A model generated the notes under the pieces. That model was given only the letters and a program-made list of their open reading frames with translations. It was not told where the DNA came from and did no database searches. A DNA stretch of 53,470 nucleotides, from positions 1 to 53,470 of IMG/VR virus record IMGVR_UViG_3300023301_000001. The stretch is one strand, 5' to 3'. Source of the DNA: a virus (Duplodnaviria > Caudoviricetes). Positions 1 through 53,470 of the stretch are shown piece after piece (position 1 is the first letter of the stretch; each line of letters begins with the position of its first letter). The translations under genes were made by a program, and so were the position numbers.

Positions 1-105
1 GGCTACTTTCACTCAGATCTGAACTTGATCACCTTTGAGCAGGTGGGTGAGTATGAGTACCCCACCACCGACTTCCCGAACAAGCCTCAGGTGTTCTTCA
101 TCGGA
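1..105. repeat. Terminal direct repeat, copy 1 (assembly circularisation overlap)
   Basis: Bases 1-105 are identical to 53366-53470, and the repeat falls inside a coding sequence. Confidence 0.95.
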
Positions 106-828
106 TGCCGTCGCTGTGGCGGCTCCGGGCACCACGACTTTGATGGTTCCTCCTCGGTGTGCTACCTGTGCGGAGACTCCTGGGATGCTCGCTTGGGTCG
201 CGAGATCGGAGACCGCGCCGCCGCAGAGAAGCACTTCGCGAGCCGCTCGCGCGCTCTCGCTCTCCGCCTCGCCAAGAAGGAAGCCGAGCGCCAGGCGTAC
301 CTCGCCGAGCGCGACGTGGCGTGGGAGGCTCTGAAGGAAGCCGAGCCGGAGGTGTTCAACCTTCTCCACGAGGCTGCTACCGCTGACCAGTGGTCCTCTG
401 GATCTAGGTTCATCGACAGCATCTGCGGCCAACTATGGTCCCTTGGCGAGCGTCCCTACAGCCAGAAGCAGATCGACGCTGTCAAGCAGATCATGGAGGC
501 CAAGAAGGTCGCCGAGGCTGAGGCCGAGGCTCACCCGGTCGTGGAAGGCCGCCAAGAGATCTCCGGCGAGATCCTCTCAGCCAAGTTGAAGGAGACCGAC
601 TTTGGAATGGCCCTCAAGATCGTGGTCAAGGATGCTCGCGGCTTCCGCGTGTACGGGACGATGCAGCGCCAGATCGCCGACGCGCTGTGCGTCGATGACG
701 GCGATGACGGCTGGTTGGAAGGCGCGAAGGGTCGCGAGGTCAAGTTCACCGCGACCGTGAAGGTGAGCGACGATGACAAGGCGTTTGGCTTCTTCTCTCG
801 CCCGGTCAAGGGCGAGGTGATCCGCTAG
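1..828 (+). CDS. Hypothetical protein with N-terminal Cys zinc finger and C-terminal OB-fold-like domain; true start crosses the origin (ATG at 53360, MPGYFHSDLNLITFEQ...)
   Basis: CRRCGGSG...CYLC motif; beta-rich C-terminus (GEILSAK...VYGT...VKFTATV...FFSRP); ATG 53360 overlaps the TGA of the preceding gene. Confidence 0.75.
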   Translation, partial: GYFHSDLNLITFEQVGEYEYPTTDFPNKPQVFFIGCRRCGGSGHHDFDGSSSVCYLCGDSWDARLGREIGDRAAAEKHFASRSRALALRLAKKEAERQAYLAERDVAWEALKEAEPEVFNLLHEAATADQWSSGSRFIDSICGQLWSLGERPYSQKQIDAVKQIMEAKKVAEAEAEAHPVVEGRQEISGEILSAKLKETDFGMALKIVVKDARGFRVYGTMQRQIADALCVDDGDDGWLEGAKGREVKFTATVKVSDDDKAFGFFSRPVKGEVIR

Positions 829-887
829 GCGGTACGATTGAGGACCCGGGCGGGAAGGCTCGCCCGGGCTCGCGACAAGGAGAGGTC

Positions 888-1055
888 ATGAGAGGCGCAT
901 TTCTGGGAGAAGCATTCGTCAAAGGGTTCGGGCTCGCCCGAGTATTTGAGGACCTGTACTACACAGACCAGTTCTACATCATCGGAATCAAGCACGACCG
1001 CCGAGGATGGGTCAACCGGCGCAAACTCGGCTGGCGCAAGCCGGTCAAGCGCTGA
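888..1055 (+). CDS. Small hypothetical protein, 55 aa (MRGAFLGEAFVKGFG...); not in the ORF track
   Basis: RBS AAGGAGAGG upstream; its TGA overlaps the ATG of the helicase (TGATG). Confidence 0.7.
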   Translation: MRGAFLGEAFVKGFGLARVFEDLYYTDQFYIIGIKHDRRGWVNRRKLGWRKPVKR

Positions 1056-2947
1056 TGGCGGAAGCGGACCTGGACCTGGTTGGCAAACGGATTCTGGTCA
1101 GGATCTCGTGGTCGCCATCGGTCGTGGATTTGTGCAAGAGCGTTCCGGGCTACAACTGGTCACCGACCAAGGGTGCGTGGACCTATCCCGCAAGCCTCGG
1201 GATCTATGGGCGGCTGGAGGAGGCGTTCTCCGGTGAGTTTGAGCCCACCCCGGCACTCCGGGAGTGGGTAGGGGCCGAGAGGGCGCGAGGCGCCATCCTC
1301 GCCACGCTCGCGAGGCGCTCGGATGCGATCCTCCGGCGAGTTCCGGAGAGTCACCCCGAGATCGCCGCCGCGATGGACTCCCGGACCTACCAACGCGTGG
1401 GCGGGAGGTTCGGGGCTCGCGCGCTCTCATATTGCCTCGCCGATGATCCGGGGCTCGGCAAGACCGTCCAATATCTCGCCGGGCTGATTGAGGCCGACCT
1501 CTGGCGAGGCGACCACCTCGTGATCGCGCCCAAGACCTCCCTGGAGTCGACATGGGGTGACCAGATCATCAAGTGGGCTCCCGACGCCGAGGTGATGGCC
1601 ATGCCAGAGGGAGCCGCCGCGCGCCAAGACGCATGGGAGAAGTTTCTGGAGTTGGACCAGCCGCGCTTCCTCGCAATCAACCCCGCTATGATCCGCAGAA
1701 TCTACGGGAAGTGGTGCCCGAAGTGCAAGCAGTGGGCGACCAAGAGCGAGAGCGACTGGCCCACAGAGCATCTCCTCCAGGCCCACAAGACTCGCCGCAA
1801 GATCCAGACCGAGGACTGGCCCGAGATCCTCAACCACGAGTGGGAGACCGTCGCGCTGGATGAGTCCCATGAACTCCTCGCGGCGTACAAGCCGAGCAAC
1901 GTCACACAGCAAGTTGCCGGGCTCCTCGACATCCAAGCCGGGAAGCGAGTGGCCCTGACCGGGACTCCCATCCGAGGATCTGAGGAGCGGCTCTGGGGAA
2001 TGCTCGACTGGCTCGGAGTCCAAACGGGCGGATACTGGGCATGGATCGACACCTACTTTGATGTGTCGTCAAATGGGTTCGGGAAGGACATCAACGGGCT
2101 CCGGCCCGAGCGCCTCGCGGAGTTTCACAAGTCGCTTGACTCGGTGATTCTGCGGAGGAGCCGGGCAGAGGCTCGCCCGGATCTCCCCATGGGTCGGCGT
2201 GAGGATGTTCTGGTGCGGATGATTCCGAAGCAGCGGAAGCAATATGAGGAGTTCCAAGCCATGGGTGAGGCTGTCTTGGAGTCCGGGATCTTGACGGCCA
2301 TGGGAGCGCTCGCGGAGATCACGCGGCTCAAGCAACTCGCATTCGGAGTTTGGGACCGGATGGGCACCACGAGACCTCTGCCAACGGGAGCCTCGCCGAA
2401 GGTCGACTGGCTCATGCAATTTCTGAAGTCGCGCGGAGTTACGGGCAAGAAGGTCTCCGACTTCTACCCGGAGTCAGACGGCTACAAATACGTCATCGTG
2501 TCTCAGTTCACGGCGGTCCTGGTTGCCATCTCAGGAGTCCTTGACAAGGCCGGTATTGAGCACCTCCAGATATCTGGAATGGTTACCGGGAAGAAGCGCA
2601 CCGCCGCCCAACGGACCTTCCAAAGCGATGACCGGCGCTACCGCGTCATGCTCCTCAACACCAAGGCCGGAGGAGTCTCCTTGGACCTTGATGCGTGGTG
2701 TGATGAGATGGTCATCCTGGATGAGACGTACATCGCCGATGACCAAGTCCAGGTGGAGGGTCGGAACAACAACCGCTCAGGCCGGGTGGCTCCACGCACA
2801 TGGTGGTACGTCCGGACCGCCGACACCGTGGAGCAGACCATCGCTGAGAGTAACTTTGACCAGCACAAACTTGAGCACGCGCTACTGGACGCGCGCCGAG
2901 GAGTCACGCGGGCACTACACTTGATCCGTGGAGAGGAGATCTCATGA
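1055..2947 (+). CDS. SNF2-family (SF2) DNA helicase
   Basis: LADDPGLGKT (motif I), LDESH (II), LTGTP (III), QVEGRNNNR (VI); start moved to ATG 1055 because of stop/start coupling. Confidence 0.9.
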   Translation: MAEADLDLVGKRILVRISWSPSVVDLCKSVPGYNWSPTKGAWTYPASLGIYGRLEEAFSGEFEPTPALREWVGAERARGAILATLARRSDAILRRVPESHPEIAAAMDSRTYQRVGGRFGARALSYCLADDPGLGKTVQYLAGLIEADLWRGDHLVIAPKTSLESTWGDQIIKWAPDAEVMAMPEGAAARQDAWEKFLELDQPRFLAINPAMIRRIYGKWCPKCKQWATKSESDWPTEHLLQAHKTRRKIQTEDWPEILNHEWETVALDESHELLAAYKPSNVTQQVAGLLDIQAGKRVALTGTPIRGSEERLWGMLDWLGVQTGGYWAWIDTYFDVSSNGFGKDINGLRPERLAEFHKSLDSVILRRSRAEARPDLPMGRREDVLVRMIPKQRKQYEEFQAMGEAVLESGILTAMGALAEITRLKQLAFGVWDRMGTTRPLPTGASPKVDWLMQFLKSRGVTGKKVSDFYPESDGYKYVIVSQFTAVLVAISGVLDKAGIEHLQISGMVTGKKRTAAQRTFQSDDRRYRVMLLNTKAGGVSLDLDAWCDEMVILDETYIADDQVQVEGRNNNRSGRVAPRTWWYVRTADTVEQTIAESNFDQHKLEHALLDARRGVTRALHLIRGEEIS

Positions 2948-3201
2948 CCATCGCTGAGGCCGTTCTGACGGCGTTCATAGTAGGGCTCGGGCTCGGAGGG
3001 CTCGCCGGATTGCTCACCGCAGGGTGGCGACCGCCGTGGATGCGAGCCGAGAGCCCCGAGCCCATGCCGGCTCCAGATCTCCGGCCCCATGCGATTCGCA
3101 CAGAAGCGTCATATGCCAAGCCGGAGCGCGGAGTCACCCGCGTCACGCGAGGCCGGATGCCGCCACGCAGAAGAGGAGGATGGAAGTCAGAGGAAAGTTG
3201 A
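2944..3201 (+). CDS. Small membrane protein
   Basis: N-terminal hydrophobic helix; GAGGAG RBS; ATGA overlap. Confidence 0.6.
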   Translation: MTIAEAVLTAFIVGLGLGGLAGLLTAGWRPPWMRAESPEPMPAPDLRPHAIRTEASYAKPERGVTRVTRGRMPPRRRGGWKSEES

Positions 3202-3209
3202 TACAAAGT

Positions 3210-3238
3210 TAGACTTTTCATAAGAGATGTTGTAGGGT
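3210..3238 (+). promoter_or_regulatory. SigA-like promoter TAGACT-N17-TAGGGT
   Basis: AT-rich intergenic region; shares AGATGTTGTA with the repeated early promoters. Confidence 0.55.
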
Positions 3239-3281
3239 TGATAGCACGTGCAAGAACGAACCGAAACAAGGAGAGATTGAA

Positions 3282-3755
3282 ATGGCTACTACCGCCAAGA
3301 ACAAGATCAAGACCGATGCGGCAGGACGCCGCGTGAAGACCAAGGGCGAGGCGCCTCTGGCCTACTACTTGGACAAGCCCACCAGCGACGTGTCCGCCCG
3401 CTTTGCCGCATTCGTGCTGGAGCAGACCGGCCTGGAATGCGACCCTCAGGTGCTGCAGTTGTCGCACACCCTCCGCTCGCGCTTCCAGCAGGACCCGCGT
3501 GAGCAGGATCTCCGCGCCAGCCGCAAGACCGAGTTGGAGGATGTCGCCGAGGCGAAGGCCGAGCGCAAGACCGCTCGCGAGGAGAAGCGAGCCGCCAAGG
3601 CCGCCAAGCCCGCAAAGGCAGAGGCCAAGACGGCTCCCTCCAAGGCAGCCGCCAAGCCCGCAACCAAGAAGGCCTCCGCCAAGGCTCCGGCGAAGAAGGC
3701 GACCGCTACGCGCCGCCGCCCCGCCGCCAAGCCCGCAGTCCAGGAGGAGTTCTAG
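3282..3755 (+). CDS. Basic protein with histone-H1-like Ala/Lys/Pro tail (putative DNA-binding)
   Basis: C-terminal AAKPAKA/PAKKA repeats; AAGGAGAG RBS. Confidence 0.75.
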   Translation: MATTAKNKIKTDAAGRRVKTKGEAPLAYYLDKPTSDVSARFAAFVLEQTGLECDPQVLQLSHTLRSRFQQDPREQDLRASRKTELEDVAEAKAERKTAREEKRAAKAAKPAKAEAKTAPSKAAAKPATKKASAKAPAKKATATRRRPAAKPAVQEEF

Positions 3756-3766
3756 CACTGGTTCCG

Positions 3767-3800
3767 CCCGCCGTCTTGAGGTCTGACCTCGGGCGGCGGG
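3767..3800 (+). terminator. GC-rich intergenic hairpin (terminator or processing site)
   Basis: cccgccgtcttgaggtc / gacctcgggcggcggg inverted repeat with G-U pairs; no U-tract. Confidence 0.45.
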
Positions 3801-3822
3801 CCAACGGCTCCAAGGAGGAACC

Positions 3823-4944
3823 ATGCTGGAAATGAGAACAAGCGAACGGCGCGACCTCAAGACCTGCCCACAGCGGTGGTACTGGTCTCAGGTGGAAGGT
3901 CTCCGACCTCTCCGAGCCGCCAACCCGCTCTGGTTCGGGAGCGCGGTCCATGAGGGCCTCGCGGGGTGGTACATCCCCGGGACCAAGCGAGGAACGCACC
4001 CATCCGAGACCTTTGACAAGTACCTCGCCGGGAACCGCCGCATGCTCGTCACGAATGATGATGAGGAGACCGAGTACCAGGACGCGCGAGCGCTTGGGAT
4101 TGACATGCTTGACCGTTACGTGGAGCGTTGGGGCGAGGAGCCCGAGCGCGACGTCATCGCCTCTGAAAGGGAGTTCCAAGTGGTCCTCCCGAGGCCCGAG
4201 ATGGTCTTGTTCGGGAGGCATCGGCCCGCCGAGCGCCGCTGGCTCCGCTATGTGGGGACCTGGGATGGAGTCCACCGAGATCTCATCACCGGAGAGATCC
4301 GACTGGCGGAGCACAAGACGGCTGCGAGCATATGGGCAGACCACCTTCCGCTTGATGACCAGGCTGGCTCATATTGGGCCGTCGCTTCCAAGGTCCTAGA
4401 GAAGCAAGGGGTGCTGAAGGCGGGCGAGGAGATCGCTGGTATTGAGTACAACTTCCTGCGCAAGGCGCTCGGCGACACGAGGCCGGTCAACGCCGACGGG
4501 CTCCGGACTAACAAGCCGACCAAGACCGACTTTGTGGAGGCCATCGACAAGCACGGCGTTGAGGAGTTGCCCGGGCCGCTCGCGAAGTTGAAGGTGGTTG
4601 ACCTTGAGGCGCTCGCGGAGGAACTCGGGCTGACCGTATTTGGAGAGCCGAGCGCGCTCCAGCCACCGGCTTACTTTGAGCGTTTCATGGTCTACCGCTC
4701 GCGAGCCGAGCGCGGGCAGATGATCCGCCGCATCCAGGATGAGGCCGTGTTCGCCGAGGCTTACCGGAAGGGATGGCTGCCTGTTGTCAAGGCTCCAGAC
4801 CTACAGAAGTGCCGGGGTTGCCAATTCCGCCGAATGTGCGAGTTGGATGAGTCCGGCGACGCGCTCGCGGTGGAGGAGTTCAAGGAGATCCAGTTCACCA
4901 AAACAGACCCATACGCGGCGCACAGGAAGGATGTGAAGAAGTGA
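3823..4944 (+). CDS. Cas4/RecB-like PD-(D/E)xK exonuclease
   Basis: N-terminal CPQRWYW, GSAVH, GTWD...EHKT nuclease motif, C-terminal CxxC-x5-C Fe-S ligands. Confidence 0.85.
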   Translation: MLEMRTSERRDLKTCPQRWYWSQVEGLRPLRAANPLWFGSAVHEGLAGWYIPGTKRGTHPSETFDKYLAGNRRMLVTNDDEETEYQDARALGIDMLDRYVERWGEEPERDVIASEREFQVVLPRPEMVLFGRHRPAERRWLRYVGTWDGVHRDLITGEIRLAEHKTAASIWADHLPLDDQAGSYWAVASKVLEKQGVLKAGEEIAGIEYNFLRKALGDTRPVNADGLRTNKPTKTDFVEAIDKHGVEELPGPLAKLKVVDLEALAEELGLTVFGEPSALQPPAYFERFMVYRSRAERGQMIRRIQDEAVFAEAYRKGWLPVVKAPDLQKCRGCQFRRMCELDESGDALAVEEFKEIQFTKTDPYAAHRKDVKK

Positions 4945-5123
4945 AGGGCATGAAGGGCCTCGGGCGAGAGGATGCGGAGCGGATCAAGCGCCGCGCGCTC
5001 CGGTCGCAGGCCATGGGAAGGATCTCCGAGAGCGATGCCGCGTACATCACGCGACGGGCTGAGGAGATCATCGCACGGATTGTCTCAATGAAGGAGACCG
5101 GAACAGATGAGAGGGAGTTCTGA
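4941..5123 (+). CDS. Hypothetical protein
   Basis: Coupled between neighbours by GTGA and TGATG overlaps. Confidence 0.65.
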   Translation: MKGMKGLGREDAERIKRRALRSQAMGRISESDAAYITRRAEEIIARIVSMKETGTDEREF

Positions 5124-5959
5124 TGGCAGTACCAGAACAGATTGGTAGCATTGGCCAAAACGCCAACTACATGCATATGCTGATCGTCGGCGACTCGGGA
5201 TTTGGCAAGACGGTATTTGCCGGCACCGCGCAGAATGCGCTATTCCTGACGACAGACCCGGAAGGAACTACATCAGCGATGATGATGGGGTCGACCGCGA
5301 AGGAATGGAAGATTGGGCATTGGCGCGAACTCAACGAGGCATTCCGATACCTCCGCGACGGCGGCATTGAGGAGATGGGCCTGGAGTGGCTGATCATCGA
5401 CAACATCTCTGCGGCTCAGAACTTCGGGATGGAGGCGACGATGGAATTGGCAAGGGAGAACAACTCCAAACTTGATGAGTTCATCTCCTCTCAGCAGGAT
5501 TATCTCCGGAGCCAGAACATGCTCCGCCAGATGGTCAAGACCTTCCAAGACCTTCCGGTCAATATCATTTGGACCTCATGGCAAGCGGTCCAAGAGAATC
5601 CGGACACCGGCGAGATCTACTTTGCGCCCGCTATTCACGGGCAGAAGGGCTCGCTGGCGCAGGAAGTCGCAGGGTACATGAACGTGGTCGGCTACGGCGA
5701 GGTGGTGAAGGACACCAAAGGCAACGAGGTCCGCCGCATTTGGTTCACGTTCAACGACGCATTCCGGGGCAAGGATCGCTTTGTCTGCCTCGGCGCATAC
5801 CAGGACAGGCTAACGGTTCCGAAGATGCACCGAATGGTTGAGGAAGCGAAGAAGGCCGCCATGTCCAGCAAGAAGGGATCCACCGGCGCCAAGGCCGGTA
5901 GGCCCGCAGTCAAGAAGGCTCCGGCAACACGCCGGACCGCTACAAGGAAGAAGGCATAA
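5123..5959 (+). CDS. AAA-family P-loop ATPase (Sak4/RecA-like recombinase)
   Basis: GDSGFGKT Walker A, LIIDN Walker B, GKDR motif; located between nuclease and SSB. Confidence 0.85.
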   Translation: MAVPEQIGSIGQNANYMHMLIVGDSGFGKTVFAGTAQNALFLTTDPEGTTSAMMMGSTAKEWKIGHWRELNEAFRYLRDGGIEEMGLEWLIIDNISAAQNFGMEATMELARENNSKLDEFISSQQDYLRSQNMLRQMVKTFQDLPVNIIWTSWQAVQENPDTGEIYFAPAIHGQKGSLAQEVAGYMNVVGYGEVVKDTKGNEVRRIWFTFNDAFRGKDRFVCLGAYQDRLTVPKMHRMVEEAKKAAMSSKKGSTGAKAGRPAVKKAPATRRTATRKKA

Positions 5960-6909
5960 TGCCCAGCATCAAGAGGTCCAACGTCAAGGCCGAAGAAGTC
6001 AAGACTGGCTTTGAGGCGTATGACGGTCCTACTCCGACCAAGCGTGGGATGTACCGCGCGATCATCAAGCAGTTCAACTTCAAGGAGTTCCGCTCCGGCC
6101 GCACCGGCTTCTCCATCCTCGTGGAGTTGGAAGCGGCGGCGGGAGATCCGCACAACCACGAGCAGTTTGACGGCTTCCCGATCTGGAGCAACATCGTGTT
6201 CGGCGAGGAGGAAGCGCTCATGGCGCGGGAGTCCAACTTGTACGCCGCACTCGGCGCTGGCGACGGGCCGACGATCACCCATGATGAAGGCAACCCCACG
6301 ACCGGCGTGAAGGTCAAGAAGGTCGGCGGCAAGGACCCGATTGACAAGGCCGTATCGGTCGACATCAAGCAAGGCAAGTATGAGGGTGAAGTCCGGCCCG
6401 AGGTCGACGGCATCTACAAGATCGCCGGAGCCGCCTCTGCCGGGAAGGCGAAGGCAACCGCCGACGCTCCCGAGCCCGAAGAGGAGGACACAGCCGAAGA
6501 TGCCGGAGCCCGCGAGCGCGAGTTGAAGGCGCTCAAGGTCTCTGATCTCCGCGAGATCGCCGATGAACTCGGTCTGGAGACCGACGGCGTGAAGAAGGCC
6601 GACCTGATCAGCAGCATCCTTGAGGAGGAGTTTGGCGCCGAGTTTGCCGAGCCCTCCGAGGATGACGAGGATGAGGAGGATGAGGACGAGGAGGACGAGG
6701 AGGAAGATGACGAGGAGGATGAGGAAGATGACGAGGAGGATGAAGAGGCAGAACGCCGCGCCGACCTCGCCGGAGTCTCTCGCATCGAACTCAAGAAGGT
6801 CCTGAAGGAACTGGACCCTGACGCGAAGGTTCTGAAGAAGATGACCGATGAGGACATCGTGGACGCGATCATCGCCGAGGAATTTGAGAGCGATGAGCCT
6901 CCCTTCTAA
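5959..6909 (+). CDS. Single-stranded DNA-binding protein (DUF669-like) with HeH/Rho-N-like helical domains and acidic tract
   Basis: OB-fold-like N-terminus; LKVSDLREIADELGL...KKADLISSIL; long D/E run; ends DEPPF like actinobacterial SSB. Confidence 0.75.
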   Translation: MPSIKRSNVKAEEVKTGFEAYDGPTPTKRGMYRAIIKQFNFKEFRSGRTGFSILVELEAAAGDPHNHEQFDGFPIWSNIVFGEEEALMARESNLYAALGAGDGPTITHDEGNPTTGVKVKKVGGKDPIDKAVSVDIKQGKYEGEVRPEVDGIYKIAGAASAGKAKATADAPEPEEEDTAEDAGARERELKALKVSDLREIADELGLETDGVKKADLISSILEEEFGAEFAEPSEDDEDEEDEDEEDEEEDDEEDEEDDEEDEEAERRADLAGVSRIELKKVLKELDPDAKVLKKMTDEDIVDAIIAEEFESDEPPF

Positions 6910-6930
6910 TCATCACCTCCATGGCTCGGT

Positions 6931-7019
6931 GGGGCTCTCCGCGTGCGCGAGTGCGCGGAGGGTCCCTCCGGTCCCGGCCCGGGGCTTTCATCACGTTAGG
7001 CGTGGAGAGAGCCCCGGGC
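6931..7019 (+). other. Two tandem long GC-rich hairpins (terminator or structured RNA)
   Basis: 6931-6966 stem with GCGA tetraloop; 6977-7019 gcccggggctttc...gagagccccgggc. Confidence 0.55.
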
Positions 7020-7082
7020 TGCGTTGAAGGGGCGAGGATCTCCTGCGGCTATGGGGCGGGAAGGCCCGAGCCGCGAGCGCCC

Positions 7083-7380
7083 AAGGGGTATAGGGGTCAG
7101 CACAAGGTCACACAATCGACACAATATTCACACAATCGCTCTCCAATTTAACACAATCGACTTCTCCACTTCACACAATAAATGTGAGATGCCCTACACA
7201 ATCGGGGCTGTGAATTGTGTGAAGATTGTGTGGAATGTGTGAGTGTGAAAGATCTCGTGAGAATCTCGGAGGGTGCTAGGCGGGCTAGGGTAAAGAGCCC
7301 CGGAACAAGGAGAGGAAAGACTATATCAACAGTTTCTTCTTCTTCTTCTTCTGTTCTCCCTATATAGGTGTTTTTGGTGG
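7083..7380. repeat. Origin-like iteron element, copy A
   Basis: Direct (C)ACACAAT repeats, then inverted ATTGTGTG repeats, (TTC)6 and TATATAGGTGTTTT; directly upstream of the primase-helicase; homologous to 29402-29700. Confidence 0.75.
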
Positions 7381-7425
7381 GTAGGGGATTTGAACAAGGC
7401 TTTGCAAGGCAAACAAGGAGACAAG

Positions 7426-10281
7426 GTGGCTGACAAGAAGTACAAGCCCGATACCGTGCGCGCAGCATTCAGCAAGTACGCGGTCGGCGATGAGAATGAC
7501 GGCGAGCAGAGGATGTTCTGTCCGATCTGCGAGAGCCCGGACTCAAGCAAGAGCCCGAGCGCGTCGATGAATGCTGACTCCGGAGTTTGGAATTGCCTAA
7601 AGGGCAACCACGGCGGTTCCATCGCATGGCTCGTGAGAGACTTGACCAATGAGCGCGGATTCAACATCCGTGCGGAAGCGATGCGAGGAAGGCACTTAGA
7701 CCAGACTTTCAGATCCGCCGCTGTCACCCGGCTCAACTCGGGCTCGCCGCTCCCGGATCCGGCGCAGATCTCAAAGTGGACCGAGGCTCTGATGGGCAAC
7801 AAGAAGGTCCTGGGCTTGATGATGGAGACTCGCGGGCTTGACCGGCGAACAATCATTGAATGGGAACTCGGCTGGGATGGCTCGCGCTACACCATCCCGG
7901 TACGCGACATCGGCGGCGAGTTGCTCAACGTCCGGCGCTACAAATTGAACGCCGGAGTGACGGACAAAATGCTCAACCTTCCCGGTCACGGCACAGCGCA
8001 GATATATCGCCCCGACATCCTCGCCAGCAACGAGGAGATCGTGATCACCGAAGGCGAGATGGATTGCATCATCCTCAACCAGTACGGCATCCCTGCGGTG
8101 ACGCATACGGCGGGCGCGGCGACCTTTCGACCTAACTGGGCGGGCATGTTCATCGGCAAGACGGTCTGGGTGGCGTATGACAATGATGACGCGGGCCGGA
8201 AGGGCTCCAAGAAGGTGGAGCAGATCCTCACCGCGTTTGCCGAGCGCGTGTACATCATGGAGATCCCGATACCTGTGAAGGGAGCCGATGTCACGGACTT
8301 CCTCCACAAGGAGGGGCACTCCGCTTCCGACTTCCGAGCGCTTATGCAAGTTGCACAGGAATCGGCATCGACCGGCTCGCTGAAGTCCGCCCCGCTCGCC
8401 GAGGCCGGAGAGCGGTTCAACCTCCAGTCATCGATGTCCCAAGCGAACCAAGCCAAGACCATGGAACTGATTGTGTCGATCTCCGGGAAGCAAGCCGAGC
8501 CCTACACCGCCCCAAAACGGATAACGGCGACGTGTGACATGTCCAAAGGAGCCGCCTGTGAGATGTGCCCCATTGCGGCGCGTAACGGGCAAGCCGAGAT
8601 TGATGTGAGAGAAGATGATGATCAGATTCTCCGCTTTGTCGATGTAACGGAACAAAGGCATAAGCAATTGCTCAGAGACATCACCGGCGCTCGCTGCTCC
8701 GACCGCGTGGAGTTTGAGGTTGATGAGAACTATCACATTGAGGAATTGCTTGTTCAGCCGAGCGTTGATGACCGCCAAGACGGCGAGACACAGCAGCCTA
8801 TCCGCCGCACCGCATTCTCGGTCTCCACCCACGCATCGACGGTCAACAGCAAGGTCCGGCTTGTCGGCAAGAACGTCTCAGACCCCAAGAGCGGGCGGCT
8901 GCGTTGGATGTCGTGGGTCAACCAGCCGGTGGAACTTGACATTGACAAGTTCACGCTCACTCCGGGACTCCGCGAGCGCCTGGAGACCTTTCAGCCAGTC
9001 GGCGGTCAATCGCCGCTAGACAAGGCGCTGGAGATCGCGAACGACATGGCGAGTAACGTCACGCATATCTATGGCCGTGATCTCCTCCACGTCGGCTATG
9101 ACCTTGTCTGGCATTCGCCGGTCTCATTCAAGATCCACGACATGACTATCCCCAAGGGCTGGCTGGAAATGCTCGTGGTTGGCGACACAAGAACGGGCAA
9201 GAGCGAGGCCGCCACCCGGCTCGCGAAGCACTACCGCTCCGGGATTGTCCAGTCGTGTGAGGGCATGTCCTTCCCGGGCCTTGTTGGAGGAGTCCAGCAA
9301 GTCGACGGGCGATGGCACATGACCTGGGGCGTGATCCCCATGAATGACCGGCGCTTGGTGGTCCTGGATGAGGTCTCGGGACTCAAGGAGAAGAATGTCA
9401 TTGAACAGATGTCTTCCATCCGCTCCTCGGGCATCGCGCAGGTCACCAAGATCGCCGCCGAGGAGACATCCGCCCGGACCCGGCTCGTCTGGATCGCCAA
9501 CCCCGCTGACGGGTCGATGATCCGCGACTCGCCGACCGCAGGCATGGGTGCTATGCGAACCGTCGTGGAGCACGCCGAGGACATCGCGCGTTTTGACTTT
9601 GTGATGGCAACCGCCAAGGGCGACGTTGACACGAGACTGATCAACGCTTCCTTCTCCGAGGTCCACAACCCGTCATACTCCTCAGAGGATTGCGAGGCGC
9701 TCGCGAAGTGGGCTTGGTCGCTCACTCGGGATGACGTCGTGATCTCTGACGCCGCCGCAGATGCCGCTGTCAAAGCGGCTATCAACCTCGGCGAGCGGTA
9801 CATGTCAGACCCGCCTCTCATCCAGTCTGAAAATGCCCGGTTCAAGGTCTTGCGAGTGGCAGCGGCGCTCGCGGCTCGCACCTTCTCAGTCTCCAAGCGG
9901 GGCAAACTCCAAGTAGGCCGGGAGCACGTCCATGATGCCGTCCGCTTCTTGGACATGATCTACGGCGAGAGCGCGATGGGTTACGCCACCGCCTCGGGCC
10001 GCTACTTGGAGAATGAGCGGCGAGCGGTAAGCAAGAAGGAGCAAGCCCGGGCCTACCTCCGCGAGCACCAGGATGACATCCTGCTAACACTCCGGATGGT
10101 CGGCGGCAACAACTTCCGAACTCGCGACTTTGCAGACTTTGGAGGGATGGATATTGCCGATGCGAAGCAGGTTGTTCACACGCTCCTGAAGTGGCAGTTG
10201 GTCTACACCAAGACGCGCGGCGACATCGGCATGAGCCCGATCCTCCAAGACGTCATCCGCGAACTGGAGATGGATGAGTAG
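7426..10281 (+). CDS. DNA primase-helicase: CHC2-like Zn finger + TOPRIM primase + MCM-family AAA+ helicase
   Basis: CPIC...WNC; TEGEMD and YDNDDAG (TOPRIM); GDTRTGKS, GVIPMNDRRLVVLDE, ARTRLVWIANP, ARFD (MCM signatures); GTG start at 7426 after AAGGAG. Confidence 0.9.
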   Translation: MADKKYKPDTVRAAFSKYAVGDENDGEQRMFCPICESPDSSKSPSASMNADSGVWNCLKGNHGGSIAWLVRDLTNERGFNIRAEAMRGRHLDQTFRSAAVTRLNSGSPLPDPAQISKWTEALMGNKKVLGLMMETRGLDRRTIIEWELGWDGSRYTIPVRDIGGELLNVRRYKLNAGVTDKMLNLPGHGTAQIYRPDILASNEEIVITEGEMDCIILNQYGIPAVTHTAGAATFRPNWAGMFIGKTVWVAYDNDDAGRKGSKKVEQILTAFAERVYIMEIPIPVKGADVTDFLHKEGHSASDFRALMQVAQESASTGSLKSAPLAEAGERFNLQSSMSQANQAKTMELIVSISGKQAEPYTAPKRITATCDMSKGAACEMCPIAARNGQAEIDVREDDDQILRFVDVTEQRHKQLLRDITGARCSDRVEFEVDENYHIEELLVQPSVDDRQDGETQQPIRRTAFSVSTHASTVNSKVRLVGKNVSDPKSGRLRWMSWVNQPVELDIDKFTLTPGLRERLETFQPVGGQSPLDKALEIANDMASNVTHIYGRDLLHVGYDLVWHSPVSFKIHDMTIPKGWLEMLVVGDTRTGKSEAATRLAKHYRSGIVQSCEGMSFPGLVGGVQQVDGRWHMTWGVIPMNDRRLVVLDEVSGLKEKNVIEQMSSIRSSGIAQVTKIAAEETSARTRLVWIANPADGSMIRDSPTAGMGAMRTVVEHAEDIARFDFVMATAKGDVDTRLINASFSEVHNPSYSSEDCEALAKWAWSLTRDDVVISDAAADAAVKAAINLGERYMSDPPLIQSENARFKVLRVAAALAARTFSVSKRGKLQVGREHVHDAVRFLDMIYGESAMGYATASGRYLENERRAVSKKEQARAYLREHQDDILLTLRMVGGNNFRTRDFADFGGMDIADAKQVVHTLLKWQLVYTKTRGDIGMSPILQDVIRELEMDE

Positions 10282-10362
10282 CGAATGCGCATTAATGTAC
10301 GGTAGGGTTGAGGCGAGCCCGGGAGGACCGGGCCGAACTAGACACGGGAGAGGACCCCGAAG

Positions 10363-11070
10363 ATGACAAACTTTGCAATCGTGCTAGCCTCGCTGCTAGC
10401 GGTCAGCATAGCGTTGAACTGGTTTCAGCGGAAGAAGCATGACGAGATCCTAGTGGTCAAGGACAAGGGCTGGCGCCGGGCTGATGATGTAGTGACCGAG
10501 TTGCGCAAGGCCGAGATCAACCATGAGCAGTGGTCCAGGGAGTCCGCCGAGGAGTGGAAGAGCCACAGCGCCGAGATGTCCGACATGACGTACAAACTCC
10601 GGACAGAGGAGACTCGCAGCCGCTCCCTGCAAAACACGGTCGCTCGCCGTGACGTGGTGATTGAGGGTGCGCTTGGGCTCCTCCTTGACCTTGGTATCGT
10701 CATGGGCGCTTCCGGCGTGAAAACTGGCGATGAGTTTGCTGACAACCTCGGAAGCAATTACATCACCGCCGCGCTCGGCTACGGGATTTGGAAGGCGACC
10801 GAGGACAAGCACCCGGAGTTTGAGATCATCGGCGAGCCCCGAGAGTCCAAGTTTGGTCGGCTTCCGCTCGGCTCCCGAGTCACCCGCGCAGACGGCGTGA
10901 TTTGGGAGCGCGTCAAGGCCAACGCCGCCAAGCAGACCTGGGCCCGCATGGACATCGGTCGCGGCGTTATCCGAGAGACCACCAAGGGCATGTCTGGCCA
11001 CGGCTACTTCACCATGGGGCCTCCCGAGCCCAAGGAAATCCCCGAGCCCGAGAGCGAGCCGGAAGCGTGA
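10363..11070 (+). CDS. Hypothetical membrane-anchored protein with coiled-coil region
   Basis: N-terminal TM helix; GAGAGG RBS. Confidence 0.7.
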   Translation: MTNFAIVLASLLAVSIALNWFQRKKHDEILVVKDKGWRRADDVVTELRKAEINHEQWSRESAEEWKSHSAEMSDMTYKLRTEETRSRSLQNTVARRDVVIEGALGLLLDLGIVMGASGVKTGDEFADNLGSNYITAALGYGIWKATEDKHPEFEIIGEPRESKFGRLPLGSRVTRADGVIWERVKANAAKQTWARMDIGRGVIRETTKGMSGHGYFTMGPPEPKEIPEPESEPEA

Positions 11071-11255
11071 TGGCCAAGATCGCGATGGCGGTCCTGTTTG
11101 TGTCCGCTCTCGCCCAAGCGCCGCACCTCGGCGAGAGCGGTCCGGGCCGGGCTGTATTCATGGCTCTCCTGGCACTAGCCTTCATCGGCGTCGCCGTCTC
11201 CCACTTTGGAGCGAAGGAGCGCGAGAGCGCCCAAGGAGGGCCGGAGGATGCCTGA
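11070..11255 (+). CDS. Small membrane protein (MAKIAMAVLF...)
   Basis: Two hydrophobic segments; TGATG coupling. Confidence 0.6.
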   Translation: MAKIAMAVLFVSALAQAPHLGESGPGRAVFMALLALAFIGVAVSHFGAKERESAQGGPEDA

Positions 11256-11550
11256 TTTGCCGTACACCTCGCTGGTCAAGCCCAAGCGCCTCGCGCTCCG
11301 CCATGATCTCACCGGAGTGATGCCAGATCCGAGCCCAAAAGCACGCAAGCCGGTCGCGGCTCGCGGGCCGCTCCGCGCAGAGATCTATGTGTGGGTCTCG
11401 GGCTGGATGGTGCAGGCGTTCCCGGCTGGCTTCCCGATTGAGACCGCGTATGTCGGGCACTCCAACGCGCTTCTCTCGGGCCGGTACTTTGACCGGGCCG
11501 TGTACCGTGCGGTGATCGACATGCTACGTGACGAGGAGGCATCATGCTGA
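11248..11550 (+). CDS. Hypothetical protein (MPDLPY...)
   Basis: AAGGAGG upstream; fills operon gap. Confidence 0.6.
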   Translation: MPDLPYTSLVKPKRLALRHDLTGVMPDPSPKARKPVAARGPLRAEIYVWVSGWMVQAFPAGFPIETAYVGHSNALLSGRYFDRAVYRAVIDMLRDEEASC

Positions 11551-12074
11551 CCTGGATGACGCGGGCATCGTTCCTTGACTCCGCTCGGGATCTTGATGAT
11601 GACCTTCTGACGCTCACGGCACAGCAGTCGGCTCGGCTCCTTGACGCGATGACGGGCGGCGAGCCGCTCCCGAAGTCGACGCCGCTGGAGTCGATGTGGG
11701 CCAGTTATGAGGTCGGGCTTGCCGGTTATTCGCTCGCGCTCATGGCCGAGGCCGGGCTGCGCGGCATCGTCATCTTCCAGAGCCGCGACGTGCTCCAGAT
11801 TGCCGAGGAACTCGGCGGAGAGTTCGTGAGGCCGCCATGGGTTGATGACACCGCCGTGCTACGCTCACACCGGAGTAACGCTGTGCGCCGCTGGCCCGGA
11901 AAGTACAAGAAGGTCTGGGGTCCCAAGACTCCGAAGGCATGGCCGTACCTGTGGCCGATTGTCGATGATGAAGGAGGCTATGAGATCCGCCTGTCAAAGC
12001 ATGACAAGGGTCTCCTCAAGTCGGGCGCGAGGAGTTTGCCCGACGATGTTTTGGAAAGGATCGCCAGCCAATGA
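11544..12074 (+). CDS. Pyrimidine-dimer glycosylase / MSMEG_6728-like protein (divergent)
   Basis: F.DSARDLD, MW..YE..L..Y, RG, PPWV, SHRSN, PYLWP pattern. Confidence 0.65.
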   Translation: MLTWMTRASFLDSARDLDDDLLTLTAQQSARLLDAMTGGEPLPKSTPLESMWASYEVGLAGYSLALMAEAGLRGIVIFQSRDVLQIAEELGGEFVRPPWVDDTAVLRSHRSNAVRRWPGKYKKVWGPKTPKAWPYLWPIVDDEGGYEIRLSKHDKGLLKSGARSLPDDVLERIASQ

Positions 12075-12850
12075 ATGTATCAATCCTGGGGTGTGGACCG
12101 GCTGGAATGTTTGCCGCTCACGCCGCCTCGGAAGCAGGTCATGACGTCGTGATCTACAGCAAGCCGAGGAAGTCGAACATGCGCGGCGCTCAGTACCTTC
12201 ACCGGCCCATCCCGGGGCTGTCGGGCTCGCCATTCCTCATCGACTACCGGCTGACCGGCGAGGTCGCAGGATACCGGGAGAAGGTCTATGGGAACATGCT
12301 TGACATTGAGGTCTCGCCGGAGATGATTCTGGGAATACGGGAGGCATGGGACATCCGCGAGGCTTACGATGCCGCATGGCGCTTGTACTCCGACCTCATC
12401 ACCCCGTGGGATGCCTTGGAGGACCACTCCTATGCAGAGTTGGAGAACATCATCCTTGACTCAGACCTCGTCATCTCGACTGTGCCTGCTCACCTCCTTT
12501 GCGAGAGCGAGGAGCACGTGTTTGACTCGGAGGTGATTTGGGCCACGGATCTCGTCAAGCCGACCAACATCCCGGGCTCCGAGGACAACGTGGTGATCTG
12601 CTCCGGCGATGAACGCGACTGGTGGTACAGGGTCTCCAGAATCCAGGGCTGGGAGAACACCGAATATCCTCAAGACCGGAAGCCGCCGAGCGGCGTGTGG
12701 CAGATCTGGGAAGTGGAGAAGCCGATCAGCACGACGTGCGTTTGTCACCCGCAAATTCTGCGCCAAGGCCGGTACGGGAGATGGACAAAGGGAGTTCTGT
12801 CAGATGAGTCCTATTATGCTGTGAGAGAGGAATTACCAGATGCCAAATAG
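12071..12850 (+). CDS. FAD-dependent oxidoreductase (Rossmann fold)
   Basis: ILGCGPAGMFAA dinucleotide-binding motif, GAQYLH, ISTVP, C-terminal GRYGRW. Confidence 0.8.
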   Translation: MNVSILGCGPAGMFAAHAASEAGHDVVIYSKPRKSNMRGAQYLHRPIPGLSGSPFLIDYRLTGEVAGYREKVYGNMLDIEVSPEMILGIREAWDIREAYDAAWRLYSDLITPWDALEDHSYAELENIILDSDLVISTVPAHLLCESEEHVFDSEVIWATDLVKPTNIPGSEDNVVICSGDERDWWYRVSRIQGWENTEYPQDRKPPSGVWQIWEVEKPISTTCVCHPQILRQGRYGRWTKGVLSDESYYAVREELPDAK

Positions 12851-13478
12851 CATCCGCGTTCACCCGCTCGCTCCCGTGGTCGCTCTCGACATTGACGGGA
12901 CGCTGGGCGACTACTATGATCACTTCCGATGGTTTGCCGAATTGTACAAGCAGGAGCCGGTCGCGATTGACTGGGAGATCTCGGATGAATTCTCCGAGGC
13001 TCTCCAGATGGGCAAAGAGGAATACCGTGACATCAAACTCGCTTACCGCCAAGGCGGGATGAAGCGGAGCCTGCCCCTGCTTGACAACTTTGTTGAGCAC
13101 CTCGTGCCGGCAATTCGTGGCGGCTTTGGATTCCAAGTTTGGATCTGTACCACGAGGCCCTGGCAAAGGCTAGACAACATCGACCCAGACACGCAATTCT
13201 GGATCAACAAGAACCTCGGGAAGGTCGATGGCGTCATTTACGGTGAGGACAAGTACCTTGACCTGATTGACATCGTCGGGCTTGACCGAATAGTCGGCGT
13301 GTTTGATGACCTCCCGGAGAATATTGAAAGGGCCAACGCGCTCGGTCTCCGGGCTCGGCTCCGCGATGGCGGACACAACCGGCGCGGCGACCATGCCGCG
13401 CTCCTGAGAGTAGACAACAGCAGAGACATGATGGCACTGATTCGCCATTGGTCGACTGAGAAGAAGTCAGAAGCATGA
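12840..13478 (+). CDS. HAD-superfamily phosphatase / 5'-nucleotidase-like protein
   Basis: LDIDGT motif I, CTTR motif II, K, FDD motif IV. Confidence 0.85.
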   Translation: MPNSIRVHPLAPVVALDIDGTLGDYYDHFRWFAELYKQEPVAIDWEISDEFSEALQMGKEEYRDIKLAYRQGGMKRSLPLLDNFVEHLVPAIRGGFGFQVWICTTRPWQRLDNIDPDTQFWINKNLGKVDGVIYGEDKYLDLIDIVGLDRIVGVFDDLPENIERANALGLRARLRDGGHNRRGDHAALLRVDNSRDMMALIRHWSTEKKSEA

Positions 13479-14965
13479 GTGGCCAGGTAACTCGGAGAGA
13501 GCGAGCCATTCGCACAATACCCTTCCCGCGACTGGTGGAGACCGTGAAGGAGTTGGAGGACTTGTCCAATTACACGGTTATTCGCGATTCAATGCATAAG
13601 ATTCTTCAAGCCTGTGATGAGGCTCCCGGCACTCGACTTTGGGAGCAAATGGGAGATCCAAGGCGTTTCCATTCTGCATCCGTAACGCTCCCCGCCGTTA
13701 TTCTTTCAATCAATGCTGCGGAGTTGAGCGCTCACTATCAAGATGACGCCGTGACGCTGTATCACAGCGATTGCCTTGATGCGCTGCGTAATCTTCCTGA
13801 CAACTCGGTCCACGCCATCGTCACCGATCCGCCGTATGGGTTGGCAAACACAGATCCGGTACACGTCACAAAAACGTTGCTCAAGTGGAGCAACGGCGAG
13901 CGCGACTACATACCGGGCGGTGCCGGATTTATGGGAAAGGCATGGGACTCTTTTGTGCCTCCGGTTGCTGTGTGGGATGAGTGTCTGCGGGTGCTGAAAC
14001 CGGGCGGGCACCTACTGGCATTCGCAGGATCTCGGACTCACGACCTCATGGGGCTCAGCATCCGCATGGCAGGCTTTGAGATCCGCGACTCAATCGCGTG
14101 GCTGTATGGGTCTGGCTTCCCGAAATCCTTGGATGTGTCCAAGGCGATTGACAAGGCGGCAGGGGCGATGCGGGGTGTCGTGGGCTCCAAGTTGGGGCAG
14201 CCCGGATACTCACTAGCCCCAAGCACGGGGGAAAATCTCTACGCGGGATCATTCGGTGGCACTGGCGACCCAGAGAAGGAGTCGCAGATCACGGCCCCGT
14301 CAACCCCCGACGCCGTCACCTGGCAGGGCTGGGGGACGGCACTCAAGCCCGCCCATGAGCCCATCGTCGTCGGACGTAAGCCATTTGCGGGAACTGTCGC
14401 CGCCAACGTCCTTGCACACGGGACCGGAGGAATCAACGTGGACGGGTGCCGGGTGCAGTATGTGAACGATGCCGACCGCGAGCAGACCCGCGTGCCAGAG
14501 CCAATTCAGCACAACGATGCGCGTGGCGTCTATCAGGCTGGCAATGGAGTCGGGCGCACTGGCTCTATCTTTGAGCCTGCCACCGCTGGCCGCTGGCCTC
14601 CGAATGTGGTCCTGGACGGCTCACAAGCAGACACGCTCGATGACATGACAAAAGGCCAGGGCGGCGCATCCCGGTTCTTCCCCGTGTTCCGTTACGGGCC
14701 CAAAGCGCCAAAGAGCGAGCGACCAGAGGTTGACGGCGTGAAACACCCAACCGTCAAACCTCTGGACCTCATGCGCTGGCTCGTGCGACTCGTCACGCCG
14801 CCTGGCGGGACTGTGCTGGACCCATTCGCCGGAAGCGGGACGACGGCAGAGGCGTGCGTCATCGAAGGCTTCAAGTGCATCGTCATCGAACGTGAAGCCG
14901 AATATCTGCCTTTGATCGTGCAACGAATTACAAAGCCATCATTACAAACAAGGAGAGAAACATGA
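13475..14965 (+). CDS. Amino-DNA methyltransferase (N6-A/N4-C, beta class) with ~85-aa N-terminal extension
   Basis: VTDPPY catalytic motif precedes HPTVKP and DPFAGSGTT SAM-binding motif. Confidence 0.92.
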   Translation: MSGQVTRRERAIRTIPFPRLVETVKELEDLSNYTVIRDSMHKILQACDEAPGTRLWEQMGDPRRFHSASVTLPAVILSINAAELSAHYQDDAVTLYHSDCLDALRNLPDNSVHAIVTDPPYGLANTDPVHVTKTLLKWSNGERDYIPGGAGFMGKAWDSFVPPVAVWDECLRVLKPGGHLLAFAGSRTHDLMGLSIRMAGFEIRDSIAWLYGSGFPKSLDVSKAIDKAAGAMRGVVGSKLGQPGYSLAPSTGENLYAGSFGGTGDPEKESQITAPSTPDAVTWQGWGTALKPAHEPIVVGRKPFAGTVAANVLAHGTGGINVDGCRVQYVNDADREQTRVPEPIQHNDARGVYQAGNGVGRTGSIFEPATAGRWPPNVVLDGSQADTLDDMTKGQGGASRFFPVFRYGPKAPKSERPEVDGVKHPTVKPLDLMRWLVRLVTPPGGTVLDPFAGSGTTAEACVIEGFKCIVIEREAEYLPLIVQRITKPSLQTRRET

Positions 14966-15180
14966 GTGACAAAGCGCCAAGCCCGATAATCCCCACCCAG
15001 CATTACGTCTCAGCAACCGGCGTTGTTACCGGGACGCCAGATGCGGTATTTGCGAAGTTGGAGGTCATCATCGCAGAGCGATTCCCTGGCAAGATGTTCC
15101 GCATCGTCGGGACTAACACCACCACTTTCAGAGACGGTAGGAACTGGACCGTGTCAGCCGTTATTGAGGAGCAAGCATGA
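14962..15180 (+). CDS. Hypothetical protein
   Basis: AAGGAG RBS, ATGA overlaps, AT-richer codons. Confidence 0.65.
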   Translation: MSDKAPSPIIPTQHYVSATGVVTGTPDAVFAKLEVIIAERFPGKMFRIVGTNTTTFRDGRNWTVSAVIEEQA

Positions 15181-15414
15181 ATGATTTGAAAGAGCAAGCA
15201 TACCGCCATGTTGCTTGGGTATTGGGGGATCATGTGAACGGGTATCAACCGGGCGGATTTACTACCGCATTGCTTAGTGCTTGGGAGCGCGCCGACCCAC
15301 AGAACAATGCCAAATTGTGCCAGGCATTCCCTGAACTTGGTGAAGCAATTTCAATCGCCAAGTCTTACGGAACCGCCACGCTGGTTAAGATACTCAAGGA
15401 GCAAGCATGAATGA
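15167..15414 (+). repeat. Perfect 18-bp direct repeat AGGAGCAAGCATGAATGA (15167-15184 and 15397-15414)
   Basis: Read directly from the sequence. Confidence 0.9.
15177..15410 (+). CDS. Hypothetical protein flanked by 18-bp direct repeats
   Basis: GGAG RBS, ATGA overlaps; GGFTTALLSAWERAD. Confidence 0.7.
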   Translation: MNDLKEQAYRHVAWVLGDHVNGYQPGGFTTALLSAWERADPQNNAKLCQAFPELGEAISIAKSYGTATLVKILKEQA

Positions 15415-16429
15415 CAAGTACACGCCGAGCCGCGATGCCGGTGACCTCCGCCAGACCAACCTCCTGCGGGATGTAGCGTTCAACCGCCAGTCGATGAACG
15501 ATGGGCACCACGTGAGCCCGCTAGACAACGGGAAGGTCAACGTGGGAGCCGACGGCATCAACGTCCGGCTTGTCCAGCCCATCCAAGAGGAGATGTTCAA
15601 GCGGGTCATGTCGATGGCTACCCGGGCGACAATCGGGCTGGACCTTGAGGAGCGTCCGGGCTACATCGACCCGCTCGCGGAGGCGGACTCCGAGGACTGG
15701 GAGGAGATGCTCAAGGGAGGTCTCCAAACAGTCCTTGAGACCCAGACGATCATCTTTGCGGTCTCGGGAGTTTCAAGGACTTGCACGCATCAGTTAGTCC
15801 GGAGCCGCAAGGCCGCATTCCATCAGCAAAGTCAGCGCGCTTCCTACTACGGCGACAGGCCGGAAGTCCGCATGCCCGAGTCAATCTGGCTCAATCCGCG
15901 AGCGCGAGCCGCTTACATGAAGGCTGTAGAAGCGTCGCATGAGGCGTACCGGATCGCGACCGCAGAGGACATCTCATACCAGGATGCCCGGTTCATCCTC
16001 CCGGAAGGAACTGACAACTACATCCTCCTGGAGTACAGCGTGCGCGAGTTCATGAACGTGTATGCCTATCGCGGCTGCTCCATGTTCTCTTGGGAGATCG
16101 TGCACGTGATGCGGGAGTGCCGCCGACTCCTCATTGAGGCCCACCCGTGGCTCGCTCCCTATGTCAAGATCTCATGCCAGGACGGGCCTTGCCCTAACTG
16201 CCTCGGGACCGGCGCTGAAGAAGGCTATGTGGTTCAGAACTTCTCTGGGGATGAGGTTCGCAACGTTCCTACGGCTCGCTGTGAGAAGTGCGCAGGCACC
16301 GGCATGGTCGGCTCGCGGTGTACCTTCCAAGGATGGGAGACCGTGGAGGGACAATGCGAGTTCCCATGGGCCAAGGAGGAGAACCGGACATTCAAGCCTT
16401 TGCATCACAAGATTGAGCGGAAGCAATAG
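15407..16429 (+). CDS. thyX: ThyX-like flavin-dependent thymidylate synthase (variant motif) with C-terminal Cys-rich Zn-finger insert
   Basis: VSRTCTHQLVRSR-x7-SQR (canonical RHR-x7-SxR), QDARFILP, WEI; CPNCLGTG...CEKCAGTG. Confidence 0.8.
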   Translation: MNDKYTPSRDAGDLRQTNLLRDVAFNRQSMNDGHHVSPLDNGKVNVGADGINVRLVQPIQEEMFKRVMSMATRATIGLDLEERPGYIDPLAEADSEDWEEMLKGGLQTVLETQTIIFAVSGVSRTCTHQLVRSRKAAFHQQSQRASYYGDRPEVRMPESIWLNPRARAAYMKAVEASHEAYRIATAEDISYQDARFILPEGTDNYILLEYSVREFMNVYAYRGCSMFSWEIVHVMRECRRLLIEAHPWLAPYVKISCQDGPCPNCLGTGAEEGYVVQNFSGDEVRNVPTARCEKCAGTGMVGSRCTFQGWETVEGQCEFPWAKEENRTFKPLHHKIERKQ

Positions 16430-17037
16430 TGGATGTCGGGCGCTTGTTCGGGAAGGAGCCGCCCCGTGAGGAAATGACATCGCTCCGCGCGATTGTCGAT
16501 GACTTCCGGTGGCGGTTCCCGAGAGAGAAGCGGGACATGGTTGTGGTGTACTGCGAGGAGGCCGCGACGCTCCGCCAGGCCATCAAGCGGGCATGCGCCT
16601 CGCGAGCCGCGAACGGGAAGATGTCCAACCATCAGTCGCGAGTTCCGGAAGCGGTCCGCCAGACGTTCAAGCGGGCTCTGCTGGATGTCGTTGACGAGAT
16701 CGCGAGCGCGCCGGACTTTGATGCGCTTCACGAGATCGCCGACCGGGTGAAGCCTCCGGGCATCGGGCCGGTCACGCTGTATGACGTGTCAACCCGCATC
16801 GCCGCTCGGCTGGCGCTAGAGCCAACGTCCCTATACCTCCACGCGGGAGTGGCCCAGGGCCTCCGAGCGTTGGAGAGGGCCACAGGGAGCGCCGCGCGTG
16901 CCACGGACGGCATCATTCTCGCGGTCGACCTCCACGACGTATGGCCCGAGTTCGCGAGCCTCACGCCGGATGAGACTGAGGACCTGATTTGCACCTATCG
17001 GGAAGTGTTCCCGAGACTTGGAGAGGAACCAGAATGA
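16429..17037 (+). CDS. Helix-hairpin-helix protein, possibly aGPT-pyrophosphorylase / amino acid:DNA transferase-like
   Basis: GIGPVTLYDVSTRI (HhH), LYLHAG, C-terminal ETEDLIC (E-x-x-hydrophobic-C). Confidence 0.5.
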   Translation: MDVGRLFGKEPPREEMTSLRAIVDDFRWRFPREKRDMVVVYCEEAATLRQAIKRACASRAANGKMSNHQSRVPEAVRQTFKRALLDVVDEIASAPDFDALHEIADRVKPPGIGPVTLYDVSTRIAARLALEPTSLYLHAGVAQGLRALERATGSAARATDGIILAVDLHDVWPEFASLTPDETEDLICTYREVFPRLGEEPE

Positions 17038-17543
17038 CTATGAACCTACAAGAAGCAATCAAGGCAGCGGTGCCACACGTCAACAAAAGCGACACGGTAC
17101 CTGCGATAATCGGGCTCAAGATCGCAGGTGGCATTCTCTACGCGACCGACCGCTACACTGCAGTCCGGATTGAGGTGCCGGGTGTCGATGACGCTTGGGT
17201 TCCTTTAGGTGTGGCAAAGCAAGGCGTTGTGTCAATTTCTGACAACGCAGCAACGCTGAAGACGGGCGCGACGATGAACCTCCCGGCGCAGGAGGAGTGG
17301 CCCGACTATCCGAACATCGAGCGCCTGTTTGAAGGGTTCAAGCCTTGGAACACAAGTAGCCCAGACCCGCTCGCGTTTGGTCTGAACCCGGCCATGTTTG
17401 AGAAGTTCCTGCCCAGGCACTTCCCGCGTGACGCAGTCTCGGTGAAGGTTGAAATTGGTGAAACGCTAACCAAGCCGCTACGGATCACGCTCCCGGGATT
17501 CCCGGAGTTTGTGGCTCTGTGGGTCCCTATGATCATATCATGA
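17034..17543 (+). CDS. Truncated DNA polymerase III beta-clamp-like protein
   Basis: LYATDRY, YPNIERL, GLNP, KPLRI...VPM motifs typical of DnaN-like domains; only 169 aa. Confidence 0.6.
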   Translation: MTMNLQEAIKAAVPHVNKSDTVPAIIGLKIAGGILYATDRYTAVRIEVPGVDDAWVPLGVAKQGVVSISDNAATLKTGATMNLPAQEEWPDYPNIERLFEGFKPWNTSSPDPLAFGLNPAMFEKFLPRHFPRDAVSVKVEIGETLTKPLRITLPGFPEFVALWVPMIIS

Positions 17544-17680
17544 GTGACATGACTGACTGGCCTCAAGAATGCACCTGCAAAAGCGAGCCCATAAACCCAT
17601 CCGGACGCTGGATCAACTACTCATGCCCGATTCACGGTGGCCGCGAGGCCGTCACAACGGTAATCAAGGAGGACTCATGA
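17540..17680 (+). CDS. Small Cys/His protein, 46 aa (CTC...CPIH); not in the ORF track
   Basis: ATGA overlaps at both ends; Zn-ligand-like motif. Confidence 0.6.
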   Translation: MSDMTDWPQECTCKSEPINPSGRWINYSCPIHGGREAVTTVIKEDS

Positions 17681-18030
17681 AGATCAGCGTCAACACTCAA
17701 GGCAAGGGCGAACTCATCATCACCCCGGAGGAGAGCGACTCCGAGGAACTCGCCGGAATCATCCGGCAAGACTTCCCGATATGGCTGGCGGCGTTTGCCG
17801 CGAAGAATGCCGAATATCAAGATGGCATCGGGACCGCCTTCACGCTCGGCGAGCGCGGTCAATTCTCGGACATCTACCGGAAGGTGATGAAACTCAAAGT
17901 GGCTCTCTGGGACGGTCACGAGGAGCGGCTCACGTCAGAGGGCGTGGTTGAGATCCTCCGGGATCTCGTGGGCCACCTATTCCTCGCGCTGTACATGCGC
18001 CGGACTCGGAACCACAGCAAGCCGCTCTGA
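17677..18030 (+). CDS. Nucleotide modification-associated domain 1 (DUF1599 / MazG-like) protein
   Basis: KNAEY...LG.RG...I..K..KL...E...EILRDL.GH pattern; AAGGAGG RBS. Confidence 0.65.
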   Translation: MKISVNTQGKGELIITPEESDSEELAGIIRQDFPIWLAAFAAKNAEYQDGIGTAFTLGERGQFSDIYRKVMKLKVALWDGHEERLTSEGVVEILRDLVGHLFLALYMRRTRNHSKPL

Positions 18031-18437
18031 TGGAGTACACATTCACCGATGCGATTGGTAAGAAGTATCACACGCCGCCAGGGCGCAAAGAGACTCCTGT
18101 GGAAATTAGGATATGGCCAAATGTGGACAAGTCCGCTCCGGCTCCTTCTGATAAGCCCTATCTTGGAAACTGCTGGGTGTGGACCGGCATCGTCAATCCT
18201 CAGCATGGTTATGTTTCCGTTTGGTACAAGAAGAAATATTGGAGGCTACATAGACTTGTGTATCACCTTATAAACGGGCCGATTGCAAAAGGGATGGTCA
18301 TCGGGCATAAATGCAACGTCAAGCATTGCTGTAGGCCTGAGCACCTTGAGGAAGTTACACAAGGGCAGAATACAAGAGACGCAATCAAAGATGGCTTGCG
18401 CAAGGCTGGCCTTTATTCTAAGGAGGTGATGTCATGA
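18030..18437 (+). CDS. Free-standing HNH homing endonuclease
   Basis: CWVWTG, GY, HRLVY, HKCNVKHCCRPEHL...N; markedly AT-rich. Confidence 0.9.
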   Translation: MEYTFTDAIGKKYHTPPGRKETPVEIRIWPNVDKSAPAPSDKPYLGNCWVWTGIVNPQHGYVSVWYKKKYWRLHRLVYHLINGPIAKGMVIGHKCNVKHCCRPEHLEEVTQGQNTRDAIKDGLRKAGLYSKEVMS

Positions 18438-19390
18438 CTCGGTCAATGGATTACGTTTCAATTCACAGCCACTCAACTTACAGTTACATGGATGGATATG
18501 GTTTACCAGAAGCGCACGTCCAGCGAATTGTCGATTTAGGAATGTCGGCGCTCGCATTGACCGAGCATTGACATGGCAATGTCAGTTCTCACGTCAAGTT
18601 GGAGCAGGCCGCGCAAGCCCACGGGATCAAGCCGCTGTTTGGTGTGGAGGCGTACACCGCGCCGGAGGATATGCGCGAGACCAAGAACCAGCGGAAGTGG
18701 CACCTGACCATCCTCGCGATGGACGGCGAAGGCTACCAGAACCTCATGAAGATGGTGACGAGATCCTGGGATGAGGACTTCTACCGATGGCCAACGATTC
18801 TGGGGTCCAACCTCAAGGAGAACAACGCCGGGCTCATCGTCGCGAGCGGCTGCTCAGACTCCCATTTGGCATGCTCGCTCCTCGGAGGGAAGGGCATTGA
18901 GGTCGGCGACTACCGCGCCGCAGTGAAGGTGCTGAAGCGGTACAAACGGCTGCTTGGGGATCGCTACTATTTGGAGGTGCAGCGCTTCCCGAAGTTGGAG
19001 CGCACGAGGATCTTGAACCGGCAATATGCGGCCTGGTCAAAGGAGTTCGGCATCCCATTGGTCGTGACCTCGGATGTCCACTACCCGTTCCCGGAACAGA
19101 ATGAGATGCAGAAAATCCTACACGCTGCGGGACGCGGCACGGGAACGGTCGCGGCGGCGGAAGCCGAATGGGAGTATGACATCCTCATGACCTACCCACA
19201 ATCAGACGCCGAGGTGTTGGAGGACTTAATCAAGACGGGCCTCAAGAAGTCAGAAGCCCAAGGAGCCATCGCGAGCACCGCCGAGATCGCCGAGCGCTGC
19301 ACGGTAACGCTCCCGAAGATGGACCGCATCCGCTACCCAGGAACAAGAAGGGATCTGGCACCATGGCCCGCAAAAAGAAGAAGCGCCTGA
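18434..19390 (+). CDS. dnaE: DnaE-like DNA polymerase III alpha, N-terminal PHP part, with in-frame TGA at 18569-18571
   Basis: SIHSHSTYSYMDG...ALTEH*HGN...FGVEAY...HLTILA...SGC...TSDVHY, all in one frame from ATG 18434. Confidence 0.85.
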
Positions 19391-21639
19391 GCGACCCTCT
19401 GGATGCTCCGGTCGACAGCATCGAACTCCTCTGGGAGTGGTGCCGACTTGGATGGAAGTATCGCGGGCTGAACTCGCTCCCGAGAGCCAAGCGGAAGGAG
19501 TACGGCGAGCGCGTCAAGTATGAGATGGATCTGATCATCAGCAAGGACTTTGTCGACTACTTCCTGGTGCTCTCCGACGTGGTGCGAGCAGCGAAGGATC
19601 GCGGCGTTGCTGTGGGACCTGCCCGAGGCTCTGCCGCAGCATCTCTGGTTTGCTACCTGACGCGCATCACCGAGGTCGACCCGCTCCAATTCCCGCTCAT
19701 GCTGTTTGAGCGTTTCATCGACCCCAACCGCCACGACCTCCCAGATGTCGACTTGGACTTTGAGGATGAGCGCCGGGATGAGGTGCGACAGATCATGGTC
19801 GACAAGTACGGCGATGACCGGGTGGGCAACATCGGGACCTTCACAAGGTATCGCGGCAAGAACGCCATCATTGACGTCGCGCGTGTCTTCAGCATCCCGC
19901 CATATGAGGTAGCGCGAGCCAAGGAGTTCATGCTGGAGCGCTCGGGAGGCGACTCCCGGTTTGACGCGAGCATCATGGATACCGTGGAGATGTTCCCAGA
20001 GGTCAAGGAAGTCTTTGACAAGTATCCGGACCTGTACAAGAGCATCGAACTGGAGGGCAACTACAAGGCGTTCGGAGTCCACGCCGCTGGCCTCGTGATT
20101 GGCGCCGAGCCGCTATGGAATTACGTGGCGACCTACTCCAAGAGCAACGTGGGCAAGAACCACAACACGGTCAAAGTCCTCTCAGTCGACAAGTTTGACG
20201 GCGAGCACCTCGGGCTCATGAAGTTGGACGCGCTCGGGCTCTCGACCATGGGCATGATCGCTCGCGCGCTCCGCATGGTCGGCATGACGCTGGATGACTT
20301 GTACGACATCCCGCTGGATGACGCCGAGACTCTCCAGGCATTCAACGACGGCGACGTCATCGGCATCTTTCAGTTTGAAGGCCGGACGATGAAGATGGTC
20401 TGTGAGGAGTTGAAGCCAGAGACCTTCATGGACCTCGCCGCTGTCAACGCGCTCGCGAGGCCGGGGCCATTCCATTCGGGCTCCACGGCGGAGTACATCG
20501 CCATTCGCCGAGGCCAGAAGGAGGCCGACGTGATCCACCCCATCGTGTCCAAGATCTGCGAGGCGACCGAAGGCCAAATCATCTACCAGGAGCAGATCCT
20601 GAAGATCACCCGCGATGTCGGGCAGTTCCCGTGGACGCACGCCGCCGCCATCCGCAAGATCATCTCGGCTCGGAAGGGCGAGAGCGCGTTCAACGCCATG
20701 TGGGATGAGTTCAAGGTCGGCGCGGCTTCCATCGATATTGACGAGCACACCGCGATGGAGATTTGGAAGCGGATGGCGACGGCAGGAACCTACGCATTCA
20801 ACATCGCGCACTGCGTCTCATACTCCATGCTTGGCTTCTGGGCGATGTGGCTCAAGGTCCACTATCCTCTGGAGTTCTATGCCGCCCAACTTCACAAAGC
20901 GGCGGATGAGGAGAAGAAGGTGGCCATCATGCGCGACATGCACTCAGAGAAGTTCGGGCGCACGTATGACGTCCTCCCTCCGGACCCGCAGGAGAGTAGC
21001 GAGACATGGGTGCCGGTCTCTGGAGGAGTCCGGGCCGGGTGGCTACAACTACCGGGTGTCGGTGAACTCCGAGCCGAGGACATCACCGCGCTCGCGACCT
21101 CGGGCGAACTAGAGACATGGGCCGACCTGGAGAAGGTCAAAGGGCTCGGAGTCAAGACCGTAGAGAAGGTGGAGGAGTTCTGCGGGCTCGCCGACCCATT
21201 CGGCATCAACGAGATCCGCGACCAGACTAACGCCATCAAGGCCGCCATCCGCTCGGGCGCTCTCCCGGGACTCCCGTACCCGCACAACGTATCTGATGAG
21301 ATTCCGTATGAGGCCAAGCGCTGGCGCGGAGTCCTCCTTGCGAGAATTCGTGACCTTGACCTCCACGACTTGTTTGAGGACCACCGCGCGCGAGTCGGTG
21401 AGGACTTGGACCCGGATACGATCAAGGACCCGCACCTGAAGGAGTCGCTCAACGTGTACTCGGAGGATGTCGCCGGGCGGCTGACCATCAAGTTGTCGCG
21501 CTATGACTACCAGAGGTTCATGGCCGATATTTGGGACGCCAAGACGGGCCATGACTACATCCTCGCCGACGTGTTCAAGTGGCCCAACTCGGGCAAGAAC
21601 GTCACCGCCCGCCGCATCTGGGTCATCGACCCTGACTGA
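19363..21639 (+). CDS. dnaE: DnaE-like DNA polymerase III alpha, catalytic part (-1 frame relative to the PHP part)
   Basis: FVDYFL, GPARGSAAASLVCY, FERF, PDVDLDF, HAAG, KLDALGL, GIFQFE, YQEQ, YAFNIAH. Confidence 0.95.
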   Translation: MARKKKKRLSDPLDAPVDSIELLWEWCRLGWKYRGLNSLPRAKRKEYGERVKYEMDLIISKDFVDYFLVLSDVVRAAKDRGVAVGPARGSAAASLVCYLTRITEVDPLQFPLMLFERFIDPNRHDLPDVDLDFEDERRDEVRQIMVDKYGDDRVGNIGTFTRYRGKNAIIDVARVFSIPPYEVARAKEFMLERSGGDSRFDASIMDTVEMFPEVKEVFDKYPDLYKSIELEGNYKAFGVHAAGLVIGAEPLWNYVATYSKSNVGKNHNTVKVLSVDKFDGEHLGLMKLDALGLSTMGMIARALRMVGMTLDDLYDIPLDDAETLQAFNDGDVIGIFQFEGRTMKMVCEELKPETFMDLAAVNALARPGPFHSGSTAEYIAIRRGQKEADVIHPIVSKICEATEGQIIYQEQILKITRDVGQFPWTHAAAIRKIISARKGESAFNAMWDEFKVGAASIDIDEHTAMEIWKRMATAGTYAFNIAHCVSYSMLGFWAMWLKVHYPLEFYAAQLHKAADEEKKVAIMRDMHSEKFGRTYDVLPPDPQESSETWVPVSGGVRAGWLQLPGVGELRAEDITALATSGELETWADLEKVKGLGVKTVEKVEEFCGLADPFGINEIRDQTNAIKAAIRSGALPGLPYPHNVSDEIPYEAKRWRGVLLARIRDLDLHDLFEDHRARVGEDLDPDTIKDPHLKESLNVYSEDVAGRLTIKLSRYDYQRFMADIWDAKTGHDYILADVFKWPNSGKNVTARRIWVIDPD

Positions 21640-21642
21640 CGT

Positions 21643-21701
21643 CGATTTTGCAATCTCCAGAAGATGTTGTACCGTAGGAAGTATGGCGCCGGGAGGTCCG
21701 G
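21643..21701 (+). promoter_or_regulatory. Repeated early promoter + leader hairpin, copy 1
   Basis: CGATTTTGCAATC, TTGCAA-N16-TACCGT, then CCGGGAGGTCCGG. Confidence 0.8.
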
Positions 21702-21716
21702 GCCGGAGAGGTAAGA

Positions 21717-21923
21717 ATGGCTCAGTTCACTTTGACCGAGACCGAGAAGGCCTGTGCCGACGGCTACGGGATCTGGCACTGCAAGGCCGCGACCGCCATG
21801 GACGCTCGCGGCGCAATCCTGGATGAACTGGAGGAGCGCGGCGATGCGACTCCCGGCGAGTATGACGTTGAGATCGCGCCGTGCCCGGTCGACCTCGGAT
21901 GCTGGGTGGAGGTGACCGGCTAA
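21717..21923 (+). CDS. Hypothetical protein
   Basis: GAGAGG RBS downstream of promoter. Confidence 0.7.
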   Translation: MAQFTLTETEKACADGYGIWHCKAATAMDARGAILDELEERGDATPGEYDVEIAPCPVDLGCWVEVTG

Positions 21924-22192
21924 TGGCCATGGATCGCGCGAGCCTCGTGCGGGCCTACCGTGCCGGCAAGAAGTCCAGCCTGACAAGCGCCGACTCGGAC
22001 GATGCGGCGGCGAGGTGGTCGACGCGCCACTGCCGGCATGATCCGGTCGGCGTGTGCTCGCGGGAGCACGCCTGGTGGGATGGCTTTGGTTGGGACTGCC
22101 GAGACCTCCCGGCATACATGGTCCCTAGGATCTCCGACCGAGCGCTGTTTCAGATGGACTCGGATGGCGTCTGGACCGAGGTCGCGCAGTAG
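21923..22192 (+). CDS. Hypothetical protein (MAMDRASL...)
   Basis: TAATG coupling. Confidence 0.6.
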   Translation: MAMDRASLVRAYRAGKKSSLTSADSDDAAARWSTRHCRHDPVGVCSREHAWWDGFGWDCRDLPAYMVPRISDRALFQMDSDGVWTEVAQ

Positions 22193-22204
22193 CGGCTCGC
22201 CGCC

Positions 22205-22263
22205 CGATTTTGCAATCACCAGAGGATGTGTTAGGTTAGAGATATTGAGGCCGGGTGGTCCGG
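22205..22263 (+). promoter_or_regulatory. Repeated early promoter + leader hairpin, copy 2
   Basis: TTGCAA-N16-TAGGTT, then CCGGGTGGTCCGG. Confidence 0.8.
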
Positions 22264-22280
22264 TCCGATGAGAGGAAATT

Positions 22281-22700
22281 ATGAAGAACGCTGAACTGAC
22301 CAAGGGTCTCGAATTCACCGTCAACATGATCGGCGGGAACCTCCGCAAGGAGGTGCTGGAGAACGTCGCGAATGACGGGCTGATGGTCACCTCCTTTGAC
22401 ATGGATGCCATCCTTGAGTCCTCTGCCAAGAAGAACGTCCGGGGCCACTTCAAGTACCTCGTGTCTTTGGTTGATGACGAGAACTCTCCGAGCGTGACCG
22501 AGGAGAACATCTTGGACGAGATCACCGAGTTCGGCATGAACGTGATCATGCGCAACGCTCGCCACGTCACCCGCAACACTTCCTTCACCGCCAAGATCCT
22601 TGAGGACCTTGAGGGCGAGGCCTGGGCGCAGATCGTAGAGAGCCTCAAGAGCCTCAAGAGGAACATCGCCCGCCACGCGCTCAAGGCAGCCGGGAACTAG
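22281..22700 (+). CDS. Hypothetical protein
   Basis: GAGAGGAAATT RBS; strongly GC3-biased codons. Confidence 0.8.
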   Translation: MKNAELTKGLEFTVNMIGGNLRKEVLENVANDGLMVTSFDMDAILESSAKKNVRGHFKYLVSLVDDENSPSVTEENILDEITEFGMNVIMRNARHVTRNTSFTAKILEDLEGEAWAQIVESLKSLKRNIARHALKAAGN

Positions 22701-22730
22701 GCCGGGGCTCGGCGAGGAGGAGAGGAAATC

Positions 22731-23864
22731 ATGGAGAAGTCTGACAAGATTCTGAACCGGGTCCGGGATCTGCTAGCGATAGCAGATCACCCGGGCACCC
22801 CGGTCGCGGAAGCCGAGACCGCGTTGATGATGGCGAACAGCCTCATGGCCCGCCACGCGATCAACGAGGTGCTCGCCCGAGCGAAGGAGACCAAGGAGGA
22901 CCGCTCCGCGCCGACTAGCATTGATATCACGGTCGGCACCGGCGACGGGTGGGAGGCCGCTCCCTACTTGCGGACCATCCTCCAGTCCATCGCCGCCGCA
23001 AACCGTTGTGCCTCGGTCATGAGCAGTTACAACGTCATCCGCGTGTACGGGATTGGCGGAGATCCGGCCTGGGTGGAGTCGCTCTTCACACGCGTGTACT
23101 TTGATCTGGTCAGCAAGATCAACCCCAAGTATGACGCCGGGAAGTCCTACGATGAGAGCGTGTACAACTTCCGCGTATCCGGCATGGCGTGGCCCGACAT
23201 CGACGCCGCGATCACCAAGGCGGGCGGACCTTCCAAGGAGTCGACCAAGAGCCGCGAGCGCCACGAGCACTGGGCAGAGTACGGCTCCGGATGGATGAAG
23301 GAGCCCAAGCGCGAGGTGAGCAAGTCGATCATCGCCGCGTACCGTCGTCACGCAGAACTCATCGGCGATGAGAACCTGGTCACCACCGGCCAGCACGGGA
23401 CCTACCGCCGAGGCTTCATGGAAGGCTTCCGCGACCGCGTTTGCCGCAGAGTTCACGAGATGCGGGAAGCCGCAAACCACGAGACCTCCGGGAGCGGAGC
23501 CGAGGTGGCACTGCGGGATGCGATGGAGGACATCCTAGGAGCCATCGGGCGAGACTTCCCGGGCCTATCTCCCGAGGAGCGCGCCGAGGCCGCGAGAAGG
23601 GCCAAGGAGGCCCGCGAGCGTGAGGCCCGCGAGCGCGAGGAGATGTTGGACGCGATGACCGACAAGCAGCGCGAGGCATTCCTGGAGAAGGAGGAGCGCA
23701 AGCACCGCAAGGAGTCAGCCCGCAACGCTCGCTACTGGAGCGACCTGGAGGGCAAGCGCGACTCCTCCGCAATCCGCCGAGGAGCCCGTGCCGGCGATGA
23801 GGTCGACCTGTCCAAGACCGACCGCGTCAAGACCGAGACCGCCACCCGGACGCTCCACGGGTAG
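22731..23864 (+). CDS. DUF2786-domain protein
   Basis: KILNRVRDLLAIA...EAETAL..A..LMARHAI N-terminus; YRRGF..GF; G..AG..VDL C-terminus. Confidence 0.8.
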   Translation: MEKSDKILNRVRDLLAIADHPGTPVAEAETALMMANSLMARHAINEVLARAKETKEDRSAPTSIDITVGTGDGWEAAPYLRTILQSIAAANRCASVMSSYNVIRVYGIGGDPAWVESLFTRVYFDLVSKINPKYDAGKSYDESVYNFRVSGMAWPDIDAAITKAGGPSKESTKSRERHEHWAEYGSGWMKEPKREVSKSIIAAYRRHAELIGDENLVTTGQHGTYRRGFMEGFRDRVCRRVHEMREAANHETSGSGAEVALRDAMEDILGAIGRDFPGLSPEERAEAARRAKEAREREAREREEMLDAMTDKQREAFLEKEERKHRKESARNARYWSDLEGKRDSSAIRRGARAGDEVDLSKTDRVKTETATRTLHG

Positions 23865-23881
23865 CAGGCTCGGTTCGCCGC

Positions 23882-23940
23882 CGATTTTGCAATCACCAGA
23901 AGATGTGTTAGGTTAGAAGTGTTGGCGCCGGGAGGTCCGG
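23882..23940 (+). promoter_or_regulatory. Repeated early promoter + leader hairpin, copy 3
   Basis: TTGCAA-N16-TAGGTT, then CCGGGAGGTCCGG. Confidence 0.8.
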
Positions 23941-23957
23941 AGCCGGGAGAGGAAATT

Positions 23958-24242
23958 ATGACTGAAATCCAGAAGGCGAATTTGATCAAGGCCGCTGTCA
24001 ACTTGAAGCCGGGCGATGTCGTGATGAGCGACCACGGCGGCGCGGATTCCATCGTGGAGTCGACCAAGGTCACCCTGAAGGGATCGATCACCATCCGATT
24101 CGTCGCCGAGATCGGCGCGCACCGGGTCACCCGGAAGGCCACCGAGCGCTTCATGGTCCGGACCGGCGTGAACCCGTGCCGTGGCCACGAGGCGTATGGC
24201 CGGACCACTACCTGCGGCGGTCAGTGCGAGGCTGGAGCGTAA
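23958..24242 (+). CDS. Hypothetical protein (small beta domain + C-terminal CxxH...CxxxC)
   Basis: GAGAGGAAATT RBS. Confidence 0.75.
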   Translation: MTEIQKANLIKAAVNLKPGDVVMSDHGGADSIVESTKVTLKGSITIRFVAEIGAHRVTRKATERFMVRTGVNPCRGHEAYGRTTTCGGQCEAGA

Positions 24243-24376
24243 GGGCTCGCCGGGGCTCGGGCCTAGCGCTCGGGCCTCGGCGCGACTCGCCGCCCGGAGA
24301 AGTCGACGGGAGCCGAGATGCACGCTAGAGTATTCACATAGGCCTGGACGGTCCGGGCGCGATGGGAGAGGACCCC

Positions 24377-24625
24377 ATGATGAAAGACACGAGCACTGCC
24401 GACTTGAACTGGATCGGCGACGCTGTTGAAGCGCTCCGCGAGTTGTACACGTTAGGCGACGTCATCACCCTGGAGGACGGCTTGCCCGTCGCTCTCGGGA
24501 TCTCGCTTGGAACCCAGGAGGCCCGGCTGCGGAAGATGACCAACCTTGGCGTGCTCCGCATGGAGGCCGTCTGGATGGGCGGCGACTTCTCACACTATGC
24601 TTGGTCACTCCGGACATCGGCGTGA
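24377..24625 (+). CDS. Hypothetical protein (possible winged helix)
   Basis: GAGAGG RBS; ARLRKMTNLGVL. Confidence 0.65.
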   Translation: MMKDTSTADLNWIGDAVEALRELYTLGDVITLEDGLPVALGISLGTQEARLRKMTNLGVLRMEAVWMGGDFSHYAWSLRTSA

Positions 24626-24700
24626 TCTACAAATCCGCCTCCCGGGCCTCTGGTAAAGGAGCCGGAGCCCGGGAGGTCCACCCAACAGAAGGAGAACAAA

Positions 24701-24985
24701 ATGCCGACCGTCGCTGATGTCATCGTATCGCTCCAGCAGTACCCGCTCGGGGCTGACATGGTTGTCGCAATCCCGGACGTGGAGGATGGCGGGCTCCTCG
24801 GGATGAACTTTGAGCCGGTCCGGGGCTTTGTCCAGACCACCGTCAACGCCATCAACGAGGAGGGCGCGGTGGTCCGCGAGGCCGTCGTGATCATCTTTGA
24901 TCCTCGGATGAGCGAGGCCCTGACCAACTCCGATGAGGTCCAGAGCGAGCGAGCGCCGAGCGCGGAGCCGGAGGACTTCTCATGA
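24701..24985 (+). CDS. Hypothetical protein
   Basis: AAGGAG RBS. Confidence 0.7.
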   Translation: MPTVADVIVSLQQYPLGADMVVAIPDVEDGGLLGMNFEPVRGFVQTTVNAINEEGAVVREAVVIIFDPRMSEALTNSDEVQSERAPSAEPEDFS

Positions 24986-25389
24986 CCGATGCCGAGCCGC
25001 TCGCGGTCGCAGACCTGTTCAGGATCTCCGACTGGTTTGATGGCGACACGCATTTCATTGAGGGGCTCATCTCACCGCGCGAACTCGGCGCGACTGTCGG
25101 CGCTCTCTCGGAGATGGACGGCGAGGACCTGGACCCATATGAGACGCCGACCACGCAGGTGGAGTACATCTCTGCGGCAGGCGCGACGTTGAAGCGGAAG
25201 ATGACGCACGCGCTGGAGGAGTTGGCATGGTCCAGATTCGTCATCCCGCTCGGCTACCTCTCCAAGGTTGTCGGCGGCTCCTTCAAAGGCTATCAACGCG
25301 GCTTCTCAGACATGGCCGCTCACCCGGCATCATTCCAGTGGCAGTACCTTCCCGGAGACTCCGGGATGAAGGCAGGAGACCGACTATGA
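24982..25389 (+). CDS. Hypothetical protein
   Basis: GGAGG RBS, ATGA overlap. Confidence 0.7.
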   Translation: MTDAEPLAVADLFRISDWFDGDTHFIEGLISPRELGATVGALSEMDGEDLDPYETPTTQVEYISAAGATLKRKMTHALEELAWSRFVIPLGYLSKVVGGSFKGYQRGFSDMAAHPASFQWQYLPGDSGMKAGDRL

Positions 25390-25733
25390 CAGACCCAATC
25401 GACCTCAAGAAGGTCCGGGCGCCGGAGGCGCTCGCGATTGCCAAGCGAGCGAACACCGCCATCGACGCGCTCCAGGCGAGGAACGACAAGCAGAAGGAGG
25501 CCGTTGACCGGCTCTCGGGCCGGAACACGCGAGCGCTGGAGATCCTCACGACGGCTCGGCGCTCGGGAAGTGGCGAGCGGGATCTCCGCGACGCCGTGGT
25601 CAAGGCGTTGGATGAGTTGGACCCGCTATCCCTCGTGACGCGAGACTCCGCGTGGGCCAAACCTGTTGCGGAGCGTGGGGACGTTGGCGCCTCCCCACCC
25701 GAGCCTTCAACCCGGGCTAGGGAGGAGGGCTGA
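25386..25733 (+). CDS. Hypothetical coiled-coil protein (MTDPIDL...)
   Basis: AGGAG RBS, ATGA overlap. Confidence 0.65.
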   Translation: MTDPIDLKKVRAPEALAIAKRANTAIDALQARNDKQKEAVDRLSGRNTRALEILTTARRSGSGERDLRDAVVKALDELDPLSLVTRDSAWAKPVAERGDVGASPPEPSTRAREEG

Positions 25734-25791
25734 ATGGCTCTCAACACAGGAGGCGGGCTCCTACGGGCTCCGGGTGGGAGAGCGGGGCGAC

Positions 25792-26430
25792 ATGTCGGAA
25801 CTTGATATGGGCGACCTGGTCATCCCGGTCAAGGTCCTGGACACGGGCGACCGCTGGAGCGAGGCGAATGCTGATGAGATCCTTTGGTGGCCTCGCATTC
25901 TGTGGATCGACCCGGGCACGGTCTCGGGCGTAGCGGTGGTTTGGTTTGATCCTCGGGCCGTACTCGGAGAGCAGAGGCTGGCCAAGCAGATACTCGCCTA
26001 CAGCGAGATCATGCTGACCGGCCCGGAGATCGGGCCAAGTGGAGTCGCGGAACGCTTCATGCTACTCGCTCGGCTCCTCAGCGCAGAGGGCTCTCCGGGG
26101 CTCGCGGTCGGATCTGAGTCATTCATCCCGAGGCAGATGAACATGTCCAGTGAGTTCCTCTCGCCGGTCCGGATCACGGCCATGATTTCATACGGCTTGT
26201 CGATGGAGCCGGAGCCCTTCCGCAAGCCGCTGTACAAGCAGAGCCCTTCTGACGCTCTGGGTTCATTCGGCAATGATAGGCTCCGGCCTCTGCGGATGTA
26301 CACCCCGGGACCGGACCACATGAATGACGCCAAGCGGCACTGCCTCCTCTGGGTCCGGAAACTCAGCGGTCTCACACAAGAAGAATTGGAACAGCGCCAT
26401 GGCGCGGAATCAGGATGGTGGGAAGAATGA
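25792..26430 (+). CDS. RuvC-like Holliday junction resolvase / RNase H-fold nuclease
   Basis: ILWIDPGTVSGVAVV, GSE, HMNDAKRH. Confidence 0.7.
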   Translation: MSELDMGDLVIPVKVLDTGDRWSEANADEILWWPRILWIDPGTVSGVAVVWFDPRAVLGEQRLAKQILAYSEIMLTGPEIGPSGVAERFMLLARLLSAEGSPGLAVGSESFIPRQMNMSSEFLSPVRITAMISYGLSMEPEPFRKPLYKQSPSDALGSFGNDRLRPLRMYTPGPDHMNDAKRHCLLWVRKLSGLTQEELEQRHGAESGWWEE

Positions 26431-26585
26431 GCAAGCAGTTTGAGGTCACGTTTGCCCTCCAAGCCGAGGATGGGCTATCGGCAAAGTCCATCGGGAGCGC
26501 TCTCAGTCTGCTGGTGAATCCGCCGACGCTCCCGCCCGGGCTCGCCATCATTTCGCAAGTCACCAAGGAGATCTCTGATGAGTAA
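26427..26585 (+). CDS. Small hypothetical protein, 52 aa (MSKQFEVTF...); not in the ORF track
   Basis: ATGA overlap; fills the gap exactly. Confidence 0.6.
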   Translation: MSKQFEVTFALQAEDGLSAKSIGSALSLLVNPPTLPPGLAIISQVTKEISDE

Positions 26586-26796
26586 GCGCAAGCGGGTACC
26601 GGGCGAATTTGACACCCCGATTTGGTGGCACGATATCCCGACCGGCTTGATGGTCAGAGAGCGCGTGAAGCACTACATCATCAGCGACGGGCTCGGCGTA
26701 TTCGTGTTTGCCCGGAAGGACAACGAGGAGACTATGCGAGCCTACGCGGAGACCGTCAGCCGCTACAAGGAGTTCCAAGCAGGTTCAAGCGCATGA
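26578..26796 (+). CDS. Hypothetical protein
   Basis: AAGGAG RBS. Confidence 0.65.
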   Translation: MSKRKRVPGEFDTPIWWHDIPTGLMVRERVKHYIISDGLGVFVFARKDNEETMRAYAETVSRYKEFQAGSSA

Positions 26797-27035
26797 GCCT
26801 AAGCATCGGAGCCGGCATCGGGGTCTTGCTCACCGTGCTCGGGCTCATCGCCGGGAACTTCAGCGATGCGTATGAGTTCCCGCGACCGGGCAAGCACTTC
26901 AGCGAGAGCGCAAGAACCAAGTTTGACCAAATGTCGGCGTTTTGGGCCGTGGCTTCATTCATCCTGATCTCTGTAGGGCTGTTGGCTCTCCTGGGGTCGG
27001 GAATCAACTACATCATAAAGGAGATAGCATCATGA
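26793..27035 (+). CDS. Small membrane protein (2 TM)
   Basis: Two hydrophobic helices; ATGA overlaps. Confidence 0.65.
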   Translation: MSLSIGAGIGVLLTVLGLIAGNFSDAYEFPRPGKHFSESARTKFDQMSAFWAVASFILISVGLLALLGSGINYIIKEIAS

Positions 27036-28096
27036 CAGATCAGAAGTGCGGAGCGGTCTCACCCGGAGTTAGCGATGAGACCTGCGAGTTCAAAGAAGGT
27101 CACCAAGGCCCGCATGTCGGGAACTCGGGCAACCACTGGATGGAATCCGGGCACGCTGCTCCTGCTAAGGCCCCGCCGACGCGCGGCGACCTTGCCAAGC
27201 AGTTCACCGAGTGGAAGCGCCTCGGCGTGACTTCTCAGTCTATCCGCTACGCGCTCGCACAGGCGTTTCACGAGGGCTCCACCTCGCTCCCGAAGATCCA
27301 GCAGGCCGTTCAAGAAGGTCTCGGAGCCGCGAGCGTTTGTTGGGATGCGGATGGCGTGTTCATGTCCGAGCGAGCGCTGGAGATCTCCGACAAGATCATG
27401 GGAGTGATCCTCCCGGCGCTCCGGGAAGGAGTCATCGCTGACAAGGCCCGGAATGATGGCAAGTGGGGTGAGGAGTCGATGGCCCGGTTCATCCTCCCGC
27501 ATGGGTTCGTGGTCACCGCCGACGGCTGGACCGCGCAGAGGTTCGGACCTGACTTGCGCTTCCGCCAGGAGGATGCCGAGACCTCATACATGCTCCAGGA
27601 GGAGAAGGGCGTGACAGACGCTTCCATCGCAGGGAACTACCTCAAAGGGCTCCTTGGCGAGACCGAGCGCCGGTACAGCATCCGACGCCGGCAAATGCGG
27701 CTCCAGATCGGCTGGGTCAAGGACATCGCCGAGGTCATCGACTCCCGAGTTGGCGAGGTTGTCGCGGTATGGGAGCGCCAGCGCCAAGCGACCGACTTGC
27801 CAGAGTCCATCGTGTGGCCTGCTCGCGTGTCTGGCGGGCTCGCTGGCGGCTCTGAATTCCGGTGGGCTTGGAGGGTGATTCAGTTTGACACGCTTCTCCC
27901 TCACCTCGCAGAGGGCCGAGCCCGCGAACTTCAAGCCGAGCAGATTGTCGGTCAGTCTGCGCTCAACGCCGCGCTCGGCGAGGTGGCCAGCAACGGCGAC
28001 AGCGGCCAGTACCGGGGTCAAGCGGCGCTTGACGCGGTGGACGGTCCGCCGGTCAAGGTCGACTCCGACCGGATGGACCGGGGCGACCTCTCATGA
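27032..28096 (+). CDS. Hypothetical protein
   Basis: AAGGAG RBS; N-terminal C...C...GH.G.H motif. Confidence 0.75.
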   Translation: MTDQKCGAVSPGVSDETCEFKEGHQGPHVGNSGNHWMESGHAAPAKAPPTRGDLAKQFTEWKRLGVTSQSIRYALAQAFHEGSTSLPKIQQAVQEGLGAASVCWDADGVFMSERALEISDKIMGVILPALREGVIADKARNDGKWGEESMARFILPHGFVVTADGWTAQRFGPDLRFRQEDAETSYMLQEEKGVTDASIAGNYLKGLLGETERRYSIRRRQMRLQIGWVKDIAEVIDSRVGEVVAVWERQRQATDLPESIVWPARVSGGLAGGSEFRWAWRVIQFDTLLPHLAEGRARELQAEQIVGQSALNAALGEVASNGDSGQYRGQAALDAVDGPPVKVDSDRMDRGDLS

Positions 28097-28284
28097 GCGA
28101 TGACAAGATCTTGATCATCAAGAAGGTGATCAGAGACCACCGTGCCAGAGGATCTCGCGGGATGGTTGCTGTGTGCGACTGCGGCTGGCGCGGTGATACC
28201 TTTGACAGACGAGGCGACCACGAGCGCCACGTTGCCTTTGAGGTTGAGAAGGCGCTAGAGACACTGAGCGAGGCCGGACGATGA
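28093..28284 (+). CDS. Small Zn-finger-like protein (H...CDCGW...H..H)
   Basis: ATGA overlaps. Confidence 0.65.
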   Translation: MSDDKILIIKKVIRDHRARGSRGMVAVCDCGWRGDTFDRRGDHERHVAFEVEKALETLSEAGR

Positions 28285-28469
28285 GCGCCCGTGAGAATGC
28301 GGGCGCACCACTACCGCGCCTAGACGCCGACGTACTCGCTGAGGTGAGGGCGCTACGGGCATTCGCGGAGGCGGTGCGCTTGGCCAGTCTTGACCCGCTC
28401 AACTGGGTGGAGTTCGGTGCACGAGTGGAAAAGGCGCTCGCCATCCTCGACGAGGAGGCCAGACGATGA
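28281..28469 (+). CDS. Hypothetical protein
   Basis: Bounded by junction repeats. Confidence 0.65.
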   Translation: MSARENAGAPLPRLDADVLAEVRALRAFAEAVRLASLDPLNWVEFGARVEKALAILDEEARR

Positions 28470-28831
28470 AGCGCACAGACGAGATGCAGGGTCGGAGATT
28501 GCCTGACGTTGATGCCCGCGAAGGCGCAACCAACATCATCCCCCGCATGAGCCCTGGCGACTACGTGAAGGTGCTGAACTTCCCAGGTGTTCCACCCGCG
28601 TCGAACCTGACCGGAGGCACGTGGTACGTCAAGACACCGAATGGACTGTCCGGGAATCTTCACGCACACACCGTCCGTGAGGAGGTTGACGGGTCGATCA
28701 CCGTAAAGCCCGGCGACGGGTCGAGTAACTCTATCCTCGTCAACGGTGGCGACCGGGGCTCCTGGCACGGGTATATCACTCGTGGCCTTTGGTGGAGTCT
28801 CACGTCCCTCGACCCCGAGGCCGGACGATGA
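28466..28831 (+). CDS. DUF6527-like protein
   Basis: H...DGSITVKP...SIL...WHGYITRG.W pattern. Confidence 0.55.
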   Translation: MKRTDEMQGRRLPDVDAREGATNIIPRMSPGDYVKVLNFPGVPPASNLTGGTWYVKTPNGLSGNLHAHTVREEVDGSITVKPGDGSSNSILVNGGDRGSWHGYITRGLWWSLTSLDPEAGR

Positions 28832-29301
28832 GCGGCGGGCGATGCCCGGAATGCCGAGCCGGGAAGCACGGAAACTGCACCGGCTGGGCGCTCGGTCCGG
28901 ATGACGAGATGGTGGCGTGCCCGTGTGAATGCCAAGACGGTCTCGGCGAGATCCGGGACTTTGGGCAGATCGCGACCAAGGCCGCAGAGAACATGCGCCA
29001 GAGCATGGAGCGCTTTAACCGGGAGCGGAGCAAGAAGGTCCGCCCGGGCTCGCTCCTCGGGCACCTTGATGACGGTCTGAATGCTGGCTTCCCGGCTGGT
29101 GTTATCTCGGCGCTACCTCTCGGAGATCTCCCGAGCGCTCCCGAGATCCCGCGCTGGGATTCGCCCGAGGGCCTGCGGAAAGCGGCTGAGGGATGGCCGC
29201 GCCTGCTCCGCGCTATGGATGCCAAGCCGATGTCTCCGGAGGCTTGGGCGGCCATGCTCGGGACACCTCCCGATGCCGAGCCTCCGCCAGACGGGCCATA
29301 A
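28828..29301 (+). CDS. Hypothetical protein with N-terminal Cys cluster (CPECRAGKHGNC...CPCEC)
   Basis: ATGA overlap; Zn-ligand motif. Confidence 0.65.
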   Translation: MSGGRCPECRAGKHGNCTGWALGPDDEMVACPCECQDGLGEIRDFGQIATKAAENMRQSMERFNRERSKKVRPGSLLGHLDDGLNAGFPAGVISALPLGDLPSAPEIPRWDSPEGLRKAAEGWPRLLRAMDAKPMSPEAWAAMLGTPPDAEPPPDGP

Positions 29302-29401
29302 ATCCATTTTGTTTCGGCGGAATGGGTTCACACTAATTCACCAGAAATCCTGTGCATTTCCCCATAGCGCTGCAATAAAAGCAGCCCGCGCCGGAGCCGG
29401 G

Positions 29402-29700
29402 CAAGGGTCTAGGGGTCAACACACATCCACACATTCCACACATTTTCACACAATCGTTCCTCAGATCTCACACAATATTGTGGGGGAACTCACACAATAA
29501 TGGAAAAGGCCCTCAGGAAACTCACACATTTATTGTGTGAAGATTGTGTGGAATGTGTGGCCGTGAAAGTTCGGGAGGATCTCGGGGAGCCGGCAGGCGG
29601 GCGTATCGGAAACAACCCGGGAAATTGTAAGGTAAAAGGTATATAAGCAGTTTGTATAGTCTTCTTCTTCTTCTTCTGTATATAGGTGTTTTGTTGAGGA
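29402..29700. repeat. Origin-like iteron element, copy B
   Basis: CACACA(A/T)T direct repeats, inverted ATTGTGTG repeats, (TTC)5, TATATAGGTGTTTT; homologous to 7083-7380. Confidence 0.75.
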
Positions 29701-29736
29701 GGGGGTCAATGTGAATTCTCCGGTAGACTCGTGAAT

Positions 29737-30042
29737 ATGAAAAGCATCTATGAGGATCTGTTCGGGGTCCGGCATCGCGGTCCGGGTCGACCGGGAACTG
29801 AGACCATGTTCCCGGGTGCTGGGGTATCTCGGCTGATTGCGGATGTCGCTCGGCGACGCGCGTATGCCGTGGTCCATGAGGAGGAGAAGGAGCGTCTGAT
29901 GGAGGTGTTCGCCGTGGAGCGCGAAGTGCTCAAGGCTCGCGGCGTTGAAAGGGTAATGAAGGACATCGGCAAAGGCGCGGAAGTGCCCTTGCCTGGCGAA
30001 GGCAAAGGCGCGGAAGCGTCTGGGCCTGAGAAGGGAGCCTGA
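29737..30042 (+). CDS. Hypothetical protein (possibly leaderless)
   Basis: ATG 7 nt after a GG-TAGACT -10-like element; no RBS. Confidence 0.55.
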   Translation: MKSIYEDLFGVRHRGPGRPGTETMFPGAGVSRLIADVARRRAYAVVHEEEKERLMEVFAVEREVLKARGVERVMKDIGKGAEVPLPGEGKGAEASGPEKGA

Positions 30043-30043
30043 C

Positions 30044-30259
30044 ATGGCAACAGGACGGTATGAGACTGAGTACGGTGGCGGGCCGGGAATCCATGAGTCA
30101 GATCCGGACGGCAACCCGCGCAAACTCTCGGTCGGTGAGGAGGCCCTCAAGATCCGCATGGCCGGTATCCGTGACCACGGCATTCTGGAGGCTCCGAGCG
30201 TTGTCCATGAGTTGGGCTCGCCGGGCGGACCGTTTGGAGAGGTTATTGATGATGCGTGA
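30044..30259 (+). CDS. Hypothetical protein
   Basis: AAGGGAG RBS. Confidence 0.55.
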   Translation: MATGRYETEYGGGPGIHESDPDGNPRKLSVGEEALKIRMAGIRDHGILEAPSVVHELGSPGGPFGEVIDDA

Positions 30260-30899
30260 TTTCCTGAGGAATGGCGGCGTGGTGCGGTATCGGCGAGGCG
30301 AGCGGCGAGCGAACGCTCTGGTGATGGACATGCTTCTGGGCGATGGAGGCGAGGATGGCGGCGAGGAGACCGATGTCCAATTCTATGAGATGGTTGCGCT
30401 CGGCTTTGACCTTGATACGGTCGCGAACGCCGACACGCGGATTGCGGACTTGCTGCAGTCGACTGTTCGCGACACCGTAGGCCAGGGCTTGGGTGTTGAG
30501 CCGGTTGTGGTTGATGATGAGACGCTCTCGGCGCGTATCGGAATGACCGTTGAGAGAAGTGCTGGCGCTGCTGGCTTGGTTCCTGGTTTGGTTTCTGGTG
30601 CTGGTTTGATCTGGGCTGATATGCGGAACTCGGCTGCTGATCCTCGGCGAGACTTTACGGTCTCGGGCGCAGTGGTCCGGGCTGCTATTGTCGATCTCGG
30701 ATGTAAGCCGGTGGTGGTTTGGCACTCGCATTTGCAGAAGGTCGGGCCGAGCGATGAGGATGTGATGAATTTCCCGGGCTGGCTCGCCGAGCGGGGCTCC
30801 ATCTATACGGTCCGAAGCAACGTCACAACCATGTACGGCAATTCTGTCGCCAAATCCTCCGCTAGTCCAGAGCAAGCAGAAGGCTCGCGACATGGGTAG
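30249..30899 (+). CDS. JAB/MPN (Mov34) domain protein
   Basis: MRN...F...VVVWHSH-x5-PS..D JAMM metal motif. Confidence 0.7.
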   Translation: MMRDFLRNGGVVRYRRGERRANALVMDMLLGDGGEDGGEETDVQFYEMVALGFDLDTVANADTRIADLLQSTVRDTVGQGLGVEPVVVDDETLSARIGMTVERSAGAAGLVPGLVSGAGLIWADMRNSAADPRRDFTVSGAVVRAAIVDLGCKPVVVWHSHLQKVGPSDEDVMNFPGWLAERGSIYTVRSNVTTMYGNSVAKSSASPEQAEGSRHG

Positions 30900-31380
30900 T
30901 GTGAGCCGACGGCGACCAGATCAGAGGCCGTTGACCAGGCGCGTGTCGACCAAGGTCCCGGACCGCTACCTGATGTTCATCGCTGGCGAGATCTCGGTGG
31001 AGGATCTGGACGATGAGGAGATCTTCAGAGGCCAACTCCGCAACAAGTCAGGATCATTCGCAGGCCGTCCACCAAATTACGTTCCGCGCGAGTTCGCCAT
31101 CGCAGTACAGCACGAGGCCGCGCGGCGCTTCATGGCCGAGATCGGCGGGCTGGTTCCCGAGAGCCTCGCCGCAGTGCAGCGCGTCCTGGAGAAGCGGCAC
31201 CCGCAGCCCGGCGACGGCGCGACGGTACAAGCCGCCTTCAAAGTCTTGGAGCGGTTCGCAGGGCGAGTTCCTGAGACGCTCCGGCTGGACACCGGGAAGG
31301 TCTCCAAGTGGGATGAGTCGGTGCAGCAGGTCATCCAAGAGGAGATCATCGACGCCGAGATTGTGGAGGAGGAACCATGA
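30892..31380 (+). CDS. Putative terminase small subunit
   Basis: LDDEEIFRGQLRNKSGSFAGRPP, helical body, LERFAGRVP, IIDAEIVEE tail; upstream of large terminase. Confidence 0.55.
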   Translation: MGSVSRRRPDQRPLTRRVSTKVPDRYLMFIAGEISVEDLDDEEIFRGQLRNKSGSFAGRPPNYVPREFAIAVQHEAARRFMAEIGGLVPESLAAVQRVLEKRHPQPGDGATVQAAFKVLERFAGRVPETLRLDTGKVSKWDESVQQVIQEEIIDAEIVEEEP

Positions 31381-31601
31381 GCCAGATGCGCTTGTCGATC
31401 ACTACAGAGCCGAGCCCGGAGAAGAACACGCCGCCAGAGGTCCGGATCTCATTTGACCCACGGGAGGATGGCAATGTGGAGGTCGCTCTCCACTCGGTCG
31501 GCTTCACAGACAGCGGCGCGCTCTCCCGGGCGCTCCGAGCGGTCGCCGACGCAATCCCTGGCGAGGAGTCCGGGCGGCGCTTCCGACCGAGGCCGCTGTG
31601 A
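31377..31601 (+). CDS. Hypothetical protein
   Basis: GGAGG RBS, ATGA overlap. Confidence 0.65.
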   Translation: MSQMRLSITTEPSPEKNTPPEVRISFDPREDGNVEVALHSVGFTDSGALSRALRAVADAIPGEESGRRFRPRPL

Positions 31602-31882
31602 GCGAGCCCGAGGCCGACACGCTAGTGGCGATTGACGCCGCTATCAAGGCCCATGTCAAGGCCATGTTTGAACGGGATGACAGCATCGATGTCCTCTCTC
31701 TGGTGACCGGCTGGGCAGTTGCCTTTGAGGTCCAGTCTCTGGAGGCGGGCGTGGTGGTCTGGGGCAACGACTATGCGGTTGCTGAGACTACCTCGCTCAA
31801 CTCCTCGGTCGGGCTCGCGGTCTGGCTGGCTGATGAGTTGCGCGAGATCCGAGCCGACGCGAATGAGGAGGATGACGAATGA
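31598..31882 (+). CDS. Hypothetical protein (paralogous to the C-terminus of the next gene)
   Basis: VTGWAVAFE...SSVGL. Confidence 0.7.
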   Translation: MSEPEADTLVAIDAAIKAHVKAMFERDDSIDVLSLVTGWAVAFEVQSLEAGVVVWGNDYAVAETTSLNSSVGLAVWLADELREIRADANEEDDE

Positions 31883-32325
31883 TGAACGTATCGGAGTTAC
31901 TGAAGGCGCACGAGATCCACGGCATCACCTGCTCTTGCGGATGGGAGGTCGTGGCCCTGGGGAAGTCCATCGCGAAGGAGTACCGCAAGCACCTGATGGA
32001 GGTCGCTGAGGAGAATGGCCAGGAGCCCGAGGCTGGCAAAGAAGCCGCACGCGCCGAGGTAGGCCGGGCCATCTCCGCATACGCCGCCATAGTGGTCCGG
32101 GAGCGCTCTGAGGACGCTCACGAGCACGACTGTGAGGAGCCGGAGTGCGAGGAGGGCGTGGACTATGGGCCGGATGCGTTCGTGCTTGGTTGGGCGGTCG
32201 CTCTGGAGTACAGCACCATCGCTCTGGAGAAGGCCACAAAGTCCGGGAACATCCACATCGTCGCCGAGTCACAGGCGTTTGCCACCTCGGTCGGGCTGTT
32301 CACGATGGCCGCTCGGGAGTTCTGA
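31879..32325 (+). CDS. Hypothetical protein with N-terminal CSCGW motif
   Basis: VLGWAVALE...TSVGL. Confidence 0.7.
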   Translation: MMNVSELLKAHEIHGITCSCGWEVVALGKSIAKEYRKHLMEVAEENGQEPEAGKEAARAEVGRAISAYAAIVVRERSEDAHEHDCEEPECEEGVDYGPDAFVLGWAVALEYSTIALEKATKSGNIHIVAESQAFATSVGLFTMAAREF

Positions 32326-33734
32326 TGGACGAGAGCCGAGTGCTGAAGGTCTCTCAGTCTGAGGCGTTTGAGATCGCACGATACACGCCGCACGAGATCC
32401 AGAGGCGAGCCCACGCCGCTCGCGCCACGTCCCGCTTCCGGGTGATGGACGCCGGTCGACGGTTCGGCAAGTCCGTAGTGGGTGGCCACGATCTCTATGC
32501 CGCTGCCTTTGATGCGTACGCTCGCCGGGCCGAATATGAGCCAAAGGGCAAGCGCGCGGAGTACTGGATCGTGGGACCGGAGTACACGGATGCAGAGAAG
32601 GAGTTCAGGGTGCTGTACAACGCGCTCCTCCGCTCCGGCGCAGAGTTTGACAAGCCCGGAACCTACTATGACGTGGGCGGCGGGAACATGCACATCTCGC
32701 TGTTCGGCGGGCGCTACCAAGTCCACGCCAAGTCCGCCAAGTACCCGGACACGCTGGTTGGAGAAGGGCTCCACGGAATCATCATCGCCGAGGCCGCCAA
32801 GATGAAGGCGAGCGTCTGGCCAAAGTACCTCCGGCCTATGCTTGCCGACTATCGCGGGTGGGCGCTGATGGCGTCGACCCCGGAAGGCCGCAACTGGTTC
32901 TATGACTCCTTCATGCGGGGCCAAGATCCCGAGCAGCCGAACTGGTGGAGCGTCCGGGCTCCGGCGTGGGCCAACCCTCACTTGTTCCCGCTAGGCCGGA
33001 TGGACCCCGAGATCCTCGACATGGAAGGCGACATGCCAGAGGAGAAGTTCAAGCAGGAGATCGGCGCGGAGTTCACCGAGTTTGTCGGGCGGGTGTTCAA
33101 GGACTTTGACGAGGAGACCCACGTTGGCAACTATCGCTACAACCCGCGCTGGCCTCTGGTGATCGCGACAGACTATGGATTCACCAACCCCAACGTCGCG
33201 CTATTCATGCAGTGGGACAACTGGGACAACGTCTGGATCTGCGCCGAGTATTACGCGCACAACCGGACCTCGCACGAGTTCGCTGAGGACATCCTCAAGG
33301 ACCCCATCCTGGCTCCGCTCGCCCGAGCCGCCACGCTCCTGTACCCAGACCCGGAGGACCCGGGAGCGACCGCGACCATCGCCAAGGCCTGGGGCGTAAC
33401 ACCGCGAGGCAACACCGGAGGGCTCCTCAAGGACCGTCTGGACCTAATCCGCCGATGGCTCCGACCGCAGCCCTTAGAATTGGAGGACGGGCACCCGGAG
33501 AAACTGCCCAAACTCCACGTCGACTTCTCCTGCCGGAACACCATCCGCGAGATGAGCGAGTACCGCTACCCGGAGACCCGGGATGAGGTCCGCAATCCCG
33601 TGGAGAATCCCGTCAAGAAGGATGACCACACGACAGAAGCGCTCACCCGCTTCTTTGGCGGCCATTACGGCAAGAAGGCCGGAGTGTCTGTGCCAGCCAA
33701 GGTATCATCCGCGCGCATCAGGCGGGCGCGGTAG
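32325..33734 (+). CDS. terL: Terminase large subunit
   Basis: AGRRFGKS Walker A, IIAEAA Walker B, STPEGRNWFY, TDYGFTNP nuclease, DDHTTEAL; ATG 32325 coupled to upstream TGA. Confidence 0.95.
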   Translation: MDESRVLKVSQSEAFEIARYTPHEIQRRAHAARATSRFRVMDAGRRFGKSVVGGHDLYAAAFDAYARRAEYEPKGKRAEYWIVGPEYTDAEKEFRVLYNALLRSGAEFDKPGTYYDVGGGNMHISLFGGRYQVHAKSAKYPDTLVGEGLHGIIIAEAAKMKASVWPKYLRPMLADYRGWALMASTPEGRNWFYDSFMRGQDPEQPNWWSVRAPAWANPHLFPLGRMDPEILDMEGDMPEEKFKQEIGAEFTEFVGRVFKDFDEETHVGNYRYNPRWPLVIATDYGFTNPNVALFMQWDNWDNVWICAEYYAHNRTSHEFAEDILKDPILAPLARAATLLYPDPEDPGATATIAKAWGVTPRGNTGGLLKDRLDLIRRWLRPQPLELEDGHPEKLPKLHVDFSCRNTIREMSEYRYPETRDEVRNPVENPVKKDDHTTEALTRFFGGHYGKKAGVSVPAKVSSARIRRAR

Positions 33735-33760
33735 GATCGACACAGAACAGGAGGCTGATC

Positions 33761-33820
33761 ATGGGCGGCAAACCAAGTAAGGGAACCAAGCGCGATAAGC
33801 GACTCAAGGAGAACAAGTAA
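33761..33820 (+). CDS. 19-aa basic micropeptide MGGKPSKGTKRDKRLKENK
   Basis: AGGAGG RBS, upstream GGTAGGAT -10-like element, TAATG coupling to the portal. Confidence 0.6.
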   Translation: MGGKPSKGTKRDKRLKENK

Positions 33821-35391
33821 TGGCAACAGCGACCTTCAAGAGCCCATACTCATCGGCGCTCCCGTTTGTCTCTCAGGCGAGTATCGCGACGTGGTTGCCC
33901 GAGTATGACGCATACCGGACCGCTGCATATGGGCTGTATGATGACTTCTACTTCAACAGCCTGGACTCCTCCTCCACGCTCATCCGAGGCACCGATGACA
34001 AGCCGGTACTTGTGCCGACCGCCAAGCGGCTCATCAAGACGCTCTCGCGGTACATCGGGCGCAACTGGGGCTTCTCCATTCGACAGGCGCCAAACGTCGG
34101 CGCGGAGGTCGCTCCGACCTTGGATGACGCGACCCGGGAGGAACTCGCTGGCATCCTCTCGGCGCTCTGGGTCCGGGAGAACTTGGAGCAGAAGTTCACA
34201 ACCGGGAAGCGCTCCATGCTCCGGCGAGGCGACTGGATCTGGTACGTGCACGCCGACCCGCTCAAGCCTCCCGGCTCCCGGATCTCCATCGACGTCATCG
34301 ACCCGTCGACCTTCTTTGTGATCCTCTCGGAGGAGGACCCCACCAACGTCACCGGCGTACAGATCGTGGAGCAGTTCACGCTTGATGACGGCGAGACCGT
34401 CGTGGCCAAGGTCCAGCGCTGGCTCAAGACCTCGCACCCGGAGCACCCGGCCTACACCGAGGAGGGCGAGCCCGCATCCCGGGACATCGCCTATGACGTT
34501 CTGGCGTGGGAGCCTGAGGCGTGGTATGCTCCGGAGGATCGGAAGGCTGTGAGCGTCCCTTGGCAGGCCGCTCTGGAGGTCATCCCGGGCATCACCGCGC
34601 TCCCTCTGTACCACATCAAGAATGACCCCGCCGAGGGCGACCCGTATGGCCACTCGGAACTCTCCGGAGCCGAAAGCATTCTGGCGGCGATCAACCAAGG
34701 GATCTCTGACGAGGATCTCGCGCTGGCCATCTCCGGGCTCGGCATGTTCTGGACCGACTCCGGAGCGCCGGTGGACGCGGAAGGCAACGCGACCGACTGG
34801 GTGCTAGGCCCTCAGCGCGTCATCGAAATCGGCAACGGGAACAAGTTTGCGAGAGTCGACGGCATCACCTCGGTCAAGCCCTCTCAAGAGCACGTTGCCT
34901 ATCTGGAGGGCTCCGCGTTCGGAACGTCCGGCGTGAATGACGTCGCGCTCGGCAAGACCTCGGGTAACACCAAGTCCGGCATCGCGCTCGCCATCGAAAT
35001 GCAGCCGTTGTTCGACTACGCGGATGAGAAGGATGCCGTGATCAACGGCGTTCTGTCGCAGATGTTCCACGACCTCGTGACGATGTGGCTCCCGACCTAT
35101 GAGGGCGGCGAATGGCCAGGCGCGGCGGTGCTCTCGGTCTCGGAGTCCGGCGACCGGCTCCCATTTGACCGCGAGGCCCGATTCAAGGAACTGACCGAAG
35201 GCTACTTGTCTGGCATTCTGCCTCTCGGTTACGTGCTCCGGAAACTCCGCGAGGAGTTCGGCTATGACTTCACCGAGGATGAGGTCAAGGCCGCGCTTGC
35301 CGCCAAGGCGAATACCGACGCCACGAGTGCCGACCCCTACGCCGACCGCGTGACCCAGGAGAGCGCGGATGGCGACGCCCAAACCACCTAG
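33820..35391 (+). CDS. Portal protein
   Basis: 523 aa after terminase; RRGD, YGHSEL, SGIAL motifs of SPP1-type portals. Confidence 0.9.
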   Translation: MATATFKSPYSSALPFVSQASIATWLPEYDAYRTAAYGLYDDFYFNSLDSSSTLIRGTDDKPVLVPTAKRLIKTLSRYIGRNWGFSIRQAPNVGAEVAPTLDDATREELAGILSALWVRENLEQKFTTGKRSMLRRGDWIWYVHADPLKPPGSRISIDVIDPSTFFVILSEEDPTNVTGVQIVEQFTLDDGETVVAKVQRWLKTSHPEHPAYTEEGEPASRDIAYDVLAWEPEAWYAPEDRKAVSVPWQAALEVIPGITALPLYHIKNDPAEGDPYGHSELSGAESILAAINQGISDEDLALAISGLGMFWTDSGAPVDAEGNATDWVLGPQRVIEIGNGNKFARVDGITSVKPSQEHVAYLEGSAFGTSGVNDVALGKTSGNTKSGIALAIEMQPLFDYADEKDAVINGVLSQMFHDLVTMWLPTYEGGEWPGAAVLSVSESGDRLPFDREARFKELTEGYLSGILPLGYVLRKLREEFGYDFTEDEVKAALAAKANTDATSADPYADRVTQESADGDAQTT

Positions 35392-36244
35392 CAGTGCGAA
35401 CTATCCGCTGACCCAGTACCTCAAGGTGGAGCAGAAGTTCATGCCGGAGGTCAACGCCGCTCTCCAGACCTCCCGGGCTCAAATCGCAGATCGGCTCTCC
35501 TCCTCCACGCGTCCGCTCTCGGATCTCTCGCGGGCTCGCCTCCAGGCTGAACTTGAGGCAGTCAAGGCGCTCTCCAATTCCGCGTTTGACACAATCGGAA
35601 GCGTCGTGACTCGCGGGCAAGGAGCGGCGATGAGCGCGGCGTATGACACCATCCACGACTATGCCAGGCCGCTCCTCTCCACGACGATGTCGGCAGAGGT
35701 CATGGAGGCATTCTTCCAAGGAGAGAGCCGACGGGCGGCGGCGGGAATCCGGACCTACATGGACCGGCTCGGCGGCTCATACGTCCCGCTGTCAGATTCG
35801 GTCTACAACTCCAAGGCGTGGGTCAACAATCAAATCAACAAACGGGTCGATGTTGCGCTAGTTCGCGGGCTCTCCGCTCGGGAGTTCGCGGGCTCGGTGG
35901 TGGATCTTGTCAACCCAAACACGCCGGGCGGCGCAAGGTACGCCGCAAACCGGCTCGCCCGCACCGAGATCAACAATGCGTTCCACGTCGGCTCGGTCCG
36001 GGCGATGAATGAGAGCGGCGTTGTTGAATTGGTCGATTGGAAACTCTCCGGGAGCCACCCAAAGCCAGACCAGTGCAATGAGTATGCCGGTGACGGGCCG
36101 TATGAGGTGAACCGCGTCCCGAGTAAGCCGCACCCGCAGTGCTTCTGCTTCATCGTGCCGAACCTCCCGAGCCCGGAGGAGTTCCGGGCCAATCTCCTCT
36201 CGGGACGCTATGATGACACCTCGTGGGCAAATCTCGCTATATAG
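35369..36244 (+). CDS. MuF-like minor head protein
   Basis: RLARTEINNA, W.LS.SH...C, PHPQCFC. Confidence 0.85.
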   Translation: MATPKPPSSANYPLTQYLKVEQKFMPEVNAALQTSRAQIADRLSSSTRPLSDLSRARLQAELEAVKALSNSAFDTIGSVVTRGQGAAMSAAYDTIHDYARPLLSTTMSAEVMEAFFQGESRRAAAGIRTYMDRLGGSYVPLSDSVYNSKAWVNNQINKRVDVALVRGLSAREFAGSVVDLVNPNTPGGARYAANRLARTEINNAFHVGSVRAMNESGVVELVDWKLSGSHPKPDQCNEYAGDGPYEVNRVPSKPHPQCFCFIVPNLPSPEEFRANLLSGRYDDTSWANLAI

Positions 36245-36344
36245 CGTTTGTCAATATTTCCCGGCATTTGGTCCGGGCGAGGTTCCATTGCGCGGCTTTG
36301 ATTTCAGGTACGCTCGGAAGCGATATGACCCAAGGAGGGTAACT

Positions 36345-37061
36345 ATGAACAAGAGCAATGAGGACGCGATGTCCGACCTGCTTGACCGTGATGTGAGCGC
36401 GATGCTGCTGATCGGATCTGAAGGCGATGAGGACGAATCCGCGACGGATGAGGACTCGGATGACCTCCAGGATGACGGCGACGGCGACCCCAAGGGCGAT
36501 AAATCCAAGGACGGCGACGGCACCGAGGATGATGGCCAGGAAGATGATGCCGCGACGGCAAAGTTGAAGCGGACCATTACCAATTTGGAAGAGGAGCGCG
36601 GCAGGAACGCTGACAAGCGTGTTGCTGCGGAGAAGCGGGCGGAGAAGGCTGAAGGTGAATTGGCGGCGCTCAAAGCGAGCGGTGCCGGCGAGCCCGAAGC
36701 CAAGCAAGCCCTTGCGACTCTCACGGAAGAAGCGAACGGGCTGCGCGACCGAGTGCACGACATGGCTCTGGAAAACGCATTCCTGAAGGACAACGGACAC
36801 GAGTGGCAGGACGCCAGCGCGGCGCTCCGGCTCGCCGATCTCAAAGGTGTAGAGATCGATGAGGATGGAAGCGTTCACGGCCTGGATCTTGCCCTTGAGA
36901 AGTTGGCCAAGGCTTCCCCATGGCTCCTGCGTGAGGCCAAGACCAAGACCGCGCCGAAGAAGTCCGGGAGCCCGAGCGGCTCCAAGACCAATCAGCAAAA
37001 GTCGGGCGATGCCGAGCGCAAGCGCAAGTACACATCCAAGTACCCGGGGCTGCGGCGCTAG
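36345..37061 (+). CDS. Scaffolding protein
   Basis: Acidic N-terminus, coiled coil, PWLL, basic tail; AAGGAGG RBS; located before capsid genes. Confidence 0.8.
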   Translation: MNKSNEDAMSDLLDRDVSAMLLIGSEGDEDESATDEDSDDLQDDGDGDPKGDKSKDGDGTEDDGQEDDAATAKLKRTITNLEEERGRNADKRVAAEKRAEKAEGELAALKASGAGEPEAKQALATLTEEANGLRDRVHDMALENAFLKDNGHEWQDASAALRLADLKGVEIDEDGSVHGLDLALEKLAKASPWLLREAKTKTAPKKSGSPSGSKTNQQKSGDAERKRKYTSKYPGLRR

Positions 37062-37097
37062 TCGCTCCCCAATACATCACGGAAGGCAGGAGCAATA

Positions 37098-37463
37098 ATG
37101 GCTCGTGTGGACAAGACGGATAGCGCCATCGGCGTCACCCGCGCAATCCTCAGCGCCGATATCGCACCCGCCGACTATGGCATTCCTGTAGGCGTTTCAC
37201 TCAACGCCTCGGGCCTTGTCGTGGTTGGCGGAGGCGGTCAGACGGCCATCATCGGGATCTTGGTCCCGAACAAGTACGCGGCCACCCAGGGAGATCCCGT
37301 TGACATCATTCGCCACGGCGAGTTGGTCGACGTTGTCGGGCTCTCGGCTGGTACGGACATCTACGTTGACGCGACCACGGGCGCTCTCACGGAAGTGGCC
37401 ACGGCTAACGTCGCGACCGGCTTCACCGTTGAGGCCGACCGACTCGTGCTGACCGGATTCTAG
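37098..37463 (+). CDS. Capsid decoration/cement protein
   Basis: Small Gly/Val-rich beta protein between scaffold and major capsid genes. Confidence 0.65.
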   Translation: MARVDKTDSAIGVTRAILSADIAPADYGIPVGVSLNASGLVVVGGGGQTAIIGILVPNKYAATQGDPVDIIRHGELVDVVGLSAGTDIYVDATTGALTEVATANVATGFTVEADRLVLTGF

Positions 37464-37475
37464 GAGGAACCGGAA

Positions 37476-38630
37476 ATGAGCAACCTCATCACCCTTCCGG
37501 GCGGCATGATCCTCCCGAACCTTCACGGATCTGAGGGCGGCTTTAACCAGCAGTCTGACGTGCTCGTGAACCAGACCCTTGATGGGGTCGACTACAACGC
37601 GATGTGGGCCGAGTTCCAGGACACCATCGCCATCGGCAACGCGGAGCGAACGGCCATCGTGTCATTCCTCTCCTTTGGCGTGACCAAGAACATCGAACAG
37701 GTCACCCAACTCTCCGGCGCGGCGTTTGAGCGTGCCTCTGAGTACGGCGAGCCGCGCGGCATCCGTCAGACCCCGAGTTCCTTCAACATGGGGTATGACT
37801 TCCAGTGGTATGACCTGGCCATCCGCTACACGTGGCGGTTCCTCGCTGAGGCAGAATCTGCTCAGGTTGAGGCGCTTCACGCGGCGGCTCTGGAGGCCGA
37901 CAACCAACTGCTGTTTAAGTTGGTCATGAAGTCCCTGTTCAACCCGGTCAACCGCACCGCCGAGATCTCCGGCCAGGACGTGAACGTGTACGCCTTGTAC
38001 AACAATGACGGAACTGTTCCGCCTGCGTTCAAGTCGAACACGTTTGACGGTACTCACTCGCACTACCTCGCGAGCGGAGCCGCCACGGTCGACTCGGGCG
38101 ACCTGGACGCCATGATGGAGCACCTCCGCCACCACGGTTACTCCAAGGTCAACGGGCTGCAGCAGGTGATCGCCATGAACTCCTCGGAGGGCTCGGTGGT
38201 CACAGGGTTCCGGATCGCGAATGCGGACAAGTTTGACTTCATCCCCTCGCAGGCGAATGCCACGGCTCTGATTTTGGAGCCTGGCCAGTCTGTGTCCGGT
38301 GGTCAGCCCGCTTCCATGTACAAGGGTCTCAACGTCATCGGCTCCTACGGTGAAGCCCTCATCGTGGAAGATGACTTGTTCCCGGTCGGCTACATGACCG
38401 CGATTGCTACCGGAGGCCGCGACAACCTCGCCAACCCGGTCGGCATCCGCGAGCACGCGAACACCTCTTTGCGAGGCTTGCGCCTCGTGAAGGGTGCTGA
38501 CAACGATTACCCTCTGGTGGATTCCTTCTACCAGCGCGGTGCCGGCACGGGTATCCGTCACCGTGGTGGCTCGGTCGTCATGCAAATCACGGTGGGCGCT
38601 TACGCCGCGCCGACCCTGTACGACATCTAA
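37476..38630 (+). CDS. Major capsid protein
   Basis: 384 aa; FERASEYGEP; strong RBS and codon bias; synteny. Confidence 0.85.
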   Translation: MSNLITLPGGMILPNLHGSEGGFNQQSDVLVNQTLDGVDYNAMWAEFQDTIAIGNAERTAIVSFLSFGVTKNIEQVTQLSGAAFERASEYGEPRGIRQTPSSFNMGYDFQWYDLAIRYTWRFLAEAESAQVEALHAAALEADNQLLFKLVMKSLFNPVNRTAEISGQDVNVYALYNNDGTVPPAFKSNTFDGTHSHYLASGAATVDSGDLDAMMEHLRHHGYSKVNGLQQVIAMNSSEGSVVTGFRIANADKFDFIPSQANATALILEPGQSVSGGQPASMYKGLNVIGSYGEALIVEDDLFPVGYMTAIATGGRDNLANPVGIREHANTSLRGLRLVKGADNDYPLVDSFYQRGAGTGIRHRGGSVVMQITVGAYAAPTLYDI

Positions 38631-38636
38631 CAAGCC

Positions 38637-38684
38637 GGACCGGAGCGGGCGGGCAATGCCTCTCCTTGGCGCTCGCTCCGGTCC
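38637..38684 (+). terminator. Hairpin after major capsid gene
   Basis: ggaccggagcgggcg / cgctcgctccggtcc inverted repeat. Confidence 0.55.
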
Positions 38685-38704
38685 TCCCACCAAGGAGTAG
38701 GAAC

Positions 38705-39103
38705 ATGTCAAGAGAAATTGATTTCACCAGTCCGCTCAGCCCCTCTGATGCGCGTTACGCGGCGAGCCGCCCCTGGCTCGTGGACCGCTACCAGCGCGCG
38801 ACCGGCGAGACCGTCACCTATGAGGCCGAGGACGGCTCTGAGATGGCTTCTCCTGTGCCGGAGACCCCTGAGGGCTCCTCGCCTACCGGGAATGCCACTC
38901 CGAGTGGCGAGAGCACACAGGACGGGCCGGAGGATGAGACCTATGAGGACTGGAATGTTGCCGGACTCAAGGCCGAGATCCGAGCCCGCAACGAGCAGAT
39001 GGACGAGGATGACCAGATTGAGCCCGCTTCCGAGCGGAAGGTCGACCTCATCGCCGCCTTGGAGGCGGATGACGCCACCGCCGAGGATGACACAGACGCC
39101 TAG
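38705..39103 (+). CDS. Hypothetical virion-region protein with C-terminal HeH/SAP-like motif
   Basis: YEDWNVAGLKAEI...RKVDLIAAL. Confidence 0.7.
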   Translation: MSREIDFTSPLSPSDARYAASRPWLVDRYQRATGETVTYEAEDGSEMASPVPETPEGSSPTGNATPSGESTQDGPEDETYEDWNVAGLKAEIRARNEQMDEDDQIEPASERKVDLIAALEADDATAEDDTDA

Positions 39104-39171
39104 CACCTCCCGGCCCGAGCCTCTGCTGAGGCGGGCTCGGTCCGGGAACCGCTGGCAGAAGGAAGGATGAA

Positions 39172-39483
39172 ATGGCGACTGCAGCAGAGATCCTTGCCCT
39201 GAGGCGCTACATCAACCAAGAGACCAACACCGAGCCTTGGACTGATGAGACTCTCGGCGCCATGGTTGACGCCTCCGGCTCCTCCCGGCTCGCCGCCTCT
39301 CAATGGTGGGAAGGCGAGGCCGCAAAGGTCGCTCACCTCGTGGATATCTCGGAGGGCGGCTCCTCGCGGAAGATGTCCGAGGTCCACACCAACTACCTCG
39401 CACAGGCGGCGCGCTATGCAGGACCGGCTGGCGGCGAGATCCAGACCGCCGCAAGTCGCACGAGGCTCGCCACCCGGTACTGA
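39172..39483 (+). CDS. Head-to-tail adaptor
   Basis: Size, synteny, WEGEAA...VDISEGGSSR. Confidence 0.7.
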   Translation: MATAAEILALRRYINQETNTEPWTDETLGAMVDASGSSRLAASQWWEGEAAKVAHLVDISEGGSSRKMSEVHTNYLAQAARYAGPAGGEIQTAASRTRLATRY

Positions 39484-39484
39484 A

Positions 39485-39859
39485 ATGGACGCCACCGAAC
39501 TCGCCATCCACAGAGCGAACACCATCGCGTTCATCGCCGAGAATCCGACCGCCGTCACGCTCATCCCGAAGGTCGGCAAAGTCCGCATCCCGTCGGGCGG
39601 GTGGAGGGATGAGGATGCCATCCCGCGTTTGCCGCAGAGCCTCCGCATCATCGAACTCGGGAGCCGCTCAAACCCTCCAACCTTCCGCGCTCAAGACGGC
39701 TCGGTGCGTGAGGTCCATTTCTGGCTCCTCGGCACTTACGATGCCGACATGGAGCCGGGCGACCACTGGCAGGGAGCGACGGGCCGCCAATGGGAAGTCG
39801 CTGATGTAATTCGGTTCAACCACTATGAGGTCCGTGGCCTAGTTGTGGAGTATGGCTGA
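39485..39859 (+). CDS. Head-to-tail stopper
   Basis: Size, synteny, beta-rich. Confidence 0.65.
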   Translation: MDATELAIHRANTIAFIAENPTAVTLIPKVGKVRIPSGGWRDEDAIPRLPQSLRIIELGSRSNPPTFRAQDGSVREVHFWLLGTYDADMEPGDHWQGATGRQWEVADVIRFNHYEVRGLVVEYG

Positions 39860-40257
39860 TGGCCAGAAGCATGATGTCAACGCGGAGCGGATTCCATTGG
39901 ACATCCGATGAGATCTCGCCGTCGCTCGGGGCTGCCAAAGTCAAGGCGCTCTTGTACATGGACAAGATCACCAAATTCCACGGACAAGCAGCGGTACGCT
40001 ATGCGCGGCTCAACGCTCCTTGGAATGACATAACCGGCAATGCCAGAGAAGGTCTGGATGTGTCAACGCGGTCCAACCCCGCAGCCGGCAATTGGCAGAT
40101 TGAGTTGTACCACAAGATGAATTACGGCATCTGGCTTGAGATCCGATGGGCCGGACGTTACGCGATCATCGTCCCGACAATTGAGCACGAGGCTCCTCTG
40201 TACTTTGAGTCGGCGGCGGACATCCTCAACGCTATGTTCCCGGGAGGCAAACTGTGA
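39859..40257 (+). CDS. HK97 gp10-like neck/tail completion protein
   Basis: APWNDITGNAR, YGIWLE, YAIIVPT. Confidence 0.75.
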   Translation: MARSMMSTRSGFHWTSDEISPSLGAAKVKALLYMDKITKFHGQAAVRYARLNAPWNDITGNAREGLDVSTRSNPAAGNWQIELYHKMNYGIWLEIRWAGRYAIIVPTIEHEAPLYFESAADILNAMFPGGKL

Positions 40258-40667
40258 GTAACGTTCGCGAGACTATCGCCGAGGCGCTCAACACCGACGC
40301 CATCCTGCGGGCTCTCGGGCTCCCTCTGAATGCCGTGTACCAGGCTGACACGATGGACTCGCCGACCGTGTTCCCGTTCATCGTTCTGCGGTGGACCGAT
40401 ACGCTGCTAGGGATCGCCGATATCACCCGCAGGCCGTTTGAGATCTGGTGCTATGGCGGAGAAGGCGACATCACCGGCGCGGAGGATATCGGGCACCGCG
40501 CGCTATCTGTTGTCAACGCCATCTCTGGTCAAGCGGTGGATAATGGGATTATCTTGGCGGTGGAGATCCGGGGCAACGCGCTCGGGCGAGGTCGCGACAT
40601 GTTTGATGACGGGTTCAATTCTCTCGTCATCCCGTTCCGGGCGCTTGCTGTGGCCCGGGGCGTGTAA
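40254..40667 (+). CDS. Tail terminator
   Basis: PFIVLRW; synteny. Confidence 0.65.
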   Translation: MSNVRETIAEALNTDAILRALGLPLNAVYQADTMDSPTVFPFIVLRWTDTLLGIADITRRPFEIWCYGGEGDITGAEDIGHRALSVVNAISGQAVDNGIILAVEIRGNALGRGRDMFDDGFNSLVIPFRALAVARGV

Positions 40668-40694
40668 CGGGTAGGATCAAACCAAGAGAGAGGA

Positions 40695-40958
40695 ATGGAA
40701 ATGGCTGAGAAGAAGTCAGAAGCCCCAAAGGCGGAAGCACCAAAGGCGACCGTCAGCGAGGCTCGCGGGATCAGTTGGAAGGGAGTTGCCACCCGGCGCG
40801 TAATGACCGCCGCAAACCTGGAGGCGCTTGGGCTCAAGGGAGTCTCCAAGGATCTGGAATGGAACCGCGCCAATAAGTTCTTCATCTCGGATGAGGACAT
40901 GGGCGGTCCCTCGGTCGGCGACGCGCTCGCAGAGCACGCCGGATTCACGCGGGTCTGA
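40695..40958 (+). CDS. Hypothetical protein
   Basis: GAGAGG RBS; upstream GGTAGGAT. Confidence 0.65.
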   Translation: MEMAEKKSEAPKAEAPKATVSEARGISWKGVATRRVMTAANLEALGLKGVSKDLEWNRANKFFISDEDMGGPSVGDALAEHAGFTRV

Positions 40959-40959
40959 T

Positions 40960-41145
40960 ATGGAACTCCGCTGCTCCTCAAAGAAGCACGGCGTCATGCT
41001 ATCTGACTCTCTGTTTGAGGTCAAGTGTGACTCGCGCTTTTGCGGGGCTCGGCGAGGCGTGGTTGTCCTTCACCGGATTGACATCAAGAGCGGTGAAATG
41101 ATCTCCACGGTCAAGTACAAAAATCCAAATAGCAGGAAGGAATAA
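40960..41145 (+). CDS. Small Zn-ribbon protein (Mu Com-like)
   Basis: ELRC...H...EVKC...C pattern. Confidence 0.55.
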   Translation: MELRCSSKKHGVMLSDSLFEVKCDSRFCGARRGVVVLHRIDIKSGEMISTVKYKNPNSRKE

Positions 41146-41150
41146 ACGAC

Positions 41151-41687
41151 ATGGGAACTCCACTGCCTTACGGTCTCCGCGACATCAAGTTGACGGCATA
41201 CACCGATATGGCCGGTACGATTCTGGATGTGGCCGGAATCGACCTCCCCAACGCAAGAACGCTCTCATTCTCCGAGGTGGAGGACTTTCAGGAACTCCGA
41301 GGCGATGACCGCGTGGTCGCACAGCACGGCTCCGGACCCACCGTTGAGTGGGACATGGAGTCTGGCGGACTCCCGTTTGAGGCGTTCCAACTCATGGCGG
41401 GCGGCGAGGTCACCGAGACCGGAACCGCTCCGGACACCGTGGTCACCTACGCCAAGAAGTCGACGGATGCAAGGCCCTGGTTCAAGATTGAGGGCCAAGC
41501 AATCTCCGACAGCGGCGGCGACGTCCACTGCATCATCTACAAGGCAAAGGCCACCGGAGATCTCTCCGGCGAGTTCACGGATGGCGACTTCTTCCTGACG
41601 TCGGCTTCCGGCCTCGGCATCGGTGATGCCGACGACAAGTTGTACGATTTCGTGAACAACGTTGCGGCACCTGTCGCAAGCGTTTAG
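41151..41687 (+). CDS. Major tail protein
   Basis: PYGLRDIK, ELRGDD, RPWFKIEG; located before chaperones and tape measure. Confidence 0.85.
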   Translation: MGTPLPYGLRDIKLTAYTDMAGTILDVAGIDLPNARTLSFSEVEDFQELRGDDRVVAQHGSGPTVEWDMESGGLPFEAFQLMAGGEVTETGTAPDTVVTYAKKSTDARPWFKIEGQAISDSGGDVHCIIYKAKATGDLSGEFTDGDFFLTSASGLGIGDADDKLYDFVNNVAAPVASV

Positions 41688-41718
41688 TTCACAAAGGTAG
41701 CGTGAAAGGAGCACTAGG

Positions 41719-42312
41719 ATGCCTGCTACTGATTCTGCCCCAAAGGGTGGAGCGAAGAAGAACAAGAACAAAAACACAAGCGGCTCGCAAGGATTTGGCC
41801 GCCAGAAGTTCATCATCCAACTCAAGGTCCCTTCCGGATCGACAATTGGCGTTATCCGGCCCGGGGTCCAGGGCTTGATGAAGGCTGGGATCTTGGAGAG
41901 CCTTGACACGCTCACCGGGATTGTCCAGTCAGAGACCATCCCGAAGGCGGAAGGCAAGAAGGCCGACGCGGCGGGCAAGGGATTCATGGCAGATCCGGAA
42001 GCGGTCGCCAAGATGTTCACGATGGTCGACAAGATCGCCGTGCACGTCGTGCGCGAGCCCCGGTTGCTCCCGGTCCCTACGCAGGAGGACCTTGACGCCT
42101 ACAACGCCGAGCACGAGGATGCGCCGCTGGAGGACCCGGATGACCTCCGGGAGGATCGCGCCTATGTCGACTATGTTGACGAAATGGACAAGATGTTCAT
42201 TATGCAATACGTTGTCGGAGGCTCTGCCGACTTGGCGAAGTTTCGCAAGGAGTCCAAGACTGCTTTGGGAGGCATTCTCGCTGGCCAAGCAGATGAGGAT
42301 CAGACCGAGTAG
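41719..42312 (+). CDS. Tail assembly chaperone (gpG-like)
   Basis: Between major tail and tape measure; AAGGAG RBS. Confidence 0.8.
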   Translation: MPATDSAPKGGAKKNKNKNTSGSQGFGRQKFIIQLKVPSGSTIGVIRPGVQGLMKAGILESLDTLTGIVQSETIPKAEGKKADAAGKGFMADPEAVAKMFTMVDKIAVHVVREPRLLPVPTQEDLDAYNAEHEDAPLEDPDDLREDRAYVDYVDEMDKMFIMQYVVGGSADLAKFRKESKTALGGILAGQADEDQTE

Positions 42313-42553
42313 CCTGTATGGAATCGATGAGGAGTTGACGGCATGGAGTTTCGACCGCGCGGTGCAGACCTTTGGGAATGCGCTGGAGTCGAAACTCCAA
42401 TTGACTGCTCGCTCCGCAAAGAAGCAAAAGGAAGCCGAGCGCCGTGTGGACCGCGAGTTGTCCAAATGGCTCACCTCTGCCGACGGGCCGGAAACATCAG
42501 CGAGCAAAGGAAGGTATGCCGACCCTGCGTTGGCCATGAGACCCCGGAGGTGA
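42242..42553 (+). CDS. Tail assembly chaperone extension (gpT-like), in the +1 frame
   Basis: Overlapping open frame FARSPRLLWEAF...RPSSLYGI...FDRAV; no well-spaced RBS. Confidence 0.65.
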   Translation, partial: FARSPRLLWEAFSLAKQMRIRPSSLYGIDEELTAWSFDRAVQTFGNALESKLQLTARSAKKQKEAERRVDRELSKWLTSADGPETSASKGRYADPALAMRPRR

Positions 42554-42559
42554 TGCGCC

Positions 42560-45526
42560 ATGGCTGATCTTGGCGAGGCAAAAGGCAAGATTGTAATTGA
42601 CGCCGACACCTCTGGCCTCAAAAGAGGCGCGGCAGGGATGGATACATTCGGGAGGCAAGCATCCCAGGCGGGCGGGAAGGTCAAGAGGGACCTTGGCCCG
42701 GCGCTCTCCGGGATTGCCACTACAGCCGCCATAGCCGGTGCCGCTCTCGCGGCGGCATTCGGCTTGGCCATCAAGGCCGCGTCTGACTTTGAGTTCCGGC
42801 TCTCCGCTATCCAGGCAGTATCGGGCGGGACCGAGGAAGCCATGGCGGCAATCTCGGAGAAGGCGCTACAGATTGGTCGTGACACCGCGTATGGCGCGGG
42901 TGATGCGGCGGGCGCCATGGAGGATCTCGCCAAGGCCGGTCTGTCGCTTGATGACATCATGAACGGCGCGGCTGACGCCACCGTCGCGCTCGCGGCGGCG
43001 GGCGAGGTGGAGTTGTCCGACGCGGCGACAATCGCGTCCAATGCCATGAACCAATTCGGCTTGACCGCCGAGGACATGGCGAACGTCGCCAACAAGATCT
43101 CCGGCGCGGCGAACTCCTCCGCAATCAACGTGAACAACTTTGGGAAGTCGCTGACCCAAGTCGGCGCGGTCGCAAACCTTGCTGGAGCATCGTTTGATGA
43201 CACGGCGGTTGCGATTGCCCTAATGGGTAACGCGGGTATCAAGGGAGGCGACGCGGGAACCTCGCTCAAGTCGATGTTCTTGAGGCTCAACCCGGAGTCT
43301 GCCAAGGCCAAGGATTTGATGAAGGAACTCGGGCTGATCACCGCAGACGGTGCCAACCAGTTCTATGACGCCGAGGGCAGCATGAAGTCCATGTCGGAGG
43401 TCTCTCAAGTCCTCCAGGACTCGCTCGCCGGAATGACCAAGCAGCAGCAGCAAGCGACCCTAACCACCCTGTTTGGATCTGACGCCATCCGTGGTGCGGC
43501 GGTCCTAGCCGAGAATGGCGCGGCTGGATTTGACAAGATGGCCGCCAGCGTCGGATCTGTCGATGCCGGCGAGGTCGCGGCGGGACGCTTGGACAACCTC
43601 TCGGGCTCCATTACAATCATGAAGGGCTCGCTGGAGACTGCCGCCATCACCCTTGGGATGAACTTCACGCCGGCAATTAAGGAACTTGTCGACAAGGCAA
43701 CCTTGGCGATCAATATGTTTGGGTCTCTCGACAAGTCGACTCAGAAACAAATCGGGCTCTGGGTTGCGGGCGGAGCCGGAGCCGCCTTGCTTACCGCAGC
43801 AATTGCCAAGATGGCTTTGTCTGCGATGAAGATGCGGACTAACATCCTCCTGGCGAGCGGCGCGCAGACTGTCTTTGGCAAGACCGGCGCTATCATGACG
43901 AGCGTTACAAAGTCAATGGCGGTCGCTCAAAAGATCTACAACTCTGCGATGAACGCCAACCCAATTCTGAGAGTCGTGACGATTGTCCTTGCGCTGATTG
44001 CGGTGCTGATCACGCTCGCCGGAGGATGGGATGAGGTTAAGGCTTCATTTGAGCCGGTGATGGCGCAACTGGAAGATGCGATGACGCAACTCCAGCCGGT
44101 CATCAAGGAACTCCTTGACGTGTTCATGGAATTGGTCACCGGGATTGTTGCGGAGTTGCTCCCGATAATCATGGAATTGGCCCAGCAACTATTCCCGCTG
44201 ATCATGGATGTCATCCTCGCGCTAGTTCCGATCATCTCGCAACTCGTGACGGTCATGGCCGACATCCTCGGGCCGGTCCTCCAACTTGTTGCCATACTCC
44301 TCGCCGCGCTCGCTCCGGTCATCAGTCTCCTCCTCGCCGCGCTGACGCCTCTCATCAACCTTCTTCTCATGGTACTCGTGCCGGTCATCAATGCCGTCGT
44401 GTGGGTCCTGGACAAACTCACTCAAGGGATTGGCTGGGTGATCGACAAGGTCAAGGCATTCTTCACCTCCACCGATGAGGCGACCTCGGGAGCGAGTAGC
44501 GCGTGGGAATCCTTCATGGCTATTGTGCAGCCGGTCATCGACTGGTTCACGGATGTTGTATGGCCAGCGATCAAATCCGTCATCGATTGGATAGTGGACG
44601 CATTCCAAGTCTGGCTGGAATCCGTAACTGGCGCGTGGAATGCGGTCTGGGATGTTATCAAATCGTTCCTGACTTGGTGGGATGAGAATGTCGCGCCGCT
44701 CATCCAAGCCGTTGTTGACCTTGTGGTTGCAATATTCAACCTATGGTGGGCGGTAGTCAGCGCCGTTTGGAATGCGGTCTGGGACCTGATTGAATCGTTC
44801 GTGGAGTGGTTCCAGAGGAATGTCCAGCCGCCAATCAGCAGGGTTGTCAATCTCGTCATCGGCGTATTCAAGACGATGCGCAATTTCGTTACCGGAGTGT
44901 TTAGTGCGATTTGGTCCAAGATCAAGGAAGTTGTCGGATGGGTAGTTGACAGGATCACTACCTCATGGAACACGCTCACCGGGATTGTCTCTGGCATCTT
45001 CACGACGGTTCAGGACAAGATTGAAGAGCCGCTCCAAAAGGCTCTCGACTTCATCGGGACGATCAAGGACAAGGTTGTTGACGCTTTCAGAAATGCCGGC
45101 ACCTGGCTTAAAGATGCTGGAGCGAAGATTATCAACGGCCTCAAAGAAGGAATTGAGAACACGATTGGTAGGGTCAAGGACACTTTGACAGACCTCACCG
45201 ACAAGATCGTGGGATGGAAGGGTCCGCCCAAGCGCGATGCACTCCTACTTGAGCAGAATGGTGAGTTGATTATGAAGGGCCTCATGTCCGGCATCCAGTC
45301 TCAAGTCGGGAACCTCCACGGGCTCCTCGGCGGGATGAATGTAAGCATCCCTGCCGCTTTGAACGGGAGTATGCTTGGCGGAGGAGTGGGCGGCGGAAGT
45401 ACGGATGCCCGGCAGTTCAACTTTGACTACAAGGCCGCGCCGGGCTCGGCGCAGATTAGCGGAGAGGATGAACTGATGCGAGCAATGCGACGTGCCCGTG
45501 TAACGGTTCCTGGGTGGGCAGCATGA
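42560..45526 (+). CDS. Tape measure protein
   Basis: 988 aa, Ala-rich, TP901-type core (GIKGGDAGTSLK, LFGSDA), Trp-periodic repeats, KGPP..D..LL. Confidence 0.95.
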   Translation: MADLGEAKGKIVIDADTSGLKRGAAGMDTFGRQASQAGGKVKRDLGPALSGIATTAAIAGAALAAAFGLAIKAASDFEFRLSAIQAVSGGTEEAMAAISEKALQIGRDTAYGAGDAAGAMEDLAKAGLSLDDIMNGAADATVALAAAGEVELSDAATIASNAMNQFGLTAEDMANVANKISGAANSSAINVNNFGKSLTQVGAVANLAGASFDDTAVAIALMGNAGIKGGDAGTSLKSMFLRLNPESAKAKDLMKELGLITADGANQFYDAEGSMKSMSEVSQVLQDSLAGMTKQQQQATLTTLFGSDAIRGAAVLAENGAAGFDKMAASVGSVDAGEVAAGRLDNLSGSITIMKGSLETAAITLGMNFTPAIKELVDKATLAINMFGSLDKSTQKQIGLWVAGGAGAALLTAAIAKMALSAMKMRTNILLASGAQTVFGKTGAIMTSVTKSMAVAQKIYNSAMNANPILRVVTIVLALIAVLITLAGGWDEVKASFEPVMAQLEDAMTQLQPVIKELLDVFMELVTGIVAELLPIIMELAQQLFPLIMDVILALVPIISQLVTVMADILGPVLQLVAILLAALAPVISLLLAALTPLINLLLMVLVPVINAVVWVLDKLTQGIGWVIDKVKAFFTSTDEATSGASSAWESFMAIVQPVIDWFTDVVWPAIKSVIDWIVDAFQVWLESVTGAWNAVWDVIKSFLTWWDENVAPLIQAVVDLVVAIFNLWWAVVSAVWNAVWDLIESFVEWFQRNVQPPISRVVNLVIGVFKTMRNFVTGVFSAIWSKIKEVVGWVVDRITTSWNTLTGIVSGIFTTVQDKIEEPLQKALDFIGTIKDKVVDAFRNAGTWLKDAGAKIINGLKEGIENTIGRVKDTLTDLTDKIVGWKGPPKRDALLLEQNGELIMKGLMSGIQSQVGNLHGLLGGMNVSIPAALNGSMLGGGVGGGSTDARQFNFDYKAAPGSAQISGEDELMRAMRRARVTVPGWAA

Positions 45527-46401
45527 CCGCGCTGAAATGGACCCTGGAGAATGCCGGGAATGTCATTGAACTGCGCGGTCGCTCGGTCCAGGATTACCTC
45601 AAAGCGGCGGGCCGACAGGGCTTTGGAGTTGCTCCGACAAAAGTGTACATGAGGGAGAGCGTCCGGGGCGGCTCCCAGCATCGCAGGACGGTGCGACAAT
45701 CTCGCGACATCGACTTGCCTCTGGTCATCTTTGGAGCGGAGCGCCAGGAGATTGAGGACCGCATGCGAGCGCTCACCCGGCTCCTCCATGACCACAAGAC
45801 CACAGCCAAGTTGGTAGCGACCTATCCGGACGGCGAGCGGGTGTTCACGCGCGTCCACTATGCCGGAGGAGCCGACCCGCAGTATGGGAGTTCTGACACC
45901 GACGCAGAGACCATGGCGCGGTGGGCGCTTGCGCTAGTCGCGCCGGACCCGTACTGGACCGCTGAGACGGCAGTCTCATACGTGTTCAAGTCCGCCAACC
46001 AAGGCCGTGGCCTGATCCTTGACGCGCCGCTCTCGCAGATGCAATTGTCGTCCTCTCAAGCACTCGGCTCGGCGACCGTGGAGAATCCGGGAGATGTCGC
46101 AGTCCAGCCGGTCTGGACTTTCACCGGACCTGCCGACACGGTCCTTGTATCGCTTGCCGATGGCTCTGAGATCCCGTACAACGCCGTCATCGCGGCGGGC
46201 GAGATTATCATCATCGACACGATCAACAAAAAGGTATATGACCAAAATGGTGATGAGGCCGTGTTCAGCAATCTCGGCGACTTCTTCCGCTTCTTTGCTA
46301 TCCCGAGCGGGAGTTCAGTTGTGTCTGTAGAAATGACAAATGTCACCTCTGACTCCCGGATTGCGCTTGTGTTCAGCCCCAAGCGGGAGTTGGTGTTCTG
46401 A
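45523..46401 (+). CDS. Distal tail (Dit-like) protein
   Basis: Follows tape measure; APDPYW, NPGDV..PVW. Confidence 0.8.
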   Translation: MTALKWTLENAGNVIELRGRSVQDYLKAAGRQGFGVAPTKVYMRESVRGGSQHRRTVRQSRDIDLPLVIFGAERQEIEDRMRALTRLLHDHKTTAKLVATYPDGERVFTRVHYAGGADPQYGSSDTDAETMARWALALVAPDPYWTAETAVSYVFKSANQGRGLILDAPLSQMQLSSSQALGSATVENPGDVAVQPVWTFTGPADTVLVSLADGSEIPYNAVIAAGEIIIIDTINKKVYDQNGDEAVFSNLGDFFRFFAIPSGSSVVSVEMTNVTSDSRIALVFSPKRELVF

Positions 46402-48668
46402 TGGAGATCAAGGATATCACAATTGAGATTCGCTCAGTCAATCTTGGGCGCATCGGAGCCGTCAACCTTGATGACATTGACAAACTTCAATTCATTAAGC
46501 GATACCGCAACGTGGGCTCCTTTGCCCTAGCGCTTCCCGCAGAGTCTAACGCTGTGCCGCTCCTTGCTCAACCGGGCCGAGGCATCGTCATCCGAGGCCG
46601 CGTGGAGGACTCCGCGCCGAGCCTCATCAGCGGCGTGATCGTGCCGGCAAATCCGAACTATGGCGTGCTGTTCTCCGGGCCGGTCACGAATTGGGTCAAG
46701 AGCGAGTCTGCTGGGGACCCAATTGGCGGCTTCACATTCATGGGCTCGGATGACAACATCCATCTCGCCGACGCTCTCGCCTATGGAGATCCGGCGAATG
46801 TCGCGAGTGCACAAGCGAAGGCGTATGATGTGCGCTCCGGTGTCGCGGAGACCGTTATGCGGGACTATGTAGCGGCGAACATCGTCAGTGGCTCCTCGTT
46901 GGGTTCTCGGGCTGTTCCGGGTGTAGTCCTCAACCCCGCCGACCTCGGGAGGGGCGGAGCGGTCTCCGGGCGGGCTCGCTTTAAGGTCCTTGGCGGACTC
47001 CTCAATGAACTCGGGGTCCAGGGCGGTGTCGGATTTGACATGGTCCAGAACGGTTCCGAGATCTGGTTTGAGGTCTATGAGCCGGTTGACAAGTCCAATA
47101 CCATCGTGATGAACATTGAGAATGATCAATTGGACTCTACGGCGTATGGATTTGCAGCCCCGAGCGCGACCCGGGCGCTGGTTGCCGGGCAGGGTGAAGG
47201 CAAGGACCGGATGGTGGTTCAGAGGACCACTGCGGAGAGCCTCGCGGCGGAGGTTGACTGGGGTCGGAAGCCAGAGCGGTTCAAGGATCGCCGCGACGCT
47301 GAGTTGCTCGCCGACTTGGAGTTGGAGGGTGACACGGTAGTGACCGAGAATGGCCACGTGATCACCTCGCTCTCGGTCGCGCCGACGAATGACAGCACGA
47401 TGGACTACGGGCGCCATTGGCGCCTCGGTGACCTCGTGAAGGTGATCGTGGATGACCAGCCGCTAGTTGCCGTTGTCTCTGAGGCTCTCGTGATGCTCAC
47501 GCCGGACGGGATTGTGACCAGCGCGACCATCGGCGAGCCGACTGGATTTGACTTTGAGTCCAAGATCATCGCGAACCAGGAGCAAGCCTCAAAGAGGATC
47601 TCCAACCTTGAGGTGAACTCGCTAACCACAACCACCGACGTGTCGCCGACCGGAGGCACTTTGGCTCTCCGCGACGCGAGCGGGCGGGCTCAGTTCACAG
47701 ACCCAGTAGCGGCCCAGGATGCGGCGACAAAGGCATCTAGCGAGGCGGCGGCGGACGGTGCGCAGACGGCGGCTGAATCGTTCGCTACAGCGGCTGATAG
47801 GTCTTTCACCTTTGCGTATGACTCTGCGCCCTATACCGCCCTCAGCACGCCTGATGATTTTCCAGTGGGGATCACGGTGTTTGCGTTCGGGCCACATAGC
47901 GGGTGGCCGACTACGGGTTTTGCAACAGTAGAAACTGTGAGGATTCTCGACTACAGAACGGTGCAGCGCTACAACGACAAGAACACGGGTGATGTGTGGG
48001 TTCGTATGGGCGATAACACGGGCCTGTGGAAGCCGTGGTATCAACAAGCAGATACCGCCTACGCAGATGCGGCACAGACGGCGGCACAGTTGTTCGCTAC
48101 GAGTGCAGATGGTGCGCTAGGTGCTACAGCGGCAACAGCAAACACTCTTGCCAAGCGTGACGCCAGCGCTCGCATCAAGGCCGCTAACGGCGTTGCGGCT
48201 GGTGACGTGGCGACCAAGGGTCAGGTTGACGCCGCGCTCGTGGGCACATGGCAAGCAATCTGGATGGCAGTACGCACCACCACCCTGAGCATCCCCACCA
48301 ACATCGCCACTCTCGTGACGTGGCCAACCGCTTACTACGACCCACTCAGCCTCACCGTCAACGCTTCGGGCTACATCGAGGTCCCGACAGACGGTTACTA
48401 CCGCGCGTTCTTCCACTCGTCTTGGCAGAGTAACGCCAGCGGCACCTATCGGATCGCTTATTGGGAGACGGATCGGGCGGAGGACTCCGATTGGGGGCTA
48501 ACAATGGCACCGACCGGCGTGACGATGCGTGCGCCTTTTGTGGTGGGCGCGGTCTACCTCACAGCAGGGACCGAGGTCTCAATCTCCGTGCGACAAAACA
48601 GCGGCGCAACGCTTCAATTGGGGGCGTCAGGGCAGGCCCGCCTGGTTTTGGAACGGATGATCGGATGA
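46401..48668 (+). CDS. Minor tail hub protein (Gp37-like) fused to C-terminal fibre/receptor-binding domains
   Basis: VAGQGEG..R, ERFKDRRD, YG..W.LGD.V; C-terminal repeats and beta domain with different codon usage. Confidence 0.8.
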   Translation: MEIKDITIEIRSVNLGRIGAVNLDDIDKLQFIKRYRNVGSFALALPAESNAVPLLAQPGRGIVIRGRVEDSAPSLISGVIVPANPNYGVLFSGPVTNWVKSESAGDPIGGFTFMGSDDNIHLADALAYGDPANVASAQAKAYDVRSGVAETVMRDYVAANIVSGSSLGSRAVPGVVLNPADLGRGGAVSGRARFKVLGGLLNELGVQGGVGFDMVQNGSEIWFEVYEPVDKSNTIVMNIENDQLDSTAYGFAAPSATRALVAGQGEGKDRMVVQRTTAESLAAEVDWGRKPERFKDRRDAELLADLELEGDTVVTENGHVITSLSVAPTNDSTMDYGRHWRLGDLVKVIVDDQPLVAVVSEALVMLTPDGIVTSATIGEPTGFDFESKIIANQEQASKRISNLEVNSLTTTTDVSPTGGTLALRDASGRAQFTDPVAAQDAATKASSEAAADGAQTAAESFATAADRSFTFAYDSAPYTALSTPDDFPVGITVFAFGPHSGWPTTGFATVETVRILDYRTVQRYNDKNTGDVWVRMGDNTGLWKPWYQQADTAYADAAQTAAQLFATSADGALGATAATANTLAKRDASARIKAANGVAAGDVATKGQVDAALVGTWQAIWMAVRTTTLSIPTNIATLVTWPTAYYDPLSLTVNASGYIEVPTDGYYRAFFHSSWQSNASGTYRIAYWETDRAEDSDWGLTMAPTGVTMRAPFVVGAVYLTAGTEVSISVRQNSGATLQLGASGQARLVLERMIG

Positions 48669-48739
48669 CCGGCACGATCAAGGCGGTGAAGGTCGCATGA
48701 CCAAAGCACGTACAATAGAAATGATGGAAGGAGCGAATC

Positions 48740-49432
48740 ATGGCTGAGAGTTCATATCCGTTTGATAATGCGAACACGACAGAGACCCAATACTCAGAAT
48801 TGTTCAAGAGGCTTCAGGATTCTGGCGTGTGGGCCGGAAGCGACGTTGATGAACTCAAGGTCACTCCGGACACCGGCCTAGCGCTCACCGTCAATCCTGG
48901 TTTTGGATACGTTCGCGGGCACGTGTACATCAATGATGCCGCTCTGAGCGTCGCGGTCGACGCGGGCGGGGCCAACCCCCGAATCGACTTGATCATCCTC
49001 CGGCTGGACCCCACGGCAAACTCGGTCATCGCGACGGTCCTGAAGGGCTCGCCGCTCGCCTCGCCGGTCGCTCCGGCTCTCACACAGACTGACGCGGGAA
49101 TCTATGAGATGGAGTTGGCCCGCGTCGCGGTCGCGGCCTCGGCGGCTTCTATCTCGGCGGGAGACATCACCGACCGCCGACCCTACATGGGAACCGCTAA
49201 CGGCTTCTGGACCACCTCGCGCCGCCCGGCCTCGCCGAGGCTCGGCAAGCAGGGCTTCAACGTCACGCTCGGTTACTCAGAGGAGTGGGACGGGACGGCA
49301 TGGAAGCCAGCCGGTCAGCCTGACGCAATCGACGCGACCACGCTCAACGGCCGCAAGATCTATGACGGGACCGTCGCGCCTACCGCAGCATTCGGGAATG
49401 ACGGCGATTTGTTCGCGGTTTGGCAGGCGTAG
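48740..49432 (+). CDS. Minor tail protein
   Basis: SYPFD, PRIDLIILRLD, KG.P...P.L.Q...YE..LA.V, DRR. Confidence 0.8.
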   Translation: MAESSYPFDNANTTETQYSELFKRLQDSGVWAGSDVDELKVTPDTGLALTVNPGFGYVRGHVYINDAALSVAVDAGGANPRIDLIILRLDPTANSVIATVLKGSPLASPVAPALTQTDAGIYEMELARVAVAASAASISAGDITDRRPYMGTANGFWTTSRRPASPRLGKQGFNVTLGYSEEWDGTAWKPAGQPDAIDATTLNGRKIYDGTVAPTAAFGNDGDLFAVWQA

Positions 49433-49435
49433 CCC

Positions 49436-49558
49436 ATGACCCTATTCTCTGACCAATACAACGGGAGCAGGCCATATCGGCTTGATCTGATTGTCACTCG
49501 GGCCGCGCGTCGTGCGGGTCTTGACGCGCACGCAGGACTAGGAACGGTGGCTGTCTGA
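49436..49558 (+). pseudogene. 40-aa ORF, probable chimeric remnant of a replaced tail-gene 5' end
   Basis: MTLFSDQYNGSRPYRLDLIVT resembles the start of the next gene (TLRLNVSE); TGATG coupling. Confidence 0.4.
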
Positions 49559-51222
49559 TGGCTGATGCTTCAACTGGCGCGGGCGGCACTCTCCGCCTTA
49601 ATGTAAGCGAGTCCTCACCGAATGTTGCGGCTAACACGTCTGTTGTGTCGTGGTGGCTGTATCTGATTGAGGACAATACGAGTTGGTACTCCTCGTTTAA
49701 CGGTTCGGTCGTAGGAAACTCTGTTGTTGTTGATGGCTCAACTAAGTGGTCTGGGTCATTTTCATTCGACTGGCGAACGGCTAGTTATAAGTCGACGCTT
49801 ATTGATTCAGGCTCAACGACGGTCACCCACGACGCTGACGGCACGAAGTCGCTGAATGTGGTCGGCAACATGGGCAACACGGGCACGTCTGGTGCTGGTG
49901 GTCCCACGAGCGTGACGGTCAGCATGGTGCTGCCTCGCATTACTCAAAAGCCAAGCACGCCAGCGGCATCTACTGAATCTGCGGTAACGGGAAGCGGGTT
50001 CACGCTCGCCTGGCCAGACCCGGCAGATTGGGGTGGCGATAACACAAGCGACTTCCTGGTGCAAGTATCAACATCGGCAACATTCGCATCGGCTGTTGAG
50101 CAATATTCTGTCATCGGCAACACGCTAACTCTCGGGAGCCGCTCTCCAAATACGGCATACTATGAGCGGCATTATGCGGCGAATGAAGCGGGCGCTTCCG
50201 GCTGGTCCCCGACAAACACGATCACGACGCCGATTGTTGCACCGGCAACGCCGGTCAGCGCCTCTGCTAGCGGCATTAGCAGTAGTGGCGCTACCCTATC
50301 TCTGCCAGATCCTACAAGTTGGGGCGGAGAGGATACAAGCCAATTTGATGTTCTAGTCTCCACGAGTTCGGCATTCACAGGGGCCACTCCGGTATCCGTA
50401 ACTGGAAACACAAAAGCACTTTCAGGACTTGCTACCGCCACCCGGCATTACTTCAAACACCGCGCCAAGAACTCTGCCGGGCCGGGTGGATACTCGGTGG
50501 CGCAATCATTCGTGACAAGTATCGCCACGCCGAGCGCTCCGGGCGCTCCGATCATCTCCGGGGTCTCGGGAACCTCGGCGCGAGCCGACTGGGCAGACCC
50601 GGCTGACTGGGGCGGTGAAAACACGAGCCAGTTTGACCTCCTACTTGCGACTAACGCCGGGATGACCTCGCCAACCGTCATCCCGCAAGGAGACAACGAC
50701 CACACATGGACCGGCATGACTCCCGGCGACCAATACTGGGCGTCGGTCAAAGCCAAGAATGCTGCGGGCTCCGGCCCGGCATCCGTCGTGACGGGACCGT
50801 TCACGATGCTGGACTTCCCGAGCGCTCCGCAGAATCCCGTTGTGTCAAATCTCCGGGCCAAGTCTGTGACGCTTGCCGTGGACGCTCCGGCCTCCAATGG
50901 CGGCGCTACAATCACCGCCTATCGGCTCCAGATCGCTACCGATGCCGCCTTCACGGCTCTGGTCTACAACGCCACCTCCGCGTCGCTCTTGCGGGCGGTC
51001 TCGGGCCTTGATCCTTCTACAGGGTACTTCTACAGGATCGCCGCCATCAACTCGGTCGGCACAGGCGCTTATGTGGATGGAACGTTCACAACCAAGAGTG
51101 CCGCTGTGATCCAAAAGACATCGGCGGTCAAGGAGATCTCGGACATCTACATCCAGAAGTCCGGAACCCCAAAACTGGTTACGCGGCTGCTCACCAAGAG
51201 CGGCGGAGCGTGGCGAGACTAA
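49558..51222 (+). CDS. Tail protein with DUF859-like N-terminus and four fibronectin type III repeats
   Basis: HDADGTKS motif; four repeats with P..P / DP..WGG or NGG / Y...A.N..G. Confidence 0.85.
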   Translation: MADASTGAGGTLRLNVSESSPNVAANTSVVSWWLYLIEDNTSWYSSFNGSVVGNSVVVDGSTKWSGSFSFDWRTASYKSTLIDSGSTTVTHDADGTKSLNVVGNMGNTGTSGAGGPTSVTVSMVLPRITQKPSTPAASTESAVTGSGFTLAWPDPADWGGDNTSDFLVQVSTSATFASAVEQYSVIGNTLTLGSRSPNTAYYERHYAANEAGASGWSPTNTITTPIVAPATPVSASASGISSSGATLSLPDPTSWGGEDTSQFDVLVSTSSAFTGATPVSVTGNTKALSGLATATRHYFKHRAKNSAGPGGYSVAQSFVTSIATPSAPGAPIISGVSGTSARADWADPADWGGENTSQFDLLLATNAGMTSPTVIPQGDNDHTWTGMTPGDQYWASVKAKNAAGSGPASVVTGPFTMLDFPSAPQNPVVSNLRAKSVTLAVDAPASNGGATITAYRLQIATDAAFTALVYNATSASLLRAVSGLDPSTGYFYRIAAINSVGTGAYVDGTFTTKSAAVIQKTSAVKEISDIYIQKSGTPKLVTRLLTKSGGAWRD

Positions 51223-51235
51223 CAAGGAGGATCGC

Positions 51236-52240
51236 ATGTCAGATTGGATGCCCGGGGCTGTCAAGAAGCCCATCACCAAGCACTACCGGGCGCGCACCGG
51301 AGGAGCGCGAGTCAATGCGCAGATTGACCACATCGCAGTCTCCAACGCCGACTCGCTGTATGGCTTCTTCTCAGGAGCCGGAGTTTGCGCACACATGTAT
51401 GTCCGGCGCTCGGGAGTCATCGAGCAGTACATGCCCGCTTGGTCCAAGTCCAAGAGCGAGCGCGTGGGAAACAACAGGACCTTCTCAGTGGAGACCCAAG
51501 GCGGATTTGGCCAGGAGCCGTGGACCCCGCAGCAGGTCAAGTCGCTCGCCGCTATCGCGAGGTGGATGCATGATGACCACTCGGTCCCGCTCTCGCTGAT
51601 GGCGAACTCGCACACCCACACAGCCGGTATTGGCTACCACCGACTAGGCATTGACGGGAACTTCCCGCACGATGCTCTGTTTGGCGGTCGCCAGGAGCGC
51701 GGTGGCGGCGAGTCGTGGTCATTTTCACGCGGCAAGACCTGCCCCGATAACTCCGCGCGACCGGCTGACAGCGTGTCACGTATCGCGCAGATGCCCGAGA
51801 TCATCGCCTTGGCTATTGAAGGGCATGTTGGATTCCCGCCGACCAATCCTGGCACGCCGAGCGTTCCGGGTGGATACGGCTTGGACCTTGACGGGTGGTG
51901 GGGATCGCTCACAACGTTCGCTCTCCAGGATTACCTCTCCACAGAGGAGGATGGCGTTGTCTCTCGCCAGGGCCGCGTGAACCGAGCAAGGAACCCGGGA
52001 TTGACATCCGGTTGGGACTGGACCGGGAGGTTCTGGGACAATGGTTCGCTGGTCATCCGGGCTCTCCAGAGCCACCTCCTGAGCAAGGGTTTCAGCCCGG
52101 GCCGGATCGACGGCAGAATTGGCCCGAACACCATCCGGGCTCTCCAGAGGTATCTCGGCACAAATGCTGATGGAGAACTTTGGGACCAATCTCCCGCAAT
52201 CGCCGCGCTGCAAGCACGACTCAACGCGGCAACCCTATAA
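51236..52240 (+). CDS. Endolysin: N-acetylmuramoyl-L-alanine amidase + peptidoglycan-binding domains
   Basis: H, AHMYV...IEQY, SVETQG, GYH, KTCP; DG.WG..T..ALQ repeats. Confidence 0.9.
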   Translation: MSDWMPGAVKKPITKHYRARTGGARVNAQIDHIAVSNADSLYGFFSGAGVCAHMYVRRSGVIEQYMPAWSKSKSERVGNNRTFSVETQGGFGQEPWTPQQVKSLAAIARWMHDDHSVPLSLMANSHTHTAGIGYHRLGIDGNFPHDALFGGRQERGGGESWSFSRGKTCPDNSARPADSVSRIAQMPEIIALAIEGHVGFPPTNPGTPSVPGGYGLDLDGWWGSLTTFALQDYLSTEEDGVVSRQGRVNRARNPGLTSGWDWTGRFWDNGSLVIRALQSHLLSKGFSPGRIDGRIGPNTIRALQRYLGTNADGELWDQSPAIAALQARLNAATL

Positions 52241-52257
52241 GAAGAGAAGGGAACGAC

Positions 52258-52461
52258 ATGACAGCACCAATCCAGGGCGAGTACAAGCCCATCATCCCGC
52301 CCATCGTTCGCACGGTGGTCTACTATCTCGGAGTTGCTGCGGGCGCGGTCGGCATCGTCCTCGTGGGCAATCCTACGGTGGCACGGGTAGCACTTGCCAT
52401 CGGCTTCATCGCCGGATCTCTCGGCGTGGCCTACCGGCCCACCAAGGCTGTAGCGAAGTAA
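52258..52461 (+). CDS. Holin (2 TM)
   Basis: IPP.VRTVVY; two hydrophobic helices directly after the lysin. Confidence 0.75.
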   Translation: MTAPIQGEYKPIIPPIVRTVVYYLGVAAGAVGIVLVGNPTVARVALAIGFIAGSLGVAYRPTKAVAK

Positions 52462-52538
52462 CCGGATGCCGGGTTGTCGATGGTCGCTACGGTGGTCACC
52501 GAGAGCCCGGCTCCTTACTGCCAGAAAGGAATGAGCGC

Positions 52539-52943
52539 ATGACCGAGCCCGACCCTAACGCTGTGCCGCTCCGCGAGTATGTGGAGGCCATGCTCCGCCA
52601 GCGGGACAAGCATATTGATCAGGCTATCCAAGCAGCGGCTATCGCAACAACAAAGGCTGAGGCTGCTACTGAGAGACGGTTTGAGGGCGTCAACGAGTTC
52701 CGGGCGGCGCTCAGCGACCTCGCAGCGCTACAGGTTCCGCGCGCTGAGTTCACACTCGCGCTTAGCCAAATCAATTCTAAGATCGAAGACCTCAAGATTG
52801 CCACCGATACCAAAATCTCTGACCTCCGAGGATCGAACCGGGCCGGAGCCTCAGCCCTGTGGGGGTACATCGTCGGCGCAGGCGGCTTCCTCTCGACAAT
52901 CATCACCGTCGTGGTCTTACTCTCTCGGAGCGGAGCGAACTGA
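52539..52943 (+). CDS. Membrane protein (coiled coil + C-terminal TM), lysis cassette
   Basis: KAEAATERRFEGVNEFRAALSD; C-terminal hydrophobic helix. Confidence 0.75.
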   Translation: MTEPDPNAVPLREYVEAMLRQRDKHIDQAIQAAAIATTKAEAATERRFEGVNEFRAALSDLAALQVPRAEFTLALSQINSKIEDLKIATDTKISDLRGSNRAGASALWGYIVGAGGFLSTIITVVVLLSRSGAN

Positions 52944-53092
52944 TGCCTGAGTCTGTCATGCTTGTAGTGCTGGGTGGCCTGTTTGGGTTCCTCCTCGGCA
53001 AGACTCTCGACGCGGCTCCGAGGTGGGCGACGTGGGCGGTGCTTGCCGCGTTCGTGGTCCTGGCCATCATCACTTTCAGGCCTACCATGTAG
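52943..53092 (+). CDS. Small membrane protein (2 TM)
   Basis: TGATG coupling; hydrophobic. Confidence 0.6.
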   Translation: MPESVMLVVLGGLFGFLLGKTLDAAPRWATWAVLAAFVVLAIITFRPTM

Positions 53093-53097
53093 CGTCC

Positions 53098-53156
53098 CGA
53101 TTTTGCAATCTCCAGAAGATGTTGTAACGTAGTTCATAGGAGCCCGGGCGGTCCGG
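53098..53156 (+). promoter_or_regulatory. Repeated early promoter + leader hairpin, copy 4
   Basis: TTGCAA-N16-TAACGT, then CCGGGCGGTCCGG. Confidence 0.8.
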
Positions 53157-53171
53157 GACCGAGAGGATGAA

Positions 53172-53360
53172 ATGGACGATTTCACCGAAGAATATGATGA
53201 ACTGGATGATGCTCCTTGCTGCTCAATCTGCGACGGCGTAGGTCACGGATACCCGGGCGGAGGACCTTGCCCCTTGGAGAACCGTGGCGCCTGGGACTCC
53301 TTCCGCGATGAAGAGGCCGAGCGCGAGGCCCTGATGGCGTTTGGTCCGGAGGGATTCTGA
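53172..53360 (+). CDS. Small acidic Cys protein (CCSICDG.GH...CP)
   Basis: GAGAGG RBS after promoter. Confidence 0.7.
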   Translation: MDDFTEEYDELDDAPCCSICDGVGHGYPGGGPCPLENRGAWDSFRDEEAEREALMAFGPEGF

Positions 53361-53365
53361 TGCCC

Positions 53366-53470
53366 GGCTACTTTCACTCAGATCTGAACTTGATCACCTT
53401 TGAGCAGGTGGGTGAGTATGAGTACCCCACCACCGACTTCCCGAACAAGCCTCAGGTGTTCTTCATCGGA
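53366..53470. repeat. Terminal direct repeat, copy 2 (assembly overlap)
   Basis: Identical to 1-105. Confidence 0.95.

Follow-up and report, generated by a model that had tools for sequence, protein, structure and literature searches.

A translationally coupled phage operon beside DnaE may join a conserved nucleotide module to an inserted block carrying DNA-modification genes

Does the run of genes beside the DNA polymerase of this phage encode a single route to a modified pyrimidine, or does it combine genes of different origin? The window, that is, the whole stretch of 53,470 nt analysed (IMG/VR record IMGVR_UViG_3300023301_000001), is a complete phage genome, and the run lies at 11544–18030 on the + strand. 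The first-pass annotation had named six genes here, for a pyrimidine-dimer-glycosylase-like protein, an FAD oxidoreductase, a HAD phosphatase, a variant ThyX, an HhH protein and an Nmad1/MazG-like protein, and all six were recovered at the same positions, on the + strand. Successive genes from 11544 to 17543 overlap by 4, 11, 4, 4, 4, 4, 1 and 4 nt, in that order, and a gap of 133 nt separates 17543 from the start of the Nmad1-like gene at 17677. The run is a real operon, translationally coupled. Neither promoter-like matches (5 in the region versus 4.0 expected from shuffles) nor terminator-like matches (8 versus 7.8) were in excess. The operon does not directly adjoin DnaE as had been proposed: an HNH endonuclease gene (18030–18437, +) intervenes, and the polymerase is split.

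We compared the locus with 29 related loci by BLASTP. Homologues of the endoV-like, HAD and Nmad1-like genes were present in 22, 24 and 22 of them, respectively; none of the 29 held a homologue of the methyltransferase (MTase), of either small ORF, or of the HhH, clamp-like or HNH proteins. In the closest relatives (L006 and L021), the HAD and Nmad1-like genes are directly adjacent. Here, they are separated by what appears to be an insert of ≈ 4.1 kb (13475–17543, +) containing an N6/N4 methylase, two small ORFs, a ThyX-like protein, a 202-aa HhH protein and a clamp-like protein. Four genes had low GC3 values (MTase, 0.65; 77-aa ORF, 0.50; clamp-like gene, 0.64; HNH gene, 0.54), compared with 0.74 to 0.81 for the neighbours of the MTase gene; ThyX, at 0.76, and the HhH gene, at 0.78, were native-like. 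The MTase and clamp genes had been suspected of being later inserts, and these data agree, but comparison with the closest relatives places the ThyX and HhH genes inside the insert as well. The explanation that we favour, with a confidence that falls a little short of even for all its parts taken together, is that the operon consists of two layers with different histories. One would be a replication-linked nucleotide module (11544–13478 and 17677–18030) belonging to a large group of actinophage-like siphoviruses of the DnaE type, and the other the inserted block. The synteny in the 29 loci, the co-occurrence of the core genes in 46 records, the apparent competence of ThyX, the likeness of the HhH protein to PaMx11 gp46 and the match of the MTase to N6_N4_Mtase all point this way.

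The 46 records are the DnaE-clade IMG/VR records of at least 45 kb among 80 DnaE loci kept of 326 matches. The flavoprotein is present in 45 of the 46, as is ThyX, and both occur in all 34 of those that are at least 90% complete; counts were lower for HAD (36), the Nmad1-like domain (24) and the endoV-like gene (20). The flavoprotein, HAD, endoV-like and Nmad1-like genes make up a core that is conserved across a large group of DnaE phages (126 GenBank actinophage records, in which flavoprotein homologues were found). As a control, we looked for DnaE phages of the clade without the flavoprotein; none was found. This control therefore cannot separate descent from function, and the link between flavoprotein, ThyX and DnaE may reflect shared descent only, a point that weighs against our explanation. 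The genera with the flavoprotein do not include the Pseudomonas, Xanthomonas and archaeal viruses that carry ThyX. Within this phage group the flavoprotein appears inseparable from ThyX and DnaE and would have some putative redox role.

The conserved core most likely serves nucleotide supply; for this layer, the alternative offered by the first-pass annotation (dNTP supply plus repair) is the likelier reading. The compact FAD flavoprotein (259 aa; 12071–12850, +) matched phrog_8720, labelled 'oxidoreductase' in actinophages, at 7e-85. It has N-terminal FAD Rossmann matches in Pfam, a GxGPxG motif and 43 invariant columns. The AlphaFold2 model (pLDDT 92) shows the fold of a two-domain FAD flavoprotein, for which the top VIA match was UDP-galactopyranose mutase (4dsg; Z 14.2, 250 residues aligned, rmsd 3.8); many GR2 flavoenzymes ranked next (Z 11–12.7). 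The HAD phosphatase (212 aa; 12840–13478, +) carries a DxDxT motif (D17, D19, T21) that all 18 aligned sequences keep unchanged. The protein is NT5C-like (a dNMP nucleotidase) or polynucleotide-phosphatase-like: it matched phrog_415 ('polynucleotide kinase') at 8e-12, better than NT5C, and 14 of the 18 relatives matched Pfam Hydrolase. Its role as a pool hydrolase is a guess, the NT5C match coming only via 5 of the 18 relatives (best 7.7e-05). The last gene (17677–18030, +; true start 17677 with the RBS AAGGAGG) encodes a helical protein of 117 aa that matched phrog_10271 at 4.9e-16 and had no Pfam or PDB sequence match. ESM Atlas features (a score of 0.92 with a cluster in which 27% of members carry DUF1599) and predicted structure (TM 0.61–0.64 to DUF1599 clusters) suggest, as a lead, that it is DUF1599/Nmad1-like; the Nmad1 call made earlier is backed to this extent but not by any HMM. 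In relatives, the Nmad1-like domain is part of a protein of 120 to 460 aa directly upstream of DnaE. The HAD and Nmad1-like proteins would most likely trim the nucleotide pool, and that these roles are guesses counts against the two-layer explanation.

The first gene of the core (11544–12074, +) encodes a T4-endoV-like protein (Pyr_excise/MSMEG_6728-like, 176 aa) directly upstream of the flavoprotein, a position kept by its homologue in 22 of the 29 related loci. Its matches to Pfam Pyr_excise (E 0.0091) and to the NCBIfam MSMEG_6728 family (2.2e-12) are both below cut-off; 6 of 14 family members matched Pyr_excise (best 2.6e-10). The catalytic residues of T4 endoV lie within its first 51 positions. 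In the alignment of the endoV-like family, no residue before position 52 is invariant; the conserved N-terminal catalytic residues have probably been lost, and the protein would bind rather than cut damaged DNA. These data bear on a rival explanation, by which the operon provides supply, repair and methylation only and the phage DNA contains no modified bases other than methylated ones. The endoV-like protein and the HAD protein, acting as a 3'-phosphatase, would then carry out a base-excision-type repair serving the polymerase. The Pyr_excise matches of the family and the phrog_415 match of the HAD protein are consistent with this, as is a neighbouring HAD protein in locus L038 that matched the PNKP phosphatase domain (3.7e-12). 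The lack of invariant residues in the catalytic stretch of T4 endoV argues against it, and it leaves no role for the FAD flavoprotein.

The insert carries genuine DNA-modification genes. Its first gene encodes an N6-adenine/N4-cytosine DNA methyltransferase (496 aa; 13475–14965, +) that matched phrog_67 at 5e-84 and Pfam N6_N4_Mtase at 5.9e-27; residues 112 to 482 align with a profile of 221 positions, indicating a large insertion in the domain. The two small ORFs that follow (72 and 77 aa; 14962–15410, +) had no Pfam match, and the second matched phrog_15317 at 5.9e-16. Next within the insert is the ThyX-like flavin-dependent thymidylate synthase homologue (340 aa; 15407–16429, +), whose N terminus is extended and whose C-terminal part is rich in Cys and contains two CxxCxGxG motifs. 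The protein matched phrog_35637 at 4.6e-130, Pfam Thy1 at 2.8e-29 (profile positions 42–191 only) and TIGR02170 with 80.5 bits, below the cut-off of 87.9. This single Thy1 match marks the only thymidylate-synthase-type gene of the genome, in which PF00303 (ThyA-type) had no match.

Residues R124, R132, R134, R144 and R195 of ThyX are invariant, and S142 nearly so, among 16 sequences. By motif position they correspond to Arg87, Arg95, Arg97, Ser105, Arg107 and Arg199, which a review (PMC6514825) gives as contacts of Mycobacterium tuberculosis ThyX to FAD and dUMP. As the residues contacting dUMP and FAD are kept, ordinary dTMP synthesis is possible, and we suggest that ThyX makes thymidylate from dUMP. 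Two other positions have changed. None of the 16 aligned phage sequences has the central His of the RHR motif; Ser, Thr, Gln or Asn takes its place. Tyr108 of the M. tuberculosis enzyme, described in PMC6514825 as an aromatic 'lid' covering uracil C5 and flavin N5, is replaced by Ala in all 10 sequences of this phage's ThyX clade. Both changes favour another rival explanation, a single pathway in which the whole run replaces or decorates thymidine. ThyX would deliver dUMP bearing a C5-methylene or hydroxymethyl group, canonical dTMP/dTTP would be removed by the HAD and Nmad1-like proteins, the phage DnaE would incorporate the analogue and the HhH transferase, perhaps with the flavoprotein, would complete the base on the polymer. 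The intact dUMP-binding residues of ThyX speak against this. Thymine-replacing phages carry pool-cleaning enzymes, with which the Nmad1-like protein and a HAD resembling dNMP nucleotidases would fit. PaMx11 pairs its transferase with an FAD enzyme of 286 aa, but the match between our flavoprotein and PaMx11 gp47 covers a 31-residue Rossmann start only.

The HhH protein (202 aa; 16429–17037, +) has a GIGPVT hairpin motif and the residues E184-D185-x-x-C188, invariant in 42 of 42 aligned sequences. Among 48,161 chains, the top VIA match of its model (pLDDT 91.7) was PaMx11 gp46 (8z2m_A; 170 residues aligned, rmsd 4.5) at a Z of 6.4, below the tool's caution line of 8. The top BFVD match was a phage AADT-domain protein (prob 0.99, TMq 0.57, E 0.14), and the ESM Atlas leads toward aGPT-Pplase/AADT-like proteins. 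ADDT was the sole Pfam family matched repeatedly, below threshold in 5 of 42 family members (best 0.0016) and in 4 of 39 further members (best 6.3e-05; 23.2 bits versus a cut-off of 26.2; profile positions ≈ 119–228). The protein itself did not match ADDT in Pfam at E ≤ 1 or in a six-frame search at E ≤ 10, and a profile search of the PDB missed 8z2m. By hhalign, three motifs are collinear in the two families (GIGPV/FGPWI, LYLHAGV/vFMFkDP and EVEDfLC/EVETvLC), the alignment with nine AADTs having a probability of 0.5% and an E of 0.12. According to PMC11472151, gp46 uses Glu243, Thr244 and Cys247, whose spacing is that of E184, D185 and C188. The glycine-binding Lys and Trp positions of the known enzymes are Asp119 and Val115 here. 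These weak matches suggest a remote, compact relative of the amino-acid:DNA transferases (aGPT-Pplase clade 2/Pfam ADDT), and the earlier aGPT-Pplase/AADT-like assignment has gained support.

If the operon served supply, repair and methylation only, the HhH protein would be a DNA glycosylase-like repair protein or a DNA-binding factor of the HhH superfamily. HhH glycosylases nearly equalled gp46 in the VIA search (Z 5.9, 5.2, 5.1 and 5.0), the first two within 1 or so of its score, which weakens the AADT link on which our explanation draws. They also head the Foldseek list against the PDB, which held no match at E ≤ 0.001. The neighbours of HhH homologues include genes for replication and recombination (SNF2 helicase, PD-(D/E)XK nuclease, AAA_24, VapE-like primase, DUF2786). 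To our knowledge, HhH glycosylases lack a Glu-x-x-x-Cys motif and use Asp or Lys after the hairpin. The invariance of this motif at the catalytic-pair site of gp46 and the repeated ADDT matches make a supply-and-repair operon rather unlikely in our judgement.

In the two-layer explanation, the HhH enzyme would flip a pyrimidine out of duplex DNA; by analogy with gp46, Cys188 may add to pyrimidine C6, with Glu184 as acid/base, and so activate C5. Known AADTs require 5-phosphomethyl-dU, made by a kinase. The absence of a ThyA-fold hydroxymethylase and a 5-hmU DNA kinase, noted earlier, was borne out for this genome: Pfam and six-frame searches found neither a kinase of this type (43 ORFs of the window) nor a ThyA-type hydroxymethylase. 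There was also no kinase among 100 neighbour ORFs of 17 HhH homologue loci, and a limited literature search yielded no report of unusual bases in cultured relatives. Both results tell against a single pathway; the lack of a kinase and of a ThyA-type hydroxymethylase speaks against hypermodification, and the missing kinase partner tells against our explanation as well. The substrate and co-substrate of the HhH enzyme are probably unlike those of known enzymes, given Asp119/Val115 and the lack of an encoded 5-hmU DNA kinase. A kinase-free thymidine modification fed by ThyX is possible, and the insert, with its methylase and small HhH enzyme, may mark a candidate DNA modification route. The analysis establishes gene identities, folds, conserved residues, synteny and co-occurrence; every catalytic role given here is inferred, as would be any base in the DNA other than methylated ones.

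The HhH family comprises 2,748 representative clusters at E ≤ 0.001. ThyX is encoded in 15 of 18 records with an HhH homologue and in 10 of 10 of those at least 90% complete, and a ThyA-family enzyme in none of the 18. The HhH gene lies within 2.5 kb of ThyX in 4 of 20 further loci and overlaps it by 1 nt in this phage. All this would suit a single pathway, but the 10 of 10 represent about two lineages, one being the DnaE/flavoprotein group and the other a single group of low GC, and three complete low-GC records have the HhH gene and a full-length ThyX without the flavoprotein. Moreover, most genomes with the remaining genes lack the HhH gene: in contrast to the flavoprotein (45 of 46 DnaE-clade records), the AADT-like family was found in 4 of the 46, in none of the 16 records of our first set and in none of 50,697 GenBank phage records. 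The genes of the coherent six-gene pathway proposed earlier do not travel together, and we regard such a pathway as improbable.

The last gene of the insert (17034–17543, +; true start 17034 with the RBS GGAGAGG and an ATGA overlap) encodes the clamp-like protein (169 aa), which weakly resembles a phage sliding-clamp/processivity factor (phrog_947, 4.2e-05) and had no Pfam match. The HNH endonuclease gene (HNH_3, 2.7e-13) is a further insertion, separating the module from the polymerase genes. The split DnaE (18446–21639, +) consists of a PHP-domain gene (18446–19390; PHP 2.1e-21) and a polymerase core gene (19363–21639; DNA_pol3_alpha 3.3e-66). The PHP gene has an in-frame TGA at 18572–18574; tblastn with the PHP proteins of relatives covered 18446–19366 in one frame, and the region carries a 6-nt insertion relative to the DNA of L021.

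The 53,470-bp window is a complete virus record with direct terminal repeats and a completeness rating of 100%. Almost all of its genes lie on the + strand: one half serves recombination and replication, and after it come the genes for terminase, portal, capsid, tape measure, tail and lysis. The nearest named relatives were actinophages (Microbacterium Krampus and TinyMiny, Streptomyces Rooney, Mycobacterium Onyinye, and Gordonia and Arthrobacter phages). A nearest-DNA search found no near-identical DNA in GenBank phages, the sole match being 43 nt in the MTase gene. One public sequencing run carried this DNA (X1, a probable source), and there were no RNA runs among the public runs listed. All ORFs that the first-pass annotation had placed at 11544-18030 (+ strand) were found, and the translational coupling that it described was borne out, since overlaps of 1-11 nt connect every gene from 11544 to 17543. 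Good ribosome-binding sites accompany the starts of both the clamp-like gene (17034) and the last gene (17677); promoter-like and terminator-like matches within the run were at chance level. In the recombination module, a Sak4-like (AAA_24) gene is followed by a 316-aa protein (5959-6909) whose residues 188-223 form a Rho_N/SAP DNA-binding motif, and the same module holds an SNF2 helicase (1007-2947) and a PD-(D/E)XK exonuclease (3823-4944).

We compared the gene run with 29 loci (25 from IMG/VR, retrieved via the flavoprotein, and four from GenBank; BLASTP, E ≤ 1e-4), not all of which are independent: L003 and L012 are suspected repeats of Krampus, and L009, L010 and L023 are alike. Homologues of the endonuclease V (endoV)-like gene (11544-12074), the HAD gene (12840-13478) and the domain of the last gene (17677-18030) were present at 22, 24 and 22 of the 29 loci, respectively, and a ThyX-like gene lay within the flanks at 10. 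No locus had homologues of the MTase, the 72-aa and 77-aa ORFs, or the HhH, clamp-like and HNH genes. In the nearest relatives the HAD gene adjoins the gene with the last domain, which is followed by DnaE; the stretch 13475-17543 is therefore an insert relative to them. The MTase and clamp genes, proposed in the first pass to be later inserts, lie in this stretch, and so do the ThyX and HhH genes, about which no such claim had been made. The cultured actinophages (Krampus/TinyMiny, Rooney, Onyinye and Gordonia Xenia2) have the same gene order, proteins that are 40-70% identical and a polymerase that is likewise split, but the HhH gene is missing from them, as is the MTase insert at this position, and their ThyX gene follows either DnaE or, immediately, the flavoprotein gene. 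GC3 was 0.65 for the MTase, 0.50 for the 77-aa ORF, 0.64 for the clamp-like gene, 0.76 for ThyX and 0.78 for HhH, against 0.74-0.81 for the neighbours, which suggests that the inserted genes are of differing ages.

We tentatively favor, at a little under an even chance, a reading in two layers: the core genes would serve replication-linked nucleotide supply, the insert would carry DNA-modification genes, and the HhH enzyme would act on a pyrimidine via Cys188. The MTase of the insert (13475-14965) is an N6/N4 enzyme (5.9e-27), its 221 matched profile positions being spread over residues 112-482; the insertion of ≈ 150 residues is possibly a target-recognition module. Outside the insert, between the Nmad1-like and PHP genes, an HNH gene (18030-18437; GC3 0.54) that is absent at this position in the 29 loci looks like a homing-endonuclease insertion.

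To follow the core genes along the polymerase lineage, we used an alignment of 14 DnaE proteins in place of a single-protein locus search, which had yielded 2 loci. The alignment gave 326 related IMG/VR stretches; 80 were kept, and 46 records of at least 45 kb, several of them overlapping the earlier sets, were examined. The flavoprotein and ThyX were each found in 45 of the 46 records, including all 34 that were at least 90% complete. The HAD protein occurred in 36 (28 of the 34), the last gene's domain in 24 (18), the endoV-like protein in 20 (14) and the HhH protein in 4 (3). In the first sets, ThyX was present in 5/5 and 10/11 flavoprotein-bearing records, and HhH in 0/16. The control yielded no member of this DnaE clade without the flavoprotein, so the trio of DnaE, flavoprotein and ThyX may stay together by common inheritance and not through a link in function. 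Viruses of Pseudomonas, Xanthomonas and archaea, which fall outside the genera that have the flavoprotein, commonly carry ThyX alone. The first pass had also offered the run as a possible ThyX/flavin-based route to a modified pyrimidine; as the HhH gene is absent from most records that have the other genes, we regard such a single hypermodification pathway as unlikely. Our literature search found no study treating the oxidoreductase/phosphatase/ThyX set as a DNA-modification system. In the passages that concern these genes, genome announcements only list them (PMC11385102, PMC7302621), and in two actinophage notes the passages naming thymidine hypermodification involve other genes (PMC11955845, PMC12716707).

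The flavoprotein (12071-12850; 259 aa) has homologues in 126 GenBank actinophage records. Across 21 aligned sequences its GxGPxG start was invariant, together with 43 invariant columns. The top VIA structure match of the predicted model (pLDDT 92) was UDP-galactopyranose mutase (4dsg; Z 14.2, 250 aligned, rmsd 3.8), followed among the matches listed by about 50 further FAD enzymes at Z 10.9-12.7; 202 chains reached at least Z 8, and 471 Foldseek matches had E ≤ 0.001. By its GxGxxG Rossmann start and the predicted two-domain FAD fold, the protein is of the GR2 type. It shares the FAD Rossmann domain and beta-sheet substrate domain with UDP-galactopyranose mutase, PHBH, D-amino-acid oxidase and protoporphyrinogen oxidase, but it is just 259 aa long, lacks the extra helical or substrate domains of these enzymes and is 7-17% identical to them; no GR2 subfamily was ahead by more than 1.5 Z. 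Cys144, Cys223 and Cys225 (a CxC motif) are invariant in the family and Cys8 and Cys177 nearly so; these cysteines could make up a site for redox chemistry or metal binding. PaMx11 gp47, an FAD lyase, was not among the best 50 VIA matches, an absence that does not amount to exclusion, and the hhalign match between it and the flavoprotein was confined to the Rossmann start. Alignment of the flavoprotein with ThyX by hhalign gave no meaningful match. Searching PDB sequences with single proteins or with profiles returned nothing useful for the flavoprotein or for the HAD, endoV-like and Nmad1-like proteins.

The HAD protein (212 aa) has an invariant DxDxT motif (D17, D19, T21). Among 18 relatives, 5 matched NT5C (best 7.7e-05) and 14 the general HAD family; the window protein itself was not matched by NT5C and hit phrog_415, 'polynucleotide kinase', at 8e-12. 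The endoV-like protein (176 aa) had been described as a divergent pyrimidine-dimer glycosylase. That likeness stands for some of its relatives, 6 of 14 matching Pyr_excise (best 2.6e-10); the window protein stayed below the cut-off (E 0.0091, 16.8 bits versus 23), as it did for the MSMEG_6728 family (2.2e-12). T4 endonuclease V uses its N-terminus and a Glu for catalysis. In the 14 sequences of the present family all invariant residues lie from W52 on and none in the first 51, so that the N-terminal residues, in what we take to be the region of the T4 catalytic residues, are not conserved. For the last gene's domain, there was no Pfam match in 18 family members (E ≤ 1) or in the six-frame search (E ≤ 10). 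Its Atlas neighbours were clusters of DUF1599, 'nucleotide modification associated domain 1' (features 0.92, structure TM 0.61-0.64), and we regard a DUF1599/Nmad1-like identity as a lead from these predicted features and structures. The Nmad and aGPT-Pplase domains were reportedly defined by Iyer et al. in 2013.

The ThyX-like protein (15407-16429) is the sole Thy1 match of the genome (2.8e-29, 102.7 bits versus a cut-off of 24.8), at profile positions 42-191 only, and scored below the TIGR02170 equivalog cut-off (80.5 versus 87.9 bits). A ThyA-fold hydroxymethylase, said from the outset to be missing, was indeed not found in the genome (PF00303, six-frame and ORFs). Residue roles were assigned from motif position in an alignment to the solved Corynebacterium ThyX and the description of the M. 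tuberculosis enzyme, in which, according to the part concerned with the active site, conserved residues hold the FAD phosphates and dUMP, and a Tyr lids uracil C5 and flavin N5 (PMC6514825). Of the residues matched in this way to those that hold FAD and dUMP, R124, R132, R134, R144 and R195 were invariant across 16 phage sequences and S142 nearly so. The middle His of the RHR motif was replaced by Ser, Thr, Gln or Asn in 16/16, the window protein having RSR (R132-S133-R134), and the lid Tyr position was Ala in 10/10 sequences of the window's clade (Ala145 in the window protein). Compared with standard ThyX, the protein is extended at the N-terminus by ≈ 90 aa, and its C-terminal part is rich in Cys: residues ≈ 258-335 contain two CxxCxGxG motifs, similar to DnaJ-type zinc fingers, and a conserved tail that is likewise Cys-rich (CTFQGWE...GQCxFPWA). 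The zinc-finger part is absent from the proteins of L035, L039 and L050, and there was a weak match to NCBIfam anti-TRAP (RtpA; E 0.003). From its conserved residues, the ThyX-like protein is most likely a working dUMP-binding flavoenzyme with dTMP as the product; the change of the lid from Tyr to Ala makes another product conceivable.

The HhH family was large: in a profile search, the representative clusters numbered 2,748 at E ≤ 0.001, 2,074 at 1e-10 and 307 at 1e-30. A Pfam domain was found in none of 84 word-indexed homologues, and 50,697 GenBank phage records contained no homologue. No longer fused forms were found (weak evidence by the tool's own rating), and extended forms (420, 289, 271 aa and others) had no informative additional Pfam domain. 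We fetched 20 loci and, leaving out the near-copies L048, L049 and L053, scanned 17 of them up to 3.3 kb from the HhH gene, which gave 100 ORFs no shorter than 110 aa. ThyX lay inside the locus in 4/20; other neighbors were SNF2 helicases, DUF2786, DUF6011, VapE-like primases, a PD-(D/E)XK nuclease and AAA_24. No 5-hmU DNA kinase was found among the 100 neighbor ORFs. In a whole-record search of 18 HhH carriers (the short contigs L038 and L045 were excluded), ThyX was present in 15, including all 10 that were at least 90% complete, the flavoprotein in 13, the last gene's domain in 6 and ThyA (PF00303) in none. The three complete records lacking the flavoprotein belong to one low-GC group, so that the link between HhH and ThyX rests on about two lineages. 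On L038, a 9-kb viral contig, ThyX, an HhH homologue, a PNKP-type HAD phosphatase, a short-chain dehydrogenase/reductase and DnaE are packed together (1072-7781). A 'FabG-like reductase' is listed with oxidoreductase, phosphatase and ThyX-like genes in the gene lists for the cultured clusters D, DV and EF (PMC11385102). In the complete records G006 and G008 (loci L035 and L037), the six-frame HhH match contains one TAG each.

G111, G113, V115, Y118, D119, Y136, H138, A139, G140, E184, D185 and C188 of the HhH protein (16429-17037; 202 aa) were invariant in 42/42 family sequences. Among 48,161 chains, the best match of its predicted model (pLDDT 91.7) was 8z2m_A, at Z 6.4 (170 aligned, rmsd 4.5), below the tool's caution line; HhH glycosylases followed at Z 5.0-5.9. 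Chain 8z2m_A is PaMx11 gp46, a 5-phosphomethyl-dU glycinyltransferase described as working through Glu243, Thr244 and Cys247 (PMC11472151), and for the related M6 gp51 and ViI gp247 mutation of the Cys or Glu is reported to abolish activity (PMC8989533). The top BFVD match was a Mycobacterium phage protein with an amino-acid:DNA transferase (AADT) domain (prob 0.99, TMq 0.57, E 0.14). Foldseek against the PDB gave nothing at E ≤ 0.001 (E 0.74, prob 0.60).

The catalytic residues E243, T244 and C247 are invariant in 9/9 AADTs, and E184-D185-C188 of the HhH family has the spacing of Glu243-Thr244-Cys247 in gp46. Alignment of the family with the nine AADTs by hhalign paired three motifs in order, including the catalytic ones, at a probability of 0.5% and E 0.12; alignment with gp46 alone was discarded as a wrong 19-column match. 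The sequence statistics of the window protein itself for this link were all null: the ADDT HMM (PF18724; gathering score 26.2 bits) did not match it at E ≤ 1 or the six-frame genome at E ≤ 10, and PDB sequences yielded nothing useful for it, whether searched with one sequence or with a profile. Sub-threshold ADDT matches were found in 5/42 relatives (best 0.0016) and in 4/39 further ones (best 6.3e-05, 23.2 bits), the latter at profile positions ≈ 119-228, and ADDT was the sole Pfam family matched by more than one member. By Atlas features the protein lies near clusters with ADDT, aGPT-Pplase3 and HMUDK_hel (scores 0.89-0.93).

The HhH protein resembles PaMx11 gp46 and M6 gp51 in a Glu and a Cys four residues apart near the C-terminus, in collinear motifs, and in being phage-encoded near replication and nucleotide genes. 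Its predicted HhH glycosylase-like two-bundle fold may also be like theirs, the best match being gp46 in the PDB and an AADT-domain protein in BFVD, with HhH glycosylases close behind gp46. It differs from them in size (202 versus ≈ 290 aa) and in having Asp185 in place of gp46 Thr244. The Trp146 and Lys150 of the FGPW helix, which in gp46 clamp the base and bind the co-substrate, do not appear to be kept: a low-confidence hhalign pairing places V115 and D119 there, and K150 is invariant in 9/9 AADTs whereas D119 is invariant in 42/42 of the HhH family. Transfer of an amino acid or amine to the C5-methyl of a thymidine derivative in DNA is a candidate function of the protein. The run might instead provide nucleotide supply, repair and methylation only, close to the second option of the first-pass annotation. 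We consider this somewhat unlikely: the HhH glycosylases that score almost as well as gp46 speak for it, and the invariant Glu/Cys pair and the repeated ADDT matches of the HhH family speak against it.

In the accounts of characterised systems (PMC8989533, PMC11472151), thymidine hypermodification always starts with a ThyA-type hydroxymethylase or TET/JBP dioxygenase and passes through a 5-hmU DNA kinase. The window, in contrast, has ThyX and none of these partners; the lack of a 5-hmU DNA kinase, noted in the first pass, was confirmed for the 43 window ORFs and the six-frame search, with unannotated ORFs remaining. The HhH protein is transferase-like, keeps the Glu/Cys pair, lies beside ThyX with no kinase, hydroxymethylase or TET/JBP found nearby or in the genome, has no Pfam name and is absent from cultured phages. 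We can envisage, though we think it improbable, that a modified thymidine is made from what ThyX supplies and without a kinase. The divergent ThyX (RSR for RHR, Ala for the aromatic C5/N5 lid) would release 5-hydroxymethyl or methylene dUMP rather than dTMP, the phage DnaE would incorporate the dUMP analogue, and the Cys188/Glu184 enzyme, acting on the polymer, would put a cationic amine in place of the substituent at C5, the amine being bound by the invariant Asp119 at the Lys site of the known enzymes. If this were true, the transferases that modify thymidine would gain a fourth clade, a large one, in the HhH family; an active HhH enzyme would open another way into DNA hypermodification and offer DNA labelling a new class of enzyme.

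Finally, the split DnaE downstream of the run required a corrected gene start. Its PHP-domain gene begins at 18446 rather than 18599 (18446-19390) and contains an in-frame TGA at 18572-18574; this arises from a 6-nt insertion, compared with the relative L021, that lies just after the HSHS metal-site motif. An independent Logan contig (depth 60) from the one public run with this DNA, a probable source, shows an identical sequence. The PHP and polymerase core genes overlap by 28 nt (19363-19390) in different frames; the annotations of Krampus and Onyinye divide the polymerase into two genes in the same way, a split that PMC7302621 also mentions.
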